Assembly (NCBI GenBank): GCA_026418695.1
Contig: JAOAAU010000148.1
Location: 16,354 to 80,353 of the forward strand
DNA: 64,000 bases
Source of the DNA: Clostridia bacterium
GTDB lineage: Bacteria; Bacillota; Clostridia; Acetivibrionales; JAFADI01
Reading direction: 5' to 3'
Of the stretch, positions 1 to 64,000 are shown piece after piece. A model generated the notes under the pieces. The model was not told the origin of the DNA, did not search any database, and saw only the letters and a program-made list of their open reading frames with translations. How positions within the stretch are numbered: position 1 is the first letter of the stretch; each line of letters begins with the position of its first letter. The translations under genes were made by a program, and so were the position numbers.

Positions 1-660
<660 letters not shown>

Positions 661-717
661 TTAGGAGATAATCCTTCCTGCTCCTCATTGATCAGCCGTT
701 CATACGGCTCATTCCGT

Positions 718-757
718 AATAAAGGGAACATATAATACGGAATTATATGTTCCCCCA
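718..757 (-). terminator. Intrinsic terminator or attenuator downstream of tsf
   Basis: 13-bp stem GGGAACATATAAT / ATTATATGTTCCC (724-736 and 742-754), followed on the minus strand by TTTATTAC. Confidence 0.6.
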
Positions 758-767
758 CCATCAATAC

Positions 768-1415
768 TTAGCCACCGATTTGCTTCATTACTTCTTCAGC
801 AAAATTCTCTTCTTTCTTTGTAAGGCCTTCGCCCTTTTCAAATCTTACAAATCTTCTGATTGTAATATTCTCACCAATTGTAGAAATCTTCTCTGTGAGC
901 AGCTGTTGGATTGTTCTGTCTGGATCTTTGATAAACGGCTGTTCGAGGAGACAAACTTCCTTGTAGTATTTTTCAATTCTACCTTCCACCATTTTATCGA
1001 CAATCTTTTCCGGCTTGCCTTCATTTAATGCCTGAGCTCTTAAGATTTCCTTTTCCTTTTCGATAACATCGGCAGGAACTTCTTCTCTTCTTATGTATTC
1101 AGGCTTAGCGGCTGCAATCTGCATTGCAACGTCTTTGACAAAGCTCTTGAAATCTTCATTCTTTGCTGCAAAGTCCGTTTCAATATTCACTTCCAAAAGA
1201 ACACCAATTCTTCCATCTCCATGGATGTAAGCATCAACGATACCTTCTGCCGCAATTCTTCCTGCTTTTTTAGCTGCAGCTGCCAATCCTTTTTCTCTAA
1301 GGAATTCAATTGCTTTTTCCATATCCCCGTTGGTTTCATTCAGGGCCTTTTTACAATCCATCATTCCTGCCCCGGTTCTTTCACGGAGCTGTTTTACCAT
1401 ATCTGCAGTAATCAT
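768..1415 (-). CDS. tsf: Translation elongation factor Ts
   Basis: 215 aa. The N-terminus [25 protein letters not shown] is the classic EF-Ts UBA-like start. Located downstream of rpsB. Confidence 0.97.
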
Positions 1416-1528
1416 AATGACTCCTCCAAACTAGAATTATTCATATTATTCGCTGGTTTAATCCCTTTATACTCAAACAAGTGAATTAATTTGCAACTTG
1501 TACCAAAGGTTACCAAAATAATTTCTTA

Positions 1529-1573
1529 TAAAAAATCCGGTCTTGGGTCTTTTTTTAGACTTGTAAGACCGGA
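1529..1573 (-). terminator. Hairpin plus U-tract between rpsB and tsf (attenuator-type terminator)
   Basis: Stem TCCGGTCTT / AAGACCGGA (1536-1544 and 1565-1573), followed on the minus strand by TTTTTTAT. Confidence 0.5.
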
Positions 1574-1595
1574 CTCTATACTGTTTTATAATTTA

Positions 1596-2342
1596 TTACG
1601 CTTCTACTGCTTCAACTTCATCTGCGTCCTTAGCAGCGCCTGCATTATCAGCCAACTGTTCGCCCTGGCGCGCTTCGATGATCGCATCTGCCAATTTTCC
1701 GGCAATAAGCTTAACTGCTCTGATCGCATCGTCATTACCCGGGATAACGTAATCCACTTCATCGGGATCGCAGTTTGTATCAACGATCGCAACAACAGGG
1801 ATTCCGAGAATCCTAGCTTCCATGATTGCGTTTCTTTCTTTTCTTGGGTCAACGATGAACAATGCACCTGGAAGTCTCTTCATATCCTTGATACCGCCAA
1901 GGTACTTTTCGAGCTTTTCCATTTCGCCTTTGAGCTTGATAACTTCTTTCTTTGGCAATACTTCAAAAACTCCGTCCTTTTCCATATCTGTCAACTGTTT
2001 TAATCTGTTGATTCTCTTCTGGATGGTTTTGAAGTTTGTGAGCATTCCACCGAGCCATCTTGCATTTACAAAGAACTGACCGCTTCTTTCAGCTTCTTCC
2101 TTGATGGAATCCTGAGCCTGTTTCTTTGTTCCAACGAAGAGCACGTCTTCTCCGTTCGCTGCAATTTCTCTGATGAAGTAATAAGCCTCTTCTACTTTTT
2201 TCACAGTTTTCTGAAGGTCAATGATATAGATACCATTTCTCTCTGTGAAAATGTATTCGGCCATTTTTGGGTTCCATCTTCTGGTCTGATGACCGAAGTG
2301 AACACCTGCTTCGAGTAACTGTTTCATTGAAATAACTGACAT
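1596..2342 (-). CDS. rpsB: 30S ribosomal protein S2
   Basis: 248 aa, [27 protein letters not shown]. Confidence 0.97.
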
Positions 2343-2451
2343 TCGACTTACCTCCTGATTCGTTTAATACGTCCGATGCTTTCATCTTCAAGGAACAACC
2401 CGAAGGCAACCCTCCATGAATCATGCACCGTGTATATTTTTTCCGTGGAGT

Positions 2452-2480
2452 AGTATACCACAGGATCATTTTTTTTTCAA
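2452..2480 (-). promoter_or_regulatory. Sigma-A type promoter for rpsB-tsf
   Basis: On the minus strand: TTGAAA (2480-2475), a 17-nt spacer, then TGgTATACT (-10 at 2457-2452). This leaves a leader of about 100 nt. Confidence 0.55.
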
Positions 2481-2565
2481 GGTTTTTATACAAGGTTTTT
2501 AAGATATCCGAAAATACCGATTGAATGATTTCCTGTTTTTGCTCACTCGATCTTTTAACACCTTA

Positions 2566-2594
2566 TTGACGCCAGCTATCTGCTGGTTTAAACT
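2566..2594 (+). promoter_or_regulatory. Candidate promoter for the ytvI-like gene
   Basis: TTGACG (2566-2571), 17-nt spacer, TAAACT (2589-2594). Confidence 0.35.
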
Positions 2595-2659
2595 AATAAC
2601 AACAGGCATTTTGAAAGACCGTACTATTTTACATTAATTCATATAATAAGGATAGGGAT

Positions 2660-3760
2660 ATGTTCGAAAAATCTAATATCAACTTTAAAAAGATCTTAAT
2701 GCTATTATTAACCGTTTTAGGTGTAATTGCCGGGCTCTTTGTGGCTTTCAAGCTAAGCATCTTCCTTGCTCCCTTTGTCATTGCATTAATCGTTTCCTCA
2801 TTGATGGAGCCAATTATCAACTTTTTAACAACCAAACTGCGTATCCCGAGAAGGCTGGCTGCAGCAGTGACACTGCTTGTTTTCCTTGGGGCTTTCGGCT
2901 CTGTCATTTTCTTGTTAGTATCCAGGCTTATTACTGAAATTAAGGACATCTATGTGATGTTTCCAAAGTACTTCACTCAGGTTTATGATGAAGTCATGGT
3001 GCTGATCAATAGGGCATTGGACATATATCACGGCCTGCCGAAGGATGTTACATATAATATTGAAAGTTTTACCGCAGAGCTTCCGAGTAAGTTCAATATG
3101 GAAGGCATCACCGAGAATGTGTCGAAATCAGTCATGGGAATACTCAAGGGGATCTCCAACATTCCTCAGGTATTAATTTTTATCCTTGTTACCATCCTTT
3201 CCACTTATTTTCTTGCCAGTGACCGGGAACTGGTATACGGGTCGATCAAGTCTCAGCTTCCCGATTCTTGGGTGGGTAAACTTACAAGTATCAAGAACGA
3301 CATGTTCTACGCCTTTTTCGGATATATCAAGGCTCAATTGATTCTGATGACCATTACCTTTACTGAACTGCTGATCGGTTTTTCTATCATTGGAATCAAC
3401 TATACCATCCTGCTTGCCTTCCTGATCAGTATTATTGACGCACTTCCCATTTTGGGTACCGGCAGCGTACTTATTCCCTGGGCTTTGTACAACTTTATTA
3501 CAGGAGATATACAAATGGGTCTATCTCTGGTGATTCTTTACGGTATTGTGCTGGTTGTCCGTCAGATGATCGAGCCCAAAGTCCTTGGACAGCAGATCGG
3601 AATCCATCCGCTGTTGACGCTTCTGGCCATGTATACGGGACTTAACTTGCTCGGTGTTTTGGGATTGATTTTAGGGCCAATCACCCTCCTGCTTTTGAAG
3701 AATGTCTTTTTGGGGATTCTCAAAGGAAGATCACTAAAGGAATTGATCATGAAATCCTAA
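2660..3760 (+). CDS. ytvI: AI-2E family transporter / sporulation integral membrane protein YtvI-like
   Basis: 366 aa polytopic membrane protein. The C-terminal block EPKVLGQQIGIHPLLTLLAMYTGL is typical of the AI-2E/PerM family. SD AAGGATAGGG lies before the ATG. Confidence 0.8.
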   Translation: MFEKSNINFKKILMLLLTVLGVIAGLFVAFKLSIFLAPFVIALIVSSLMEPIINFLTTKLRIPRRLAAAVTLLVFLGAFGSVIFLLVSRLITEIKDIYVMFPKYFTQVYDEVMVLINRALDIYHGLPKDVTYNIESFTAELPSKFNMEGITENVSKSVMGILKGISNIPQVLIFILVTILSTYFLASDRELVYGSIKSQLPDSWVGKLTSIKNDMFYAFFGYIKAQLILMTITFTELLIGFSIIGINYTILLAFLISIIDALPILGTGSVLIPWALYNFITGDIQMGLSLVILYGIVLVVRQMIEPKVLGQQIGIHPLLTLLAMYTGLNLLGVLGLILGPITLLLLKNVFLGILKGRSLKELIMKS

Positions 3761-3794
3761 AAACGTAGGATTATTTTCGAAAATCATCACAGAA

Positions 3795-3825
3795 AAAAGC
3801 TGTCGGTTGAACCAACAGCTTTTTA
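3795..3825 (+). terminator. Intrinsic terminator after the ytvI-like gene
   Basis: AAAAGCTGTCGGTT-GA-ACCAACAGCTTTT followed by TTTT. Confidence 0.6.
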
Positions 3826-3955
3826 AATTTTCATCCTGTCACAATCTAAAATTACACATGGTTTCTTAGGCCTAACTCAATGGCTATGCAGTAAAATATC
3901 CGTTTGTAAGTGTTTTAACCTTTAAATGTTCAAGCTTCTAATATATGCAGTCAAC

Positions 3956-4159
3956 CTAACAATGTCTCTGAATTTCATCCAGGTTCACATCGTTTTGTAT
4001 ATGAAAATAATCTTCATCAATTTTTAGATTGCACAAGTAATTGATAAACATTTGATCCAGCAAACTGGATTCACTGATTACTTTTCTTCTCATCAGTTCC
4101 ATCACATAATTTTTTGTCTTAGCAGGCAATATCGTACTGACCATGGAAATCCCTCGCAA
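3956..4159 (-). CDS. Small hypothetical protein (67 aa)
   Basis: ATG preceded by GAGGGA with a 5-nt spacer. Lies downstream of the sigK terminator. No family recognised with confidence. Confidence 0.4.
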   Translation of the reverse strand: MRGISMVSTILPAKTKNYVMELMRRKVISESSLLDQMFINYLCNLKIDEDYFHIQNDVNLDEIQRHC

Positions 4160-4254
4160 TACTAAGTGAAAATAGTGCTTTACCTATATAATATACGTAG
4201 CATATCAAAAAAGTATTGAATTAATTTTACTGCACTGTAAATTTTTTGTGAACA

Positions 4255-4279
4255 AAAGCTGCCGGCTACCGGCAGCTTT
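4255..4279 (-). terminator. Hairpin overlapping the sigK stop codon (probable terminator)
   Basis: 11-bp stem AAAGCTGCCGG / CCGGCAGCTTT. The sigK TAG stop (4268-4266) is the 3-nt loop. Followed on the minus strand by TGTTCAC, so the U-tract is weak. Confidence 0.45.
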
Positions 4280-4982
4280 CTGGTTTTAGTTCTCTGCTTA
4301 ATTTTTTTATGGCCTTTTTCTCTATTCTCGATACATAAGACCTTGAGATTCCAAGCATTTTCGCTATCTCCCGCTGTGTCTTGCTTGTTCCGTTGAGCAG
4401 TCCGTAGCGAAGCTCCAATACCATCTTTTCACGCTTTTTCAGAACAGCCTTCATTTTACTGTACAGCCTCTTGACCTGCATCTTCAGCTCGACTTCATCC
4501 ACAACAGACTCCGACTCGTTCCCGATTACATCGATATACGTGACCTCGTTCCCTTCCCGGTCCACTCCGATAGGATCCTGCAGCGATACTTCGTTTTGAA
4601 TTTTCTTGCTGGATCTGATCTGCATCAGTATTTCATTTTCAATACACCGTGCTGCATATGTTGCAAGTCGGGTTCCTTTTTCCTGATCAAAGGTAGAGAT
4701 GGCTTTTATCAGGCCGATCGTCCCTATGGAAATCAGGTCATCACAGTCATTTCCTGTTGAATTATACTTTTTTACGATGTGAGCAACCAGCCGCAAATTA
4801 CGTTCAATCAGCACATTTCTGGCTTCTTCACTTCCGTGCTTATATGCCTCTACGTACTTTTGCTCTTCGTCTGGTGCAAGCGGCTGTGGAAAAGAATTGG
4901 CATTGGATACATAGCCGATAAGAAAAAAGATGTTTCTAAGTGCTTCAAATACTGCTGAAAATATTGCAAACAAGAATGGCAC
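4266..4982 (-). CDS. sigK: Sporulation sigma factor sigma-K with N-terminal pro-sequence; uninterrupted
   Basis: YVSNANSFPQPLAPDEEQKY, ERNLRLVAHIVKKY and DLISIGTIGLIKA match pro-sigma-K rather than sigma-E. The start is uncertain: GTG 4982, or TTG 4973, which has better spacing from AGGGGG. Confidence 0.9.
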   Translation of the reverse strand: MPFLFAIFSAVFEALRNIFFLIGYVSNANSFPQPLAPDEEQKYVEAYKHGSEEARNVLIERNLRLVAHIVKKYNSTGNDCDDLISIGTIGLIKAISTFDQEKGTRLATYAARCIENEILMQIRSSKKIQNEVSLQDPIGVDREGNEVTYIDVIGNESESVVDEVELKMQVKRLYSKMKAVLKKREKMVLELRYGLLNGTSKTQREIAKMLGISRSYVSRIEKKAIKKLSRELKPESCR

Positions 4983-5069
4983 CCCCTAAAAACAGGCTAC
5001 CTTTTAATTATATGAAGGACCTGTGAAGAGTGTGCCAGTACTTTTTTTAAATGTTTCAAAATTTAAATC

Positions 5070-6092
5070 TTATACTACAAGAATGTCACTGATCGCAATA
5101 TCCTTCCTCTCACCAAGCTGGAGTACCTCATTTCTGTCTTCAAGCTTAATCAGCGGCTTTGAAATCTTATCCCTATCCGTAAATATGACTTTTCCGACTT
5201 CTCCATTGGATAGTTCGACCGTACATCCCAAGAGACAATTCAGCATATTATCAATAAACGTTAAAACGATCTCCGTATCCAAACTGTCAATATTCTTCTT
5301 TAAGTGTTCCAGAACCCTGAAAGGATTCACTTTATCCTTGTAGACCCGTTTTGATGTCAGTGCATGATAGACATCCGCTACTGCAACGATTTTCGCGTAG
5401 GAGTGTATTTGATCTCCCTTCAGTCCATAGGGATAGCCGGTACCGTCAATCCTCTCATGATGCTGAAGTATCGCGCATTCCAGATCGCTTCCGTAAGTCC
5501 CGTCTTTCTCAAGGATTTTTTTGCCGAAGAATACATGCTTTTTCATGATTTCAAATTCTCCAGGAGTCAGTTTTCCCGGTTTTCTCAGGATTGGACGTGG
5601 GATCCTGCTTTTTCCGATATCATGAAGGGTCCCTGCCATTGCAATTCTTACAAGTTCGTCATTATCCGTACATCCCATCCATTTAGCCAGCGATAAGGAA
5701 ATCACGCCAATATTGATGGTATGCTGGAAGGTATACTCATCCTGGGATTGAAGTTCCAACAGAAGCCTTGATACGTTTCTCTCACGTTTTACTTCTCTTA
5801 AGATAGGAGATATGGCCGTTTTCACTTCTTCGGGAGTAATATTTTTTCCGTCTTCAGCCTTTTTCATGATGATTTTGCTGTCCTCAACGGCATTGATGTA
5901 AACATTCCTGATATCGATGGTTACAATTCTTTTTCCCATCCGCTGCAGAGCCTCAATGTGCCTGTCACTCAAGATAGTTCCATTTCTGATCACCAAGGCG
6001 CCATTTGTCAGGTAAATATCATTGGCAATGATATCTCCCGGAATCAGGTTGTCGACGTCTACTTTCTTCGTATATAATTCATTGATTGGCAC
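5070..6092 (-). CDS. HD-GYP domain protein (putative c-di-GMP phosphodiesterase), paralog 1
   Basis: Motifs HDIGKSRIP and HHERIDGTGYP. I place the start at GTG 6092 (AGGGAGG, 5 nt, GTG) rather than the longest ORF start at 6170. Confidence 0.85.
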   Translation of the reverse strand: MPINELYTKKVDVDNLIPGDIIANDIYLTNGALVIRNGTILSDRHIEALQRMGKRIVTIDIRNVYINAVEDSKIIMKKAEDGKNITPEEVKTAISPILREVKRERNVSRLLLELQSQDEYTFQHTINIGVISLSLAKWMGCTDNDELVRIAMAGTLHDIGKSRIPRPILRKPGKLTPGEFEIMKKHVFFGKKILEKDGTYGSDLECAILQHHERIDGTGYPYGLKGDQIHSYAKIVAVADVYHALTSKRVYKDKVNPFRVLEHLKKNIDSLDTEIVLTFIDNMLNCLLGCTVELSNGEVGKVIFTDRDKISKPLIKLEDRNEVLQLGERKDIAISDILVV

Positions 6093-6231
6093 TTTATCCT
6101 CCCTTTTCCCTTCATGCTTATAAGCAAAGGAATGGCTTTTACACCAACAAAATGTATGAGATTCTGCCATAATAGAATAAAAACGACAAAATTTTCAAAT
6201 CCCTCTCAAATGAATTATACAACATTTTCCT

Positions 6232-6279
6232 CAAAAACAAAACACCTAACCATCGACATGAGTCGATAATCTGGTGTTT
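6232..6279 (-). terminator. Intrinsic terminator downstream of the PBP gene
   Basis: Compound hairpin AAACACC..ATCGAC-ATGA-GTCGAT..GGTGTTT, followed on the minus strand by TTTTGTTTTTG. Confidence 0.55.
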
Positions 6280-6360
6280 CGATGTCAGCACAGTCTATAT
6301 GGAAGCTTAGTTTTGCAAATCCATGAGTAATAAAAATATATCCTAAAGTATAACCTGGCC

Positions 6361-8016
6361 TCAGTATCCTTTTTTGATCATTTCCACTGCGACCTCGGCA
6401 AAAATTGGAGCCGCTGTCTGACCGCCGTTCTTTCCGTCCTCTACAAACACTGCAACGGAGTAACGAGGTGATTTCCTGGGAAAATACCCTGCGAACCATG
6501 CATGAACAACTTTTTCTCCATGGTTGAACTGCCCTGTCTCTGCACTTCCCGTCTTACCTCCGGCACCTCCGTAATCAGCCATCTCCGCTTTGGTACCTGT
6601 TCCGCTGTTTGTTACCATCTCCATCATTTGCATTAACTTATTGGAAGTCTTTTTTGTTATGATCCGTTTTCCTTCATTACGACGTACTTCTTTTGTAATG
6701 CTTCCGGCTGAGTCAATTATACAGTCAACGATATTTATTTTGTTTTTTATACCGCCGTTGGCAACCGTAGCGATAATATCTGCTACTTGCAGGGGAGTCG
6801 CCATAACATTTCCCTGACCGATAGAGATATTGGCAATATCCCCGTCCAATAACCTCTTTATATTCGCAGGTAGGTTCCCGGACGCTTCATCAACTCCCTG
6901 GTCCCGAATTCCCGTTGAACCTCCCAACCCAAATTCTTTGGCCATTCGAAGAACTTCCTCAGCGCCAAGTTCCAATCCCATACTGATAAAATAAGGATTA
7001 CAGGATTTTGAAAATGCATCTTCAAAATTAATCCATCCATGTCCCCCTTTTTCATACGCGGAGCATTTAAACTCCTTGTCTCCGATGGTGATAGACCCGG
7101 TACACTCATACCAGGAACGGTCGTTCCTTCCGTCTTCCAGCTTACAGGCTGCATCAATGATTTTAAAGATCGAACCCAGATTATAGGAAGCTACAGCCCT
7201 GTTAAACAACTCGTTGTTGTGGCTGTTTAAATACGGGAAAACATCATTGGGCTTGAAATCAGGTTTGCTCGCCATGGCCAATATATCCCCGCTGTAAATA
7301 TCTTCAACGATAACCGCTCCCTTGATATGGTTCCTGTCCATTACTTCTTCCACAATCTTTTGGATATGATAATCCATCGTCAATCGGATATTTTGCTTGC
7401 TTCCATTCTGAGTCTTATTAATCCTGTACCCCAGCCCCTGAATCAGGTTTTGTCTTGCATCTGTGAAAACACTGAAGAGGCTGTCCTCTTTGTACCGGAG
7501 TACTTCATTAAAAAACTTTTCTACCCCGGCCTCTCCTACCTGGTCTGCTTTATTCAAGTAACCCAAGATATGTCTCCCCACCGTATTGTCATCATACCTT
7601 TTCAGTGAATATACCACGGATACTCCCTCAATACCCTGTTCCAATATTTTTTGCACCTTTTCATAGTCTGCCTCAATAATGACAGGTTCCCTTTTCGCAT
7701 CCACTTCGCGCTTAATTTTTGCTGCGTCAACTTTGAGGATTCTGGATATTGTGTCAATTTTATCATCTTTTCCCCGGATAAAGAGCGGCTTTAGCACAAC
7801 CGAGGCTGTTTTGCTTCGATGGGTCAAGGGAATTCCGTTTCGGTCCAGGATGTCTCCCCTTGGCTTCTCCAATTCCGTACTCGCACTTCGCTGTGATGCA
7901 GCTGCTCTGGAGAGTTTTTCTCCGGAATAAAGCTGTAGATATGCAATTTTTACGATTAATAACCCGATCAGAGCAAAAAAAATCAAGCAGAGGATGATTG
8001 GCCTGTTTTTGTGCAT
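6361..8016 (-). CDS. Class B penicillin-binding protein (transpeptidase; SpoVD/PBP2-like)
   Basis: Motifs SxxK (GSIFK), SxN (KSCN) and KTG (GKTGSAE), with an N-terminal TM helix. Start moved to ATG 8016 (AAAGGGG, 6 nt, ATG). Confidence 0.85.
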   Translation of the reverse strand: MHKNRPIILCLIFFALIGLLIVKIAYLQLYSGEKLSRAAASQRSASTELEKPRGDILDRNGIPLTHRSKTASVVLKPLFIRGKDDKIDTISRILKVDAAKIKREVDAKREPVIIEADYEKVQKILEQGIEGVSVVYSLKRYDDNTVGRHILGYLNKADQVGEAGVEKFFNEVLRYKEDSLFSVFTDARQNLIQGLGYRINKTQNGSKQNIRLTMDYHIQKIVEEVMDRNHIKGAVIVEDIYSGDILAMASKPDFKPNDVFPYLNSHNNELFNRAVASYNLGSIFKIIDAACKLEDGRNDRSWYECTGSITIGDKEFKCSAYEKGGHGWINFEDAFSKSCNPYFISMGLELGAEEVLRMAKEFGLGGSTGIRDQGVDEASGNLPANIKRLLDGDIANISIGQGNVMATPLQVADIIATVANGGIKNKINIVDCIIDSAGSITKEVRRNEGKRIITKKTSNKLMQMMEMVTNSGTGTKAEMADYGGAGGKTGSAETGQFNHGEKVVHAWFAGYFPRKSPRYSVAVFVEDGKNGGQTAAPIFAEVAVEMIKKGY

Positions 8017-8283
8017 AAAAAACCCCTTTCCATGATAGAATTCTTTCATTGAAAAGGGGTTTTTATACAATCAATCGCTTATTTAACTCAAGGAAGTGTT
8101 AAATAATTTATAAACGTGCAAAGAGTAACTGCTTTTAAAAATCTTCAATAGTGTCCTGTAATAGTATTCCCTTTAAGCAGCAGGATACATCCATCCATGA
8201 GGTGGTTTTTTTACATTAAGAAAATATTCAACAGGTTATGCGAAAAAACACTTGTATCAAAAAGCTGCTGTAAGAGAGATATT

Positions 8284-9510
8284 TTATGATCCTTTGCGGC
8301 GGAGCATCGTATATGCTTCCACTTCCTGATCCATGGGCATTGTCACAATCATCTGGGGATGCGGCGCTACTTCGATGTTTTCACCATCGACATTCCTCAT
8401 ATCCCGGATCACTTGTTTGAAAAACTGTCCGTTTGGCCGTACTACCTCGATTTCCTCTCCGACAAACATCCTATTCCTTTGTTCAACCGTTGCAACCTTT
8501 GTTTGTTGATCGTAAGCTGTCACCAGTCCGATAAAATCATAATCCCGGATATAAGAGCTGGTATGATAGATTTGGCCGCTTCCCGCAGGCTTCTCAAAGT
8601 AGAATCCGGTTGTAAACTCCCTGTGGCTAGCCTTGCATACTTCCTCATACCATTCAGGGTTAAACCTGTAAGCTTCCGGGTTTTCGTAATAGGCATCCAA
8701 TGCCTGTCTGTATGCTTTAACAACCGTAGCCACATAGTATGAGCTTTTCATGCGCCCTTCGATCTTTAAGCTGGTTACACCGGAATCAATAATTTCCGGA
8801 ATATGTTCAATCATGCAGAGATCCTTTGAATTATAGATAAAAGTTCCTCTTTCATTTTCATAGACCGGCATGTACTCCCCAGGTCTTTTCTCCTCAACCA
8901 GATGATATTTCCATCGGCATGGATGGGCACATTGTCCCCTGTTTGAGTCTCTTCCTGCCATATAATTGCTTAACAGGCATCTGCCGGAGTAGGAAATACA
9001 CATCGCCCCGTGAACAAATATCTCCAATTCCAGTTCCGCCGGAGTCTTTTCTCTGATTTCACCGATTTCTTTCAAGGAAAGTTCCCTCGCAAGAATAATC
9101 CTGCGAACCCCCTGGTCGTACCAGAACTTTGCACTTCTCCAGTTGGTATTATTGGCCTGGGTGCTTAAGTGAATCTCCATTTCAGGAGCTGCCTCCCGTA
9201 CGATGGAATAAATGCCCGGATCGGATACAATCACGGCATCCACACCAAGCCCGGAAATTGTTTTTACATACTGGGGCATCTGTTCCAAATCTTCATTATG
9301 AGGAATGATATTCATTGTAATATATACTTTTTTTCTTCTTGCGTGAGCAAAGTCGATTCCTTCTTTCATTTCCTCCATACTGAAGTTTTCAGCGTAGGCT
9401 CTCAGACCATATTCTTCCCCACCCATATATACAGCATCGGCTCCGTAAATTACAGCCATTTTCAATTTTTCAAGACTACCTGCAGGTGCAAGCAATTCAA
9501 CCTTCTTCAT
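8284..9510 (-). CDS. Peptidase U32 family protein (YrrO/TrhP-like)
   Basis: 408 aa. MKKVELLAPAGS start and the U32 signature EIFVHGAMCISYSGRCLLS. Confidence 0.9.
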   Translation of the reverse strand: MKKVELLAPAGSLEKLKMAVIYGADAVYMGGEEYGLRAYAENFSMEEMKEGIDFAHARRKKVYITMNIIPHNEDLEQMPQYVKTISGLGVDAVIVSDPGIYSIVREAAPEMEIHLSTQANNTNWRSAKFWYDQGVRRIILARELSLKEIGEIREKTPAELELEIFVHGAMCISYSGRCLLSNYMAGRDSNRGQCAHPCRWKYHLVEEKRPGEYMPVYENERGTFIYNSKDLCMIEHIPEIIDSGVTSLKIEGRMKSSYYVATVVKAYRQALDAYYENPEAYRFNPEWYEEVCKASHREFTTGFYFEKPAGSGQIYHTSSYIRDYDFIGLVTAYDQQTKVATVEQRNRMFVGEEIEVVRPNGQFFKQVIRDMRNVDGENIEVAPHPQMIVTMPMDQEVEAYTMLRRKGS

Positions 9511-9543
9511 AAAATTCCTCCGGAATTCCAGGCTATTGATGTT

Positions 9544-10182
9544 TTATTTCCTATAGCTCAGTGCCACACCATCCCCTATAGGAATGATGCTGGTCTCAAG
9601 CTGCTCATGATTACAGATGCTGTCCAGATAATCCCGCATCCTTCTTACAATGGTTTTTTTTCTTCGGACTACCAGTTCATCGGTTGCGACCATCCCTTTA
9701 TACAGGACGTTGTCTGATATCAGTAATCCTCCCTGGTTGAGCATTCGAAGACACTCAGGCAGGAATTCACTGTATTGCCCCTTGGCGGCATCCAGGAAAA
9801 TCAGATCGTACTTTTTATCAAGACACCGCAGAACTTCAAAAGCATCTCCCGCGATAATGTTTATAGTATCTTCCAAACCGGCTCTTTTTATATTTGCCTT
9901 TGCCCTCTCCACCATCAGTTCGTATCTTTCAATGGTGTCTATCCTGCCTCCCGGCTGAAGAAAGCCTGCCATGAGGATGGTAGAATAACCGATGGCGGTT
10001 CCTACTTCAAGAATTCTTCCGGGTTTTTTCATGTTTCCCAGAACAGTTAACAACCTTCCTACTTCGGGGTGAATAATGGGAACATGGTTTTCCAAAGCAA
10101 ATTGTTCCAATTCTATGAGAAGTCCGTCATTTTTCCTAATCGTCTTTCTGACATATTCATTGATATAATCATAGCAAATCAT
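9544..10182 (-). CDS. SAM-dependent O-methyltransferase, class I family 3 (YrrM/TrmR-like)
   Basis: ILEVGTAIGYSTI SAM-binding loop and DLIFLDAAK. Start placed at internal ATG 10182 (MICYDYINEY). Confidence 0.8.
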   Translation of the reverse strand: MICYDYINEYVRKTIRKNDGLLIELEQFALENHVPIIHPEVGRLLTVLGNMKKPGRILEVGTAIGYSTILMAGFLQPGGRIDTIERYELMVERAKANIKRAGLEDTINIIAGDAFEVLRCLDKKYDLIFLDAAKGQYSEFLPECLRMLNQGGLLISDNVLYKGMVATDELVVRRKKTIVRRMRDYLDSICNHEQLETSIIPIGDGVALSYRK

Positions 10183-10296
10183 ACGAGGATATCTCCGTTT
10201 ATAAAAATTGTGAGGCCTGCGCCCCGACAAAGTATAAGGACACACCTCTGCTTTAGTTTACTAACCTTGCGAGATATGTCCCCAGATTTCATAACT

Positions 10297-11406
10297 TTAA
10301 TTTAATCCGTATTTCTTAATCGCTGCCTGATGATCTTTATAAGTTTTTGAGAACTGATGGGATCCGTCGCCTTTCGCAGCGAAGTATAAATAATCTGTTT
10401 TTTCCGGATTCAAGGCCGCTTCAATGGAAGCTTGTCCAGGAGAGCAGATTGGTCCTGGAGGCAATCCCTCATTCAAATAGGTATTGTATGGATCTTGAAT
10501 CTTTGTATCACTATCCAAAAGCTTCTCTTTAACTTTGCCGTCTTTCTTCAAAAATATGTATTGCAGCGTAGCGCAGGATTGAAGTTTTCTAAGGGTCTTG
10601 TCCTTGCTGTTGAGCCGGTTGTGAAACACACCGGAAATCACTCTTCTTTCGTCACTTTCCTGAGCTTCTCTTTCAATAATGGAAGCAAGAATGATGACCT
10701 GGTCAACAGAAAGTTTTAATGCTTTGGCCTTATTGTAATATTCCGGCTTGAACTTCTTATCAAAGTTTTCAAGCATTCTTTGAATGATCCCTTTTTCGCC
10801 TGTCTTTAAATCAAACTGATATGTATCCGGGAATAAGTAGCCTTCCAGCTTATATTCCCGCTTAGGTACACCTTCAAGAAATTTGAAGTCAAACTTCTCA
10901 TTATTCATCGCTTTAATAAATTGATCTTTATCAATCAGCTTTTTATCGGCCAGAACATCCACGGTTTCCTTCACAGTCAAGCCTTCCTGCACTAGGACCT
11001 TGGCACTCACCGGTTCACCGGAAAGCACCGCCATGATCTGGTCATAATTCAGCTTTTTACTTATATAATGCGTTCCGGACCGATAGGTACCGTCGAACCC
11101 ATTGATCTTTGACATCAGCTTAAATACAAACGGATACTTGATTACACCCTTTTCCTCAAGGCTTTTTGCAATCACAGTCGTACTGGCACCCTTGGGAATC
11201 TCAAACTCAATTCGTTCACTTTGGGCGATTTCGGGAATCTGAATTTTTTCTTTGTTTTTATTCTGGTCAAGGACATACTTGTAAGAAAAAATACTGCTTG
11301 CCGCTGTTAAAACCACAATAACTAAAAATAAAAGTGTCCTGAAAACCGCTTTTCTTTTCTTCCTTGGTTTGTTTTTCTTTTCTAGTCCAGTACTTGTTCC
11401 GCTCAT
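10297..11406 (-). CDS. mltG: Endolytic murein transglycosylase MltG (YceG-like)
   Basis: N-terminal TM helix, YceG-type core with LASIIEREA, and the C-terminal GDGSHQFSKTYKDH. Start probably ATG 11406. Confidence 0.9.
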   Translation of the reverse strand: MSGTSTGLEKKNKPRKKRKAVFRTLLFLVIVVLTAASSIFSYKYVLDQNKNKEKIQIPEIAQSERIEFEIPKGASTTVIAKSLEEKGVIKYPFVFKLMSKINGFDGTYRSGTHYISKKLNYDQIMAVLSGEPVSAKVLVQEGLTVKETVDVLADKKLIDKDQFIKAMNNEKFDFKFLEGVPKREYKLEGYLFPDTYQFDLKTGEKGIIQRMLENFDKKFKPEYYNKAKALKLSVDQVIILASIIEREAQESDERRVISGVFHNRLNSKDKTLRKLQSCATLQYIFLKKDGKVKEKLLDSDTKIQDPYNTYLNEGLPPGPICSPGQASIEAALNPEKTDYLYFAAKGDGSHQFSKTYKDHQAAIKKYGLN

Positions 11407-11486
11407 ATGAAAAATCACCACCGCTGTGTATGGTTAAATTCATGAGAAGGCTTCTTCCCATATCTTAACCAAAACCAAAATATCGC

Positions 11487-13316
11487 TTAACTCTGCTGTA
11501 TTTTACTCTTCGCTTTTGCCCTCAGCTCTGAATCAAGAATTCTCTTTCTCAGTCTGATATTTTTGGGGGTTATCTCAACCAGCTCATCATCCGAAATGAA
11601 TTCCAAAGCCTGTTCCAAGCTTAGAATTATTGGAGGTGTGAGTCTTAACGCTTCATCTGAGCCTGAAGCTCGCATATTCGTAACATGTTTTTTCTTGCAA
11701 ACATTGATAACGATATCCTCACTTCTGGCATTTTCTCCAACGATCATTCCCTCATACACCTTGGTTCCGGGATCAATAAACAGGTTACCTCTTTCCTGGG
11801 CGTTGTACAAGCCATAGGTTACAGCTTCCCCTTCTTCCCAGGCTACCATGGAGCCCCTTTGTCTTCCGGGAATTTCTCCTTTGAAAGATTCAAATCCATG
11901 GAATACATGATTCATTATACCATTTCCTTTTGTATCCGTCAAAAACTCTGACCGATATCCGATCAGACACCTTGCAGGAATCTTAAATTCAAGTCTGGTA
12001 TATCCCTGGTTGGCAGAATGCATGTTCACCATTTCAGCTTTCCTGGCTCCCAGCTTTTCCATAACCGCTCCCATAAACTCTTCAGGAACATCAATCATCA
12101 AATATTCTATCGGCTCAAGAAGTTCTCCGTTCTTTTCCTTATAAATAACCGTCGGTCTGGAAACCTGGAATTCATATCCCTGACGTCTCATGGTTTCAAT
12201 CAGGATAGAAAGATGAAGTTCTCCTCTTCCGGATACTTTAAAGGAGTCCGGAGAATCTGTTTCTTCTACTCTTAAGCTTACATTCTTTTCAAGCTCCTTG
12301 AAGAGCCTGTCTCTTAAGTGTCTTGACGTTACAAAGTCTCCTTCACGGCCTGCAAAAGGGCTGTTATTTACACTAAAGGTCATAGAAATCGTCGGCTCGT
12401 CGATATCGACAAAAGGAAGCGCCTCAGGGCAGTCAACATCACAAATGGTTTCACCGATGGTAATATCCCCTACTCCGGCAATAACGACAATATCACCTAA
12501 TGAAGCCTGCTCACATTCTACCCTCTTTAAGCCCTGGTAGGTGTATAGTTTGCTGACTTTTATATTCTGCAGGGATTCATCCTGCTTGCATACAACAGCC
12601 TGCTGTCCTACCCTGATGCTGCCTCGTTCAACTCTTCCGATTGCAATTCGGCCTACATATTCATCATAGTCAATGCTTGATACCAGCACCTGCAGCGGCT
12701 TATCGAGATATCCGCTTGGTGCGGGTACATTCTCAATGATGGTTTCAAACAATGGCTGTAAATCTTTCTTTTCATCCTCCAAGTCATAGATTGCATAGCC
12801 TTCTCTCGAGGATGCATAAATGACCGGGAACTCCAGCTGATCATCATCAGCTCCCAGTTCGATGAAAAGATCCAGTACTTCATCGACCACCTCATGAGGT
12901 CTTGCTTCCGGTCTGTCAATCTTATTTACAACAACAATCGGCTTAAGATTCAGCTGAAGCGCTTTACTTAAAACGAATCTTGTCTGGGGCATGGATCCTT
13001 CAAAAGCATCTACCAAAAGTACAACACCATCTACCATTTTCAAAACACGTTCAACTTCACCGCCAAAGTCAGCATGACCAGGAGTGTCAACGATGTTGAT
13101 CTTCATATTCTTATAATTAACGGCAGTATTTTTAGCAAGGATCGTGATTCCTCTTTCTCTTTCCAGGTCATTGGAATCCATGACTCTCTCTTGAACCTGT
13201 TCATTTTCTCTGAAAATACCGCTCTGCCTCAGCATTCCGTCCACCAGTGTCGTCTTCCCATGGTCAACGTGCGCAATAATCGCTATATTTCTTAAGTCAT
13301 TTCTAAATTCTTTCAC
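11487..13316 (-). CDS. typA: Translational GTPase TypA/BipA
   Basis: [17 protein letters not shown]1 motif and EF-G-like architecture. Start moved to GTG 13316 (GAAGGAG, 7 nt, GTG). Confidence 0.95.
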
Positions 13317-13667
13317 AAGTATTCTCCTTCTAAAATCTATATCCAATATTTTGATCCAATTTTCTGCAAAACCATACACAAATGGTTCAATATCACTTAG
13401 TGTGAAATTCGCGTTGAGGTTACTTTAATCAAGGTAGAATTTAGTAACCTCGCTCATTATAATTTATCGTTAATTTATTGTCAACTCAAAAACGCCGATA
13501 TAGCTCTTTTTCAACAGTATTTTATGACTTCGACAAAGTTTTAAACATGAGCTTTAACGATAACGAACTATAAAGATAAATTTAAATTCGCTCAGCTCAT
13601 TTGAATGTCAAATTGCTGGCTCATTTGATTTATCTAGTTTTACAGTTCGATATCTCTAAATCAATCG

Positions 13668-16046
13668 CTATTTTAATTCAACCACAGTGACACCGGTTTC
13701 CCCTTCCCCATATTTGCCAAGCCGGAAGGCTTTGACATGGGAGTGGCTTTTTAAGAACTGATGGATTCCATTTCTTAGAACACCGGTCCCTTTCCCATGG
13801 ATCACAGTGACCTCATGCAAGCCTGCAATTGCAGCATCATCCAGGTATTTATCCACGGTTTCGACTGCCGCATCCAGGTTAAAGCCCCGAATATCCACTT
13901 CGGTAGTAATACTCTTTGCTTTGGATACACTAATGGTTCCCATTCCCGATTTGTGGGTTTCATTTTTTTGTTCATCCACAAACCTTAGGTTGGTCACATG
14001 GACATTGATCTTCATAATTCCCGCTTGAATCATTGCTTCCCCGTTTTTATCCGGTGGTGTCAGGACAATCCCTTTTTGATTCAAGTTGACAATCAGGACA
14101 CTGTCGCCCGGCTTCAAATTTTTCGGAGGTTTCACATAACCCTGTTTCGGCATTAAGGATTCTGCCAATGAGTCTTCAATACTATTCACTTTCTTTTTAA
14201 GCTTCATCCTCAACTCTTCTGCAGCTCTGTTCCTCTCCGCTTCCTGCCGCTCATTTTCCAGTTTTCTAAGCTCATCAAGAATCTGTCCGGCCTCGTCCTT
14301 GGCTTCTAAAAGAATCTTTCTTGCCGATTCCTTGGCCTCCCGCAGGATTTTCTCCTTTTGAGCTCCAATTTTGGATTTCTGCTCTTCCAATTCGCGTTTC
14401 AGTTTTTCAATTTCTATCCGGTAGGATTCAACCTTGATTCTTTCCTTCTCTGCCTCACTCCGGTTCTTCTCGATCGTCATCAGGATATCCTCAAACTGAA
14501 TATCCTCATGATTCAGGAAATCTTTTGCCCGTGTGAGGATATCCTCCGGCAGCCCCAGCTTTTTTGATATTGCAAAAGCATTACTCTTTCCGGGAACACC
14601 GATTAAAAGCTTATAGGTTGGCCGCAATGTCTCCACATCAAACTCACAGCAAGCATTTTCTACATGCTGCGTAGAAATTGCATACATTTTCAATTCACTA
14701 TAATGTGTCGTAGCAACCGTAATTGTTCCTGTTTGCTGCAGACATTCCAAAATGGACATCGCAAGAGCCGCCCCTTCCGTTGGATCAGTTCCTGCACCCA
14801 ATTCATCAAAAAGCACCAGGGATTTGTCATCGGCATTTTTGAGAATATGAACAATGTTCTTCATATGAGAAGAAAAAGTACTTAAACTCTGTTCTATGCT
14901 TTGTTCATCCCCGATGTCGGCAAATACTTTGTCAAATATACCGATTTCGGTCCCCTCATTTGCCGGAATGTGCAGCCCTGCTTGAGTCATTAGGGCAAAA
15001 AGTCCAAGGGTTTTTAACGTTACTGTTTTACCGCCTGTATTGGGCCCTGTAATCACTAAAGTATTGAATTGATCTCCGATCCACAAATCAATGGGTACTA
15101 CAACTTTAGGATCCAGAAGCGGGTGTCTTCCTTTTTTAATCACAACACGCTTTGATTCGTTCAGTCTTGGACAAACGCAGCGGTAATCCACACTGAGCTT
15201 CGCCTTGGCAAAGATAAAATCAAGGTTTGCCAGAAGAGATACATTGGATTTCAGGTTGGTCAATATTCCCGCTACATCCGATGTCAGTTCGGCAAGAATC
15301 CGCTCGATCTCAACTTGTTCCTTGACCTTGAGCTGTTTGATATTGTTATTGGCTTCTACAACAGCCATAGGCTCGATAAAAATGGTTGCTCCGCTGGAGG
15401 AAGCATCATGCACCAATCCTGGAATTTCACTCTTGTATTCCTGCTTAACAGGGATTACATATCGCTCTCCCCTCATGGTAACAATACTTTCCTGCATGTA
15501 TTTCTGGAACTTGGAAGACCGTACAATGTCATTCAGCTTATCCTTGATGGAGCCTTGAAGATCCCGCATCTGTCTTCGGATATTTCCCAGTGTCGTACTT
15601 GCACTGTCGGAAATCTCATCTTCCCCCACAATGGACATATTAATTTTGTCCTCGATTCTCTTGTTGGTCTCCAGGCAGTTAATCAGTTCCGCAACTACAT
15701 TCTGAGCCCCTGTCGCAATATTCTCACTGGCATATCCCTTCAGGTTTCTACATGCTCGAAGCGTATCTGAGATTCTTAACAGTTCTCCCGGATTTAATAC
15801 TGCGCCTACTTCCACTCGCTTCAAGGCAGGTCTGATGTCATGGATGCCCCCCATCGGCGGACTTCCCCTGCGGACGATAAAGCTTACGCCATCACTGGTT
15901 TCTTTCAACAGTCGATCCACTTTGGAGAACTCTGTCACCGGAGTAAGTGCTTCAGCAATCTCCCGTCCCAAATCCGATACCGTAAGACTCATCAGCTTTT
16001 TTATCATCTTGTCATATTCAAGAATTCTAAGTGTCTTTTCATTCAT
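13668..16046 (-). CDS. mutS2: Endonuclease MutS2 (MutS domain V ATPase plus C-terminal Smr)
   Basis: 792 aa. Walker A GPNTGGKTVTLKT, a coiled-coil middle region, and the Smr tail HGKGTGVLR. Confidence 0.95.
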   Translation of the reverse strand: MNEKTLRILEYDKMIKKLMSLTVSDLGREIAEALTPVTEFSKVDRLLKETSDGVSFIVRRGSPPMGGIHDIRPALKRVEVGAVLNPGELLRISDTLRACRNLKGYASENIATGAQNVVAELINCLETNKRIEDKINMSIVGEDEISDSASTTLGNIRRQMRDLQGSIKDKLNDIVRSSKFQKYMQESIVTMRGERYVIPVKQEYKSEIPGLVHDASSSGATIFIEPMAVVEANNNIKQLKVKEQVEIERILAELTSDVAGILTNLKSNVSLLANLDFIFAKAKLSVDYRCVCPRLNESKRVVIKKGRHPLLDPKVVVPIDLWIGDQFNTLVITGPNTGGKTVTLKTLGLFALMTQAGLHIPANEGTEIGIFDKVFADIGDEQSIEQSLSTFSSHMKNIVHILKNADDKSLVLFDELGAGTDPTEGAALAMSILECLQQTGTITVATTHYSELKMYAISTQHVENACCEFDVETLRPTYKLLIGVPGKSNAFAISKKLGLPEDILTRAKDFLNHEDIQFEDILMTIEKNRSEAEKERIKVESYRIEIEKLKRELEEQKSKIGAQKEKILREAKESARKILLEAKDEAGQILDELRKLENERQEAERNRAAEELRMKLKKKVNSIEDSLAESLMPKQGYVKPPKNLKPGDSVLIVNLNQKGIVLTPPDKNGEAMIQAGIMKINVHVTNLRFVDEQKNETHKSGMGTISVSKAKSITTEVDIRGFNLDAAVETVDKYLDDAAIAGLHEVTVIHGKGTGVLRNGIHQFLKSHSHVKAFRLGKYGEGETGVTVVELK

Positions 16047-16227
16047 ACAAACGATTTCCTCTTTCTAATAATCTCATCTTCATTAATTTATATAAAATGA
16101 CCCTTCCTTGCTTTTACAGGAATGGATCTTCATCAATTCTCATATCAAACTATTATAACATAAATTGATCGGGTACAAAAACCTTGTAGTTTTTCCCTGA
16201 TTGATACTTTCAGAAAGATGCGGCATA

Positions 16228-16236
16228 TGATATAAT
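16228..16236 (+). promoter_or_regulatory. Extended -10 promoter element for the HAD hydrolase gene
   Basis: TGaTATAAT at 16228-16236. Only a weak -35 is present. Confidence 0.4.
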
Positions 16237-16253
16237 ATCTTTTGGTGATAGCA

Positions 16254-16898
16254 TTGTACAGCAGTATTTTATTTGATTTCGACGGAACACTGATTGACAC
16301 AAACGAGCTGATCATCTTTTCTTTAAACGAAGCCGCGAAAACCTTCCTGGGAAAAGAAATTCCCAAGGAAGTTCTTCATACAATCCTAGGCAAAGCACTC
16401 GAAGAACAGATGAAATTACTCTCCGAGGATTACTATCCGCAAATGGTCCTTCATTACAAGGAATGTTATTTATCCAATCGGGACAGAATGATCCGGGAAT
16501 TCCATGGAGTCCGGGAAATGCTTCAAAAGCTGAAAACCTTGGGTTGTCAAACAGCCATTGTGTCAGCGAAAGGACGCAGTGGAATAGAGCATGGATTGGA
16601 TTTTTTCGGCATGCGTGAGTTTATCGATGTGATCATCAGCGCCTATGACGTTAAGAATTCCAAGCCCCATCCGGAACCTGCATTAAAAGCGCTTGAATTA
16701 TTAGGTGCTGAAGCCGGGAATTCATTAATGGTGGGAGACAGCCCCTATGATATACTTTGCGGCAAGAATGCGGGAATCAAAACAGTCCTGGTGGATTGGA
16801 CCCTATTTCCCAAGAAGTATTTCATGGAATCCTTGCCCGATTTCCGTATTGATACTCCGGATGCATTAATCGCCATCATTCAGTCGTCAATTGTATAA
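16254..16898 (+). CDS. HAD-superfamily hydrolase (PpaX / phosphoglycolate phosphatase-like)
   Basis: DxDGT motif FDFDGTLIDT, SAKGRS and VGDSPYD. I prefer TTG 16254 (GGTGA, 5 nt, TTG, giving MYSSILFDFDGT) over the ORF-track start at 16242. Confidence 0.8.
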   Translation: MYSSILFDFDGTLIDTNELIIFSLNEAAKTFLGKEIPKEVLHTILGKALEEQMKLLSEDYYPQMVLHYKECYLSNRDRMIREFHGVREMLQKLKTLGCQTAIVSAKGRSGIEHGLDFFGMREFIDVIISAYDVKNSKPHPEPALKALELLGAEAGNSLMVGDSPYDILCGKNAGIKTVLVDWTLFPKKYFMESLPDFRIDTPDALIAIIQSSIV

Positions 16899-16973
16899 TT
16901 TTTATTGGAACGGCAGATACTATATGTGAGATTATGTCAAATTCTGATTCTACAATAATAAGGAAGGTTTAAC

Positions 16974-17186
16974 ATGACCAACGAACAAAAATTTGAGATT
17001 ATCAAGGATTGCATCAATGATATCAAGGAATACAGCGAGAACAAAGAATTGTCCGTCAATGAAAGGCAGCACATCGCGAGGGCGATTTCTACCTATAACA
17101 ACCTTCTGGAAGATGCTCAGCGCGGTAAGGTGGATCTGGACATTCTGCATGAAAACATTGCCAGCTATTTATATTACCTTCAGTAA
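16974..17186 (+). CDS. Small hypothetical protein (70 aa)
   Basis: ATG preceded by AAGGAAGG with a 6-nt spacer. No family recognised. Confidence 0.5.
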   Translation: MTNEQKFEIIKDCINDIKEYSENKELSVNERQHIARAISTYNNLLEDAQRGKVDLDILHENIASYLYYLQ

Positions 17187-17189
17187 TAA

Positions 17190-17642
17190 TTATTTGAATC
17201 CCCTCTGTCTTAAACCTTCGTAAAGAATCACCGCAGCAGAATTTACGATATTTAAAGATTCAATGCCTCCCGGCATGGGAATTTGAACAAGCTCGTCCAA
17301 CAGCAGCATATTTTCGTTGGATAGCCCGGTAGCCTCATTCCCGAATACCAGTACCGTCGGCTTGGTATAATCCAGTTCAGTATATATTTTCTGTGCTCTC
17401 GGGGAAGTACCAACCACTGTCTTTCCTTCTGCTTTAAGTTTATTCACTAACTGTTGAAAGTCTGTTTCATAGCATATATCCGCCGAATCCTCATAGCCAA
17501 CCGCTGATAAACGGGCCTTTCGGTTCTTGAAATCAATACTTCTGCCTGTAAAATAAAGCTTGCTTCCCGTAGCACAAGCAAGCCTGATGATCACTCCGAC
17601 ATTTATAGGTTTTCTCAGGTTGTCAAAAACCATTTCAAACAT
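17190..17642 (-). CDS. SpoU/TrmH-family RNA 2'-O-methyltransferase (TrmL-like)
   Basis: NVGVIIRLACATG and the C-terminal knot motif SLNIVNSAAVILYE. The start is uncertain (17642 or 17633). Confidence 0.8.
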   Translation of the reverse strand: MFEMVFDNLRKPINVGVIIRLACATGSKLYFTGRSIDFKNRKARLSAVGYEDSADICYETDFQQLVNKLKAEGKTVVGTSPRAQKIYTELDYTKPTVLVFGNEATGLSNENMLLLDELVQIPMPGGIESLNIVNSAAVILYEGLRQRGFK

Positions 17643-17657
17643 TTTAAAAATCAATCC

Positions 17658-17912
17658 TTAATTATTTAAATTCACAATAATTTCTGAAGCAATTTCACTA
17701 TCCAAAGCAATCTGCGTAAATCCGGCCTGAATTACAATAGATGGATAACACTGTATCACCTGGATTTCCGTACCGGGAAATATCCCGAAAGCAGCCAGTT
17801 TCCTCAGCTTTTGATTGTCCTCAGTTTTCACCGTGACGATTTTTGCTTCCTGTCCGGCCTTCAACATTGTCAAAGGTATATTTACGCTGATGTTTTTGCT
17901 TTTTTGTTCCAT
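17658..17912 (-). CDS. feoA: Ferrous iron transport protein A
   Basis: 84 aa. LTMLKAGQEAKIVTV and GIFPGTEIQV are typical of FeoA. Confidence 0.85.
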   Translation of the reverse strand: MEQKSKNISVNIPLTMLKAGQEAKIVTVKTEDNQKLRKLAAFGIFPGTEIQVIQCYPSIVIQAGFTQIALDSEIASEIIVNLNN

Positions 17913-18088
17913 ATTATTTTACCCCATTTTTTTATATTGTCCAAGAGTCTTATTTCCGATACCGGCACCATTTCATAATTGCAGTTCGGGCACTTGAGTT
18001 TGTTGCATGATTTGCTCATAGGACAACCGCTGCAGCCGCTTCTGCTTTCATGTTCATTAAATTCGAATCCGCAAAACTCACACTTCAT
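17882..18088 (-). CDS. Cysteine-rich zinc-ribbon-like small protein in the feo operon
   Basis: MKCEFCGFEF..SGCSGCPMSKSCNKLKCPNCNYEM, with 9 Cys arranged in CxxC pairs. ATG 18088 follows AAAGGGAAGAG. The 3' end overlaps feoA by 31 nt. Confidence 0.5.
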   Translation of the reverse strand: MKCEFCGFEFNEHESRSGCSGCPMSKSCNKLKCPNCNYEMVPVSEIRLLDNIKKWGKIIWNKKAKTSA

Positions 18089-18187
18089 TTCACTCTTCCC
18101 TTTCAACGCCTTATCAAGATGTTTAGAAGGAAACCCATATTCCTTTACCTTGAGCCTGTAGATTTCATTTGAAACATCACTCTGTTA

Positions 18188-19639
18188 TTACCCCAGGTTA
18201 ATTCCCCACAAGACCAGAACCTTGTTGAGCAAGTATCCTGCAGCAAAAGCAAAGGGGAAGATAAATGCGCACATGGCCAAAGCAGTTTTCCATCCTCGTT
18301 CCTTGATCATCATCGTAAATTGAGCAACACAAGGAACAAAAAGAGTTAATGTCGCAGCAGCAACTACCAGCTGCCTTCCGTTGAGAACCCCTGAACTCTG
18401 CATATCAAACAGCCCTGCTGCACCAAAGTCACGTCTGAAGAAACCAAAGAGGAAGATCTCAGCTGTTTTATCCGGCAGGCCAATCATATTCACTACTGGA
18501 ACCGTATACCGGACCAGTACTTCAAAGAGACCTGTAATATTTCCAACCCAGATCAGTACACTGGCAAGGATAAACAGCGGAAGAACTTCTTTAAAGTACC
18601 AGTACATCCGCACGTAGGTTTTCTTTAACACATTGGAGAGTTTCGGCATCCTTAATGGCGGAAGTTCCATATAAAATCCCGCCTTTTCTCCCGGAATGAC
18701 CTTGGAAGTCAGATATCCGATCAGCATGAATATCAATACCATAAATACCAGCCATACCGCCATTGCCATCGGTTTTCCCGAAAGCAGTGCCAGGATTACG
18801 CCCAACTGAGCTGAGCATGGAATTGCCAGTGCTAGCAGGAAGGTGGATATAACCCTTTCCCGTTTTGTTTCAAGGGTTCTGCTGACCATAGTCGCCATGG
18901 TGTCACAGCCAAAACCAAGGGTCATGGGAATGACAGCCCTGCCGTTGAGTCCGATCTTTTTGAACACCCTGTCCATCAACATCGATATCCTCGGCAGATA
19001 ACCACTGTCTTCAATGATTGAAAACATCAGGAAGAAACAGCCTACTACCGGTAAAACAATGGCAATCGCATATTTAATTCCCAGTGTAATGATACCATAG
19101 TCATTGACAAAGAGATCGCTGACAACTTTCCATGGTATCAGACCATTCACAAATTGGTTAATATAAGGATTAATCATTTCATCAAAGATATTGGTTTCAA
19201 TGAAATCCACCATCGTCCCTGCCCCAAAGACACCGACGAACTGATAAAAACCATAGTAGAGAACCAATAAAAGCAGGGGAATTCCCGTGATCGGATTGAT
19301 TGTCAGTTTATTAACAATCTTCGCCAGCTTGCTGCCGGAATTTTTATCTACCGTCATCACCTTTTGAAGTATCTTTTTGCTTTCTTCCTGCTGCGTCCTT
19401 GAGATCTGGTATAATACTGATTCCGAGGTATTCTTTTTAAACTCATTGATCATTGCTCTGATTTCATTATAATTCGAACCGTCATTCTGTTTTACAAGCT
19501 CCCAGATCTCTTCATCCTCCTGCAGCAGCATGGTTGCTACAGACCGCTTGGAAAAAGCATAGTCGGAGTTTAAATGGGAAACCAGCCTGAATATCAAGTT
19601 TTCTATGTCTTTATCGTAGTTTAGGGTATTATGCTGCAT
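18188..19639 (-). CDS. feoB: FeoB C-terminal part (helical S-domain plus nucleoside-recognition/Gate membrane domains)
   Basis: Polytopic. Continues the FeoB architecture straight after the G domain (LNYDKDIENLIFRL...). ATG 19639 lies 10 nt after GAGGAG and overlaps the upstream stop. Confidence 0.85.
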   Translation of the reverse strand: MQHNTLNYDKDIENLIFRLVSHLNSDYAFSKRSVATMLLQEDEEIWELVKQNDGSNYNEIRAMINEFKKNTSESVLYQISRTQQEESKKILQKVMTVDKNSGSKLAKIVNKLTINPITGIPLLLLVLYYGFYQFVGVFGAGTMVDFIETNIFDEMINPYINQFVNGLIPWKVVSDLFVNDYGIITLGIKYAIAIVLPVVGCFFLMFSIIEDSGYLPRISMLMDRVFKKIGLNGRAVIPMTLGFGCDTMATMVSRTLETKRERVISTFLLALAIPCSAQLGVILALLSGKPMAMAVWLVFMVLIFMLIGYLTSKVIPGEKAGFYMELPPLRMPKLSNVLKKTYVRMYWYFKEVLPLFILASVLIWVGNITGLFEVLVRYTVPVVNMIGLPDKTAEIFLFGFFRRDFGAAGLFDMQSSGVLNGRQLVVAAATLTLFVPCVAQFTMMIKERGWKTALAMCAFIFPFAFAAGYLLNKVLVLWGINLG

Positions 19640-20216
19640 CTTTGATCTGCTCCTCAATGGTTTTTCTAATTTCGTTTAACCCCTTGTTTAAGGCGGCACT
19701 TGCCTCAAGAACGGGAATTCCAAGTATCTTCTGTAATTCCCTGCAATTGATTTCAATTCCTAATGCTTTCGCCTCATCCATGATATTCAGAACCAGTACC
19801 ACCTGGAAGCCCGCTTCTATCAACTGCAAAGTCAATGGTAGCATTCTGTTGATATTCTTTGCATCAATGATATGTAAAACCAGGTCCGGCCTTTCATTGA
19901 TGAGCAGATTCCTTGTCACTCTTTCCTCTTCCGTGATGGGAATCATTGAGTACATCCCCGGGGTATCGATCACTTCCAGTTTACTATTTCCATAAGTATA
20001 CCGGCCTCTGGATACCTCAACCGTAGTCCCCGGATAATTCGATACCGTGACGTAGGCCCCGGTCAAACTGTTAAATATCACACTTTTCCCTACATTGGGG
20101 TTGCCGATTAAGGCGATCTTTTTCTGTGCATTCTGTTCAACCTTGTGCGCATCTTTTCTATTAGTAAGATTTCTAATCCTAGAAATCATAGAGACTTTTT
20201 GATTGCAGCATTCCAT
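19629..20216 (-). CDS. feoB: FeoB N-terminal GTPase domain, encoded as a separate ORF
   Basis: GNPNVGKSVIFNSLTG (G1), DTPG (G3), NIMD (G4). ATG 20216 follows GAAGGAG with a 7-nt spacer. Confidence 0.85.
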   Translation of the reverse strand: MECCNQKVSMISRIRNLTNRKDAHKVEQNAQKKIALIGNPNVGKSVIFNSLTGAYVTVSNYPGTTVEVSRGRYTYGNSKLEVIDTPGMYSMIPITEEERVTRNLLINERPDLVLHIIDAKNINRMLPLTLQLIEAGFQVVLVLNIMDEAKALGIEINCRELQKILGIPVLEASAALNKGLNEIRKTIEEQIKDAA

Positions 20217-20237
20217 ACAAACACTCCTTCTGGATAT

Positions 20238-20252
20238 TGATAATTATTATCA
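20238..20252. promoter_or_regulatory. Fur box 1 (perfect 7-1-7 TGATAATtATTATCA)
   Basis: Exact match to the TGATAATnATTATCA core, 22 nt upstream of the feoB ATG. Confidence 0.7.
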
Positions 20253-20285
20253 TTTGCTAAGTAAAAAAATTTTCCTTCCTTGTAC

Positions 20286-20314
20286 ATTATAAAACATCAT
20301 TAAATGCAAATCAA
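20286..20314 (-). promoter_or_regulatory. Sigma-A type promoter of the feo operon
   Basis: On the minus strand: TTGATT (20314-20309), 17-nt spacer, TATAAT (20291-20286). Flanked by the two Fur boxes. Confidence 0.55.
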
Positions 20315-20321
20315 TATTTAT

Positions 20322-20336
20322 TGAGAATTATTATCA
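20322..20336. promoter_or_regulatory. Fur box 2 (TGAGAATtATTATCA, one mismatch)
   Basis: 7-1-7 motif just upstream of the -35 element. Confidence 0.6.
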
Positions 20337-20355
20337 TTTAAATTTCAATAAAGTT

Positions 20356-20403
20356 GGGGACGGTTCTTGAATTTACTCTCGTGTAAATTCAAGAACCGTC
20401 CCC
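20356..20403. repeat. 48-nt palindromic element, copy A (probable terminator of the amidase gene)
   Basis: 21-nt arms GGGGACGGTTCTTGAATTTAC / GTAAATTCAAGAACCGTCCCC with loop TCTCGT. Begins 4 nt after the amidase stop. The arms recur at 26761-26808. Confidence 0.7.
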
Positions 20404-20407
20404 GTTT

Positions 20408-21439
20408 TTACATTGCTTTCATTGCTTTTAATACAGCGTTTTTCAATGCTTCGGCTGCTTTGTTTCTGTACTCCTGTGTGTTTAGCTTTGCAAGCTCGGC
20501 TCTATTGGACATATATCCCACTTCAGCAATAACAGCCGGCATGTTGGCATTTCTCAATACTGCCAGATTGGGGCGTTGGATAACCCCAAGCCTCCCTGAC
20601 CCCAGCGTGCTTGTAAGTTCATTCTGGACAATTTCGGCAAACCGTCTGGCAGTCAGATTTCCGTTTGAATTGGTATCGCCTGGGTAATATAACGTCATCG
20701 TCCCGGTAGTTCTGCTGCTCCCGGCATTATTATGAACGCTGACCAAAACGTCTGCATCCACCCCATTGGCCAATTCAGCTCTTTCATAGAGTCCGAGGGT
20801 GGAATCCCCTGTTCTGGTCATATAAGTTTTAATGCCCTCAGCCCTTAGCATTTCCTCTAAAGTCTTTGAAATCTGGAGATTCAGATCCTTTTCATAGACC
20901 CCAAAATAATTTGCTCCGACTTCTTTACCGCCATGCCCGGCATCAATGACCACTTTAAACCGTCTGTCTTCGTCGCCTCTGGATACCGGCGGCTCTTTTT
21001 TATTGCTAATAATGTTCACCGCACCATTGGTCGGATCCCATGTAACCTGAGAATTCATCGCCTCTGCGATAAATCTCACAGGTACCATGGTGATACCATT
21101 CACCAGCCTCGGAGCGACATCCAGTTTTTTCAATACACTATCCACATAGACCCTGTTGCTTCCCAATCTCATACTGATCATGGTACCAGGAGTAGATATT
21201 TTTATGGATGTGCTTACCGGATACCATTGAACATTTGCTTCAAACTTTTCGGATACTGCCCTTACCGGAACCAAAGTTCTTCCCTTAACTATAATTGGAT
21301 TTTGCTGCAGTTCCAGTCTTTCTCCGTCAACATAGATTCCGATCCCTCTATTTCCTGTCGTATCTTGTGCAGCAGCAACTGTATTGATACAAGATAGAAT
21401 AATGCTAAAAACAATGCTTAGTATGATTACCTTCTTCAT
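20408..21439 (-). CDS. N-acetylmuramoyl-L-alanine amidase with copper-amine-oxidase-like N-terminal repeats
   Basis: Signal peptide MKKVIILSIVFSIILS. Two stalk repeats (RTLVPVRAVSEKFEANVQW, ITMVPVRFIAEAMNSQVTWD). Amidase_3 core VVIDAGHGGKEVGA. Start at ATG 21439 (GGAGG). Confidence 0.85.
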   Translation of the reverse strand: MKKVIILSIVFSIILSCINTVAAAQDTTGNRGIGIYVDGERLELQQNPIIVKGRTLVPVRAVSEKFEANVQWYPVSTSIKISTPGTMISMRLGSNRVYVDSVLKKLDVAPRLVNGITMVPVRFIAEAMNSQVTWDPTNGAVNIISNKKEPPVSRGDEDRRFKVVIDAGHGGKEVGANYFGVYEKDLNLQISKTLEEMLRAEGIKTYMTRTGDSTLGLYERAELANGVDADVLVSVHNNAGSSRTTGTMTLYYPGDTNSNGNLTARRFAEIVQNELTSTLGSGRLGVIQRPNLAVLRNANMPAVIAEVGYMSNRAELAKLNTQEYRNKAAEALKNAVLKAMKAM

Positions 21440-21559
21440 GTGACCTCCCAATCTCAAATCACGCCCTTTGGTTTACATAACACTTCATAACAATATAAAA
21501 ATATCCCGTACGTATTTATTTACACCATACAGGATAAAAAAACAACTAGAAATATTATG

Positions 21560-21859
21560 TTATCCTTTAAACATCTTCCTTATGGACGGAAACAGCCAGA
21601 ATCCAGCAATCATACTAATCAGACATGCAGAAAGGCCGGACATTAACGGGAGTATGGTAAAATACAGCTCTTTTATAGTAACTTCGGCATGATCATTCAG
21701 GAGTTGAAATGTTTTTATCATCCCGAAAACAAAGAAAAATGCTACCCCTGTCAGCTGAAAAATAAAATGCTGCTTCAATAGATTCACAATGCATCCGGAT
21801 ATGAGTACTACCAGGAAAACTGCAAGGGAATAGGATACGGATAGGTTTATTTCTGCCAT
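21560..21859 (-). CDS. Small membrane protein (99 aa, about 3 TM helices)
   Basis: Hydrophobic segments. ATG follows AAAGGA with a 9-nt spacer. No family recognised. Confidence 0.5.
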   Translation of the reverse strand: MAEINLSVSYSLAVFLVVLISGCIVNLLKQHFIFQLTGVAFFFVFGMIKTFQLLNDHAEVTIKELYFTILPLMSGLSACLISMIAGFWLFPSIRKMFKG

Positions 21860-21930
21860 GTCTCATCATCCTTTGTATATAATTTACCATATATTGTAAA
21901 TTATATATTCAAGATATGCAATAGCATTTC

Positions 21931-22911
21931 CTAACTGCCAACATACTTTGAAGATTCGGGGTAAACGATTTTTACTTTCACTTTCCTGCGCCCGAACTTC
22001 TCCATTTCCTTAAAGGCAGACTCTCCAAAGAAGATATCAATAATCCTGCCTTTGACCAACCTCCCTGTATCCTCTGCATAGTACCATCCACTTAAATGGG
22101 TGTAAGGTTTTTGAAATTCTATATGCAGCTTGCTTCCAAGAGGGATCACTGTTGGATCCACCGCTACAGTCCTTCCTTTAATCGCTCTTTTCCCGCTAAA
22201 GGTGATTCCGTATTCGGGATGCCCTGGGTACTTACCGCAGCTCTCGAAGGATAAGTCATAGGCAGTAGCCGTAAACTCACCCTCCTTTAACATTTCAAGG
22301 CTTGCATTCTCCATAATTTTATAATCTCTGGCAGGTAAAGAATTCACTGTTACTTTATGAAAGATTTCAAACAAGGCATCTTTCTTTTCAGCACGGCTGC
22401 TCTCGCCAAGCCGCATTGAAAAAGCCGGCTGTACCTGCTTTTTACCCAGCTTGTTTTCAGCCTTCTTTGTCAAAGCCTCCTTTGGACTGGAGGCCATTAC
22501 AATGCTTTCCTTCGCCGCCCCTTCATTCCTTGCGAGCTTCTTTTCCTGCTGATCCACCACCATTGCAAGCAGTGGATCTCTCTTTTCAAGCTTAGTCCTT
22601 GTATCAACACGCATTGGAAAGGACAATTGTGCTTGATGACCCTGATTGCTTTCTCCCTTGTTTGCAGGGGGATTCTTTTGGTTTGAAGCTTTTTTAACTT
22701 CCTCCTTATCCGGAGCCGTGTCCTTTGACTGACTTTCTTCCTGCTTGTCCGTAACCTTGTTTTGAGTTGATTTGGAGATTTCTGCAGCAGGAATATTCTT
22801 ATTTTCCTTATTCAGCGCGCCAAATAAGAATACAATAAGAACAATGTCGATCAGAACAATCTGAATCAAAATGATAGATATGAGGTGATAAGAAGAAAGT
22901 TTTAACTTCAT
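21931..22911 (-). CDS. 3D-domain cell-wall protein (YuiC/StlA-like C-terminus)
   Basis: N-terminal TM helix, a K/E-rich linker with a duplicated motif of about 23 aa (QAQLSFPMRVD..EKRDPLL and QVQPAFSMRLG..EKKDALF), and a C-terminal 3D domain GRTVAVDPTVIPLGS...AEDTGRLVKGRIIDIFF. Confidence 0.75.
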   Translation of the reverse strand: MKLKLSSYHLISIILIQIVLIDIVLIVFLFGALNKENKNIPAAEISKSTQNKVTDKQEESQSKDTAPDKEEVKKASNQKNPPANKGESNQGHQAQLSFPMRVDTRTKLEKRDPLLAMVVDQQEKKLARNEGAAKESIVMASSPKEALTKKAENKLGKKQVQPAFSMRLGESSRAEKKDALFEIFHKVTVNSLPARDYKIMENASLEMLKEGEFTATAYDLSFESCGKYPGHPEYGITFSGKRAIKGRTVAVDPTVIPLGSKLHIEFQKPYTHLSGWYYAEDTGRLVKGRIIDIFFGESAFKEMEKFGRRKVKVKIVYPESSKYVGS

Positions 22912-22926
22912 AGCCCCACCCGAGAA

Positions 22927-23439
22927 CTAGATTTTTAGAACATTTTTGATTTTGCTGCAGTAGTATTGTATCACAAGAGAATATACGTAATCGTATATAA
23001 GGAAAGCTGCCTCAGCGAAAACAATCAAAATCCACCAGGGAAATTTCACACTCACTTCAGGCAATATAAATGTTTTGACTGAAATATATAAAAAAAACAA
23101 AACGATGTTAAAATATACAAATTTCAATATGTATTCCAACCACAGCTTATTCCGCTTTTCTATGTAAAACTTGATGATGCCGTAATTGCCAAAAAACAGA
23201 ACGTACGGGATGAGGTTCATTTTGTCCTGTACAATGATCAGAGAAAGCAAACAGGAGGCGATGTAAAAAGTCCAACCAGCCGTGAGCCCAAATTCCATAA
23301 TGACTACAGAGACAAAAAAAGAACTCAAGGCATAGAATGCCAATCTGTTGGTTGGTGCAATGGACTCAATAAACAGACATAGGACTGTTAAAGCTAACAG
23401 AACTCCGCTCAGGCTCAGCCTTTTTGCATGTTTGTTCAT
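22927..23439 (-). CDS. Polytopic membrane protein (170 aa), unknown function
   Basis: 5 predicted TM helices. ATG follows GAGGA with a 7-nt spacer, 12 nt after the J-protein stop. Confidence 0.6.
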   Translation of the reverse strand: MNKHAKRLSLSGVLLALTVLCLFIESIAPTNRLAFYALSSFFVSVVIMEFGLTAGWTFYIASCLLSLIIVQDKMNLIPYVLFFGNYGIIKFYIEKRNKLWLEYILKFVYFNIVLFFLYISVKTFILPEVSVKFPWWILIVFAEAAFLIYDYVYSLVIQYYCSKIKNVLKI

Positions 23440-23451
23440 ATTCTCATCCTC

Positions 23452-24078
23452 TTAGCAGCACTCGATAAAATCCCCGCCCATACATTCGCAGCAGCAGTCG
23501 GAACACCACAAGCACTGGCACATGGTACACAAATCCGGTCCCCCGCGATTGTATCCTCTGCCGAAGGCAGCTCCCCTGTATCCGCTGTTGTTTGTGTTCA
23601 GCCGGTTTAAAGCGTCCCTGTATTCAAAATTTCCCGGATCCATATTCACCGCCGTCTGAATGCTGGCATAAGCCTGGTCGTACCATCCTTTTCTGAGGGA
23701 AATGAGACCTTTGAGATAATGCCACTGTGCTGTCCGTTCTGAAGTACTGTTCAACATTTCTTCTGCCATGCCGACATTGCCGACATTGATCAGATTGCGG
23801 ACACGGTTATAAAAATCGCTGTTGTTTTGATTTCCCCATTTACTATAACCGTTTCCGGCAGCAGGCTCATTTTTCGAGGACGCATTCTTCACAAGATAAT
23901 CATAGGCTGTATTGATTTCTCTGAGCTTATCTTCAGCCAGTTCCGATAATGGATTATTCTGATATTGATCAGGGTGGTATTTTTTCACCAGTTCCCTGTA
24001 TGCTCTTTTGATTTCCTCTTCGCTTGCGCCTTCTTTAATACCTAAAACTTCATACGGATTTCTCAATTTCTTCTGCAA
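23452..24078 (-). CDS. J-domain protein with TPR-like middle and C-terminal cysteine string
   Basis: J domain [32 protein letters not shown]. The tail is [25 protein letters not shown]. The start is uncertain (TTG 24078 or TTG 24066). Confidence 0.85.
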
Positions 24079-24125
24079 CTCCTTGCTTTCTGATTATCGT
24101 TCCAGTAAGTGCTCCTATTATTGCA

Positions 24126-25031
24126 TTATGGTGCTTTGAGTTCCCGAAAATCCTTCCCGCTGCACGAGCAATTCGAGATTTCCAGAACCTGCTCGGTTTT
24201 TCTCAGCATTCCCATGAATATTATATTTTCAACAAGTCCTGCATTCTTATTCATGGTCAGGAGTTGATATGCTTTCGCAATTTCACTCAAAGCGTAGATT
24301 AAATTAAACTCCACTTTTTCTCTGATTCTGTTTTTAAATTCAGTAATCGTTTCATTCTCATATTTGAATTGAAGTTTCAGCGGATTATATGTCTTCCCCT
24401 TGATGTCCTTTTCCAGATCATCAAACGCATCCAGAATGTATAACCATTTTCCCATATTATAGCCGATCCACTTCAATATCTTTTCTGTTTTGTCCTGCCG
24501 GCATAAATCGGGGAAGGCGATAATTTCCTCCATCAGCCTTGCAAAAGGCTCTGCTGCCTGATCCATGGAATTGCAGCCTTCTTTCTCCAGCGTATGCAAT
24601 TCTTTCAGTCTCTGCTCTATTATACCACACTTCGCCTCATACTTGCCACGGAGTTTTTTAAATATGTTTTGAAAAGCAACCATTCCGAAAGCCGCCGGTA
24701 GGGACCTTTCATCCTCACGGTCATCCCATAGCTTATAATAGGCCAAAAGGATATTCATATCAGCCGCATAATCGGTCCAACTGCTCTCTTTAATAATATT
24801 TCTTTTTTTAAAAGGGTGCGCAATACAAGATTCCCTTCTAATTTTAAGCGGTTCGTCTGATATTGAAGAAAGCAGAAGTGCAAGGAAGGTTGCATCATAG
24901 GTCAGCGCAAGCCTCGAAATTTGTCCGTGTCTTGCTCCGATAGATTTGCACACGCCACAGTAGTATGCCTTGAAAAGCTCATACTCTTTAATCTTCAGTT
25001 CCGGTTTTTCCGGCAGTATATATCCAAACAT
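24126..25031 (-). CDS. Conserved hypothetical CxxC protein (resembles the DUF5685 family, from memory)
   Basis: MFGYILPEKPELKIKEYELFKAYYCGVCKSIG at the N-terminus. Start placed at internal ATG 25031. Family assignment is from recollection only. Confidence 0.55.
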   Translation of the reverse strand: MFGYILPEKPELKIKEYELFKAYYCGVCKSIGARHGQISRLALTYDATFLALLLSSISDEPLKIRRESCIAHPFKKRNIIKESSWTDYAADMNILLAYYKLWDDREDERSLPAAFGMVAFQNIFKKLRGKYEAKCGIIEQRLKELHTLEKEGCNSMDQAAEPFARLMEEIIAFPDLCRQDKTEKILKWIGYNMGKWLYILDAFDDLEKDIKGKTYNPLKLQFKYENETITEFKNRIREKVEFNLIYALSEIAKAYQLLTMNKNAGLVENIIFMGMLRKTEQVLEISNCSCSGKDFRELKAP

Positions 25032-25252
25032 TTCGTCACCCGAGGTAAAGTTAATCATTCCCTGAGTCCGAATAAGCTTCCTATTGCTTACCGGATTCCC
25101 CATCGTTCTGGTACAATATCTCAATCATAGCATAGTATTTTCAAGTAATAAAGCAGTTTATATCTTTGTACTTTTGCTAGTCCGTTTTTTGAGTTACAAT
25201 ATGGAATATATAAGCATTCAGACTCTAAACCGATTATCTGGAGGAAATCATC

Positions 25253-26638
25253 ATGGGAATACCTATAGCATCGACTTATTTGAAGGATCTATACCTCACG
25301 TTCAACGCAATTACTGTTTACAAGGGGCTTCTGCAGGATACAGTCATTCAAAGGCTTTATGTTCTTGTCCAATGTTTATCCCGTGAAGATTTTGATATTC
25401 ATCATGCTTTAGATTTATACAGCAGCTTTTTTTATTCACTGCTCAGTTCAGGGGAAAACGGCACCGCCTCCGTTAAGGAATATTTGCTTCAAAAGCTGCT
25501 TTTTGATGATAACTTTTTCTCAAGAACCTGTGAAACCGTCGACTTTGTTAGTTTAAACCAGGAGTTGATCTCGGCTGTTCAAAGTGATTTATTCTGCCTT
25601 CAGCACATCTCCTCTGTTTCATCCAACCAAATCAAGGAGGTTTTGTTGAAATACTGCAATGGTGACGATTTTAAAACAAAACTCGTTAGTTCCCTTCCTT
25701 CCTGGGATTCTTCCGACGAAAAGAAGATTAAAAAGGTCTTTTCGGAGCCAATTCTCGAAAAGTTCTACGGTCATCCATCCTGGACAGAATTCACACAAGA
25801 CCTGCATGAGTTTTATCAACGGAATGGAAGCGGTATATTTGCTCAATTCAAATCCTTTCTTTGGGAACGTATTCACGGTCAGGGTCATTTAAAAGGGATC
25901 AATGACGCCGATCCCATCCGCTTGAAGGACCTGATCGGTTATGAAGCTGAACGCAGCGAAGTGATCAGTAATACCCTCCAGTTCTTAAAGGGGTATCACG
26001 CAAACAATATGCTTCTCTATGGAGATAGAGGCACAGGCAAGTCCTCCACCGTCAAAGCGGTCATGAATGAGTACTATTCACAGGGGCTTCGCCTCATCGA
26101 GGTTCCCAAGATGTACCTTTCGGATTTCCCGGAGATCATCCGGCTGCTGAGAAACCGAAAACAGAAATTTATTATTTTTGTAGATGATCTTGTTTTTGAA
26201 GATAATGAAGAAAACTATACGACATTGAAAGCTGCGCTGGAAGGCGGAGTGGAAGCGAAGCCGGAAAACGTGCTCATTTATGCCACCTCCAACAGAAGGC
26301 ACCTGATTAAAGAAAAATTCAGTGACCGGTTAGGCCTGCAGTCGGGGAATCATGATGATGAAGTACGTTCAGCCGACACAATCCAGGAGAAGCTGTCTTT
26401 ATCGGACAGGTTCGGGATCACGGTCGTCTTCTCTTCCCCAAACAAGCAGCAATATCTTGAGATTGTAGAAGGGCTTCTCCTTCAAAGAGGCCTTGTATTT
26501 GATAAGGATACCGTTGCCAAGGAAGCGCTGCGATGGGAGCTTTGGTATAACGGCAGGTCGCCTCGAACTGCACGGCAATTTGTAGATTGGCTGGAGGGTC
26601 AGGATAAATTATTGAAGAGAGTAAAAAGTAGGGAGTAG
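25253..26638 (+). CDS. P-loop ATPase (AAA-like; resembles DUF815-type ATP-binding proteins) with an N-terminal extension of about 200 aa
   Basis: Walker A LLYGDRGTGKSS, Walker B FIIFVDDL. GGAGG lies 8 nt before the ATG. Confidence 0.75.
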   Translation: MGIPIASTYLKDLYLTFNAITVYKGLLQDTVIQRLYVLVQCLSREDFDIHHALDLYSSFFYSLLSSGENGTASVKEYLLQKLLFDDNFFSRTCETVDFVSLNQELISAVQSDLFCLQHISSVSSNQIKEVLLKYCNGDDFKTKLVSSLPSWDSSDEKKIKKVFSEPILEKFYGHPSWTEFTQDLHEFYQRNGSGIFAQFKSFLWERIHGQGHLKGINDADPIRLKDLIGYEAERSEVISNTLQFLKGYHANNMLLYGDRGTGKSSTVKAVMNEYYSQGLRLIEVPKMYLSDFPEIIRLLRNRKQKFIIFVDDLVFEDNEENYTTLKAALEGGVEAKPENVLIYATSNRRHLIKEKFSDRLGLQSGNHDDEVRSADTIQEKLSLSDRFGITVVFSSPNKQQYLEIVEGLLLQRGLVFDKDTVAKEALRWELWYNGRSPRTARQFVDWLEGQDKLLKRVKSRE

Positions 26639-26760
26639 AAAGAATAATGAAAAGTGAAGAAAGAAGCAAGAAGAATTGAAGTTTAATATCCGTGGAGGCT
26701 AGCCTGCTGGCTGATTTTGAATCTCTAAAATAAGAATTCAAAAGCTTGGCAATTAAAATT

Positions 26761-26808
26761 GGGGACGGTTCTTGAGTTTACTGGATAGTAAATTCAAGAA
26801 CCGTCCCC
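26761..26808. repeat. 48-nt palindromic element, copy B (probable bidirectional terminator)
   Basis: Arms GGGGACGGTTCTTGAGTTTAC / GTAAATTCAAGAACCGTCCCC with loop TGGATA, flanked by AAAATT and AATTTT. Lies in the convergent gap between the ATPase gene and pgsA. Confidence 0.7.
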
Positions 26809-26856
26809 AATTTTACGATTAAACTATAAAAAGTTAAGAGTTGTGACTGGCAAACA

Positions 26857-26894
26857 TAAAAAAGAGCTTGATTGTAAGTTTATCAAGCTCTTTT
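26857..26894 (-). terminator. Intrinsic terminator of pgsA
   Basis: Stem AAGAGCTTGAT / ATCAAGCTCTT, followed on the minus strand by TTTTTTAT. Confidence 0.6.
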
Positions 26895-26933
26895 CACATA
26901 TAGTTCTAATATTTTCTTATTACTCTCGATCTG

Positions 26934-27470
26934 CTAATTTGAAGTTTTTCGAATTTTCCTGTACTCAAGTGAATACATAAAGAATGCATATAAAGCAAAC
27001 AAAACTGCAATTCCTGTGGCCAAATCGATGATGATTGCGCTATGCCGAACTTCAAAGTTCTTTAGAAGAAATGCCATCACAATCACGCAATAGAAAATGA
27101 CTGTGGCCAGCTTTCCATACCAATTGGCGCTTACAACAAAGTTTTCCTTCTTATAAAGTGAAATACTACCCAAAACCATAAATATTTCTTTTGCAACAAC
27201 TATAATCAGGAAAACCATCGGCATCAGTCCCTGCATCGTCAGCAAAACCATTGCCGTCAGCTGCATCAGTTTATCTGCCAAAGGATCTGCAAGCTTTCCA
27301 AAGGATGTGATCAAATTGTATTTCCTTGCTATATAGCCGTCCAGAATATCTGTAATCCCGCCCAACGTGAATAATAAGACTGATATGTAGTATTGCTCCA
27401 TGTATAAATAATACGCGAAAACAGGTATTATTATAAACCTCATTACCGTCAGAATGTTGGGTATATTCAC
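26934..27470 (-). CDS. pgsA: CDP-diacylglycerol--glycerol-3-phosphate 3-phosphatidyltransferase
   Basis: IPNILTVMRF and the CDP-alcohol motif DILDGYIARKYNLITSFGKLADPLADK. GTG start. Confidence 0.9.
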   Translation of the reverse strand: MNIPNILTVMRFIIIPVFAYYLYMEQYYISVLLFTLGGITDILDGYIARKYNLITSFGKLADPLADKLMQLTAMVLLTMQGLMPMVFLIIVVAKEIFMVLGSISLYKKENFVVSANWYGKLATVIFYCVIVMAFLLKNFEVRHSAIIIDLATGIAVLFALYAFFMYSLEYRKIRKTSN

Positions 27471-27601
27471 CGACTCACCACCTGATTCAAATTTGGCAAA
27501 TTAAGTTTAACACACTTTTACTTTATTTTGCAATGCTACATAACAAATATTTATATCCACCATGGTTTTTGCTCGCAAAAGGGAGAATGGTTTATGATTC
27601 T

Positions 27602-28015
27602 CTAGATTGCGGAACTAATCAACTGATAGATCTCAGGCGAGTGCTTTTTAATGTTCAGGGGCCTTAAATTCTTGTCCGTCCATACATGAACTGTTTCCCC
27701 TGTTGTTATTATATTGGGTTCACCATTCTTATATACCTCATAGAAGAAAATAACCCTAGTGTTTGTAATTTCCTTGAGCGTTGTCCGGACCGTTACTTCA
27801 TCCTCATATTTTGCAGCGCCCTTGTAGGCACACTTCAATTCGATCAGAGGAAGGAGAAAACCCATTTCTTCCATTTTCGAGTAAGGCATCCCCATATTCT
27901 TTATAAACTCGGTTCTTGCCGCTTCAAACCAGACCGGATAGTTGGAATGGTGAACGATCCCCATCCGGTCGGTCTCCGCATACCGGACTGTAATGTGTGT
28001 CTCCGATGTCATCAT
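27602..28015 (-). CDS. Acyl-CoA thioesterase, 4HBT/YbgC family
   Basis: VRYAETDRMGIVHHSNY hot-dog fold motif, 137 aa. Confidence 0.8.
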   Translation of the reverse strand: MMTSETHITVRYAETDRMGIVHHSNYPVWFEAARTEFIKNMGMPYSKMEEMGFLLPLIELKCAYKGAAKYEDEVTVRTTLKEITNTRVIFFYEVYKNGEPNIITTGETVHVWTDKNLRPLNIKKHSPEIYQLISSAI

Positions 28016-28031
28016 ATTTGACCCCCAGGTA

Positions 28032-29003
28032 TTAAAGAGATAATATCTTGCTGAGATTAATCATATCTTCGTCCATAGTTTTCTTTGTATCCAGGGCTTC
28101 ATTGATTTCGATCCCTACAACCTTGTTATCCCGCAAGGAAACAATCTGGTTCACAACACCGTTTTTCAGCAGTTCAATAGCCTTTGCACCCATCATGCTT
28201 GCCATGACCCTATCACGAACCGTCGGGCTTCCACCTCTTTGAATGTGACCAAGGATTGTAGCACGAGCTTCTACGCCTGTCTTTTCTTCAATGGCTTTTG
28301 CAATTTCAATTGCACCGCCGACTCCCTCAGCAACGATTACGACATAATGCTTTTTCCCTCTGTTTCTACCCTCTATGATCGGCTTGATGATGTCCTTATT
28401 GATGTCAAATTCCTTTTCAGGAAGAACGACGGCCTCTGCACCGCCGGCAATTCCGACATTGATTGCAATATATCCTGCATGTCTACCCATTACTTCGAGA
28501 ACACTGCATCTTTCATGGGAATACGCTGTATCCCTGATTTTATCGATGGCATCCTGAACCGTATTCATCGCAGTATCATATCCGATGGTGTATTCCGTAC
28601 AGCCGATATCATTGTCAATAGTTCCGGGAATCCCGATAACACTCATCCCAAACTTGCTTAAATCCCGTGCGCCACGATAAGATCCGTCTCCGCCAATGAC
28701 AACGATAGCATCAATACCGAACACTTTAGCCATGGAAATTGCTTTCTTAACACCTTCTTCGGTTACAAATTCAGGACATCTGGCTGTCTGAAGAATGGTT
28801 CCGCCTCTATGAATGATATCCGATACCGAACGAAGGGTCATTTCGGTAATGTCCCCATGAATCAGTCCGTTATACCCTTTCCGAATCCCCATCATTTTAA
28901 AACCATGATAGATTCCGGTTCTTACAACGGCACGGATTGCTGCATTCATTCCCGGTGCGTCTCCACCGCTTGTTAATACTCCTATGGTTTTTATCTCATT
29001 CAT
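28032..29003 (-). CDS. pfkA: ATP-dependent 6-phosphofructokinase
   Basis: IGVLTSGGDAPGMNAAIRAVV, IGGDGS, PGTIDND. Confidence 0.95.
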   Translation of the reverse strand: MNEIKTIGVLTSGGDAPGMNAAIRAVVRTGIYHGFKMMGIRKGYNGLIHGDITEMTLRSVSDIIHRGGTILQTARCPEFVTEEGVKKAISMAKVFGIDAIVVIGGDGSYRGARDLSKFGMSVIGIPGTIDNDIGCTEYTIGYDTAMNTVQDAIDKIRDTAYSHERCSVLEVMGRHAGYIAINVGIAGGAEAVVLPEKEFDINKDIIKPIIEGRNRGKKHYVVIVAEGVGGAIEIAKAIEEKTGVEARATILGHIQRGGSPTVRDRVMASMMGAKAIELLKNGVVNQIVSLRDNKVVGIEINEALDTKKTMDEDMINLSKILSL

Positions 29004-29069
29004 AAATAACCTCCGTTAAATAATATTAAACCCGTGTTGGATTTCCCAACCACGGGATGATATTTAAAA

Positions 29070-29267
29070 TTAATATCCTTTTTCTATGATAACACTGTGA
29101 GCTTCTTCTACCTCCGACTCTGGAACTAGCACTTCAAAATAGTTATCGTTATTTTCATGATTTTTACTAACCGGTCTCAGCTTGACAAGAATTCCTTCCT
29201 TCGTAAGCAAGTCTTGAAGCTTGGTGGCAATCTCCTTACTTTGAGCCATATATACTACAGTCCACAT
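29070..29267 (-). CDS. Small hypothetical protein (65 aa)
   Basis: ATG follows AAAGGGG. Its composition looks like a compact alpha/beta fold. No family recognised. Confidence 0.5.
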   Translation of the reverse strand: MWTVVYMAQSKEIATKLQDLLTKEGILVKLRPVSKNHENNDNYFEVLVPESEVEEAHSVIIEKGY

Positions 29268-29288
29268 AAAAGCACGCCCCTTTATTCA

Positions 29289-29531
29289 TTATTCCCCGGA
29301 ATGAACTTCCCCATAACGACAATAAATTCTGGCTTTACCCCTTACCTTCATCGCCGAGGTAATTTCAGTAAACTGCACCAGTAGGACTTCACCCTTGTCT
29401 AACTTTTCTGTATGATGAAATTTGGTGTCTCTACCCCGGGTTAACCCGATGATATTCACCCCATTTTCTTCGGCTTTAATCACAATATAGTCTCCCATGA
29501 TACTTTCAAAGTCTTTTTCCAATAAAACCAC
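29289..29531 (-). CDS. mtrB: trp RNA-binding attenuation protein (TRAP)
   Basis: The core [54 protein letters not shown] is roughly two-thirds identical to B. subtilis MtrB as I recall it. It keeps the GLTRG/TxFHH tryptophan loops and the K..K.R RNA-contact residues. The start is ambiguous (GTG 29531, TTG 29522 or ATG 29498). Confidence 0.85.
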
Positions 29532-29649
29532 CTCGCCTCTTACTATATATTATTTTATTCCAAAAATCAATATTCAACCATGAATAACTCTGTCTATAAA
29601 TTATTTGTTGTCGAAAAACGATACTCCTACATAGCGGGATTCCGACGCA

Positions 29650-32600
29650 CTAAACAACCTTTACATTATCTCCTCCCAAACGCTGTTTCAGCTCTGAAAG
29701 CAGAAACTCGTTCAGGTTCACCCAGTACTCCCTGTCAGCTACCTTAACAGAATTCTCAACCGGGTCAAAAAGGCAAACCGGTGTATTCCCGTTAAAGTAC
29801 TTAAGCATCGAAAGAATGGGTTTCATTCCTTGTTCATCCGTACCCTGAAGCTTTAGGTAAAGCTTTTGGGTTTTGATTTTCTGCAAAGGCTTCACATCTT
29901 CACAAATAATCTTCGGCTGTTCCTCTTCTTTTATACTCACTCTGCCCGAAATCAGTACGATATTTTCCTGCTCCAGCATCTTACTGTGCCTTTCGAGGAT
30001 CGTCGGAAAAACGATGATTTCCATGGTACCGTATAAATCTTCCAGTGTCAAAAAAGCCATTAAATTATTGCTTTTTGTAGTTTTGGTTTTCTTATCAATA
30101 ATTATTCCACCAACCGTTACGGACATTCCGTCACTGATGCCTTTTAACTCTTCCAATCCGCCTTCTTCACTGTCCGAATTCATATTCATATTGGCGCTGA
30201 ACAAAGTGACCTGGGTATTGATCTCATTTTCAAATTCACTTAAAGGATGCCCGGAAATATAAAGTCCCAGCATTTCTTTTTCCATGGAAAGCAGCATTTT
30301 GGAAGGGAATTCCTTGATATCCGGATATTCCTCCTGTACCAGTTCCACTTCCTGCTTGACTTCCTTGACTTCAAAAATGGAAAGTTGACCGTCCAGGTTC
30401 CTTTTTTTGCTCTGCTGAATGTTATCGATCATTTTTTCAAAGACCGCCATCAGCTTGGCTCTATAGACACCGAGGGAATCAAAAGCGCCGCACTTGATCA
30501 GGCTTTCTATGCAGCGTTTGTTGATTTCCTTTCCATCCAGCCTCTCACAGTAGTCCCTGAAGCTTTTAAACGCTCCCTTGAGTCTTCTTTCGTGAATAAT
30601 TGCCCGGACTGCGTTTTCTCCGACATTCTTTACTGCTGCCAGCCCAAACCTGATTTTCCCGTTCACTACCGTGAATTTGACATCACTTTCATTGATATCC
30701 GGTGATAATACCTCAATATTCATCGCCTTGCACTCGTGAACATATTGAGACACCTTGTCACTGCTCCCAAGAAAACTGTTTAAGAGTGCCGCCATAAATT
30801 CAACCGGATAGTAAGTTTTGAACCATGCCGTCTGATATGCAACTACGGCGTAGGCAGCAGCATGAGACTTATTAAAGGCATAGCTTGCAAAATCCATCAT
30901 TTCGTCAAAAATCTTATTGGCCGTCTTTTCATCGACGCCATTTCGAACAGCACCATTAACGACAGTATTCCCTTTTTCATCGATAATCCCGTGAATAAAG
31001 TTCTGCCGTTCCTGCTCCATCACACTCATTTTCTTTTTGGACATGGCTCTTCGAACCAGATCCGAACGTCCCATGGAGTAGCCTGCCAGCTCACGAACAA
31101 TCTGCATAACCTGTTCCTGGTAAACCATACAGCCATAGGTGACATTCAAAATCTTTTCCAGGAGCGGATGGTGGTATTTTATCTTTGAGGAATTATTTTT
31201 GTTCTGTATATACCTTGGGATCTGATCCATCGGGCCCGGACGGTACAGTGATATTCCTGCAATGATGTCTTCCAGAGAGGATGGCTGCAGTTCCTTCATA
31301 AACTGAGTCATTCCAGCGCTTTCCAACTGAAACACGCCTGCAGTTTTTCCCTCACTGATCAGCTTGTAAACTGTCGGATCATCCATATTGATGGTACTCA
31401 CATCCATCTCGATGCCATAGTTATTCTTGACCAGTTCGACGGCATCTCTGATCACAGTCAGTGTTCTGAGACCGAGAAAGTCCATCTTTAGAAGTCCCAG
31501 TTCTTCCAATAGTCCCATAGTAAACTGAGTAGTTACACTGTCCTCGTTTTTTTGCAACGGCACATACTCTGTGATGGGTTCTTTGGAAATCACCACTCCG
31601 GCGGCATGGGTTGAAGCATGCCTGGGCATGCCCTCCAATAACCGGGCGGTATTAATCAATTCCTCAATCCTTGAATCATCATCAAATTTTTTTCTAAGTT
31701 CAGGGTTCATTTCCAGGGCTTTATCAATATTCATTCCGATTTGAAAGGGAATCATTTTTGCGACCATATCTACTTCATTATACGGAATGTCTAATGCCCT
31801 TCCTACGTCGCGTATGGCTGCCCTTGCGGCCATGGTACCAAAGGTGATGATTTGTGCGACCCGGTCCTCACCATACTTCCGAACCACATAATCAATCACC
31901 TCCTGTCTTCTTTCGAAGCAGAAGTCTATATCGATATCAGGCATGCTGATTCTTTCCGGATTAAGAAATCTTTCAAAAAGCAGGCTGTACCGCAAGGGAT
32001 CAACACTTGTAATACCTAGGCAGTATGCAACGAGGCTGCCCGCGGCAGATCCACGTCCCGGGCCTACCATGATCCCATGGTCTTTGGCATATTTGATAAA
32101 GTCCCAGACAATGAGGAAATAATCCACATATCCCATCTGCTTTATAACGCCCAGTTCATATTCCAAACGTTCCTCTTTATCTTCCCAGGATTCTTTATAC
32201 AACTTTTGCAATCCGTTGTAACAAAGCTTCTTTAAGTATTCGAAAGGTTCTTCCGATTCCGGTACTTTAAATTCCGGTAAATGCAGCTTGTTAAATTCCA
32301 GCTCAACATTGCAGCGCTCGGCGATTTTTACTGTGTTTTCGCAAGCCTCAGGAATATTCTTAAACAAATCCCACATCTCTTCCTGAGATTTGACATAGAC
32401 CTCATCGGTAGAAAACCGCATCCTGCTCTCATCATTGATATTCGTTCCAGTCTGGATGCATAAGAGAATTTCATGGGCTTTAGCATCTTCCCGCCTTAGG
32501 TAGTGAGCGTCGTTGGTAGCCACCAACGGGATGCCTGTCTCTTTGCTGAGTTTGAGCATTTTCTGGTTTACGAGATTCTGCTCTTCAATACCGTTGATTT

Positions 32601-33126
32601 GGAGTTCAAGATAAAAATTATCTTTCCCGAAAATCTGATTGAATCTAAGCGCAAGATTTTTCGCCTTCTCATAGTCATTATTCATCAGTGCCTTTGAAAT
32701 ATCTCCGGAAAGGCATGCGCTTAATGCAATCAAACCTTCGCTATAGCGCTCAAGCACTTCAAAATCTATTCTTGGCTTATAGTAGAATCCTTCGGTGAAG
32801 CCGATGGATACAATTTTCATGAGATTACGATACCCGGTCATGTCCTTGGCAAGCAGCACAAGATGCCCCTGGTCGGAATCCATGCCAGGCTGTTTGTCCA
32901 ACCTGCTGCGCTTTGCAGTATACACCTCACAGCCCAAAATAGGTTTGATCCCGCTTTTAACCGCTTCTTTATAAAAATCAATCACACCGTACATGACCCC
33001 ATGATCGGTAATCGCAATACTTCCCATCCCCAATTCCACGCTGCGCTTCATCAGGTCCCGGATCCGGTTGGCACCGTCCAGCAAACTATATTCGGTATGA
33101 ACATGCAGATGTACAAAGCTTCTCAT
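29650..33126 (-). CDS. dnaE: DNA polymerase III alpha subunit (DnaE type)
   Basis: 1158 aa. PHP domain FVHLHVHTEYSLLDG, followed by polymerase core and OB-fold regions. Confidence 0.97.
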   Translation of the reverse strand: MRSFVHLHVHTEYSLLDGANRIRDLMKRSVELGMGSIAITDHGVMYGVIDFYKEAVKSGIKPILGCEVYTAKRSRLDKQPGMDSDQGHLVLLAKDMTGYRNLMKIVSIGFTEGFYYKPRIDFEVLERYSEGLIALSACLSGDISKALMNNDYEKAKNLALRFNQIFGKDNFYLELQINGIEEQNLVNQKMLKLSKETGIPLVATNDAHYLRREDAKAHEILLCIQTGTNINDESRMRFSTDEVYVKSQEEMWDLFKNIPEACENTVKIAERCNVELEFNKLHLPEFKVPESEEPFEYLKKLCYNGLQKLYKESWEDKEERLEYELGVIKQMGYVDYFLIVWDFIKYAKDHGIMVGPGRGSAAGSLVAYCLGITSVDPLRYSLLFERFLNPERISMPDIDIDFCFERRQEVIDYVVRKYGEDRVAQIITFGTMAARAAIRDVGRALDIPYNEVDMVAKMIPFQIGMNIDKALEMNPELRKKFDDDSRIEELINTARLLEGMPRHASTHAAGVVISKEPITEYVPLQKNEDSVTTQFTMGLLEELGLLKMDFLGLRTLTVIRDAVELVKNNYGIEMDVSTINMDDPTVYKLISEGKTAGVFQLESAGMTQFMKELQPSSLEDIIAGISLYRPGPMDQIPRYIQNKNNSSKIKYHHPLLEKILNVTYGCMVYQEQVMQIVRELAGYSMGRSDLVRRAMSKKKMSVMEQERQNFIHGIIDEKGNTVVNGAVRNGVDEKTANKIFDEMMDFASYAFNKSHAAAYAVVAYQTAWFKTYYPVEFMAALLNSFLGSSDKVSQYVHECKAMNIEVLSPDINESDVKFTVVNGKIRFGLAAVKNVGENAVRAIIHERRLKGAFKSFRDYCERLDGKEINKRCIESLIKCGAFDSLGVYRAKLMAVFEKMIDNIQQSKKRNLDGQLSIFEVKEVKQEVELVQEEYPDIKEFPSKMLLSMEKEMLGLYISGHPLSEFENEINTQVTLFSANMNMNSDSEEGGLEELKGISDGMSVTVGGIIIDKKTKTTKSNNLMAFLTLEDLYGTMEIIVFPTILERHSKMLEQENIVLISGRVSIKEEEQPKIICEDVKPLQKIKTQKLYLKLQGTDEQGMKPILSMLKYFNGNTPVCLFDPVENSVKVADREYWVNLNEFLLSELKQRLGGDNVKVV

Positions 33127-33171
33127 CTTATCATCCTGTCTGTGTGTTTTAGACTTCTTACATTATAACAC

Positions 33172-33207
33172 AAAAAGAGTCAACCTATTAAATCCTTTGA
33201 CTCTTTT
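33172..33207 (-). terminator. Intrinsic terminator downstream of HD-GYP paralog 2
   Basis: Stem AAAGAGTCAA / TTGACTCTTT, followed on the minus strand by TTTTTGTG. Confidence 0.55.
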
Positions 33208-33291
33208 GATCTTATCCATGGTCTGTATTTTTTTGTCTGTGAGGGTACAAGCTTTTCAAGAAGACTGGTTCTTGCGAGGAATTGTTTTATG

Positions 33292-34356
33292 CTATAACTC
33301 ACAGGAATCCATAATAAATACATTTAACTTCTTTGACAGATCAACATCATAATATGTTGGAAGGCGCTGGCTGTTTTTATCAAAAACCACTCTGACCACC
33401 GGTCTGGTCGGCAGGTTTTTATCGGCCCTGATAACCAGTCCGCGCTCTCGTGTATTTAATACAACCCCGGTTCCAATGGGATAAACTGCAATATATTTGA
33501 TAAATTCCTGAACAATTTCCTTATCAAAATGGTGCGACCCCAGAGAAGTGATATATTCAATCACTTCATGCGGGCGCAATTTCCGCCGGTAAACCCTGTC
33601 GGAGGTTAGTGCATCGTACACATCCGCAATGGCCACAATTCTGGCACATTGATGAATATTATCCCCCCGGAGCTGCAGAGGGTATCCGCTTCCGTCAAAC
33701 CTCTCATGATGCCCGAAAGCAATAAACGCAGATACCATATTGATATTGGAATGATCTTTTAAGATCTCGTATCCGTAAACGGTATGCTTCTTAATTTCTT
33801 CAAACTCTTCTACGGTCAGCTGAGACGGTTTCTTGAGAATTTCTTCAGGGATGCGAAGTTTACCGATATCATGCAGCAGCGCGCCGACCCCAAGGTCCTT
33901 AAGCCGATTTCCCTTTAACCCGAGTCCGATTCCCGTAATTAAAGACAAAATGCAAACATTCACAGAGTGTTCAAACGTATAATCATCTACCGACTTGATA
34001 TTCGCCAAATTCACCAGAATATCGTCATTGGCCAACAGTTCATCGATAATTTTGTTGATGAGTTCCTTGACTTTGTCGCTGCTTAAGGTATCCGCAAAGT
34101 TTTTTTGTTCCATGAGATTCTTTACAATTTGTTTGGCTTCGAGGCGGGTGTTTTCAGAGACTACGTCTACAACTTCCACATCCGATGAAATCTCATCTTC
34201 AATAAAAATCTCCGTAATTCCATTCAACTTTAACCGATCTATAAAGTTGTCCTTGAGTTCTATTCCTGAAGCGAGCAGAATTCTTCCATCGGAAGTAAAG
34301 ATTGTTTTTGCCAGCTTCATTCCAGGAACTAGACTTTCCACCTGCATCCTGCGCAT
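33292..34356 (-). CDS. HD-GYP domain protein (putative c-di-GMP phosphodiesterase), paralog 2
   Basis: HDIGKLRIP and HHERFDGSGYP. Start placed at ATG 34356 (GGAGGA, 5 nt, ATG; MRRMQVESLVPG). Confidence 0.85.
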   Translation of the reverse strand: MRRMQVESLVPGMKLAKTIFTSDGRILLASGIELKDNFIDRLKLNGITEIFIEDEISSDVEVVDVVSENTRLEAKQIVKNLMEQKNFADTLSSDKVKELINKIIDELLANDDILVNLANIKSVDDYTFEHSVNVCILSLITGIGLGLKGNRLKDLGVGALLHDIGKLRIPEEILKKPSQLTVEEFEEIKKHTVYGYEILKDHSNINMVSAFIAFGHHERFDGSGYPLQLRGDNIHQCARIVAIADVYDALTSDRVYRRKLRPHEVIEYITSLGSHHFDKEIVQEFIKYIAVYPIGTGVVLNTRERGLVIRADKNLPTRPVVRVVFDKNSQRLPTYYDVDLSKKLNVFIMDSCEL

Positions 34357-34574
34357 TACTATCCTCCAAAGCCTTATCTTCTGTAAAAATCCGTCTTTCA
34401 TCATCATGGATTCATTACATATTCGACATTATTTATGCAAATCCTTCCGCACAGGGAAATATTATCCGAAATTTTTGTTAAATTTTATAATAAACAGTAC
34501 CATGGTCCTATCTGGTTATGGCCGTTCATAGTACTAAATGCCTAATAAGTATAAAAATCGACACCAGGAAATAC

Positions 34575-34603
34575 TCTACATTGTTTACAATATATGTTAA
34601 AAT
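34575..34603 (+). promoter_or_regulatory. Candidate promoter for the Cys-rich ORF
   Basis: TCTACA (34575-34580), 17-nt spacer ending in TG, TAAAAT (34598-34603). If this promoter is used, the ATG at 34594 is untranscribed and translation starts at a downstream TTG. Confidence 0.35.
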
Positions 34604-35268
34604 ATTGTTTGTCGTATTCGAAAGGACGGTTGTTTGCATTGGCAAAATTCAACTTGGCCAGCAGCATCCCCAATGCTATTGGCAATAACAAATTCATAAA
34701 CTCCATCGCCACCAAACTGGGGTTCATCTCGGATGATAAAGCTTATATCAAGCATTTTGACAGTTATATAGGTCCTAATATATATCACAGGCATCTGGAC
34801 GACTATTTTGTCTGCTGTACTTTTTGCTGCCACTTAAAAAAGTCCAATTGCCATTCCTACTGTTTCAAATGCGGGAAAAATACCTATGAAGAATGTGGTG
34901 TTCTTCTTCCCGGTACTTTTTCCTTCACAGGGAACCATACGAATGACCAGGAAAGTGATCAGCCTCCTTGGATTTTCAGAACACCCTGCACAGGCTTCGA
35001 ACGGCTCAGTGAAAAGAAGTATTTTAAGAATTTCAATTCATATATTCAGTCTATCACCGTAGCCAACTATGAAGCCATGGAAGGAATATTCACGGGTATA
35101 TCCCGTGGAAAGAGCCCGTGCCACATCTGCGCATCGGTGAATATTGAGATTTACAACCACTGCTTATCCCCCGATAGAAACGCTGATAACAAGTACTGCA
35201 ATGAAATCATCGAACAAATCAGCGCCAAGTATAGAGCAATCGCCGGAATGATCAAGTATGTGGAATAA
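34594..35268 (+). CDS. Hypothetical cysteine-rich protein (up to 224 aa; start uncertain)
   Basis: The only long ORF in a 1-kb gap, on the opposite strand to both neighbours. Codon usage looks like that of the flanking genes. It has 14 Cys, including CCTFCCHLKKSNCHSYCFKCGKNTYEEC. There is no SD before ATG 34594. In-frame TTG codons at 34630 and 34639 follow AAAGGA. Confidence 0.5.
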   Translation: MLKYCLSYSKGRLFALAKFNLASSIPNAIGNNKFINSIATKLGFISDDKAYIKHFDSYIGPNIYHRHLDDYFVCCTFCCHLKKSNCHSYCFKCGKNTYEECGVLLPGTFSFTGNHTNDQESDQPPWIFRTPCTGFERLSEKKYFKNFNSYIQSITVANYEAMEGIFTGISRGKSPCHICASVNIEIYNHCLSPDRNADNKYCNEIIEQISAKYRAIAGMIKYVE

Positions 35269-35335
35269 GACCGTTTACATATTCAATCTGAAATCTTGCT
35301 GATATTTACATTCTGCAACTGAAAAATCTTTCCCT

Positions 35336-35367
35336 AAAAATAAAGGGATGGCAATCGCCATCCCTTT
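35336..35367 (-). terminator. Intrinsic terminator of the phosphomutase gene (possibly bidirectional)
   Basis: Stem AAAGGGATGGC / GCCATCCCTTT, followed on the minus strand by ATTTTTAG. Confidence 0.6.
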
Positions 35368-35381
35368 GAATTTGTTATTCA

Positions 35382-37127
35382 TCATGCTTCATACAACAGT
35401 GGTTTTACTACACTGAGTACATTTTCCTTTAAAGTCTCAAGTTTCTTTTCAGAAGCTTCCAATGTTGCATCGGAAACCCCGTAATAGATTTTGATCTTCG
35501 GCTCAGTTCCTGAGGGACGGATACAGAACCAGGAACCATCTTTCATTTCATAGTAGAGCACATCGGATTCCGGCAAAGTCAGAATGTCCTTTGTTCCCTT
35601 TGCAAGATCATATCTCGCACTGACCTGATAGTCCCTGATGGCCGCCACTTCAGCCCCGCTGAAGCTGGAAGGCTTTCTTTCTCTCAGCTCGTTCATGGTG
35701 TACTTGATTCTTTCTATGCCGGCTTTTCCTTCTAATGTAAAGGAATTAATTCCTTCCAGGGAATATCCGTATTTCTTGAATATTTCCTGAAGTCCTTCGT
35801 ATAGTGACATCCCTCTGGATTTGTAGTAAGCAGCCATTTCAGCGATCAGCATGGATGCAACAACGCCATCCTTGTCTCTTGCAAAAGTTCCGGCAAGGTA
35901 GCCGTAGCTTTCTTCAAAACCGAACAGGTATTTCTTGTCTCCCTGCTCATCCATCTGCATGATTTTTTCTCCGATGAATTTAAATCCGGTTAATACTTCA
36001 ACCAATTCTATATCATAGTGATCTGCAATTGCTCTTGATAGCTCAGTGGTTACAATGGTCTTCACAACAAAACCATTGGCAGGTAGTTCTCCTTTGGCTT
36101 TCTTCTGGGATAATACATATTCGGTCAGAAGGCAGCCTGTCTGGTTTCCTGTTAAAACCACATATTCCCCGCCGGCATTTCTGACAACAACCCCAACTCT
36201 GTCGCAATCCGGGTCCGTACCAATAATCAGATCCACATCTTCCTTTTTAGCCAACTCAATGGCAATAGCGAAAGCGCTTTTTTCTTCCGGGTTGGGTGAT
36301 TTTACCGTTGAAAACGCTGAATCTGGTTTTTCCTGTTCTTTTACAACCAGAACATTCTTAAAGCCGATTTCATCCAGGATTCTTCTTACAGGCTTGTTTC
36401 CTGTTCCATGGATCGGGGTATAGACGATCTTGAAGGTCTCTCCAAGTTTTTTCACTAAATCCGGATTGATGGAAAGGGTCTTAAGTTTGGAGATATAGCT
36501 GTCATCGATGTCTTTGCCGATCATCTGGAGAAGGCCTTTGGCAATCGCCTCTTCCTTTTCAAGGAGATTCACCTTTGTGATGTCACTGATTTTATTGATC
36601 TCCGCCAATACAGCATTGGAACCTTCCAAAGACATCTGTCCGCCATCATCGCCATAGACTTTGTATCCGTTATATTCCTTTGGGTTGTGACTAGCTGTGA
36701 TAACAATACCTGCAGCCGCACCCAATTCTCTTACCGCAAAAGAAAGTTCCGGGGTAGGTCTGAGTTCATCAAAGAGATACGCCTTAATACCATTTCCCGC
36801 AAAAATCTTTGCTGATTCCAGTGCAAATTCAGGAGATTTGAAGCGGGAGTCATAGGCAATGACAATTCCTCTCTTTTTAGCGTCCTCTCCCTGACTGCTT
36901 ATGTAATTGGCAAGTCCCTGGGATGCCTTCCTTACGGTGTAGATGTTCATCCTGTTGGTTCCTGCACCGATAATTCCCCTTAATCCTCCGGTTCCGAATT
37001 CCAGATCTCTATAGAATCTTTCCTCGATCTCTTTAGGGTCATCCTTTATTTTATTTAGTTCTTCTTTGGTTTCTTTATCAAAATACTCATTTTCCAGCCA
37101 AAACTTGTAGATTGTATTGCTGTCCAT
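35382..37127 (-). CDS. Phosphoglucomutase/phosphomannomutase (alpha-D-phosphohexomutase, PgcA-like)
   Basis: 581 aa. Active-site loop TASHNPKEYNGYK and metal loop GTDPDCDR. Confidence 0.9.
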   Translation of the reverse strand: MDSNTIYKFWLENEYFDKETKEELNKIKDDPKEIEERFYRDLEFGTGGLRGIIGAGTNRMNIYTVRKASQGLANYISSQGEDAKKRGIVIAYDSRFKSPEFALESAKIFAGNGIKAYLFDELRPTPELSFAVRELGAAAGIVITASHNPKEYNGYKVYGDDGGQMSLEGSNAVLAEINKISDITKVNLLEKEEAIAKGLLQMIGKDIDDSYISKLKTLSINPDLVKKLGETFKIVYTPIHGTGNKPVRRILDEIGFKNVLVVKEQEKPDSAFSTVKSPNPEEKSAFAIAIELAKKEDVDLIIGTDPDCDRVGVVVRNAGGEYVVLTGNQTGCLLTEYVLSQKKAKGELPANGFVVKTIVTTELSRAIADHYDIELVEVLTGFKFIGEKIMQMDEQGDKKYLFGFEESYGYLAGTFARDKDGVVASMLIAEMAAYYKSRGMSLYEGLQEIFKKYGYSLEGINSFTLEGKAGIERIKYTMNELRERKPSSFSGAEVAAIRDYQVSARYDLAKGTKDILTLPESDVLYYEMKDGSWFCIRPSGTEPKIKIYYGVSDATLEASEKKLETLKENVLSVVKPLLYEA

Positions 37128-37284
37128 TGTTTTCCTCCTTGCGCTGATTTTACGTTATTTAGTATAACATAATTTTACTTTATTACAACTCAAAAGTTCT
37201 TTTCCCAAATGTAAACTTTGGAAACAAAAACCCGGAACGCAAATATTATGTGTCCCGGGTTAAGTGTTTCTGTTCTTATTTTCT

Positions 37285-38175
37285 TTATTCCTTTACAGCT
37301 CCTGCTGTGATCCCTGAGAAGATATATTTTTGGAATATTAAGAAGATGATTAGCGTCGGGAGCATTACAATCATGATGGCCGCGCTAAGGGTCTCCCACG
37401 AGCCGGATCGCTGATTACTGAAATCCATTAGCGTTGTGGTCATGGTACGAAGGTTTGCAGCCGGCATATATAGATAAGGAATATACATATCGTTGAGTAT
37501 ATCTACGGTCTTAATGATCGCTAAAGTTGCTGTAGCCGGCAATAACAACGGGAAAATGATCTTCCAAAAGATACCGTAGTATGAACATCCATCCATCATG
37601 GCGCTTTCATCCAGTGAAATGGAGATTTTCTCGACGAACTGGGTATAGATGTATATTTGCATCAAATCCGCCGCTGCATAAATAATGATAGGCGCAAGCA
37701 AGGTATTATATACTTTGAAATCACCTACCTGCATGCTGTGAATAATCGGGAATCTTGCTATTTCGGTGATCAGTGTCGGTATGATCATGCCCAGCATGAA
37801 TAATCCGAAAACAGCTTTTTTAAATCTGAAATTAAACCTGTTCAACACATAGGCAGTCATCGCCCCAAGAAGAGAATTTATAACGATACTGACGGCCACA
37901 AGAATCAGTGAATTCTTTAGCCCCAATAATATTTTTCCTTCTGTAAATACAGTCTTATAGGTCTCAAAATTAAGGCTTGTAAGTGCCGGCGGCTTCAATG
38001 GAAATTCTTCCCCCAGCTGAATCGCTGTTTTAAAGGATGCAAAGAGTGTAATGATGATCGGCAGAAAAACGATCACGGCAATTGCGATCAGCAATAGATA
38101 ACTTAGCAGCTTTGATATCTCAACTTTTTTAGATAATTTCATCTCCGGGCTTTTCATCGTCAACTCTGTTCTCAT
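37285..38175 (-). CDS. Carbohydrate ABC transporter permease
   Basis: 6-TM MalG-like permease. An ATGA start/stop overlap links it to the upstream permease. Confidence 0.9.
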   Translation of the reverse strand: MRTELTMKSPEMKLSKKVEISKLLSYLLLIAIAVIVFLPIIITLFASFKTAIQLGEEFPLKPPALTSLNFETYKTVFTEGKILLGLKNSLILVAVSIVINSLLGAMTAYVLNRFNFRFKKAVFGLFMLGMIIPTLITEIARFPIIHSMQVGDFKVYNTLLAPIIIYAAADLMQIYIYTQFVEKISISLDESAMMDGCSYYGIFWKIIFPLLLPATATLAIIKTVDILNDMYIPYLYMPAANLRTMTTTLMDFSNQRSGSWETLSAAIMIVMLPTLIIFLIFQKYIFSGITAGAVKE

Positions 38176-39059
38176 AGCCTTTTCCCCCCAAAATGAAATA
38201 TCTTGTTCTGTAGCCAGCTTAGTATCACGATCATGAACAATAAGGTAACACCCATTGCAGAGGCCATCCCAAAATTATTATAAGTAAAAGCCGTTGTCAG
38301 GGTATATACGGTAAAGGTACTGCTTGCGTATCCGGGGCCTCCACCTGTAACAACAAAAGGTATATCGAACACTTGCAGCGCTCCTCTCATATTATGGAAG
38401 AGGATGAATTCTATTACCAGTGTAATACTGGGTACAATGATATGTAAAAACTTTTGTATGGCATTTGCTCCATCCATTACTGCTGCTTCAATCAATTCCT
38501 TTGGTATGGACTGCAGACCGGCCAGGAACAATATGACATGGAATCCGCAGTACTTCCATAATGAAATGGCAACCAACGAGTAATTGACTACACTTTCTTC
38601 TCCAAGCCAGTTTCTTTGCAAGCCTTCCATCCCTATCGACTTCAGGATCTCGTTAAGCGCTCCGTTAAAAGGACTGTAGAAGAAAGCAAAAGCATAGGCA
38701 ATAGCAACACCATTAATGATATAGGGTAAAAAGGTAATACTCTTGAATATCTTGCTTCCTCTGATTTTGCTGTCCAATAGGATTGCAACCATCAGCTCCA
38801 GCGGTATAAACAAAGCATGTACGTAGAAATAGATCCAGTTGTTTTTTAGCGAATTCCATACATCCGGGGATTCAAACAGAATCTTCCTGAAGTTTTCCAG
38901 ACCTATAAATTCCTTCGTAGTGGTTAATCCATCCCAGCTTGTAAGGCTCATCCTGAACAAGTCAATTGTTGGATACAACACGAACGCCAGGAGAAGCATC
39001 ATCGGAATAAAGAGGAAACTGATGATAAAAATGTTTCTTTGTCTGGCTAATGAGTTCAT
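38172..39059 (-). CDS. Carbohydrate ABC transporter permease
   Basis: MalF-like permease, 295 aa. Confidence 0.9.
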   Translation of the reverse strand: MNSLARQRNIFIISFLFIPMMLLLAFVLYPTIDLFRMSLTSWDGLTTTKEFIGLENFRKILFESPDVWNSLKNNWIYFYVHALFIPLELMVAILLDSKIRGSKIFKSITFLPYIINGVAIAYAFAFFYSPFNGALNEILKSIGMEGLQRNWLGEESVVNYSLVAISLWKYCGFHVILFLAGLQSIPKELIEAAVMDGANAIQKFLHIIVPSITLVIEFILFHNMRGALQVFDIPFVVTGGGPGYASSTFTVYTLTTAFTYNNFGMASAMGVTLLFMIVILSWLQNKIFHFGGKRL

Positions 39060-39155
39060 AGTTCACTTTTCCTCCTTTCATATATTTCATTTTATTTGTA
39101 CAAAGGCGGCTATTAGAGGTTAATAGCCGCCTTTGTACAGCATTTGCAAAGATGT

Positions 39156-40505
39156 TTACTTAGCTGCTCTCGCTGCCTTCCAAGCCTTATTCATATCGTC
39201 CATCATTTTATTCATATCTTTTCCAAGCAACAATTCCTGTCCCATTTTCTTAAAGTTGAACTTCGTTGCATTCTGGAGCTTAATAAAGTCATCATTTCCT
39301 GCATCATAAACAACAGCTTCATATTTCTGGGCGTCTAGTGCTTCCTGCATTACTGCTGGAATTTCTGTCTTCAGGTCTTTCACTGTAGAAACAAGCGCTC
39401 TGTCCTTCATGTAAGGAAGATACCAATCCTTGCCGAAATACCAGGACAAGAATTCTTTTGCTGTTTCAATATTTTTGCTGTCCTTAGGTGTTGCCCAGAA
39501 ACCATCCACCATAACAATGGTTCTGAAAGGATCTTCCGCCTTGTCTCCAATAGGGAGCAAGAATGTGCCGACATCACTGAAATCGCCTTTGAGCTGATTA
39601 TTGATTTCGGAGTAGAACCATGCACCGAAAGCTGCCATTGCACCCTTCTTAGGCCCAAACATTACTTTCATCTGATCATTGCCGGCACCTAACAGGCTCT
39701 TATCCAATACTTTTTCATCAATCAGTTGCTTGTATTTTGCAAAAGCCTGATAGTAAGGTCCATCTTTTCCGAATGGTTCGTCCTGGGTAGCCATCTTGTT
39801 CCAGAGTGCCCCGTCATTCGCGATCAAAGCAGGCATAAATTCTGTGAACGGATAGTTGGTCCAGTCATCCTTCTGGCCCATAAGCAGCGGCACATATTTG
39901 CCGCTGGCCTTAATCTTCTTGCCCACTTCGACAAATTCAGGCCATGTCTTTGGAACTGAGAGGTTCAATTCCTTGAATACGCTCTTTCTGTACCATACGA
40001 ATTCATTAAAAGAACACTCAGGCACGCCCATGATTTTTCCATCCATTGCGTAGCTTTTCGCATAGAGGTTATTCTTAGCAAAATCCGTATCATCCAGGGG
40101 AAGTAAAATATCTTTATACAATGAAAGCTGGTAAGGCTTCAAGCCGAAAACATCCGGCAATTCATTGGCAGCCTTCCTTATTTTCATTGCGTTCTCAAAG
40201 TCTGTGGAATCCTTGAATTTTTCAATTTCAAGATCAATATTCTTTGCCTTTTTCACAGATTCAACAATGTTCAGCTTCTTATAGGTAGCGTCCTGTTCGG
40301 AGGAGAACATTGCCATCTTCAGCTTTTTGGACTCAGCCTTTTTAGGTTCTTCCTTCTTGGGCTCTTCCTTTTTCGGTTCTTCTGTCTTTGCAGCTGCATC
40401 CTGCTTCGGAGCTTCTTTCTGTCCACAGCCAATCAATCCTATTGTCATCACAAATACCAATGCCAACATCAAGCAAAGAGTTCTGGTTAATGACCGCTTC
40501 ATCAT
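39156..40505 (-). CDS. ABC transporter extracellular solute-binding lipoprotein (sugar)
   Basis: Lipobox LIGC, an EEPKK-repeat linker, and an SBP family 1-like body. Confidence 0.9.
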   Translation of the reverse strand: MMKRSLTRTLCLMLALVFVMTIGLIGCGQKEAPKQDAAAKTEEPKKEEPKKEEPKKAESKKLKMAMFSSEQDATYKKLNIVESVKKAKNIDLEIEKFKDSTDFENAMKIRKAANELPDVFGLKPYQLSLYKDILLPLDDTDFAKNNLYAKSYAMDGKIMGVPECSFNEFVWYRKSVFKELNLSVPKTWPEFVEVGKKIKASGKYVPLLMGQKDDWTNYPFTEFMPALIANDGALWNKMATQDEPFGKDGPYYQAFAKYKQLIDEKVLDKSLLGAGNDQMKVMFGPKKGAMAAFGAWFYSEINNQLKGDFSDVGTFLLPIGDKAEDPFRTIVMVDGFWATPKDSKNIETAKEFLSWYFGKDWYLPYMKDRALVSTVKDLKTEIPAVMQEALDAQKYEAVVYDAGNDDFIKLQNATKFNFKKMGQELLLGKDMNKMMDDMNKAWKAARAAK

Positions 40506-40804
40506 TTTTAATTCCCCCTCATTCTTTTTGTTTATTCCAAAAGGACCCGCGGAGTCTCTTTAAGACCGGAAACAGAGTAATCGGCTTAAATTTCTTTGCT
40601 TTTCATTCCCTGTTTTCTATATTTTGATTATAGTCTTAAAAGAGACATGATTTAATGATTGATTTTTCGATTTCTTGACTTTTTATTCGAAGTTAATAGA
40701 TTTCATAGAAGAAATTATCAAACAGGTTTGTACACTTTGGATCGAAGAATTCGTTTATACTGTATCCAATGAATTGAATTCAAATGGTTTTTTGCATACT
40801 TATT

Positions 40805-42412
40805 CTAAGCTTTTTTGAAGCTGTTGGGGCTGAAACCGGTTACTTTTTTAAAAACCCTGCTGAAGTGTTCTACATTCGCATACCCTACCTTCCCGCAAAT
40901 CTCATAGACTTTGAGGCTTGTCGTCGCCATCAGGTGTTTTGCTGTTTCAATTCTTAAGCTGGTAATGTAATCTGTAAAGGTCATTCCTGTATTCTTTGCA
41001 AATATAAAGCTGAAATGGCTTTCGCTCAAACCTACATATTCACTGACCATTTTCAAGGTAATATTGCTGCTGTAGTTATTCTTAATGAACTCCTGCGCTC
41101 TTAGTATTGCCCTGTTCAGCTTCATATCCCTGTTATCCTGAAGATAATTGACAATCCAGGAGGTAATATTCCGCATCCACACATTGATCTCTTCCAAAGT
41201 TTCAAACTTGGTGATTTTCTCGTAAAAATCCACTTCTTTTCCGAATATTCCTACAACATCTTCACCAATGTCATTCAGGAATTTCAGCATCACAAAGATC
41301 AACTCCATATAGTACGGATAAATCTTGTCGATACGGCTTACCTTGTTGCACATAATGATATCCAGTAGTTTTTCAAGTTCTTTTTGTGTCCGATCCTTGT
41401 CCGACTCCTTTAATGCAAGAATGAAGCTTTCCTCTTTTCCGATAATCCCTTCTCCATCAATACCGGTGATTCCAATATTATCCTCCGGAAAAATAATCCT
41501 TCCCTTCCCGAGGATGAATCTTAGATGGGCATGGGATTCCGCTTCGCGGTACAGTTCTTTTATGCTTTCAAAACCGCTTTTGATGCTGCTGACACCAATG
41601 GAGACATTGACATTCACATAGTTCGAAAGAGAATGCTTGATTTTCCCCAGCAAATCAACGACCTTACTGCGGATGGTTGCCTGGCTTGTACTTCCGAATG
41701 AAAGAAAGACTGCATACTCCTGCGGAGACAACGAGACAGCTTCCCCAAGTCCAATATCATTCAACACTTGGTAAATAGCGTTATTAACCGAGGCGATAAA
41801 GGATTTCAAGCTATTCTTGTCATATCGTTCAAAAACAAGCTGATAATCGTCCACCCATAAAAAGCAAACAGCCATATTATTCTTTGATATTCTCAAGCCA
41901 AGACTATGAACCCCTGCTTCTGTTTCCACGAAGTTGATTGATTCCAGTAAATCTCTCAAGAATTTGTCTTTTAGGTATTTTACATCTGAATTTATAGGAA
42001 CGCTGTTTTTTAGCCGTTCACTTTCCCTTCCCTTTTCAATCTGAGCAGCAATATTTTTGAGCAGTTTCAAGATATTTTCCGGTTCCATATCTGTCTTTAA
42101 GATGTAATCTTCCGCCCCGAATTTAAAGGACTGTCTTACAAGATCATAGTCATTATAGGCACTTAATACGATGATCCTCGGGGCCATATCCATGGATTTA
42201 ATTGCAGAAATCAGTTCAAGACCGTTCATCACAGGCATATTGATATCCGTGATGACGATATCCACATCAGGATTTTCCTCAAGCAGCTTCATTGCCTGTT
42301 TACCGTTTGATGCCTCCAGTTCCATGTTAAAGCCGCAGTACTCCCAGTTCACAAGAGACTTGATCGCCAGACGTACTATAGGTTCATCATCAACGACCAT
42401 CACCTTATACAT
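40805..42412 (-). CDS. Response regulator with AraC-type HTH output (YesN-like)
   Basis: REC domain MYKVMVVDDEP...DINMP and a C-terminal AraC HTH. Confidence 0.9.
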   Translation of the reverse strand: MYKVMVVDDEPIVRLAIKSLVNWEYCGFNMELEASNGKQAMKLLEENPDVDIVITDINMPVMNGLELISAIKSMDMAPRIIVLSAYNDYDLVRQSFKFGAEDYILKTDMEPENILKLLKNIAAQIEKGRESERLKNSVPINSDVKYLKDKFLRDLLESINFVETEAGVHSLGLRISKNNMAVCFLWVDDYQLVFERYDKNSLKSFIASVNNAIYQVLNDIGLGEAVSLSPQEYAVFLSFGSTSQATIRSKVVDLLGKIKHSLSNYVNVNVSIGVSSIKSGFESIKELYREAESHAHLRFILGKGRIIFPEDNIGITGIDGEGIIGKEESFILALKESDKDRTQKELEKLLDIIMCNKVSRIDKIYPYYMELIFVMLKFLNDIGEDVVGIFGKEVDFYEKITKFETLEEINVWMRNITSWIVNYLQDNRDMKLNRAILRAQEFIKNNYSSNITLKMVSEYVGLSESHFSFIFAKNTGMTFTDYITSLRIETAKHLMATTSLKVYEICGKVGYANVEHFSRVFKKVTGFSPNSFKKA

Positions 42413-44204
42413 TGACCTTCTCCTCCTGGTTTTCTTTAATCATCGGAAGCAAAATCCTGACCTTTGTAAACTCTCCCAAAGCACTATCAATTCTCAGGCC
42501 GTATTTTTCCCCATGATTCAGCTTGATTCTTCTGTCAACATTCCATATTCCGATACTGCTAAAGCCTCTGGGATTTTTAAAATCTTCCGATAACAATCTT
42601 TCTACCTGTTCTTCAGACATTCCATGTCCATTATCCAGGATTTCAAATTGAATGTCCCCTTCATCACTGCAGCCCTTGATCGAGATAATTCCCTTCTCCT
42701 CTATTTCACTAACACCATGAGTGATGGCATTTTCAAGGATTGGCTGCAGTACCAGCTTTAATATACAACAGCTTTTTATATCTTCACTCACATTGAATTC
42801 CACATCGAACTTATCCCCATACCGTACTTTCATGATATAGACATAGTTTTTCAAATTCTCTATTTCTCTTTCAACGGTCGTCATTGTCCCACCTTTGCCG
42901 AAGGATTCGGTCAAAAGCTTCATAAAAGCCTCAGTAATGTTTTTTATACTGTCCACCTTGGCGATCATCGCCATCAATCGGATGGAATTCAAGGTATTGG
43001 AGATGAAGTGGGGATTGATTTGGGACTGCAAAGCCTCGATTTCAGCTTTGCTTCTTTGCCTCTCCTTCAAATCCCTTTCTTTGATCAGATTCCTTATTTC
43101 CAATACCATCTTATTGAACGCCCTTCCAAGAGCCTGAATTTCCCCGTCTCCTCCAATATCAGCGCTGGCGTTCAAGTCTCCCTTCTCTACCCTTTTCATA
43201 TTTTTTACAAGACTATTCATAGGATTTAGTATTCCCCTGAAGAAAAGAACAGAAAATGCAATAAACAGAATGATAATGAATGAAGAGATAATAATGACAT
43301 AGGTCAGGGTTTTATTGATCTCCCGGGTCAGCTGACCATAACTTAAGAGGTTTACAATCTTCCAGCCGGTTTTTTTCACCGTGTAGGTAGTGATAAACAT
43401 CTTCTTGCCGCTGACGGTTTCCGTATAGGAGCTGTTATTGCTGGTAAAGGCTTTTTTCAAGTATCCGAACTCCTCTATCCCTTTTCCCAGAAGTTCTTTG
43501 TTCTTTGTGACCATCACCTTGCCCTGATCGTCGAGAATAATCATTTCTCCCAAACGGTTAATTTGATACTCCGAATAGATACTATCAAAAATATTCGTCT
43601 TAAACGCTACATAGACAGCCTCAACATCATTGATGTTCACCGGTGCATTCGGTGATACGGATAAGGACATGACATACTTGCTGTTCAGGTTATAGAAAAA
43701 GCTGCTGATGCTCCCGTGAACAACCGGCTTTCCATTGGCTTCCATGGTCTTTTTGTACCAATCCATTTTTCTTATTTTTTCTTCCTCTACGGTAGGATAG
43801 GTTTTGTAAAAATAGTTCCCTCCATTCCGAAAGAAAAAAGCAACCTCTTCAACATCACTCCTATAGTTAAACAAGTAGCTGAGTTTCAAGACAATCTGCC
43901 TGGATATTTCAAATTTTTGACTCTGTTCCTCCGCTCTGTTCCACTGTGTGGCAAGCTCGAGGATCTCATAATCATTGGCATCAGTGATGGTCGCCTGAGT
44001 TAGCACCAGGTTGGTCACTTCATTTTCAATGCCAGTAGAAATCTGCTCCATGGATTGTTTGACTTGGTCCGATGAATTTTTCAGCAGGATACTGATATAG
44101 ATATTGTTCACCACTATACTAATAATGAAGATGGGCAATACAAGTATCAATATGAATACTTTCAGGTATTTATAGGCAATACTGTCTTTTCTAAACATAT
44201 CCAT
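42405..44204 (-). CDS. Sensor histidine kinase (YesM-like; HAMP plus His_kinase plus HATPase_c)
   Basis: Two TM helices flank a large extracellular domain. QINPHFISNTLNSI H-box. 8-nt overlap with the response regulator gene. Confidence 0.9.
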   Translation of the reverse strand: MDMFRKDSIAYKYLKVFILILVLPIFIISIVVNNIYISILLKNSSDQVKQSMEQISTGIENEVTNLVLTQATITDANDYEILELATQWNRAEEQSQKFEISRQIVLKLSYLFNYRSDVEEVAFFFRNGGNYFYKTYPTVEEEKIRKMDWYKKTMEANGKPVVHGSISSFFYNLNSKYVMSLSVSPNAPVNINDVEAVYVAFKTNIFDSIYSEYQINRLGEMIILDDQGKVMVTKNKELLGKGIEEFGYLKKAFTSNNSSYTETVSGKKMFITTYTVKKTGWKIVNLLSYGQLTREINKTLTYVIIISSFIIILFIAFSVLFFRGILNPMNSLVKNMKRVEKGDLNASADIGGDGEIQALGRAFNKMVLEIRNLIKERDLKERQRSKAEIEALQSQINPHFISNTLNSIRLMAMIAKVDSIKNITEAFMKLLTESFGKGGTMTTVEREIENLKNYVYIMKVRYGDKFDVEFNVSEDIKSCCILKLVLQPILENAITHGVSEIEEKGIISIKGCSDEGDIQFEILDNGHGMSEEQVERLLSEDFKNPRGFSSIGIWNVDRRIKLNHGEKYGLRIDSALGEFTKVRILLPMIKENQEEKVNV

Positions 44205-44268
44205 CCCCTAAACACATTTTGTAAACCTGCTGCTATAAAATAAGTTCGATGTAATTACTTCATTTCCT

Positions 44269-45003
44269 TCAATGTAATAAAATATTGTTGATAAACAGCA
44301 GGAAGCCGCTGACTATTAAAAGCCCTATGGTTGCCATTCGAACCATATCCTTCTTGAGTTTTGAATCAAGCTTTACACCGAGACACATGCCTAAAGCAGC
44401 TGCTGGGGCAAGAATCATTGAGAATTTGACAACCTCCCAGCTTATCAGTCCGACTGAAGAATAATAAACCAGTCTAAATAGGTTGTCTACCAAAAACACA
44501 CAGCAAAGATTAGCCCTGAACTCGCTGTGGTTTGCGGTCGTTCGGTTGATATATGCAACCAATGGGGCCCCAATACCGTACATCCCTGCTAAAGCTCCTG
44601 AAATAATCCCAATGGTCATGAGCAGGACCGGATTACTTTTTGTTTTTAAGTGTTGGGAAGGCCTGCGCAACAACATTTCCATTCCAATGCCTATGATTAC
44701 AATTCCCAGAAAAGCCTTGAGACCACAATCATTTCCGCCTTTTAAAATTAAAGTTCCCGGAATTGCACCTGCAACAAGCAGGATGGAAATTGGTAATATC
44801 AATTTGAGTTTAATGCTTTTTCGTTCTCGGCAAACCATGTAAGCATTGGTCGGAAGGCTGAATATCAGGTCAATGGGAGTCGTAAGCCTGTTTGGTACCG
44901 CAAAGGAAAAAAGGGAAGCCATTACCAGGGTATTCCCAAACCCGGTAATGGCTTTCACCCCATAAGCAAGAACAGTAATCAGGAAAAGACAGATGAGTAT
45001 CAC
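44269..45003 (-). CDS. TauE/SafE-family anion permease
   Basis: 244 aa polytopic protein. AITGFGNTLV and GALAGMYGIGAPL are typical of TauE/SafE. Its GTG start overlaps the GH42 TGA stop (GTGA). Confidence 0.8.
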   Translation of the reverse strand: MILICLFLITVLAYGVKAITGFGNTLVMASLFSFAVPNRLTTPIDLIFSLPTNAYMVCRERKSIKLKLILPISILLVAGAIPGTLILKGGNDCGLKAFLGIVIIGIGMEMLLRRPSQHLKTKSNPVLLMTIGIISGALAGMYGIGAPLVAYINRTTANHSEFRANLCCVFLVDNLFRLVYYSSVGLISWEVVKFSMILAPAAALGMCLGVKLDSKLKKDMVRMATIGLLIVSGFLLFINNILLH

Positions 45004-47057
45004 TGTTTTTCAGTCCGTTCCATGATGATAACCCCTTTTGCTTCCAAGCTGATCTGACCACGGATGTCTCTTTGTGTCAAGAGGTCCAAACCATCCAAAT
45101 CTCCAAGGTTGATATTCACAGCATGGTTGTTGTGGTTCAGCAGGAATGTAAAAGACTTCTCCTCCTTGAACCGCTGTGTTACTTCTACTCCTTCCGGCGC
45201 TTCTACGGGAGCCTTGATAGCGGCATTATCACAGATATACTTCATCAAGTTTTTAATGAAGCTTTCTTCTGGGTCCGAGGAAATATAATAAGCCTTTCCC
45301 TTTTCAACTTCATTTTCTGTCAGTGCAGGCATTCCGGCATAGAAATCACTTCCGAATACCGCCAAAGCCTTTGCACCTTCCAGATGGATAAGGTCACAAA
45401 GCATACGGCAGGAATATTCTCCCTGCAGATCTCCAACAGGCTCCTTCATGACGATCTGATTCTTCATATCCTGAAGCAGAGCATCAATTTCTTCAGACCA
45501 AATCCCTAATGTTTTTCTTAGTTCTCCGGGATACCCACCCAGAGTAACCAGATCATTTTCATTAACGATACCGCTAAAGAAGGTTGTTACGAAAACCCCT
45601 CCGTTTTTGACGAAATTTTCAATGCTCTTAGCCACGCCGGGTTTGATCATATAAAGAACCGGTGCAACCACCAATTTATATTTTGAAAAATCTGCATTCG
45701 GTTTTACCATATCCACAGAAATGTTCATATCATGGAAGGCCTTGTAATACTTCTCTACCTGTTCCACATACTTCAACTCCCGGCTGGGCCCACTGGAGAA
45801 CTCTACTGCCCACCAATTGTCCCAGTCAAATACAATGGCAACTTTGGAATCCAGTCTGGAATCCAGGATTTTATCCCCCAAAGCAGCCAGTTCTTTTCCC
45901 AGTTGCGCACATTCTCTGAAAACCCGGGTATTTTCATGGCCGGCATGTTCGATCAGTGCACCGTGGTATTTCTCGCACGCACCAAAAGAGCGTCGGAGTT
46001 GGAAAAACATGATGGTATCCGCTCCGTGAGCAATGGATTGGTAACTCCAGAGCCTCATGACTCCAGGCCTTTTTAAGCTGTTGTAAGGCTGCCAGTTCTG
46101 CTGGCTTGGAGTCTGTTCCATGAGCATGAAGGATTGACCATCCTTTAACCCTCTCATGAGATCATGTCTCATGGCAATATTGCTTTCCGGCTCCTTCATG
46201 GCCGGATAGTTATCCCATGAAACGACATCCAGGTGCTCCGCCCATTTGAAGTAATCAAAAGGCTTGAAGGTTCCCATCAGGTTCGTGGTAATGGGGATAT
46301 CCGGAGTAACAGCCTTGATGACGGCATACTCTCTTTTATAGCATTCAAGGCTTGAATCCGACATAAAGCGGTTATAGTCCAGTGAGATTCCCTGAAAGCA
46401 AGTAAAGTCCCTTGGATAGCCTAAGAATACATCCCGGCCCATCTCATTCAGATAGGAAGGCGGGACGATTTCATCCCATTCATAGACGGTATGCCCCCAG
46501 AAGTTCATATTCCAAACCCGGTTCAATTCTTCGATGGTGCCATATCTGGCTTTTAACCAGTTCCTGAATTCCTCGGCACAGTGTTCGCAGTAGCAGTAGG
46601 TTCCATACTCGTTTGCGACGTGCCACACAGCAAGAGCAGGATGTTCCTTGTATCTGATCGCCATTTTCTCAGCCAATGCGGTTGAGAATTTCCTGTAAAC
46701 CTTGCTATTAGGACAGAAATTCACCCTGGCACCGTGGGCGCGTTTTCTTCCTTCCACATCTACAGGAAGAATCTCAGGATATTTTTTAGACATCCAAGCC
46801 GGCTGTGCAGCGGTTGAAGTCGCCAGACAAACAGAGATTCCATTGTCCCGGGCTAAATCCATCACCTTATCCAGCCATCCGAAATCATAAGTATCTTCAG
46901 AGGGCTGCAGCTTTGCCCAACTGAATACCGGTACCGTAATGATGTTGACACCCGCCAGCTTAAACAGGCGCATATCCTCCTGCCATATTTCTTCCGGCCA
47001 TTGGTCCGGATTATAATCGCCACCGTAGAAAAATACAGGTCTTTTTGAGTTTATCAT
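45000..47057 (-). CDS. Beta-galactosidase, glycoside hydrolase family 42
   Basis: 685 aa. FYGGDYNPDQWPEE start and WHVANEYG catalytic region. Confidence 0.92.
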   Translation of the reverse strand: MINSKRPVFFYGGDYNPDQWPEEIWQEDMRLFKLAGVNIITVPVFSWAKLQPSEDTYDFGWLDKVMDLARDNGISVCLATSTAAQPAWMSKKYPEILPVDVEGRKRAHGARVNFCPNSKVYRKFSTALAEKMAIRYKEHPALAVWHVANEYGTYCYCEHCAEEFRNWLKARYGTIEELNRVWNMNFWGHTVYEWDEIVPPSYLNEMGRDVFLGYPRDFTCFQGISLDYNRFMSDSSLECYKREYAVIKAVTPDIPITTNLMGTFKPFDYFKWAEHLDVVSWDNYPAMKEPESNIAMRHDLMRGLKDGQSFMLMEQTPSQQNWQPYNSLKRPGVMRLWSYQSIAHGADTIMFFQLRRSFGACEKYHGALIEHAGHENTRVFRECAQLGKELAALGDKILDSRLDSKVAIVFDWDNWWAVEFSSGPSRELKYVEQVEKYYKAFHDMNISVDMVKPNADFSKYKLVVAPVLYMIKPGVAKSIENFVKNGGVFVTTFFSGIVNENDLVTLGGYPGELRKTLGIWSEEIDALLQDMKNQIVMKEPVGDLQGEYSCRMLCDLIHLEGAKALAVFGSDFYAGMPALTENEVEKGKAYYISSDPEESFIKNLMKYICDNAAIKAPVEAPEGVEVTQRFKEEKSFTFLLNHNNHAVNINLGDLDGLDLLTQRDIRGQISLEAKGVIIMERTEKQ

Positions 47058-47184
47058 CTTATTGCCCCCTTGAAATCAAGTTCAATCGTTGTATAATTAT
47101 ATTAATATAGTAAATCTATTTTTCTCCAGATTCAATCAGATAATATTATTATGTATATAACTATATTAACATAGGAGTTCATAC

Positions 47185-48021
47185 ATGGATCGGATTCTAT
47201 TTCCGCTACTAACGGAAGAAGATAAAAAACTGCCTTTTATTTTGAAGAGTGTGGGGGTTAGAGGGAATCAGGAGCATATTGTCAGGCCTGAAGGATATCC
47301 GGATTATCATTGGCTTCACTGCGCAAAAGGAAAAGGCAATCTCAGAATCGCTGAAAAAGAATATGTTATTATTGAAGGCACAGGTTTCTTTCTGGTCCCT
47401 GCTGTTCCCCATGAATATTTCGCAACCGAAGAACCTTGGGAAACCCACTGGATCACTTTTGAAGGACATGCGGCATCTTCTGTTTTAGAAATTTTGAATT
47501 TAAACAATTGGGGTGTTTATCATCTCAATAACAGGCATACCCTGGAAAGAACTCTTGAAAATATTTATCATTCCGGGAAATCCAGAAACATCTCCAGGAG
47601 CCTTGACTGCTCCGTACTGCTTTATCAGCTTCTTGTACAACTGAAGCATTGCATTTCTACGGACACCAGCCGCTCAAAGCCTGCAGGTCAGTACCAGCTT
47701 CAACCCGTGATTCAGTATATCGAAGAGAACTTCAGCAAAAGTATTTCTCTGGATGAAATGGCTCAGGTGATCTCTGTCACTCCACAGCATTTATGCCGTT
47801 TGTTCAAGCAAAGCCATGGAACAAGACCTTTTGATTACCTGACCCGCTACAGGCTTCAAAAAGCAAAGGAGCTGCTCATCAGCCCAGCAGCTCCTTCAGT
47901 AAAAAGCGTCAGTATGGAAGTCGGATATAACGACACTAGTTATTTTTGTTCTATATTCAAGGAATACGAGGGGATTACTCCCACAGAATTCAGAAACATG
48001 TACTGCAGCATTCAGCCTTGA
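47185..48021 (+). CDS. AraC-family transcriptional regulator (cupin sensor plus HTH)
   Basis: 278 aa. Divergent from the GH42 gene. Confidence 0.85.
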   Translation: MDRILFPLLTEEDKKLPFILKSVGVRGNQEHIVRPEGYPDYHWLHCAKGKGNLRIAEKEYVIIEGTGFFLVPAVPHEYFATEEPWETHWITFEGHAASSVLEILNLNNWGVYHLNNRHTLERTLENIYHSGKSRNISRSLDCSVLLYQLLVQLKHCISTDTSRSKPAGQYQLQPVIQYIEENFSKSISLDEMAQVISVTPQHLCRLFKQSHGTRPFDYLTRYRLQKAKELLISPAAPSVKSVSMEVGYNDTSYFCSIFKEYEGITPTEFRNMYCSIQP

Positions 48022-48066
48022 TTTCTCATTGCGATAAAGAGTTATTCTCAGATTAGAACAGGCCTG

Positions 48067-48954
48067 TCAATACTTCTTCCCAATGGTTTCGCCTGCCAGG
48101 ACCCTGGTCTCAAACCCCAGGTTGGTCTGTTCGAGGATGCTTTGATCCAGTTTGACCGTTCCTTTTTCAAAGAAAAGGATAACGGTAGAGCCTCCAAACT
48201 TGAAGTATCCCTTCTCTTCCCCTTTTTTTACAGGAATCCCGGGCTTGTAGGTTTGCACGATGGACCCGACGGAGGTTGCCCCTACTTCCATGTAAAGGAC
48301 ATCTCCAAAGTTTTCAGATTTTAAAACGCTATACTCGCGTTTGTTTTGACAGAATACCTTCGTGATTGAACTTAACGCAACAGGATTGACGGAATAATAG
48401 CAGCCGTTGATCTTTTTAGATTCCGTGCAAACGCCGTGATCCAGAAAATGAAAGCGGTGATAATCCACCGGAGCTAGCCTTAGGATAAGACAGGTTCCTT
48501 CCTTGTATTTGGCCGCCAGCGGATCATTCAATAAAAGCTCGCGAAGAGAATATTCCATCCCTTTAACCTGTACAAGTTTATTGATATCGATATTTGTCCA
48601 TGCAGAAAGTCTTCCGTCTCCCGGAGCTGGCAATAAATCGGGGTCCGCATCAAACACACGTGCTTCCGGCTTTAATTTTCTGATAAAGAATTCGTTAAAG
48701 CTTTTAAAATCCACTGCCTGCTGGATGCTTTCGGACATATTGATGTTAAAATCTTCAATGAAGGATTTGATCTTTTTTGCGCTGACCCCCATATCACAAA
48801 GGATACCAGTAAGCGCGGAATATGCCTTTCTTTTCACCAGCAGCTCAAGGCCCACCTTTCCTATTGGAGAGTTATAAAGGGCATTGAGGACTGTTCCTCC
48901 TGCAACCTTTTCTATTTCATACTGTTGTGTTTTTCGATTGTATATTTTGATCAT
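48067..48954 (-). CDS. psd: Phosphatidylserine decarboxylase proenzyme
   Basis: Self-cleavage region FKFGGSTVILFF (GST motif). Start placed at ATG 48954 (AAAGGGG, 6 nt). Confidence 0.88.
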   Translation of the reverse strand: MIKIYNRKTQQYEIEKVAGGTVLNALYNSPIGKVGLELLVKRKAYSALTGILCDMGVSAKKIKSFIEDFNINMSESIQQAVDFKSFNEFFIRKLKPEARVFDADPDLLPAPGDGRLSAWTNIDINKLVQVKGMEYSLRELLLNDPLAAKYKEGTCLILRLAPVDYHRFHFLDHGVCTESKKINGCYYSVNPVALSSITKVFCQNKREYSVLKSENFGDVLYMEVGATSVGSIVQTYKPGIPVKKGEEKGYFKFGGSTVILFFEKGTVKLDQSILEQTNLGFETRVLAGETIGKKY

Positions 48955-49065
48955 TCCATACCCCTTTAAACCGATTCTATTGGTTGGTATCTCTGTAACA
49001 GCAGCATCTTGCTCATACAATTACATATTTAATAATACGTTAAGAGACAATGACCTGCAATAGGA

Positions 49066-49111
49066 CAAACAAAAAATGAGGAAGAATCAATGATTGATCC
49101 TCCCTCATTTT
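49066..49111 (-). terminator. Intrinsic terminator of the PNPOx-like gene
   Basis: 17/19-bp stem AAAATGAGGAAGAATCAAT / ATTGATCCTCCCTCATTTT, followed on the minus strand by TTTTTTGTTTG. Confidence 0.6.
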
Positions 49112-49125
49112 ACTTGAAATAATTT

Positions 49126-49557
49126 TTAGAACTTAATACTTTCTACTTCACTTTCCCTGGTATTCACTTCCATGGTCCAGAAGTAAGCTTCCCCATGGGG
49201 AATTCTGAATATTGCCAGCATGTTGGCTGCACTTGCTGAAACAACTCCTTCCAGAAACTTTCTTTCTTCAACAAGCTTTTTCTCAAGTGCTGCATCCTTA
49301 ACGAATTCAACCTTACCCGCAACTCTCAACATCTTACCAGCAGGTGCTGCCTGAGGATCGAAAAAGCAGATCTCCACGTTAGGATTTTCCACCATCTGCT
49401 TGAAAAGTCTCTTCATGGTGCCTGTGTGAAAATAAAAACCGGTTTCATCCGCATACCACATCCACATTCCGCGAACCCTCGGCTGGCTGCCTTCGGTTGT
49501 TGTCAGATAGCTGGTCTTATGGCTGTTTGCGAATTCAATGACTTCTTTCATACTCAT
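49126..49557 (-). CDS. Pyridoxamine 5'-phosphate oxidase-family (FMN-binding split barrel) protein
   Basis: About 143 aa. PRVRGMWMW...FYFHT is typical of the general-stress-protein-26-like PNPOx fold. Start at ATG 49557 (GGAGGG, 7 nt). Confidence 0.7.
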   Translation of the reverse strand: MSMKEVIEFANSHKTSYLTTTEGSQPRVRGMWMWYADETGFYFHTGTMKRLFKQMVENPNVEICFFDPQAAPAGKMLRVAGKVEFVKDAALEKKLVEERKFLEGVVSASAANMLAIFRIPHGEAYFWTMEVNTRESEVESIKF

Positions 49558-49647
49558 CTTTGATCCCTCCAAAACGTCTTTTTACGATTATAGGTCAAAG
49601 AAGCCTGGAAGTCTTTCAAGATTTAATGCATTATTTTAGAAATCCGA

Positions 49648-50517
49648 CTATTTTTTCAAATTTTTGCGGAATTCCGAGGGTGAAATCTTTAGCTGTTTGT
49701 AGAATGAAGAAGACAGATAGGAAGAGCTGTTAAAACCACACTCAATTGCAATCTGGGTAATCGTCCGGTCACTTTCCAACAGTAGTTTTTTAGCCCGATC
49801 AATCCTGATCTGGTTCAGGTACTCTATCGGGGGCTTTCCGGTTTCTTCCCTGAACAAACGTGCAAAATGCGAAGCAGACATATTCGCAATACCCGCCATT
49901 TCATCCAGTGTAATTCTCCTGCTTATATTAGAATATAGAAATTCAATGACCTTATCGATTTCAATGCGGTTCGTAATCCTGTCCCGCTTCGCATCCATCC
50001 GATAAATATTTCTGATGATGCAGTGGCAGATTTCAATACTGATGGCATCCAGTACTGCTTTTGCCCCCGGTAAACGGTTATCCGCTTCAATCATGAATTC
50101 CTTCAGCTTCGGAAGCAGATTCAAGGATACAGGATATTCTGTACCTAAAAGTACCGGAGCCTGGTTAATAGAGTAAGCGCTGAGATGCTGCATGAAAAAT
50201 TCAGGCTCAATCATAATCGCAATATACCTGGAGCATGCCTCTGAAAACACCTCGTGATGCGGAATATCCGGTGAAACAGCTTGAAACATTCCCTGCCTTG
50301 CAACCACGGATCGGTTTCCGACCACCGTTGTCTGATCGCTAAATGGAAGTATAAACATATAGGATGGGTGCGTATGCTCCGGTGTCAAAGCATAGAAGCA
50401 AGGACCGGAAACAGGCATAAACAATCCTACCTGCTCACTGACAAAACAGTCGATATGCCTGAGCTGTTCCTTATTAACGTTTCCAACAAGTTTTCGAATT
50501 TGCTCCATTTGTTCCAT
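49648..50517 (-). CDS. AraC-family transcriptional regulator
   Basis: 289 aa. C-terminal HTH_18 region ITLDEMAGIANMSASHFARLFREETG. Confidence 0.85.
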   Translation of the reverse strand: MEQMEQIRKLVGNVNKEQLRHIDCFVSEQVGLFMPVSGPCFYALTPEHTHPSYMFILPFSDQTTVVGNRSVVARQGMFQAVSPDIPHHEVFSEACSRYIAIMIEPEFFMQHLSAYSINQAPVLLGTEYPVSLNLLPKLKEFMIEADNRLPGAKAVLDAISIEICHCIIRNIYRMDAKRDRITNRIEIDKVIEFLYSNISRRITLDEMAGIANMSASHFARLFREETGKPPIEYLNQIRIDRAKKLLLESDRTITQIAIECGFNSSSYLSSSFYKQLKISPSEFRKNLKK

Positions 50518-50529
50518 TATTGCACCTTA

Positions 50530-50551
50530 AATAGAATAAATTTATTCTATT
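50530..50551. promoter_or_regulatory. Perfect 22-bp palindrome (candidate operator) upstream of the AraC regulator gene
   Basis: AATAGAATAAATTTATTCTATT is identical to its reverse complement. It ends immediately upstream of the SD AAGGTG of the gene starting at 50517. Confidence 0.45.
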
Positions 50552-50583
50552 CTATTACAAATGAGAACGTTCATCAACAGGGC

Positions 50584-50617
50584 AAAAAATTGGGAGATGA
50601 TCACTCACCCCCCAATT
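50584..50617 (-). terminator. Intrinsic terminator of the che operon (after mcp)
   Basis: Stem AATTGGG / CCCAATT with a 16-nt loop, followed on the minus strand by TTTTTGCC. Confidence 0.5.
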
Positions 50618-50626
50618 CTAATAGTT

Positions 50627-52273
50627 TTAAAACTCATTATCTTCTTCCAACGGTATTACCTCCTGTGGTGACAGGCTGTTCTTCGTTTGACTGACCGGCT
50701 TAAAAGAGGCCTGCTTCAAACTATGGATATTCCTATCTAAAGAACTGGAATTTGCGAAGCTATTCCTATAGCTGCTCATACTTTTTTTTGAAGGAGTGTT
50801 TCTCTTATAACGATCTAACAACTCTTTTTCGGCTTCTGCACCTTTTACCATATTGTTGAGTTCAAAGACAACATGTTCCAGTTCTTCTGCCTGCGACTGC
50901 AATTCCTGAGCAGCAGCTGCGCTTTCTTCGGCAGTAGCGGCATTGTGCTGTGTCACCTTTTCCATTTGAGACACAGCTTCGTTGATCTGTTGGATCCCTC
51001 TCGATTGTTCTTCACTGGCAGCCGTAATTTCACCGACAATACTGTTTACATTTTGAGATTTCAAGTTGATTTCCTCCAGGGACTTTAGCACCTCTGCACT
51101 TACATCGACACCCTGTCTCGAAAGTTCGATATTCCTTTCAATGATTTCAGCCGTGTCCTTCGCAGCTTGCGCACTTCTCTGGGCCAGATTTCTAACCTCT
51201 TCGGCAACAACCGCGAACCCCATGCCTGCTTCCCCAGCTCTTGCAGCTTCCACAGCAGCGTTTAGTGCAAGAATATTGGTCTGAAAGGCGATGTCGTCGA
51301 TCACCTTGATAATCTTTGCGATCTTATCACTTGATTTTTTCAGCTCCTCCATGGATACAATCATGTTATTCATCTTGGAGAAACCTGCGCCTGCAGCGCC
51401 CTTTGCCTGTTCTGAAAGGTCTGATGCCTGTCGGGTGTTTTCATTATTCTGATTGATCATGGAAGCTGTCTCATTCATAGTTGCTGAAGTTTCCTCAATG
51501 GATGCAGCCTGCTCATTGCTTCCCTCCGCAAGCTGCTGACTTGCTGCTGCCAGCTGTGCCGCAGCTGAAGCCACCATCTTTGATGATTGGGACAGTCTTT
51601 CGGTCAAACCGGTTAATAAGCCATTGATGTTTCTGGAAACACCCCATCCTAGAAGCGAGGCAAACAGGATCGCAATCACCGAAAGGACGATCATGATAAT
51701 AATGGTGTTACTGGCCTTTTTCCCAAATTGATCTCTCTTCTCTTCTCCTGCCTTTTCCATGCTGGTGAAAATCTCATCAATCAGCCTGTTTACTTCAATG
51801 GCAGAACTTCTCCATGCGCCATTGTACATGCTCTGGAATGCAGCGTCCCGCTTATCGTCATCAATAGTTTTTATGAGTTTGTCACTTTCTCCGTAGTATA
51901 CTTCCATTTGTCTTTTTAAATCCTTCAGTACACCTTCTACCGGCTGATTTTTGACAGCCACTTCAAAACGTTTCAGCCGCTCCGCAATGTTTTTCTTACA
52001 TTCTTCAATGGCTTTTTTATTGTTTTCGGTCAGTGTCGGATCATCGTTGATATAAATATCTCTTACATAGTTTCTGATTCTTTGGTACTCTTTTGAGACA
52101 AAGCCCATGTCTGCCAAAGCCAATCCATAATTATCGTATAACCCCTTGTACCCTCCGTCAATCGTGCTCAGGTTGATAGTTCCCGTGATTCCTATAATGC
52201 CTGCAATCAAAGAAACCAAAACAAAACTTACAAGAAGCTTAACACTTACTTTTTGTTCAAAAAACCATTTCAT
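50627..52273 (-). CDS. Methyl-accepting chemotaxis protein (4HB-type sensor, HAMP, MA domain, long C-terminal tail)
   Basis: 548 aa. Highly conserved signalling hairpin [40 protein letters not shown]. Confidence 0.92.
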
Positions 52274-52302
52274 AACGGGCAGCCCCCTCCACTTTGAATT
52301 TT

Positions 52303-52782
52303 TTACCCTTCAATTCTACTCATTGCCTTTATTTCATTGGTTGTCAGCACCTTATCTGTATCCAACAACATAATCACCTTGTCTTTTACCTTCCCGATCC
52401 CTGTGAGGATCTCCTGTTCAATTCCATCCCCATAGGTTGGCGGCGCTTCAATATTCTCCTCCGCGATAGCCAGCACTTCACACACACTGTCTACAACCAG
52501 CCCGTTAATACGTTTCCCGTTTTCACAATCCATTTCAACAACAATGATACAGGTTCTATCACTATACACTGACCCGGGTATGGAAAACTTGAGACGAAGG
52601 TCTATTACGGGAATAATCTTGCCGCGAAGGTTGATCACACCCTTCACAAAATCTGGCATTCGCGGCACATGGGTTATGGGCATCATGCCAATAATCTCTT
52701 TGACCTTCAAAATGTGGATCCCATAGGTTTCATTTTCCAAAACAAAGGAAAGATATTTATTCTGTTGAATTGCCATCATCAT
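52303..52782 (-). CDS. cheW: Chemotaxis coupling protein CheW
   Basis: [36 protein letters not shown]. The start lies among three consecutive ATGs after GGGGG. Confidence 0.9.
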
Positions 52783-52908
52783 CACCCCCAATAGTGAAAG
52801 TAGTATATAAAGCACATCGCAGCGCATTATACCGTTCGGCTTGGCTCTGGTTTAGTAATCCCCCCTGGGGTCATCGTCTTTTTTATCCATGGATACTTTT
52901 AATCCGGA

Positions 52909-53967
<1,059 letters not shown>

Positions 53968-53970
53968 TTA

Positions 53971-56499
53971 TCATAGTCCGGCTTTTTTAAACATGTCTTC
54001 CACATCCAGGATCAGCGAAACCACACCATCCCCCAGAATAGAGGCGCCTGATGCAAACTCAATGCCACCGAATTCGCTCCCAAGGGGCTTTGAAACGATT
54101 TCCTGCCTTGCTACGATTTTATCTACCGGAAATGCCAGCAGTTTTTGTTCCAGCTCTACAATAATCAGTTCGCACCGGTCTTTCCCTGCCCGGTTAATCT
54201 CCTCACCAAAGAATTTTTCCGGTTGCAATACAGGAATAACATGTTCTCTGAGACGAATTGCCTTGGCTTTTCCCTGCATGCTAACCCAATGACTTTCATC
54301 CGCGATAAAAAACTCCTTGATAAACAAAGTGGGGATGATATATCTTCCTTCGCAAACCTCAACAATGGTCCCGTTTACCACAGCCAGATTCATCGGGATT
54401 CTTAAAGTGAAAGTGCATCCATTTCCGGGCCTGTTTTGGACTTCTACCCTGCCGCCCACTTTTTTTATTTCCTCTTCTACCACGTTCATCCCCACGCCTC
54501 TGCCGGAAATGCTGTTGATTTTCTCTTGTGTAGAGAATCCCGGCAAAAATATAAACCGGATGATTTCATCTTCACTATAGTCTTCGTGGGCTTTTGCCAT
54601 TCCTAAGTCCACCGCCTTTTTTAGAATCCGGTGGATATCCATTCCCTTCCCATCATCAGAAACCTCAATATACACATTCCCTCGCTTACTGTATGCTTTG
54701 ATAATAATCTGGCCATCAGGCTTTTTCTCCTTTTCCATCCTTTCTCGGACACCCTCAATTCCGTGGGAAACTGCATTCCTTACTAGATGCATCAACGGGT
54801 CAAAGATCTTTTCTGCCGCACTCCGGTCAATCTCTGTGTCGTCCCCCTCAATGAAAACTACGACCCTTTTGTCAAGCTCCGTTGCCGCGTCTCTTGCAAT
54901 TCGTGTCAGCCTATGTAAAGTAGACTTGATTTCCACCATTCTTAGTGACATGGACAGAGATTGAACCCCTTTAATAATCTTTGCAGTGCGGGACAGAATT
55001 GTTTGGGTTCCGATATCGTATATTCCTGTCTCCGAAGTCCGCTGCTCCAATTGTGAGTTTAAGATCAGCAGTTCTGAAAGCATATCCATCAGATTATCAA
55101 CTTTTCCCACAGGCACACGTACGAATCCGCTTTCTGTTTTTGCCGCAGAACTCTCCTTCTTCTCCGGAATACGCTCCTGCTCCTTCAATGCCTGCAGCAT
55201 ATCGTAAGCGCTTACCATATTCTCTTTAACTGCTACTTGTCCGAATTTCAAATCCTGATGATCAGACTTCTGTTTATGTAAAATCTCTTCAATATCTCGA
55301 TCACTAATTAAGCCTTTCTTTCGAAGAATATCTCCGATCCTCGGACTTGGATTTTCACACCTGGATTTTATGATTGACAAATGCTCGTCCAATTTTTCCT
55401 GGAACTCTTTACTTTCGAGCATTCCAGATGTTTTCAGACTGATCTCCAGATCCTTGCATACAAAAGCCATGATTTCCATGTCTTCTCCGGTCAATCGGTG
55501 CGTACCTTTCATCGCCTCATTTAATGCTTTAACCAGTTCTGATGCCGATGTTTTTATGAGTTTGCACTCTTCCGGAAGCTCGGCTGATGCAATCCTCTTA
55601 AAGTGATCAATCAGAGTTTCAAGGATCCTATGATCTGCCTCTCTATTATCCGTACCCAGGATATGAACACCTACATCTCCGATAATTTTCAGAATTTCCT
55701 TTTCTGTTTCAACCCGTCCCAGTTCCGCTCTGACCTCTTCCAGATTAATCTGTTGGAAGGTTACGTCGGATACTTCACATAGATTTTTGATATCTTCCAC
55801 GATCGGCTCAATATCCTTTTCTGTCAGCAGCAACATCTGCATTTCATTTCCTTCAAAATTAAACGTACCATTTTTAAATGCTTCTTCAGAAGGACGTTCC
55901 GGTTTGGAATTGAAAATGGAGGCATGTCCGTCCACTGCTTCAAAAACCAACCAGGCTCTGACTGCTTTCATCACGCAGTCAGGACTGAAGGTAACCTTCA
56001 TCCTATATACATTAAATCCTCTGCGATAATTTTCCTCGATAATTTTCAGCAATTCGAGATTTTCACTATAGAGGGTGCCTTTAACCTCGTCCTCATCTCG
56101 CTTTTCTTTTTGAGAGGAGATATTTCCGGCTTTTACCTGTTCCAGTTTCTTTTGTAAAATATCGATGTTCAGTCCATGATCTGATTCCGTACTCGAGATA
56201 ATTTCAATACAATCCTCCAGAAAATCATGGCAGGCAAACAGAACCCGCATGATGTCCCCCGACAGTTCACGGCTGCCGCTTCGGACCTCCTGCAGGATAT
56301 CTTCCATGGTATGCATCACTTTCTCAATTTTCATGAAATTCATGGCTGCCGAATTGCCCTTGATGGTATGGGCCACCCTAAAAATGCTATTAACCACTTC
56401 TGCATCTTGCTGAGAATTCTGAATCTTAATTAAAGCATCATTTAGGATCAAAAGATTGTCTTTCATGTCTTCCATATATCCGGATAATATTTCATTCAT
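53971..56499 (-). CDS. cheA: Chemotaxis histidine kinase CheA with an extra insertion of about 200 aa
   Basis: 842 aa. Hpt (RVAHTIKGNSA), a P2-like segment, the extra region at aa ~256-450, then dimerisation, HATPase_c (DPLMHLVRNAVSHGIE, GRGVGMNVV) and a CheW-like P5 domain. Confidence 0.92.
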   Translation of the reverse strand: MNEILSGYMEDMKDNLLILNDALIKIQNSQQDAEVVNSIFRVAHTIKGNSAAMNFMKIEKVMHTMEDILQEVRSGSRELSGDIMRVLFACHDFLEDCIEIISSTESDHGLNIDILQKKLEQVKAGNISSQKEKRDEDEVKGTLYSENLELLKIIEENYRRGFNVYRMKVTFSPDCVMKAVRAWLVFEAVDGHASIFNSKPERPSEEAFKNGTFNFEGNEMQMLLLTEKDIEPIVEDIKNLCEVSDVTFQQINLEEVRAELGRVETEKEILKIIGDVGVHILGTDNREADHRILETLIDHFKRIASAELPEECKLIKTSASELVKALNEAMKGTHRLTGEDMEIMAFVCKDLEISLKTSGMLESKEFQEKLDEHLSIIKSRCENPSPRIGDILRKKGLISDRDIEEILHKQKSDHQDLKFGQVAVKENMVSAYDMLQALKEQERIPEKKESSAAKTESGFVRVPVGKVDNLMDMLSELLILNSQLEQRTSETGIYDIGTQTILSRTAKIIKGVQSLSMSLRMVEIKSTLHRLTRIARDAATELDKRVVVFIEGDDTEIDRSAAEKIFDPLMHLVRNAVSHGIEGVRERMEKEKKPDGQIIIKAYSKRGNVYIEVSDDGKGMDIHRILKKAVDLGMAKAHEDYSEDEIIRFIFLPGFSTQEKINSISGRGVGMNVVEEEIKKVGGRVEVQNRPGNGCTFTLRIPMNLAVVNGTIVEVCEGRYIIPTLFIKEFFIADESHWVSMQGKAKAIRLREHVIPVLQPEKFFGEEINRAGKDRCELIIVELEQKLLAFPVDKIVARQEIVSKPLGSEFGGIEFASGASILGDGVVSLILDVEDMFKKAGL

Positions 56500-56521
56500 C
56501 CCGTCTCATCTCCTGTAGCAC

Positions 56522-57337
56522 TTAAATTGGCTTTTTCATATAGATTGAAGGCTTATAATATTCGAATTCATGTTTTTTGCTGATAAGGCTCTCAGAATGT
56601 CCGATCAGCAGCAGTCCTCCAGGCACCATCGCCCTGTGAAACCTGCTCACCAATTCTTGCTGGGTATTTTGATCAAAATAAATCATCACGTTACGGCAGA
56701 AAATGATATCAAAGCCATGCTTGAATTTATATTCATTCATTAAGTTGAAAACCCTGTATTTGATCATGTTGAGAATCTCTTCTTTGACTTTGTAGCCTTC
56801 ACTTGTCTTAGAAAAGTACTTTAGCAGAAAGTTTTTGGGAATCCCCTGGCATTCGTTTTGGGAATAAACCCCTGAGGCAGCTTTGTTCAGCACCTTGGTA
56901 CTGATATCCGTAGCCAGAATCCTGATATCGAATTCATCCGAAAGCAATTCCTTAAACACCATCGCAATCGTAACCGGTTCCTGCCCGGATGAGCATCCCG
57001 CACTCCAAATGCGTAATTCCTTGTTTGTGTTGATTCTTGGGTTTTTTTTCAGGATGAATGGAAAATCATTCTTCAAATACTCGAAATGGTTATTTTCTCT
57101 AAAAAACTCCGTAGTATTTGTTGTCATAATATTGATGAACTCTTGTACTTCAACTTTATCTTGCTGTTCCCCGATCAATTGCAGATGCTTTTTAGCATCT
57201 GCCACCTGTCTCCGCATGAGCAACTTGAGTATTTTAGCCTGGACCAGGTGCTCTTTATTCCCATCAAGGTAAATCCCTGTCTTATTCCTTAAAATATCTA
57301 CATATTTCTTGCATACTTGATGATTTAATCCTTCCAC
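56522..57337 (-). CDS. cheR: Chemotaxis protein methyltransferase CheR
   Basis: TEFFRE and IWSAGCSSGQEP motifs. Start moved to GTG 57337 (GGAGGG, 5 nt, GTG), which gives a canonical-length N-terminus. Confidence 0.9.
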   Translation of the reverse strand: MEGLNHQVCKKYVDILRNKTGIYLDGNKEHLVQAKILKLLMRRQVADAKKHLQLIGEQQDKVEVQEFINIMTTNTTEFFRENNHFEYLKNDFPFILKKNPRINTNKELRIWSAGCSSGQEPVTIAMVFKELLSDEFDIRILATDISTKVLNKAASGVYSQNECQGIPKNFLLKYFSKTSEGYKVKEEILNMIKYRVFNLMNEYKFKHGFDIIFCRNVMIYFDQNTQQELVSRFHRAMVPGGLLLIGHSESLISKKHEFEYYKPSIYMKKPI

Positions 57338-57876
57338 AGTATCCCTCCGTATGCTGTAATTCATATGCTTGCAAATCAACCCTGAAACCATCTTTTGTTG
57401 GCCGGCTATGAAATTTTCTTATGTTGTGATAATCCTTCTGATACGATATGTCTGAATCTTACTTTAAGGGAACGGTATAGTTTGGGTATTATAAGAGCAA
57501 TACCCAAAATTCAAGATAAATACACAGTTAATTTCAAGACTTTTCTAAAATGCTGAATCAAGATATAAATGAATAAGATTTTGAGATCAAGTAATAATTA
57601 TTTCACTAAAATACATAGATATTTTCTCTTCTATCCTGCGGTTGATAAAAACACTCTTCAAAATAATTATCGGATAATTCGAACTGAAAAGTAAGGAAAA
57701 TTGATTGTTATATATAAGTAATTTTTTTGTTAAGACCAGGTTAAAAATATGTAAACCAAAATTAATTTTATTATATACTGATATTTTCTAAAATTCAACA
57801 TTTTTCATCACCCATCATCATTTTTATCCATAAGAGCAATTGCTTTATACAGTTAAATCAAAAATTTTTATGCGAC

Positions 57877-57908
57877 AAAAAAGGAAGACGTATTCAGTCT
57901 TCCTTTTT
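57877..57908 (-). terminator. Intrinsic (bidirectional-looking) terminator downstream of spoIVA
   Basis: AAAAAAGGAAGAC-GTATTCA-GTCTTCCTTTTT. Confidence 0.65.
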
Positions 57909-57926
57909 AATCTACCTTCTTATTAA

Positions 57927-59405
57927 TTACAATATGATGCAGATCAATCCACCGCTTCCCTCATTAATAATCCGCTGCAGCGTCTCCTGCAGTTTTAGCT
58001 GAGCATCCTCCGGCATTCTTCCAAGCTTGTTGTATAATCCTTCACTAACGAGCTCATGCAGAGACTTTCCGAAGATATTGGACTGCCAGATCTTCCCGGG
58101 ATCACTTTCAAACTCTCTGAGGAGATAGCTCACCAATTCTTCCGATTGCTTTTCCGTTCCAACCAGTGGTGCAATTTCTGTTTCAATATCTGCACGGATC
58201 ATATGAATACTGGGCGCAGACGCACGCAGTTTGACGCCAAAGCGATTTCCTTGCTTTACAATCTCAGGTTCTTCCAGAGACAGTTCCTCCATCTGAGGTG
58301 TGACAATACCATATCCCTTAACCTTAACCTCATGAAGCGCAAACTCAACCTTTTCATATTCCCGTTTAATTCTTGCAAGATCCTTCATCAGGCTGATGAG
58401 TCTATGATCTCCTTCAATTTCCAACCCTGTTGTTTCACTCAGTATCCTGTAAAACAGGCTGTCGTCGGTATTCAGTTCAAACAGGACGCTCCCGTCTCCC
58501 AGGTTGATCCTGTCTATATAGGCTTTCTTAATGAATTCCAGTTCCTCAAAAGCTGCTGCTGCACCTTTGATTTCCCTGAGCCTGCGGACACCTTTGAAAA
58601 TGTCCCGTACGGCATTCAGCATATCAACTTTCAGCCAGTGATCCTCATCCAAAGCCTCAACCCATCTTGGCATATTGATACCGATTTCACAAATGGGGAA
58701 TTCAAACAGCACGCGCTCCAGGATCATATCAATATCCTCGTTCCGCATCTGCGCGCAGTTGACATTGATCACCGGCACGGAATATTTTACTTCCAAGTCT
58801 TCCTTCAATCTTAATGTATCATTGTCATAGGGCCTTAAGGAGTTCAAAATGATTACAAACGGCTTGTTGATCCTTTTCAGCTCAGTAATAACTCTTTCTT
58901 CAGCTTCATGATATTCTTCACGGCTGATATCCGTAACGCTTCCGTCCGTTACAACAACGAGCCCAATCGTCGAATGCTCGTTGATGACCTTTCTGGTTCC
59001 GATTTCAGCAGCTTCCTCAAAGGGAATCTGATGATCGAACCAGGGAGTGGTAACCATTCTCGGCGCATTGTTTTCAAGATATCCCAGCGCACCCTTCACA
59101 ATATACCCAACACAGTCGATTAACCGGACCTTCAATTGAACATTATCATCCACAGTGATTTCGACCGCTTCGTTCGGAACAAACTTAGGCTCCGTCGTCA
59201 TGATGGTACGGCCTGAAGCACTCTGTGGAAGTTCATCCTTGGCTCTTTCTCTTTGATACACATTGTCTATATTCGGTAAAACCAGTAAGTCCATAAACCT
59301 TTTAATAAAAGTTGATTTTCCTGTTCTGACCGGACCCACGACACCTATGTAAATATCCCCTTGTGTTCTTTCAGCTATTTGCTGGTAAATGTCGTATCTT
59401 TCCAC
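57927..59405 (-). CDS. spoIVA: Stage IV sporulation protein A (spore coat morphogenetic ATPase)
   Basis: DIYIGVVGPVRTGKSTFIKRFM Walker A. Full-length similarity to B. subtilis SpoIVA, including the C-terminus GGLICIIL. Start placed at GTG 59405 (AAGGGGGG, 7 nt). Confidence 0.93.
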   Translation of the reverse strand: MERYDIYQQIAERTQGDIYIGVVGPVRTGKSTFIKRFMDLLVLPNIDNVYQRERAKDELPQSASGRTIMTTEPKFVPNEAVEITVDDNVQLKVRLIDCVGYIVKGALGYLENNAPRMVTTPWFDHQIPFEEAAEIGTRKVINEHSTIGLVVVTDGSVTDISREEYHEAEERVITELKRINKPFVIILNSLRPYDNDTLRLKEDLEVKYSVPVINVNCAQMRNEDIDMILERVLFEFPICEIGINMPRWVEALDEDHWLKVDMLNAVRDIFKGVRRLREIKGAAAAFEELEFIKKAYIDRINLGDGSVLFELNTDDSLFYRILSETTGLEIEGDHRLISLMKDLARIKREYEKVEFALHEVKVKGYGIVTPQMEELSLEEPEIVKQGNRFGVKLRASAPSIHMIRADIETEIAPLVGTEKQSEELVSYLLREFESDPGKIWQSNIFGKSLHELVSEGLYNKLGRMPEDAQLKLQETLQRIINEGSGGLICIIL

Positions 59406-59582
59406 CCGCAAACCCCCCTTAATTTATTCACATGGCCGGATTAGGCCAAAATGTACTAGTCATTCAAAAGGGGACATTCCTCATTCTCCAGGAGCTCCTT
59501 AATTTAGAGGGGTGTCCCCTTTCCTTATTCTCAATATAAATATATGTCTGTCTTGACTTTATAGAACAAAATCTTTTTTAGA

Positions 59583-59618
59583 GAAAAAAAGAAGTGAGCA
59601 TCCTGTTTGCTCACTTCT
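59583..59618 (-). terminator. Intrinsic terminator of gpsA
   Basis: Stem AGAAGTGAGCA / TGCTCACTTCT, followed on the minus strand by TTTTTTTCTC. Confidence 0.65.
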
Positions 59619-59669
59619 ATTCTATGTATCAATTTAATTTTCTGAACAACTTTCAATATTTCATATGAA

Positions 59670-60692
59670 TTACCACGAACCTAAAACTGCAGTTTCTTCG
59701 ATTTCATGCTTCTTATTTCTCATCATCAAATCCATGACCGCTTGCTTTGCACTCTTTCCGTTGAAGAGCACTTCATAAGCCTCGGAAGTAATCGGCATGG
59801 ATATATTCATCTTCGTAGACAGCTCGTAAGCGGCTTTCGCTGTAGTAACCCCTTCTACTACCATTTTTACTTCGTCAATAGCCTCCTGCATGGATTTTCC
59901 CTGTCCGATCAGGATTCCAGCCCTTCTGTTTCTGCTGTGCATACTGGTACAGGTTACAATCAGATCCCCGATCCCTGTGAGGCCAGCAAATGTTTGAGGT
60001 TTTGCGCCCATGGCAACACCTAGTCTGGATATTTCAGCCATTCCCCTGGTCATCAAAGCAGCCTTCGTGTTGTCTCCGAATCCCAAACCGTCGGAAATTC
60101 CCGCACAAAGGGCAATAACATTCTTCAGTGCCGCACCCAGCTCAACTCCAACCACATCCGGATTGGTATAGACTCTGAATCTTGGAGACATAAAGATATC
60201 CTGAATAAACTCTGCAGTTTCTTTGCTTTCACAAGCAGACACTACCGTTGTAGGAACTCCCCTCCCTACTTCTTCCGCATGGCTGGGTCCGCAAAGAACT
60301 GCCACCTGCGCCTGGGGAATTTCCTGGCTGATGACTTGGGACAATCTCAACCCGGTCCCCTCCTCAATCCCCTTGGAACAGGAAATCACCAGTTTTCCTT
60401 TATCAATAAACTTCGAAATTCCTTTTGCACTTGAACGAATGGTATGTGAAGGTACTACCATCACAACCGCTTCGGAATCCTTTAAGGCTTCTTCTACATC
60501 CAGGGTACAGGTAACCCCCTCCGGAACAGCAACACCGGGAAGCTTTGATACGTGCTCCCTTTGTTGATTGATCATATCTGCTTCATCTTTAAATATCGTC
60601 CACATTTTTACCTGGTGCCCGTTGTTCGCCAGCAACACCGATAATGCTGTCCCCCAGCTTCCAGCCCCAATGATTGCAATATTTCTTCCCAT
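59670..60692 (-). CDS. gpsA: NAD(P)H-dependent glycerol-3-phosphate dehydrogenase
   Basis: IAIIGAGSWGTALS Rossmann motif, 340 aa. Confidence 0.95.
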   Translation of the reverse strand: MGRNIAIIGAGSWGTALSVLLANNGHQVKMWTIFKDEADMINQQREHVSKLPGVAVPEGVTCTLDVEEALKDSEAVVMVVPSHTIRSSAKGISKFIDKGKLVISCSKGIEEGTGLRLSQVISQEIPQAQVAVLCGPSHAEEVGRGVPTTVVSACESKETAEFIQDIFMSPRFRVYTNPDVVGVELGAALKNVIALCAGISDGLGFGDNTKAALMTRGMAEISRLGVAMGAKPQTFAGLTGIGDLIVTCTSMHSRNRRAGILIGQGKSMQEAIDEVKMVVEGVTTAKAAYELSTKMNISMPITSEAYEVLFNGKSAKQAVMDLMMRNKKHEIEETAVLGSW

Positions 60693-60714
60693 ATGGTATC
60701 AACCCCATTTCATC

Positions 60715-60749
60715 GAATTAAGAATTAAGATTTAAGAATTAAGAAATTT
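60715..60749. repeat. Tandem heptamer array GAATTAA x4-5
   Basis: GAATTAA GAATTAA GATTTAA GAATTAA GAAATTT, just upstream of the gpsA SD on the transcript. Confidence 0.8.
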
Positions 60750-60850
60750 AAACAAAACTTGATAGTTAAAATAATAAAGAAAACTGAAGTTAAATTCGTT
60801 CACGATCACTCAATTAAATAAACTTCATGTTTAACTGTATACACCCTATT

Positions 60851-60878
60851 TTCTTCATTCTTCACTCTTCATTCTTTA
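60851..60878. repeat. Tandem heptamer array TTCTTCA x4
   Basis: TTCTTCA TTCTTCA CTCTTCA TTCTTTA, beginning 3 nt from the plsY stop codon. Its reverse complement matches 60720-60745 at 22 of 26 positions. Confidence 0.8.
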
Positions 60879-60881
60879 CTG

Positions 60882-61478
60882 CTATGCCTTCTTGCTGCCA
60901 AACTTGGATTCAGTACCATTCAAAATACGTTGAATGTTGCCGCGATGCCTTACAACGGCGAGTACAGCAAGAATTGCTGCAAAGACTACAAACTCCAGCG
61001 GCTTTTTAAATAAAAAGCCGATCACCGGAAAAAGTGCTGAGCAAATCATAGAGCCCAGAGAGATATATCTTGTGACAGCTACAATGATAATAAATACACC
61101 AAGCAGCATAAGGCCGAGCTTCCAGTCCATCATCAGCACAACAGAAAAGGACGTGAAGATTCCCTTGCCGCCTTTAAAACCAAAATAAACAGGCCAGTTG
61201 TGTCCAATGACCGCAGCCAATCCCCCAAGCATTAATCCAATATCTCCAGCAATAAACATTCCGATGAGACAGGATAAGACGCCTTTGAGCACGTCTCCGA
61301 TTCCAACAAGCGCCGCCGCGCCTTTACCCAGGGTTCTTAACGTATTGGTCGCTCCGGCATTTCCGCTTCCGTGCAGTCTGACATCAATTCCATAAAATTT
61401 GCCGACAATTATAGAAGTATTGGCACTTCCCATCAAGTACCCGATTAAAGCAACAACCACGAGTTTAAGGATATCCAT
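60882..61478 (-). CDS. plsY: Glycerol-3-phosphate acyltransferase PlsY
   Basis: GSGNAGATN and GGKG motifs, 198 aa polytopic protein. Confidence 0.93.
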   Translation of the reverse strand: MDILKLVVVALIGYLMGSANTSIIVGKFYGIDVRLHGSGNAGATNTLRTLGKGAAALVGIGDVLKGVLSCLIGMFIAGDIGLMLGGLAAVIGHNWPVYFGFKGGKGIFTSFSVVLMMDWKLGLMLLGVFIIIVAVTRYISLGSMICSALFPVIGFLFKKPLEFVVFAAILAVLAVVRHRGNIQRILNGTESKFGSKKA

Positions 61479-61614
61479 TAAGCAGTTCCTCCTGTATACA
61501 TGCTATTAGCCCCTTTACCTTTATTAACAACTGGCAACCCAATGTGTCGCCACTACAAAGAATCAAACATTCAGCGGTTACCAAGTATCAATAATCTATA
61601 ACCTATTACCCGTT

Positions 61615-62937
61615 TCATTCTCTGTCTTTTTCCCTCAACATAAACCGAATGGGCGTTCCTTCAAAGCCAAAGCTTTTTCTTAAATGATTTTCAATGTACC
61701 TTTGATAGGAATAGTGCATGAGTTCCATATCATTGACAAAGATAATAAACGTCGGCGGCTTGACTCCTGCCTGGGTCATGTAATAAATCTTCAAACGCTT
61801 GCCCTTGTCTGAAGGCGGTTGAACCATTGCTGTCGCTTCATTGACCAGGTCATTGAGCATTCCTGTAGAAATTCTGAATGCGGCCTGGTTTGCAACATAT
61901 TTAATCAACTCATAAATCTTGTTTACTCTCTGCCCTGTCTTTGCAGAGATGAAAATTACAGGAGCATAGGTCATGAAACCCAGCTTTTCATGAACGGTCT
62001 TTCTGTATTCTTCCAGGGTTCCGGTTTCCTTCTCCACCAGGTCCCATTTATTGACGATGATAATGGAGGCCTTTCCCTGATCATGGGCATAACCGGCAAT
62101 TTTTGTATCCTGTTCGGTGACTCCATCGGTAGCATCGATCATAATCAGGCAGACATCCGCCCGTTCAACCGCTGTCCAGGAACGAATGATACTGTATTTT
62201 TCGATGCTTTCTACGATCTTGCTCTTTCTTCGGATCCCCGCAGTATCGATAAAAACAAACTTGCTGTCTTCCATCTCCACATAGGTATCGATGGCATCCC
62301 TCGTCGTCCCGGGAATATCACTGACAATCACTCTTTCTTCACCGATGATTTTATTGATGAGGGAGGATTTTCCGGCATTCGGTTTGCCTATGACAGCGAC
62401 CTTAATGACATCTTCATCATATTCCTCTTGCTCACCTTCGGGGAAATGCTGATAAACCTCATCCAACAGGTCTCCGATCCCCAAACCGTGAATGGATGAA
62501 ATGGTGAGCATGTCTCCAAGACCCAGGTTATAGAACTCATAGACTTCAGGAGGTGGGTCTCCTACCCTGTCCACTTTATTGACAACCAAAATCACCGGCT
62601 TGTTGGTCTTCCTCAACATGGTTGATACTTCTCTGTCCGAAGCCGTCATCCCATCCTTCGCATCCACCATGAAAACAATAACATCTGCTGTCTCAATGGC
62701 TACTTCCGCCTGACGTCTCATTTGCTGCATGATCAGGTCTTCCGAGTAAGGTTCAATCCCCCCGGTATCAATCATGGTAAACTTTCTATTTCTCCATTCC
62801 ACTTCCGCATAAATCCTGTCACGGGTCACACCAGGAGTATCTTCAACAATAGAAATCCTTTTCCCGGCAATATAATTAAACAATGTGGATTTTCCTACAT
62901 TTGGCCTTCCTACGATGGCTACAATTGGCTTTGCCAA
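61615..62937 (-). CDS. der: Ribosome-associated GTPase Der (EngA), tandem G domains plus KH-like domain
   Basis: [12 protein letters not shown] and [12 protein letters not shown]. Confidence 0.96.
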
Positions 62938-63083
62938 TCCCTTACACCTCCATTACTAAGCTCGAACAATTAGAAATAAACTATGTATAATCATACCGAA
63001 GTATGGGATGGAACATCAACTTCTGCATCTAAAGCGTTTTCCATGAATATTGTATATCATAAATGCAAGTAAGTATATCCTCT

Positions 63084-64000
63084 TTATGCTTCAGTATCCT
63101 TCTCAAGTCCAAGAATCTTATCTATCAAGTCTTTTCCGCTGTTTTCAACTATAGAAACTTTTATACCCAGGTTTTCTGCCAGCATGTCTACTGAAAAGTC
63201 ATCCAGAAAAATCTTCTCGCCTGCTTTCAGCATGCATTTACAAATCAGAAGTTCTTCTCCCAATTCCTTGCCTACTAATTGAGATAAAACATCCTTTCCG
63301 GTCAGCAGTCCTGTCACTGTTACATTTTCCCCGAAAAAGAAGTTTTTTATTTCATAAACCTTTACTTTTATACTGGGGAATCGCGCTTCCAAACGATCAG
63401 CTAACTCTCTGATATACTCGAAGGCAGAAACACCCGTAGCAATGCTTACTGTTCTTTTTGCAGTTTTATCAATTTGAAGGGTTTCCATGTACTCCTCAAA
63501 TTCATTTCTTAACAGTGCGATCAAGCCAACACCGTTCTCCAGCTGGGGAAAATCCTCATAGTGTTCAAATTCCGGCAGCTTCAACCCCGCAAGAATATAA
63601 AATTCATCAGCAAGATAGACAACTCTGGATCCATGTTCTTTCAGCAATTTCGATTGCCAGCGGGAAACCTGTTCTATGACTTGCTGTGCCGACTCCTTGT
63701 CAAAAGGAAGCATTGGAGTTAGTTTGTCTCTGTAGCGGGTGATCCCTACCGGTACGATCGAAATACTGTTCATTCCCGGGTAAAGAGCACTTAACTCCTT
63801 CAAAGACCGTTCCAATTCTGCACCATCGTTAAAACCCCGGCACAAAACAATCTGGCAGTTGACTGTAATCCCCGCATCGGTAAGTCTTTTTATTTTATCG
63901 AGAACATCGCCTGCAAACCGGTTATGAAGCATCCGAACTCTCAATTCCGGATTGGTTGTATGTACGGATACATTAATGGGAGACATTCTGTATCGAATGA
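63084..64000 (-). CDS. DUF512-type protein (radical-SAM-associated), N-terminus beyond the window
   Basis: The reading frame stays open to the window edge. VSVHTTNPELRVRMLHNRFAG and the C-terminal DUF512-like region. It has the typical position upstream of der in Clostridia. Confidence 0.75.
   Translation of the reverse strand, partial: IRYRMSPINVSVHTTNPELRVRMLHNRFAGDVLDKIKRLTDAGITVNCQIVLCRGFNDGAELERSLKELSALYPGMNSISIVPVGITRYRDKLTPMLPFDKESAQQVIEQVSRWQSKLLKEHGSRVVYLADEFYILAGLKLPEFEHYEDFPQLENGVGLIALLRNEFEEYMETLQIDKTAKRTVSIATGVSAFEYIRELADRLEARFPSIKVKVYEIKNFFFGENVTVTGLLTGKDVLSQLVGKELGEELLICKCMLKAGEKIFLDDFSVDMLAENLGIKVSIVENSGKDLIDKILGLEKDTEA

What the first reader, a model, noticed from the sequence alone, without database searches (positions are those of the whole stretch)
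55177..55341. CheA carries a tandem MshEN/T2SSE_N-like c-di-GMP-binding motif pair
This CheA is 842 aa. Roughly 200 residues (aa ~256-450) sit between the P2-like segment and the dimerisation domain, and the canonical P1-P5 layout does not account for them. Within that stretch, aa 387-410 read RIGDILRKKGLISDRDIEEILHKQ. The published 24-residue MshEN motif is RLGxx(L/V/I)(L/V/I)xxG(L/V/I)(L/V/I)xxxx(L/V/I)xxx(L/V/I)xxQ. The CheA segment matches it at R1, G3, L6, G10, L11, I12, I17, L21 and Q24, with I for L at position 2. Only position 7 deviates. Seven residues later, a degenerate second copy KFGQVAVKENMVSAYDMLQALKEQ (aa 418-441) keeps G3, V7, M11, V12, M17, L21 and Q24. Two such motifs joined by a short spacer is the architecture of the high-affinity c-di-GMP receptor domain of MshE/PilB-type ATPases. 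I do not know of a described CheA with this module. It would place c-di-GMP sensing directly on the kinase of a chemosensory pathway. The same window also encodes two HD-GYP phosphodiesterase paralogs.
Basis: partly seen in the sequence, partly recalled or inferred. Interest (0 to 1): 0.7.

Follow-up and report, generated by a model that had tools for sequence, protein, structure and literature searches.

The report
CheA kinase with embedded c-di-GMP-receptor module

Summary
CheA (window 53971-56499, minus strand, 842 aa) reads RIGDILRKKGLISDRDIEEILHKQ - KSDHQDL - KFGQVAVKENMVSAYDMLQALKEQ at aa 387-441.

This is not chance. NCBIfam's MshE-related c-di-GMP motif model covers it end to end, above its curated cutoff. 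All 19 relatives tested hit the same model. A family profile finds only MshE/PilB/PilF proteins in the PDB. AlphaFold predicts the four-helix MshEN_N topology with high confidence.

All twelve ligand-contacting positions of V. cholerae MshE are kept or conservatively replaced, and none of the changes that inactivated XpsE is present. The module is as conserved as the kinase core.

The other ~130 unexplained residues (aa 253-382) are a His-less duplicate of the P1/HPt domain. The layout is therefore P1-P2-pseudoP1-MshEN_N-P3-P4-P5.

The module is not new. Wang et al. 2016 listed HPT-P2-MshEN_N-P3-P4-P5 for Aeromonas CheA, without experiments. I found no later test, and a 2023 survey of CheA architectures missed it.

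New here are a clostridial family, the coupled pseudo-P1, and the fixed position 5-21 aa before P3 in 84 of 91 CheA-type cluster representatives.

c-di-GMP binding and any effect on the kinase remain inferred.

The parts
53971..56499 (-). cheA, 842 aa: P1-P2-pseudoP1-MshEN_N-P3-P4-P5
   Evidence: ORF. The AF2 full-length model has mean pLDDT 82.6.
56122..56499 (-). P1 / HPt domain (aa 1-126) with phospho-acceptor His44 in FRVAHTIKGNS
   Evidence: Pfam Hpt hit at E = 1.9e-12. H44 is invariant across the 60 aligned CheAs.
55753..56010 (-). P2 CheY-binding domain (aa 164-249)
   Evidence: Pfam P2 hit at E = 5.9e-15.
55354..55743 (-). Pseudo-P1: a five-helix HPt-like bundle (aa 253-382) without a conserved phospho-acceptor His
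   Evidence: AF2 helices 253-281, 286-305, 310-331, 338-356 and 364-382. The best Foldseek hits are CheA P1 domains: 1i5n (target TM 0.74-0.77, prob 1.0), 2lp4, 3kyi and 8c5v, with weak E-values of 0.15-1.5. hhalign of family P1 against this region gives prob 96.5% and E = 8e-10. H44 aligns to K302, and no His is conserved there. No Pfam hit.
55177..55341 (-). MshEN_N-type module (aa 387-441): two 24-residue motifs plus a 7-residue spacer; predicted c-di-GMP binding site
   Evidence: NCBIfam NF053729.1 covers the full profile above its cutoff. PDB profile hits are to PilF, PilB and MshE only. AF2 predicts four helices (388-394, 400-412, 419-425, 431-443) at pLDDT ~87-96.
55270..55341 (-). Motif 1 (aa 387-410), RIGDILRKKGLISDRDIEEILHKQ
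   Evidence: R387, I388, G389, I403, L407 and Q410 correspond to VcMshE R9, L10, G11, L25, L29 and Q32. In the family, G3 is kept in 49/49, L6 in 48/49 and Q24 in 44/49.
55177..55248 (-). Motif 2 (aa 418-441), KFGQVAVKENMVSAYDMLQALKEQ
   Evidence: K418, F419, G420, M434, L438 and Q441 correspond to VcMshE R38, L39, G40, L54, L58 and Q61. In the family, K/R1 is kept in 49/49, F2 in 47, G3 in 48, Q4 in 47, A6 in 48, V7 in 45 and E9 in 45. The kinase-adjacent subtype signature is K-F-G-x-[IV]-A-V-K-E.
55126..55176 (-). Short flexible linker (aa 442-458) between MshEN_N and P3
   Evidence: AF2 pLDDT is below 50 for aa 445-459. The linker length is constrained: 5-21 aa in 84 of 91 CheA-type representatives.
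53983..55125 (-). Kinase core: P3 (aa 459-520), P4 (aa 568-703), P5 (aa 712-839)
   Evidence: Pfam H-kinase_dim, HATPase_c and CheW hits.
56522..57391 (-). cheR, first gene of the cluster
   Evidence: Pfam CheR hit at E = 4.2e-64.
52909..53958 (-). cheB (REC plus methylesterase); its start overlaps the end of cheA
   Evidence: Pfam hits.
52303..52827 (-). cheW
   Evidence: Pfam hit.
50627..52273 (-). MCP with a 4HB sensor domain, last gene of the cluster
   Evidence: Pfam 4HB_MCP_1 and MCPsignal hits.
5070..6170 (-). HD-GYP phosphodiesterase paralog 1; shows c-di-GMP turnover in this genome but is not physically linked to the che cluster
   Evidence: Pfam HD_5 hit. HDIGK at 183, HHE at 237, GYP at 245.
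33292..34407 (-). HD-GYP phosphodiesterase paralog 2
   Evidence: Pfam HD_5 hit. HDIGK at 179, HHE at 233, GYP at 241. It is 37% identical to the HD-GYP encoded next to the MshEN-CheA of Herbivorax.

Best explanation
Residues 387-441 of this CheA are a genuine MshEN_N domain. This is the four-helix, two-motif c-di-GMP receptor module of MshE/PilB/PilF-type ATPases. It is inserted, together with a His-less duplicate of the P1 domain (aa 253-382), between P2 and the dimerisation domain P3.

The most likely function is that one c-di-GMP molecule binds per module. Each guanine would be held by the backbone amides at G389-D390 or G420-Q421, by a hydrophobic triad (I388/M434/L438 and F419/I403/L407), and by R387 or K418. 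Q410 and Q441 would contact the ribose-phosphate.

Binding would order or reposition the pseudoP1-MshEN_N unit, which is tethered about 15 residues from P3. That would change how efficiently the true P1 (His44) reaches the P4 ATP site, or how P1-P passes phosphate to CheY and CheB. Cellular c-di-GMP level would then set the gain or bias of this cheR-cheA-cheB-cheW-mcp pathway directly at the kinase.

Shown: homology, conservation of the binding residues, predicted fold, fixed position next to P3, and presence of c-di-GMP-degrading enzymes in the genome.

Inferred: actual binding, its affinity, and the existence and sign of any effect on kinase activity.
For: 1. The curated NCBIfam model NF053729.1 matches aa 387-441 over its full length, above cutoff, at E = 2.4e-10. 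It also matches 19 of 19 family members.

2. The family profile hits only MshEN proteins in the PDB. These are Thermus PilF 6f8l (1.8e-8), Geobacter PilB 5tsg/6olj (2.9e-6, aligned across both motifs), 5zfr, V. cholerae MshE 5htl (3.5e-5), and the PilF c-di-GMP-binding domains 8pfa and 8pdk.

3. The residue alignment to crystallised VcMshE, read against the contact map of Wang et al. 2016, shows all 12 contact positions kept or conservatively substituted. None of the XpsE loss-of-binding changes (G11V, I19R, L29R, R38G, G40L, L54H, L58C, Q61V) occurs here.

4. Isolated VcMshEN_N (residues 1-62) binds c-di-GMP with K_D 0.35 uM, so the missing MshEN_C subdomain is not needed. The 7-residue spacer, and Asn in place of the turn Gly (position 10), both occur in Geobacter PilB.

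5. AF2 predicts a short-long-short-long four-helix unit with pLDDT ~87-96.

6. Purifying selection is evident. The module is 45-62% identical across the family. That matches P1 and P3-P5 (50-69%), and far exceeds P2 (~30%) and pseudo-P1 (~15-20%). The two Gly3 residues that hydrogen-bond to guanine are kept in 49/49 and 48/49 members.

7. Position is constrained. In 91 of 91 CheA-core representatives among the best 150 hits of an exhaustive search, an MshEN_N lies just upstream of P3, at 5-21 aa in 84 of them.

8. There is a c-di-GMP context. The window encodes two complete HD-GYP enzymes. In Herbivorax an HD-GYP gene sits in the same cluster as the orthologous MshEN-CheA.

9. Wang et al. 2016 independently classified the equivalent Aeromonas CheA segment as MshEN_N.
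Against: - No binding or activity data exist for any CheA of this type in the literature I could search.
- Pfam T2SSE_N does not hit.
- Foldseek on the insert model returned no MshE/PilB match in its top 50, because the larger P1-like bundle dominated. The fold match for the 55-residue part therefore rests on helix topology and sequence profiles only.
- Motif 1 has Arg at core position 7. Motif 2 has K/F/M in place of R/L/L and Asn in place of the turn Gly.
- In VcMshE, single Leu-to-Ala changes lowered affinity more than 10-fold, so affinity could be weak here.
- Part of the family (the Oscillospiraceae-type group) has lost Q24 of motif 2 (kept in only 26 of 49). That group also has Ala at positions 17 and 21 of motif 1, and 14 of 49 members have Thr at position 2. 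Binding may therefore not be universal in the family.
- The MshEN_N-P3 linker is predicted to be disordered, which argues against rigid mechanical coupling.
- No diguanylate cyclase gene lies in the window.
- The HD-GYP genes are 20 and 48 kb away from the che cluster and are not linked to it.
Confidence: 0.62

Rival explanations
1. The segment is a true MshEN_N homologue that no longer binds c-di-GMP, or binds it only weakly. It would serve as a structural or protein-interaction element, as in XpsE/GspE, whose MshEN-like N domain lost nucleotide binding. For example, it could position the pseudo-P1 or dock a partner protein at the CheA dimer.
For: Non-binding MshEN homologues exist; Wang et al. 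note that XpsE and 'a number of MshEN domains' have lost binding.

The kinase-adjacent copies form their own subtype. Several near-invariant residues are not needed for ligand contact: Q4, A6, V7, K8 and E9 of motif 2, and Phe rather than Leu at position 2, with no Gly10. This suggests a CheA-specific interaction surface.

Part of the family has lost Q24 of motif 2 and has weakened hydrophobic positions in motif 1.
Against: In this particular protein every contact position is kept or conservatively replaced, and none of the XpsE-type inactivating changes is present. The two Gly residues whose only known role is the backbone hydrogen bond to guanine are essentially invariant. The curated binding-motif model scores above its cutoff.
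Confidence: 0.27
2. The module binds a different cyclic dinucleotide (for example 3'3'-cGAMP) or another nucleotide as its physiological ligand.
For: VcMshEN_N binds cGAMP weakly, with K_D 0.33 mM. Motif 2 departs from the canonical consensus.
Against: The Gly-X backbone-amide geometry that selects guanine O6/N7 is kept in both motifs. cGAMP affinity in the reference protein is about 1000-fold weaker than for c-di-GMP. The genome encodes HD-GYP enzymes, which are typical of c-di-GMP signalling. No cGAMP synthase was seen in the window.
Confidence: 0.06
3. Chance resemblance: an amphipathic P2-P3 linker that happens to fit a loose 24-residue pattern.
For: The published motif consists mostly of hydrophobic positions. 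Neither motif of this CheA passes Wang et al.'s relaxed regular expression exactly. Pfam gives no hit.
Against: There is a full-length curated profile hit at E = 2.4e-10. All 19 relatives tested hit it too. PDB hits are exclusively MshEN proteins. Identity across relatives that share only 40-50% overall is 45-62%. The fold is predicted with confidence. The ~680-aa sister CheAs lack the segment altogether.
Confidence: 0.01

Closest known systems
MshEN_N-containing CheA catalogued by Wang et al. 2016 (Nat Commun 7:12481; Suppl. Table 4 and Suppl. Fig. [quoted passage not shown]
   Same: The module has the same type and position, between P2 and P3, ending about 12 residues before the '(F/Y)VRV' start of P3. 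It carries the same prediction that c-di-GMP feeds into chemotaxis, and it is equally untested.
   Different: - The published distribution was 'Actinobacteria, Proteobacteria'. This protein belongs to a Clostridia/Bacillota family (Christensenellaceae, Oscillospiraceae, Herbivorax, Pseudobacteroides, Halanaerobiales).
- An extra His-less P1-like domain precedes the module and co-occurs with it (52 both, 58 neither, 10 discordant).
- Motif 1 here keeps the Arg that the Aeromonas sequence lacks.
- Whether the two lineages share one insertion event was not resolved.
N-terminal domain of Vibrio cholerae MshE (PDB 5HTL), the reference MshEN c-di-GMP receptor
   Same: Two 24-residue motifs in tandem, forming a four-helix MshEN_N. 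All six contact residues per motif are kept or conservatively replaced.
   Different: - There is no MshEN_C subdomain and no ATPase.
- The spacer is 7 residues rather than 5.
- Motif 2 has K/F/M in place of R/L/L, and N in place of the turn Gly.
- The module is internal rather than N-terminal.
- The output domain is a histidine kinase rather than a secretion or pilus ATPase.
PilB of Geobacter metallireducens (5TSG, 6OLJ), 5ZFR PilB, and PilF of Thermus thermophilus (6F8L, 8PFA, 8PDK)
   Same: These are the best profile matches. Geobacter PilB shares the 7-residue spacer and has Asn at the turn position.
   Different: They are hexameric pilus-assembly ATPases, and PilF carries three such domains. 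They have no link to chemosensory kinases.
Other routes from c-di-GMP to chemotaxis or histidine kinases: PilZ-domain chemoreceptors (Cbp1, PMC6454048; Tlp1, own knowledge), MapZ-CheR1 (cited), PlzC-CheX in V. cholerae (PMC12799141), ShkA (PMC6969517, title and abstract seen), CckA (own knowledge)
   Same: The logic is the same: the second messenger modulates a phosphorelay or chemotaxis output. ShkA offers a precedent for c-di-GMP releasing an inhibitory pseudo-domain of a histidine kinase.
   Different: Those systems act on receptors, on CheR, on the CheY-P phosphatase, or on non-chemotaxis kinases. They use PilZ, pseudo-receiver or CA-domain sites. None uses MshEN_N and none acts on CheA itself.
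His-less HPt domains in multi-HPt CheAs (P. aeruginosa ChpA, R. sphaeroides CheA3; Berry et al. 2023, PMC10782961)
   Same: An extra P1-like bundle lacking the phospho-acceptor His, with function unknown.
   Different: More than 90% of multi-HPt CheAs carry a C-terminal REC, and 93% are of the Tfp or ACF class. This CheA has no REC, retains P2, and pairs its pseudo-P1 with MshEN_N.

Membership tests
MshEN_N (c-di-GMP-binding four-helix subdomain of MshE/PilB-type ATPases; NCBIfam NF053729) | Profile match to a curated MshE-related c-di-GMP motif model, above its cutoff and over its full length | tested here: met
   NF053729.1 covers aa 387-441 and profile positions 1-53 of 53. It scores 40.1-43.2 bits against a cutoff of 38, at E = 2.4e-10 to 2.4e-11. 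All 19 relatives tested hit it.
MshEN_N | Two 24-residue motifs in tandem joined by a short spacer | tested here: met
   Motif 1 is aa 387-410, the spacer is 7 aa, and motif 2 is aa 418-441. The spacer is 5 aa in VcMshE and 7 aa in Geobacter PilB. In the family the spacer is 7 aa in 33 members, 5 in 10, 6 in 5 and 4 in 1.
MshEN_N | Six ligand-contacting residues per motif (R1, L2, G3, L17, L21, Q24) | tested here: met
   Motif 1 has R, I, G, I, L, Q and motif 2 has K, F, G, M, L, Q, so every position is identical or conservatively replaced. Neither motif passes Wang's relaxed regular expression exactly, because of R at position 7 of motif 1 and N at position 10 of motif 2. These are core and turn positions, not contact positions.
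MshEN_N | Absence of the substitutions that abolish binding in XpsE (G11V, I19R, L29R, R38G, G40L, L54H, L58C, Q61V) | tested here: met
   The equivalent positions are G389, L397, L407, K418, G420, M434, L438 and Q441.
MshEN_N | Four-helix bundle fold (alpha1 short or broken, alpha2, alpha3, alpha4) | tested here: inconclusive
   AF2 predicts helices 388-394, 400-412, 419-425 and 431-443 with high pLDDT, which is consistent. However, Foldseek on the 197-residue model was dominated by the P1-like bundle and listed no MshE/PilB hit.
MshEN / T2SSE_N (Pfam PF05157, full N-terminal domain of T2SS/T4P ATPases) | Pfam T2SSE_N profile hit, including the alpha/beta MshEN_C subdomain | tested here: not met
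   No hit at E <= 10 for the protein or its fragments. None of 19 relatives hit at E <= 0.1. Only the N subdomain is present. Wang et al. list such proteins separately as 'MshEN_N only, no T2SSE_N1 domain'.
MshEN_N | Measured, specific c-di-GMP binding | not testable with these tools
   This needs ITC, DRaCALA or DSF on purified protein.
CheA (P1-P5 chemotaxis histidine kinase) | Hpt with phospho-acceptor His, P3 dimerisation domain, HATPase_c and CheW-like domain (with P2 as an auxiliary domain) | tested here: met
   All five Pfam domains score above their cutoffs. H44 is invariant in 60 homologues. The gene lies in a cheR-cheA-cheB-cheW-mcp cluster.
MshEN_N-containing CheA (architecture in Wang et al. 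2016, Suppl. Table 4) | Domain order HPT - P2 - MshEN_N - P3 - P4 - P5 | tested here: met
   The order is the same, with one extra pseudo-P1 between P2 and MshEN_N.
HPt / P1 domain (for aa 253-382) | Helical-bundle fold homologous to CheA P1 | tested here: met
   Foldseek gives target TM 0.74-0.77 and prob 1.0 to 1i5n, though E-values are weak at 0.15-0.8. hhalign gives prob 96.5%, E = 8e-10, over 109 columns.
HPt / P1 domain (for aa 253-382) | Conserved phospho-acceptor histidine (the E. coli His48 equivalent) | tested here: not met
   H44 of P1 aligns to K302, and the family consensus has no conserved His at that position. This is therefore a pseudo-HPt, not a functional phosphotransfer domain.

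The most novel reading that the evidence does not exclude
The pseudo-P1 and MshEN_N form one c-di-GMP-switched unit that gates the real P1's access to the P4 active site. One possibility is a decoy HPt that is docked or released when the ligand orders the adjacent four-helix bundle. That would make CheA itself a direct second-messenger receptor.

This HPt-MshEN_N pairing would be a widespread signalling supermodule that has gone unrecognised. It occurs in at least 91 distinct 50%-identity clusters of CheA-type kinases, always a few residues before P3. It also occurs in kinase-less proteins built of repeated [(MshEN_N)2-HPt] units and in stand-alone P1-P2-pseudoP1-MshEN_N proteins.
Probability: 0.25. 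Interest if true: 0.7.

Novelty: new member of a known kind. Interest (0 to 1): 0.45.

Why it matters
c-di-GMP governs the switch between motile and sessile life. Known links to chemotaxis act on receptors, on CheR, on the CheY-P phosphatase or on the motor, always through PilZ-type adaptors. A receptor domain built into CheA would put the second messenger at the central kinase and allow it to rescale the whole pathway's output at once.

The prediction has sat in a supplementary table since 2016. A dedicated 2023 survey of CheA architectures missed it, and I found no test of it.

This window adds several things:
- A well-conserved clostridial family in which every binding residue is intact.
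- Evidence of strong selection on the module.
- A fixed position next to P3.
- A coupled His-less P1 duplicate that suggests a concrete gating mechanism.
- Clear point mutants to test it (G389L, G420I).

For the organism itself this is an ordinary chemotaxis operon with an accessory input domain. The value lies in making an old prediction directly testable, not in a new kind of system.

Tried and rejected
1. I do not take this as refutation, because only the N subdomain is present and NCBIfam's dedicated 53-position model does hit.

2. Word-indexed homology search with the insert alone (aa 250-460): nothing found, not even the protein itself. This is a limitation of the tool. The full-length query and the exhaustive profile search worked.

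3. Foldseek on the insert model to recover 5HTL: the hit list was taken over by the P1-like bundle.

4. Search with the published Aeromonas CheA MshEN_N segment, to map proteobacterial carriers: only one partial A. hydrophila fragment came back. The relationship between the proteobacterial and clostridial insertions is unresolved.

5. Looking up the window's own contig: not on record. The closest relative is a Clostridia MAG, GCA_026414765.1.

6. The idea that the sigma factor next to HD-GYP paralog 1 is the flagellar SigD: rejected, it is SigK.

7. A search for a diguanylate cyclase (GGDEF) or a cheY in the window: none found.

8. A literature search for experimental c-di-GMP/CheA binding: none found in five searches. 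The library covers only open-access papers and bioRxiv.

9. Chance resemblance: rejected (see rival explanations).


Full report
**1. The observation**

The ORF at window 53971-56499 (minus strand) encodes an 842-aa CheA. The minus-strand translation of 55177-55341 is RIGDILRKKGLISDRDIEEILHKQKSDHQDLKFGQVAVKENMVSAYDMLQALKEQ, which is aa 387-441.

Pfam finds Hpt (3-97), P2 (164-249), H-kinase_dim (459-520), HATPase_c (568-703) and CheW (712-839). It finds nothing significant between residues 250 and 458.

**2. Is it more than chance?**

Yes. Four lines of evidence agree.

- NCBIfam holds a dedicated 53-position model, NF053729.1, 'cyclic di-GMP-binding domain-containing protein, MshE-related'. 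It aligns to aa 387-441 over its whole length. It scores 40.1 bits in the whole protein and 43.0-43.2 bits in fragments, against a curated cutoff of 38, with E = 2.4e-10 to 2.4e-11.
- The weaker secondary hits fall on the same residues. They are to EpsG (TIGR03029) and NfrB (NF008411). Wang et al. 2016 list both as MshEN_N- or MshEN-containing proteins.
- A profile built from 29 homologous CheA segments (A2) hits only MshEN proteins among 177,635 PDB sequences. These are Thermus PilF 6f8l (1.8e-8), Geobacter PilB 5tsg/6olj (2.9e-6, aligned across both motifs), PilB 5zfr (1.6e-5), V. cholerae MshE 5htl (3.5e-5), and the isolated 'c-di-GMP binding domain' entries of PilF.
- All 19 relatives tested hit NF053729.1 individually.

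Pfam's T2SSE_N does not hit the protein or any relative. My reading is that the Pfam model spans the full N-terminal domain, whereas only the four-helix MshEN_N subdomain is present here. Wang et al. list such cases separately as 'MshEN_N only, no T2SSE_N1 domain'.

**3. Are the binding residues intact?**

Wang et al. 2016 (PMC5013675) define six contact residues per motif.

- R1 stacks on guanine.
- L2, L17 and L21 form hydrophobic triads across the two motifs.
- G3 and the next residue give backbone hydrogen bonds to O6 and N7.
- Q24 binds the ribose and phosphate.
- Positions 6, 7, 11 and 12 form the bundle core, and G10 makes the turn.

The phmmer alignment to 5HTL gives this mapping:

| CheA | VcMshE | CheA | VcMshE |
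|---|---|---|---|
| R387 | R9 | K418 | R38 |
| I388 | L10 | F419 | L39 |
| G389 | G11 | G420 | G40 |
| D390 | D12 | Q421 | D41 |
| I403 | L25 | M434 | L54 |
| L407 | L29 | L438 | L58 |
| Q410 | Q32 | Q441 | Q61 |

Every contact residue is identical or conservatively replaced. None of the eight substitutions blamed for loss of binding in XpsE is present.

The deviations are Arg at core position 7 of motif 1, Asn at the turn position of motif 2, and a 7-residue spacer instead of 5. The last two also occur in Geobacter PilB.

The isolated VcMshEN_N (residues 1-62) binds c-di-GMP at K_D 0.35 uM, so the missing C subdomain is dispensable.

**4. Predicted structure, and the rest of the gap**

AF2 on the full protein used a 60-sequence alignment and gave mean pLDDT 82.6. 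AF2 on aa 250-446 used 19 sequences and gave pLDDT 89.2 and pTM 0.72. The two models agree.

- Residues 388-394, 400-412, 419-425 and 431-443 form a short-long-short-long four-helix unit, which is the MshEN_N topology.
- Residues 445-459 are disordered.
- Residues 253-382 form a five-helix bundle.

Foldseek matches that bundle best to CheA P1 domains. The hits are 1i5n (target TM 0.74-0.77, prob 1.0), 2lp4, 3kyi and 8c5v, although E-values are weak at 0.15-1.5. hhalign of the family's P1 profile against this region gives 96.5% probability and E = 8e-10 over 109 columns. The phospho-acceptor His44 aligns to Lys302, and no His is conserved there.

The layout is therefore P1-P2-pseudoP1-MshEN_N-P3-P4-P5.

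Foldseek did not list MshE or PilB for the small module, because the larger bundle dominated the ranking. I could not cut the model to search the module alone. The fold-level test for MshEN_N is therefore consistent but formally inconclusive.

**5. Family and distribution**

A full-length search found about 55 CheAs of 817-985 aa that align end to end at 38-74% identity. The nearest is from a Clostridia MAG, GCA_026414765.1. The same search found many ~680-aa Clostridium CheAs that are just as close in P1 and P3-P5 but lack the insert.

The motif pair is present at the same place in 49 of the 60 aligned sequences. Among all 120 homologues, pseudo-P1 and MshEN_N travel together: 52 have both, 58 have neither, and 10 are discordant, mostly truncated sequences.

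Identity to the query differs sharply by region:

| Region | Identity to query |
|---|---|
| MshEN_N | 45-62% |
| P1 and P3-P5 | 50-69% |
| P2 | ~30% |
| pseudo-P1 | ~15-20% |

The module is therefore under strong constraint.

Per-position counts show which residues are kept. G3 is kept in 49/49 (motif 1) and 48/49 (motif 2). L6 of motif 1 is kept in 48/49 and Q24 of motif 1 in 44/49. Motif 2 is almost invariant as K-F-G-Q-[VI]-A-V-K-E.

One subgroup, the Oscillospiraceae type, has lost Q24 of motif 2. It also has Ala at positions 17 and 21 of motif 1, and 14 of 49 members have Thr at position 2. Binding may be weaker or lost in those members, but not in this protein.

A scan of species-representative genomes found the module in 21 species. 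Most are Bacillota: Christensenellaceae, Oscillospiraceae, Herbivorax sp., Pseudobacteroides cellulosolvens and Halanaerobiales. A few are Synergistaceae or Gastranaerophilales MAGs.

An exhaustive HMMER search of 1.84 billion cluster representatives with the insert profile gave 851 hits at E <= 1e-3 and 73 at E <= 1e-10. Of the best 150, 91 carry a CheA core. All 91 have an MshEN_N just upstream of P3, at 5-21 residues in 84 of them. Their N-terminal arrangements vary and include P1-MshEN_N-core, P1-P2-pseudoP1-MshEN_N-core, and versions with several HPt or MshEN_N copies.

The kinase-adjacent copies form a recognisable subtype, with Phe at position 2 and no Gly10 in motif 2.

**6. Genomic context**

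The gene sits in a five-gene cluster, cheR-cheA-cheB-cheW-mcp, where the MCP has a 4HB sensor. The same cluster occurs in the nearest relative.

No cheY or cheD lies in or next to the cluster here. Relatives often have cheD between cheA and cheB. Some have a cheY that is 58-61% identical to B. subtilis CheY at the cluster start, which points to a flagellar-type pathway.

The window encodes two complete HD-GYP phosphodiesterases, at 5070-6170 and 33292-34407. It contains no GGDEF protein. These genes are 20 and 48 kb away, so they show only that the organism uses c-di-GMP.

The stronger link is in Herbivorax. There the orthologous MshEN-CheA is followed in the same direction by a hybrid kinase, an HD-GYP gene and a second hybrid kinase.

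**7. What is already known**

Wang et al. [quoted passage not shown] Supplementary Fig. 3c aligns its residues 260-342. They report no experiment on it.

Five full-text searches found no later biochemical or genetic test of c-di-GMP binding to a CheA.

The 2023 survey of CheA architectures by Berry, Andrianova and Zhulin never mentions c-di-GMP, MshE or T2SSE. It does describe His-less HPt domains of unknown function in multi-HPt CheAs.

Known c-di-GMP inputs to chemotaxis act elsewhere. Examples are PilZ-domain receptors, MapZ-CheR1 and PlzC-CheX.

**8. Mechanism**

The best-supported reading is that this is a functional c-di-GMP receptor module on CheA. I put homology at about 0.95 probability, binding at about 0.65, and a regulatory effect on the kinase at about 0.5.

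Three observations point to an effect on P1 delivery to P4, or on phosphotransfer, rather than on receptor coupling through P5. These are the tight linkage to a pseudo-P1, the short and length-constrained tether to P3, and a conserved non-contact surface on helix 3 (K8 and E9 of motif 2).

A gating-by-decoy model is attractive but speculative. ShkA provides a precedent, since c-di-GMP there frees an inhibitory pseudo-domain of a histidine kinase (title and abstract seen). The sign of any effect cannot be inferred.

The main rival, at about 0.27, is a homologous module that has become a ligand-independent structural or interaction element.

**9. Verdict**

The finding is real and correctly interpreted, but the class was already catalogued. 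This is a new, clostridial, pseudo-P1-coupled member of the predicted MshEN_N-CheA kind.

Its value is as a clean, testable case for direct second-messenger control of a chemotaxis kinase. I score interest at 0.45.

Noticed in passing
window 55354-55743 (-), CheA aa 253-382: A His-less duplicate of the P1/HPt domain sits between P2 and MshEN_N. It has no Pfam hit. It co-occurs with MshEN_N in 52 of 62 insert-bearing homologues, yet it evolves fast (~15-20% identity).
   Followed up: yes
L002 6831-8417 (Pseudobacteroides cellulosolvens, = P0090) and L006 6831-8405 (Bacillota MAG): Stand-alone 528-aa proteins with the layout P1-P2-pseudoP1-MshEN_N end right after the module. No P3-P5 lies within 8 kb. 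This is a kinase-less version, conserved in at least two genomes.
   Followed up: partly
P0128, P0129, P0130, P0133, P0136, P0138, P0139, P0148 (representative search): Proteins of 780-1180 aa are built from repeated [(MshEN_N)2-HPt] units with no detectable CheA core. This suggests HPt and MshEN_N form a recurrent paired module.
   Followed up: partly
L016 (Herbivorax sp. ANBcel31) 6675-15831: The MshEN-CheA is followed on the same strand by three genes: a PAS-GAF hybrid kinase with two REC domains and an Hpt, an HD-GYP phosphodiesterase (37% identical to window 33292-34407), and a second GAF-PAS hybrid kinase. A second, short CheA lies upstream.
   Followed up: partly
window 5070-6170 (-) and 33292-34407 (-): There are two HD-GYP paralogs, 33% identical to each other, with complete HDIGK/HHE/DG[TS]GYP signatures. 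Each has an uncharacterised N-terminal region of ~130 aa. The first lies next to sigK (4266-4982). No GGDEF gene is present in the window.
   Followed up: partly
window 50627-57391 (-): The che cluster lacks cheY and cheD. Relatives carry cheD between cheA and cheB, and some have a B. subtilis-like cheY at the cluster start. The response regulator of this pathway must be encoded elsewhere.
   Followed up: partly
window 18188-20216 (-): feoB appears split into a G-domain ORF (19629-20216, 195 aa) and a membrane ORF (18188-19657, 489 aa) that overlap by 29 nt. This could be a frameshift, a sequencing error, or a natural split.
   Followed up: no
kinase-adjacent MshEN_N copies in 91 representatives: These copies form a distinct subtype. 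Motif 2 reads K-F-G-x-[IV]-A-V-K-E-K-K, with Phe at position 2 and no turn Gly. MshEN_N copies in other contexts keep the canonical K-L-G-E-I-L-V-x-x-G. The extra invariant residues hint at a CheA-specific contact surface.
   Followed up: partly
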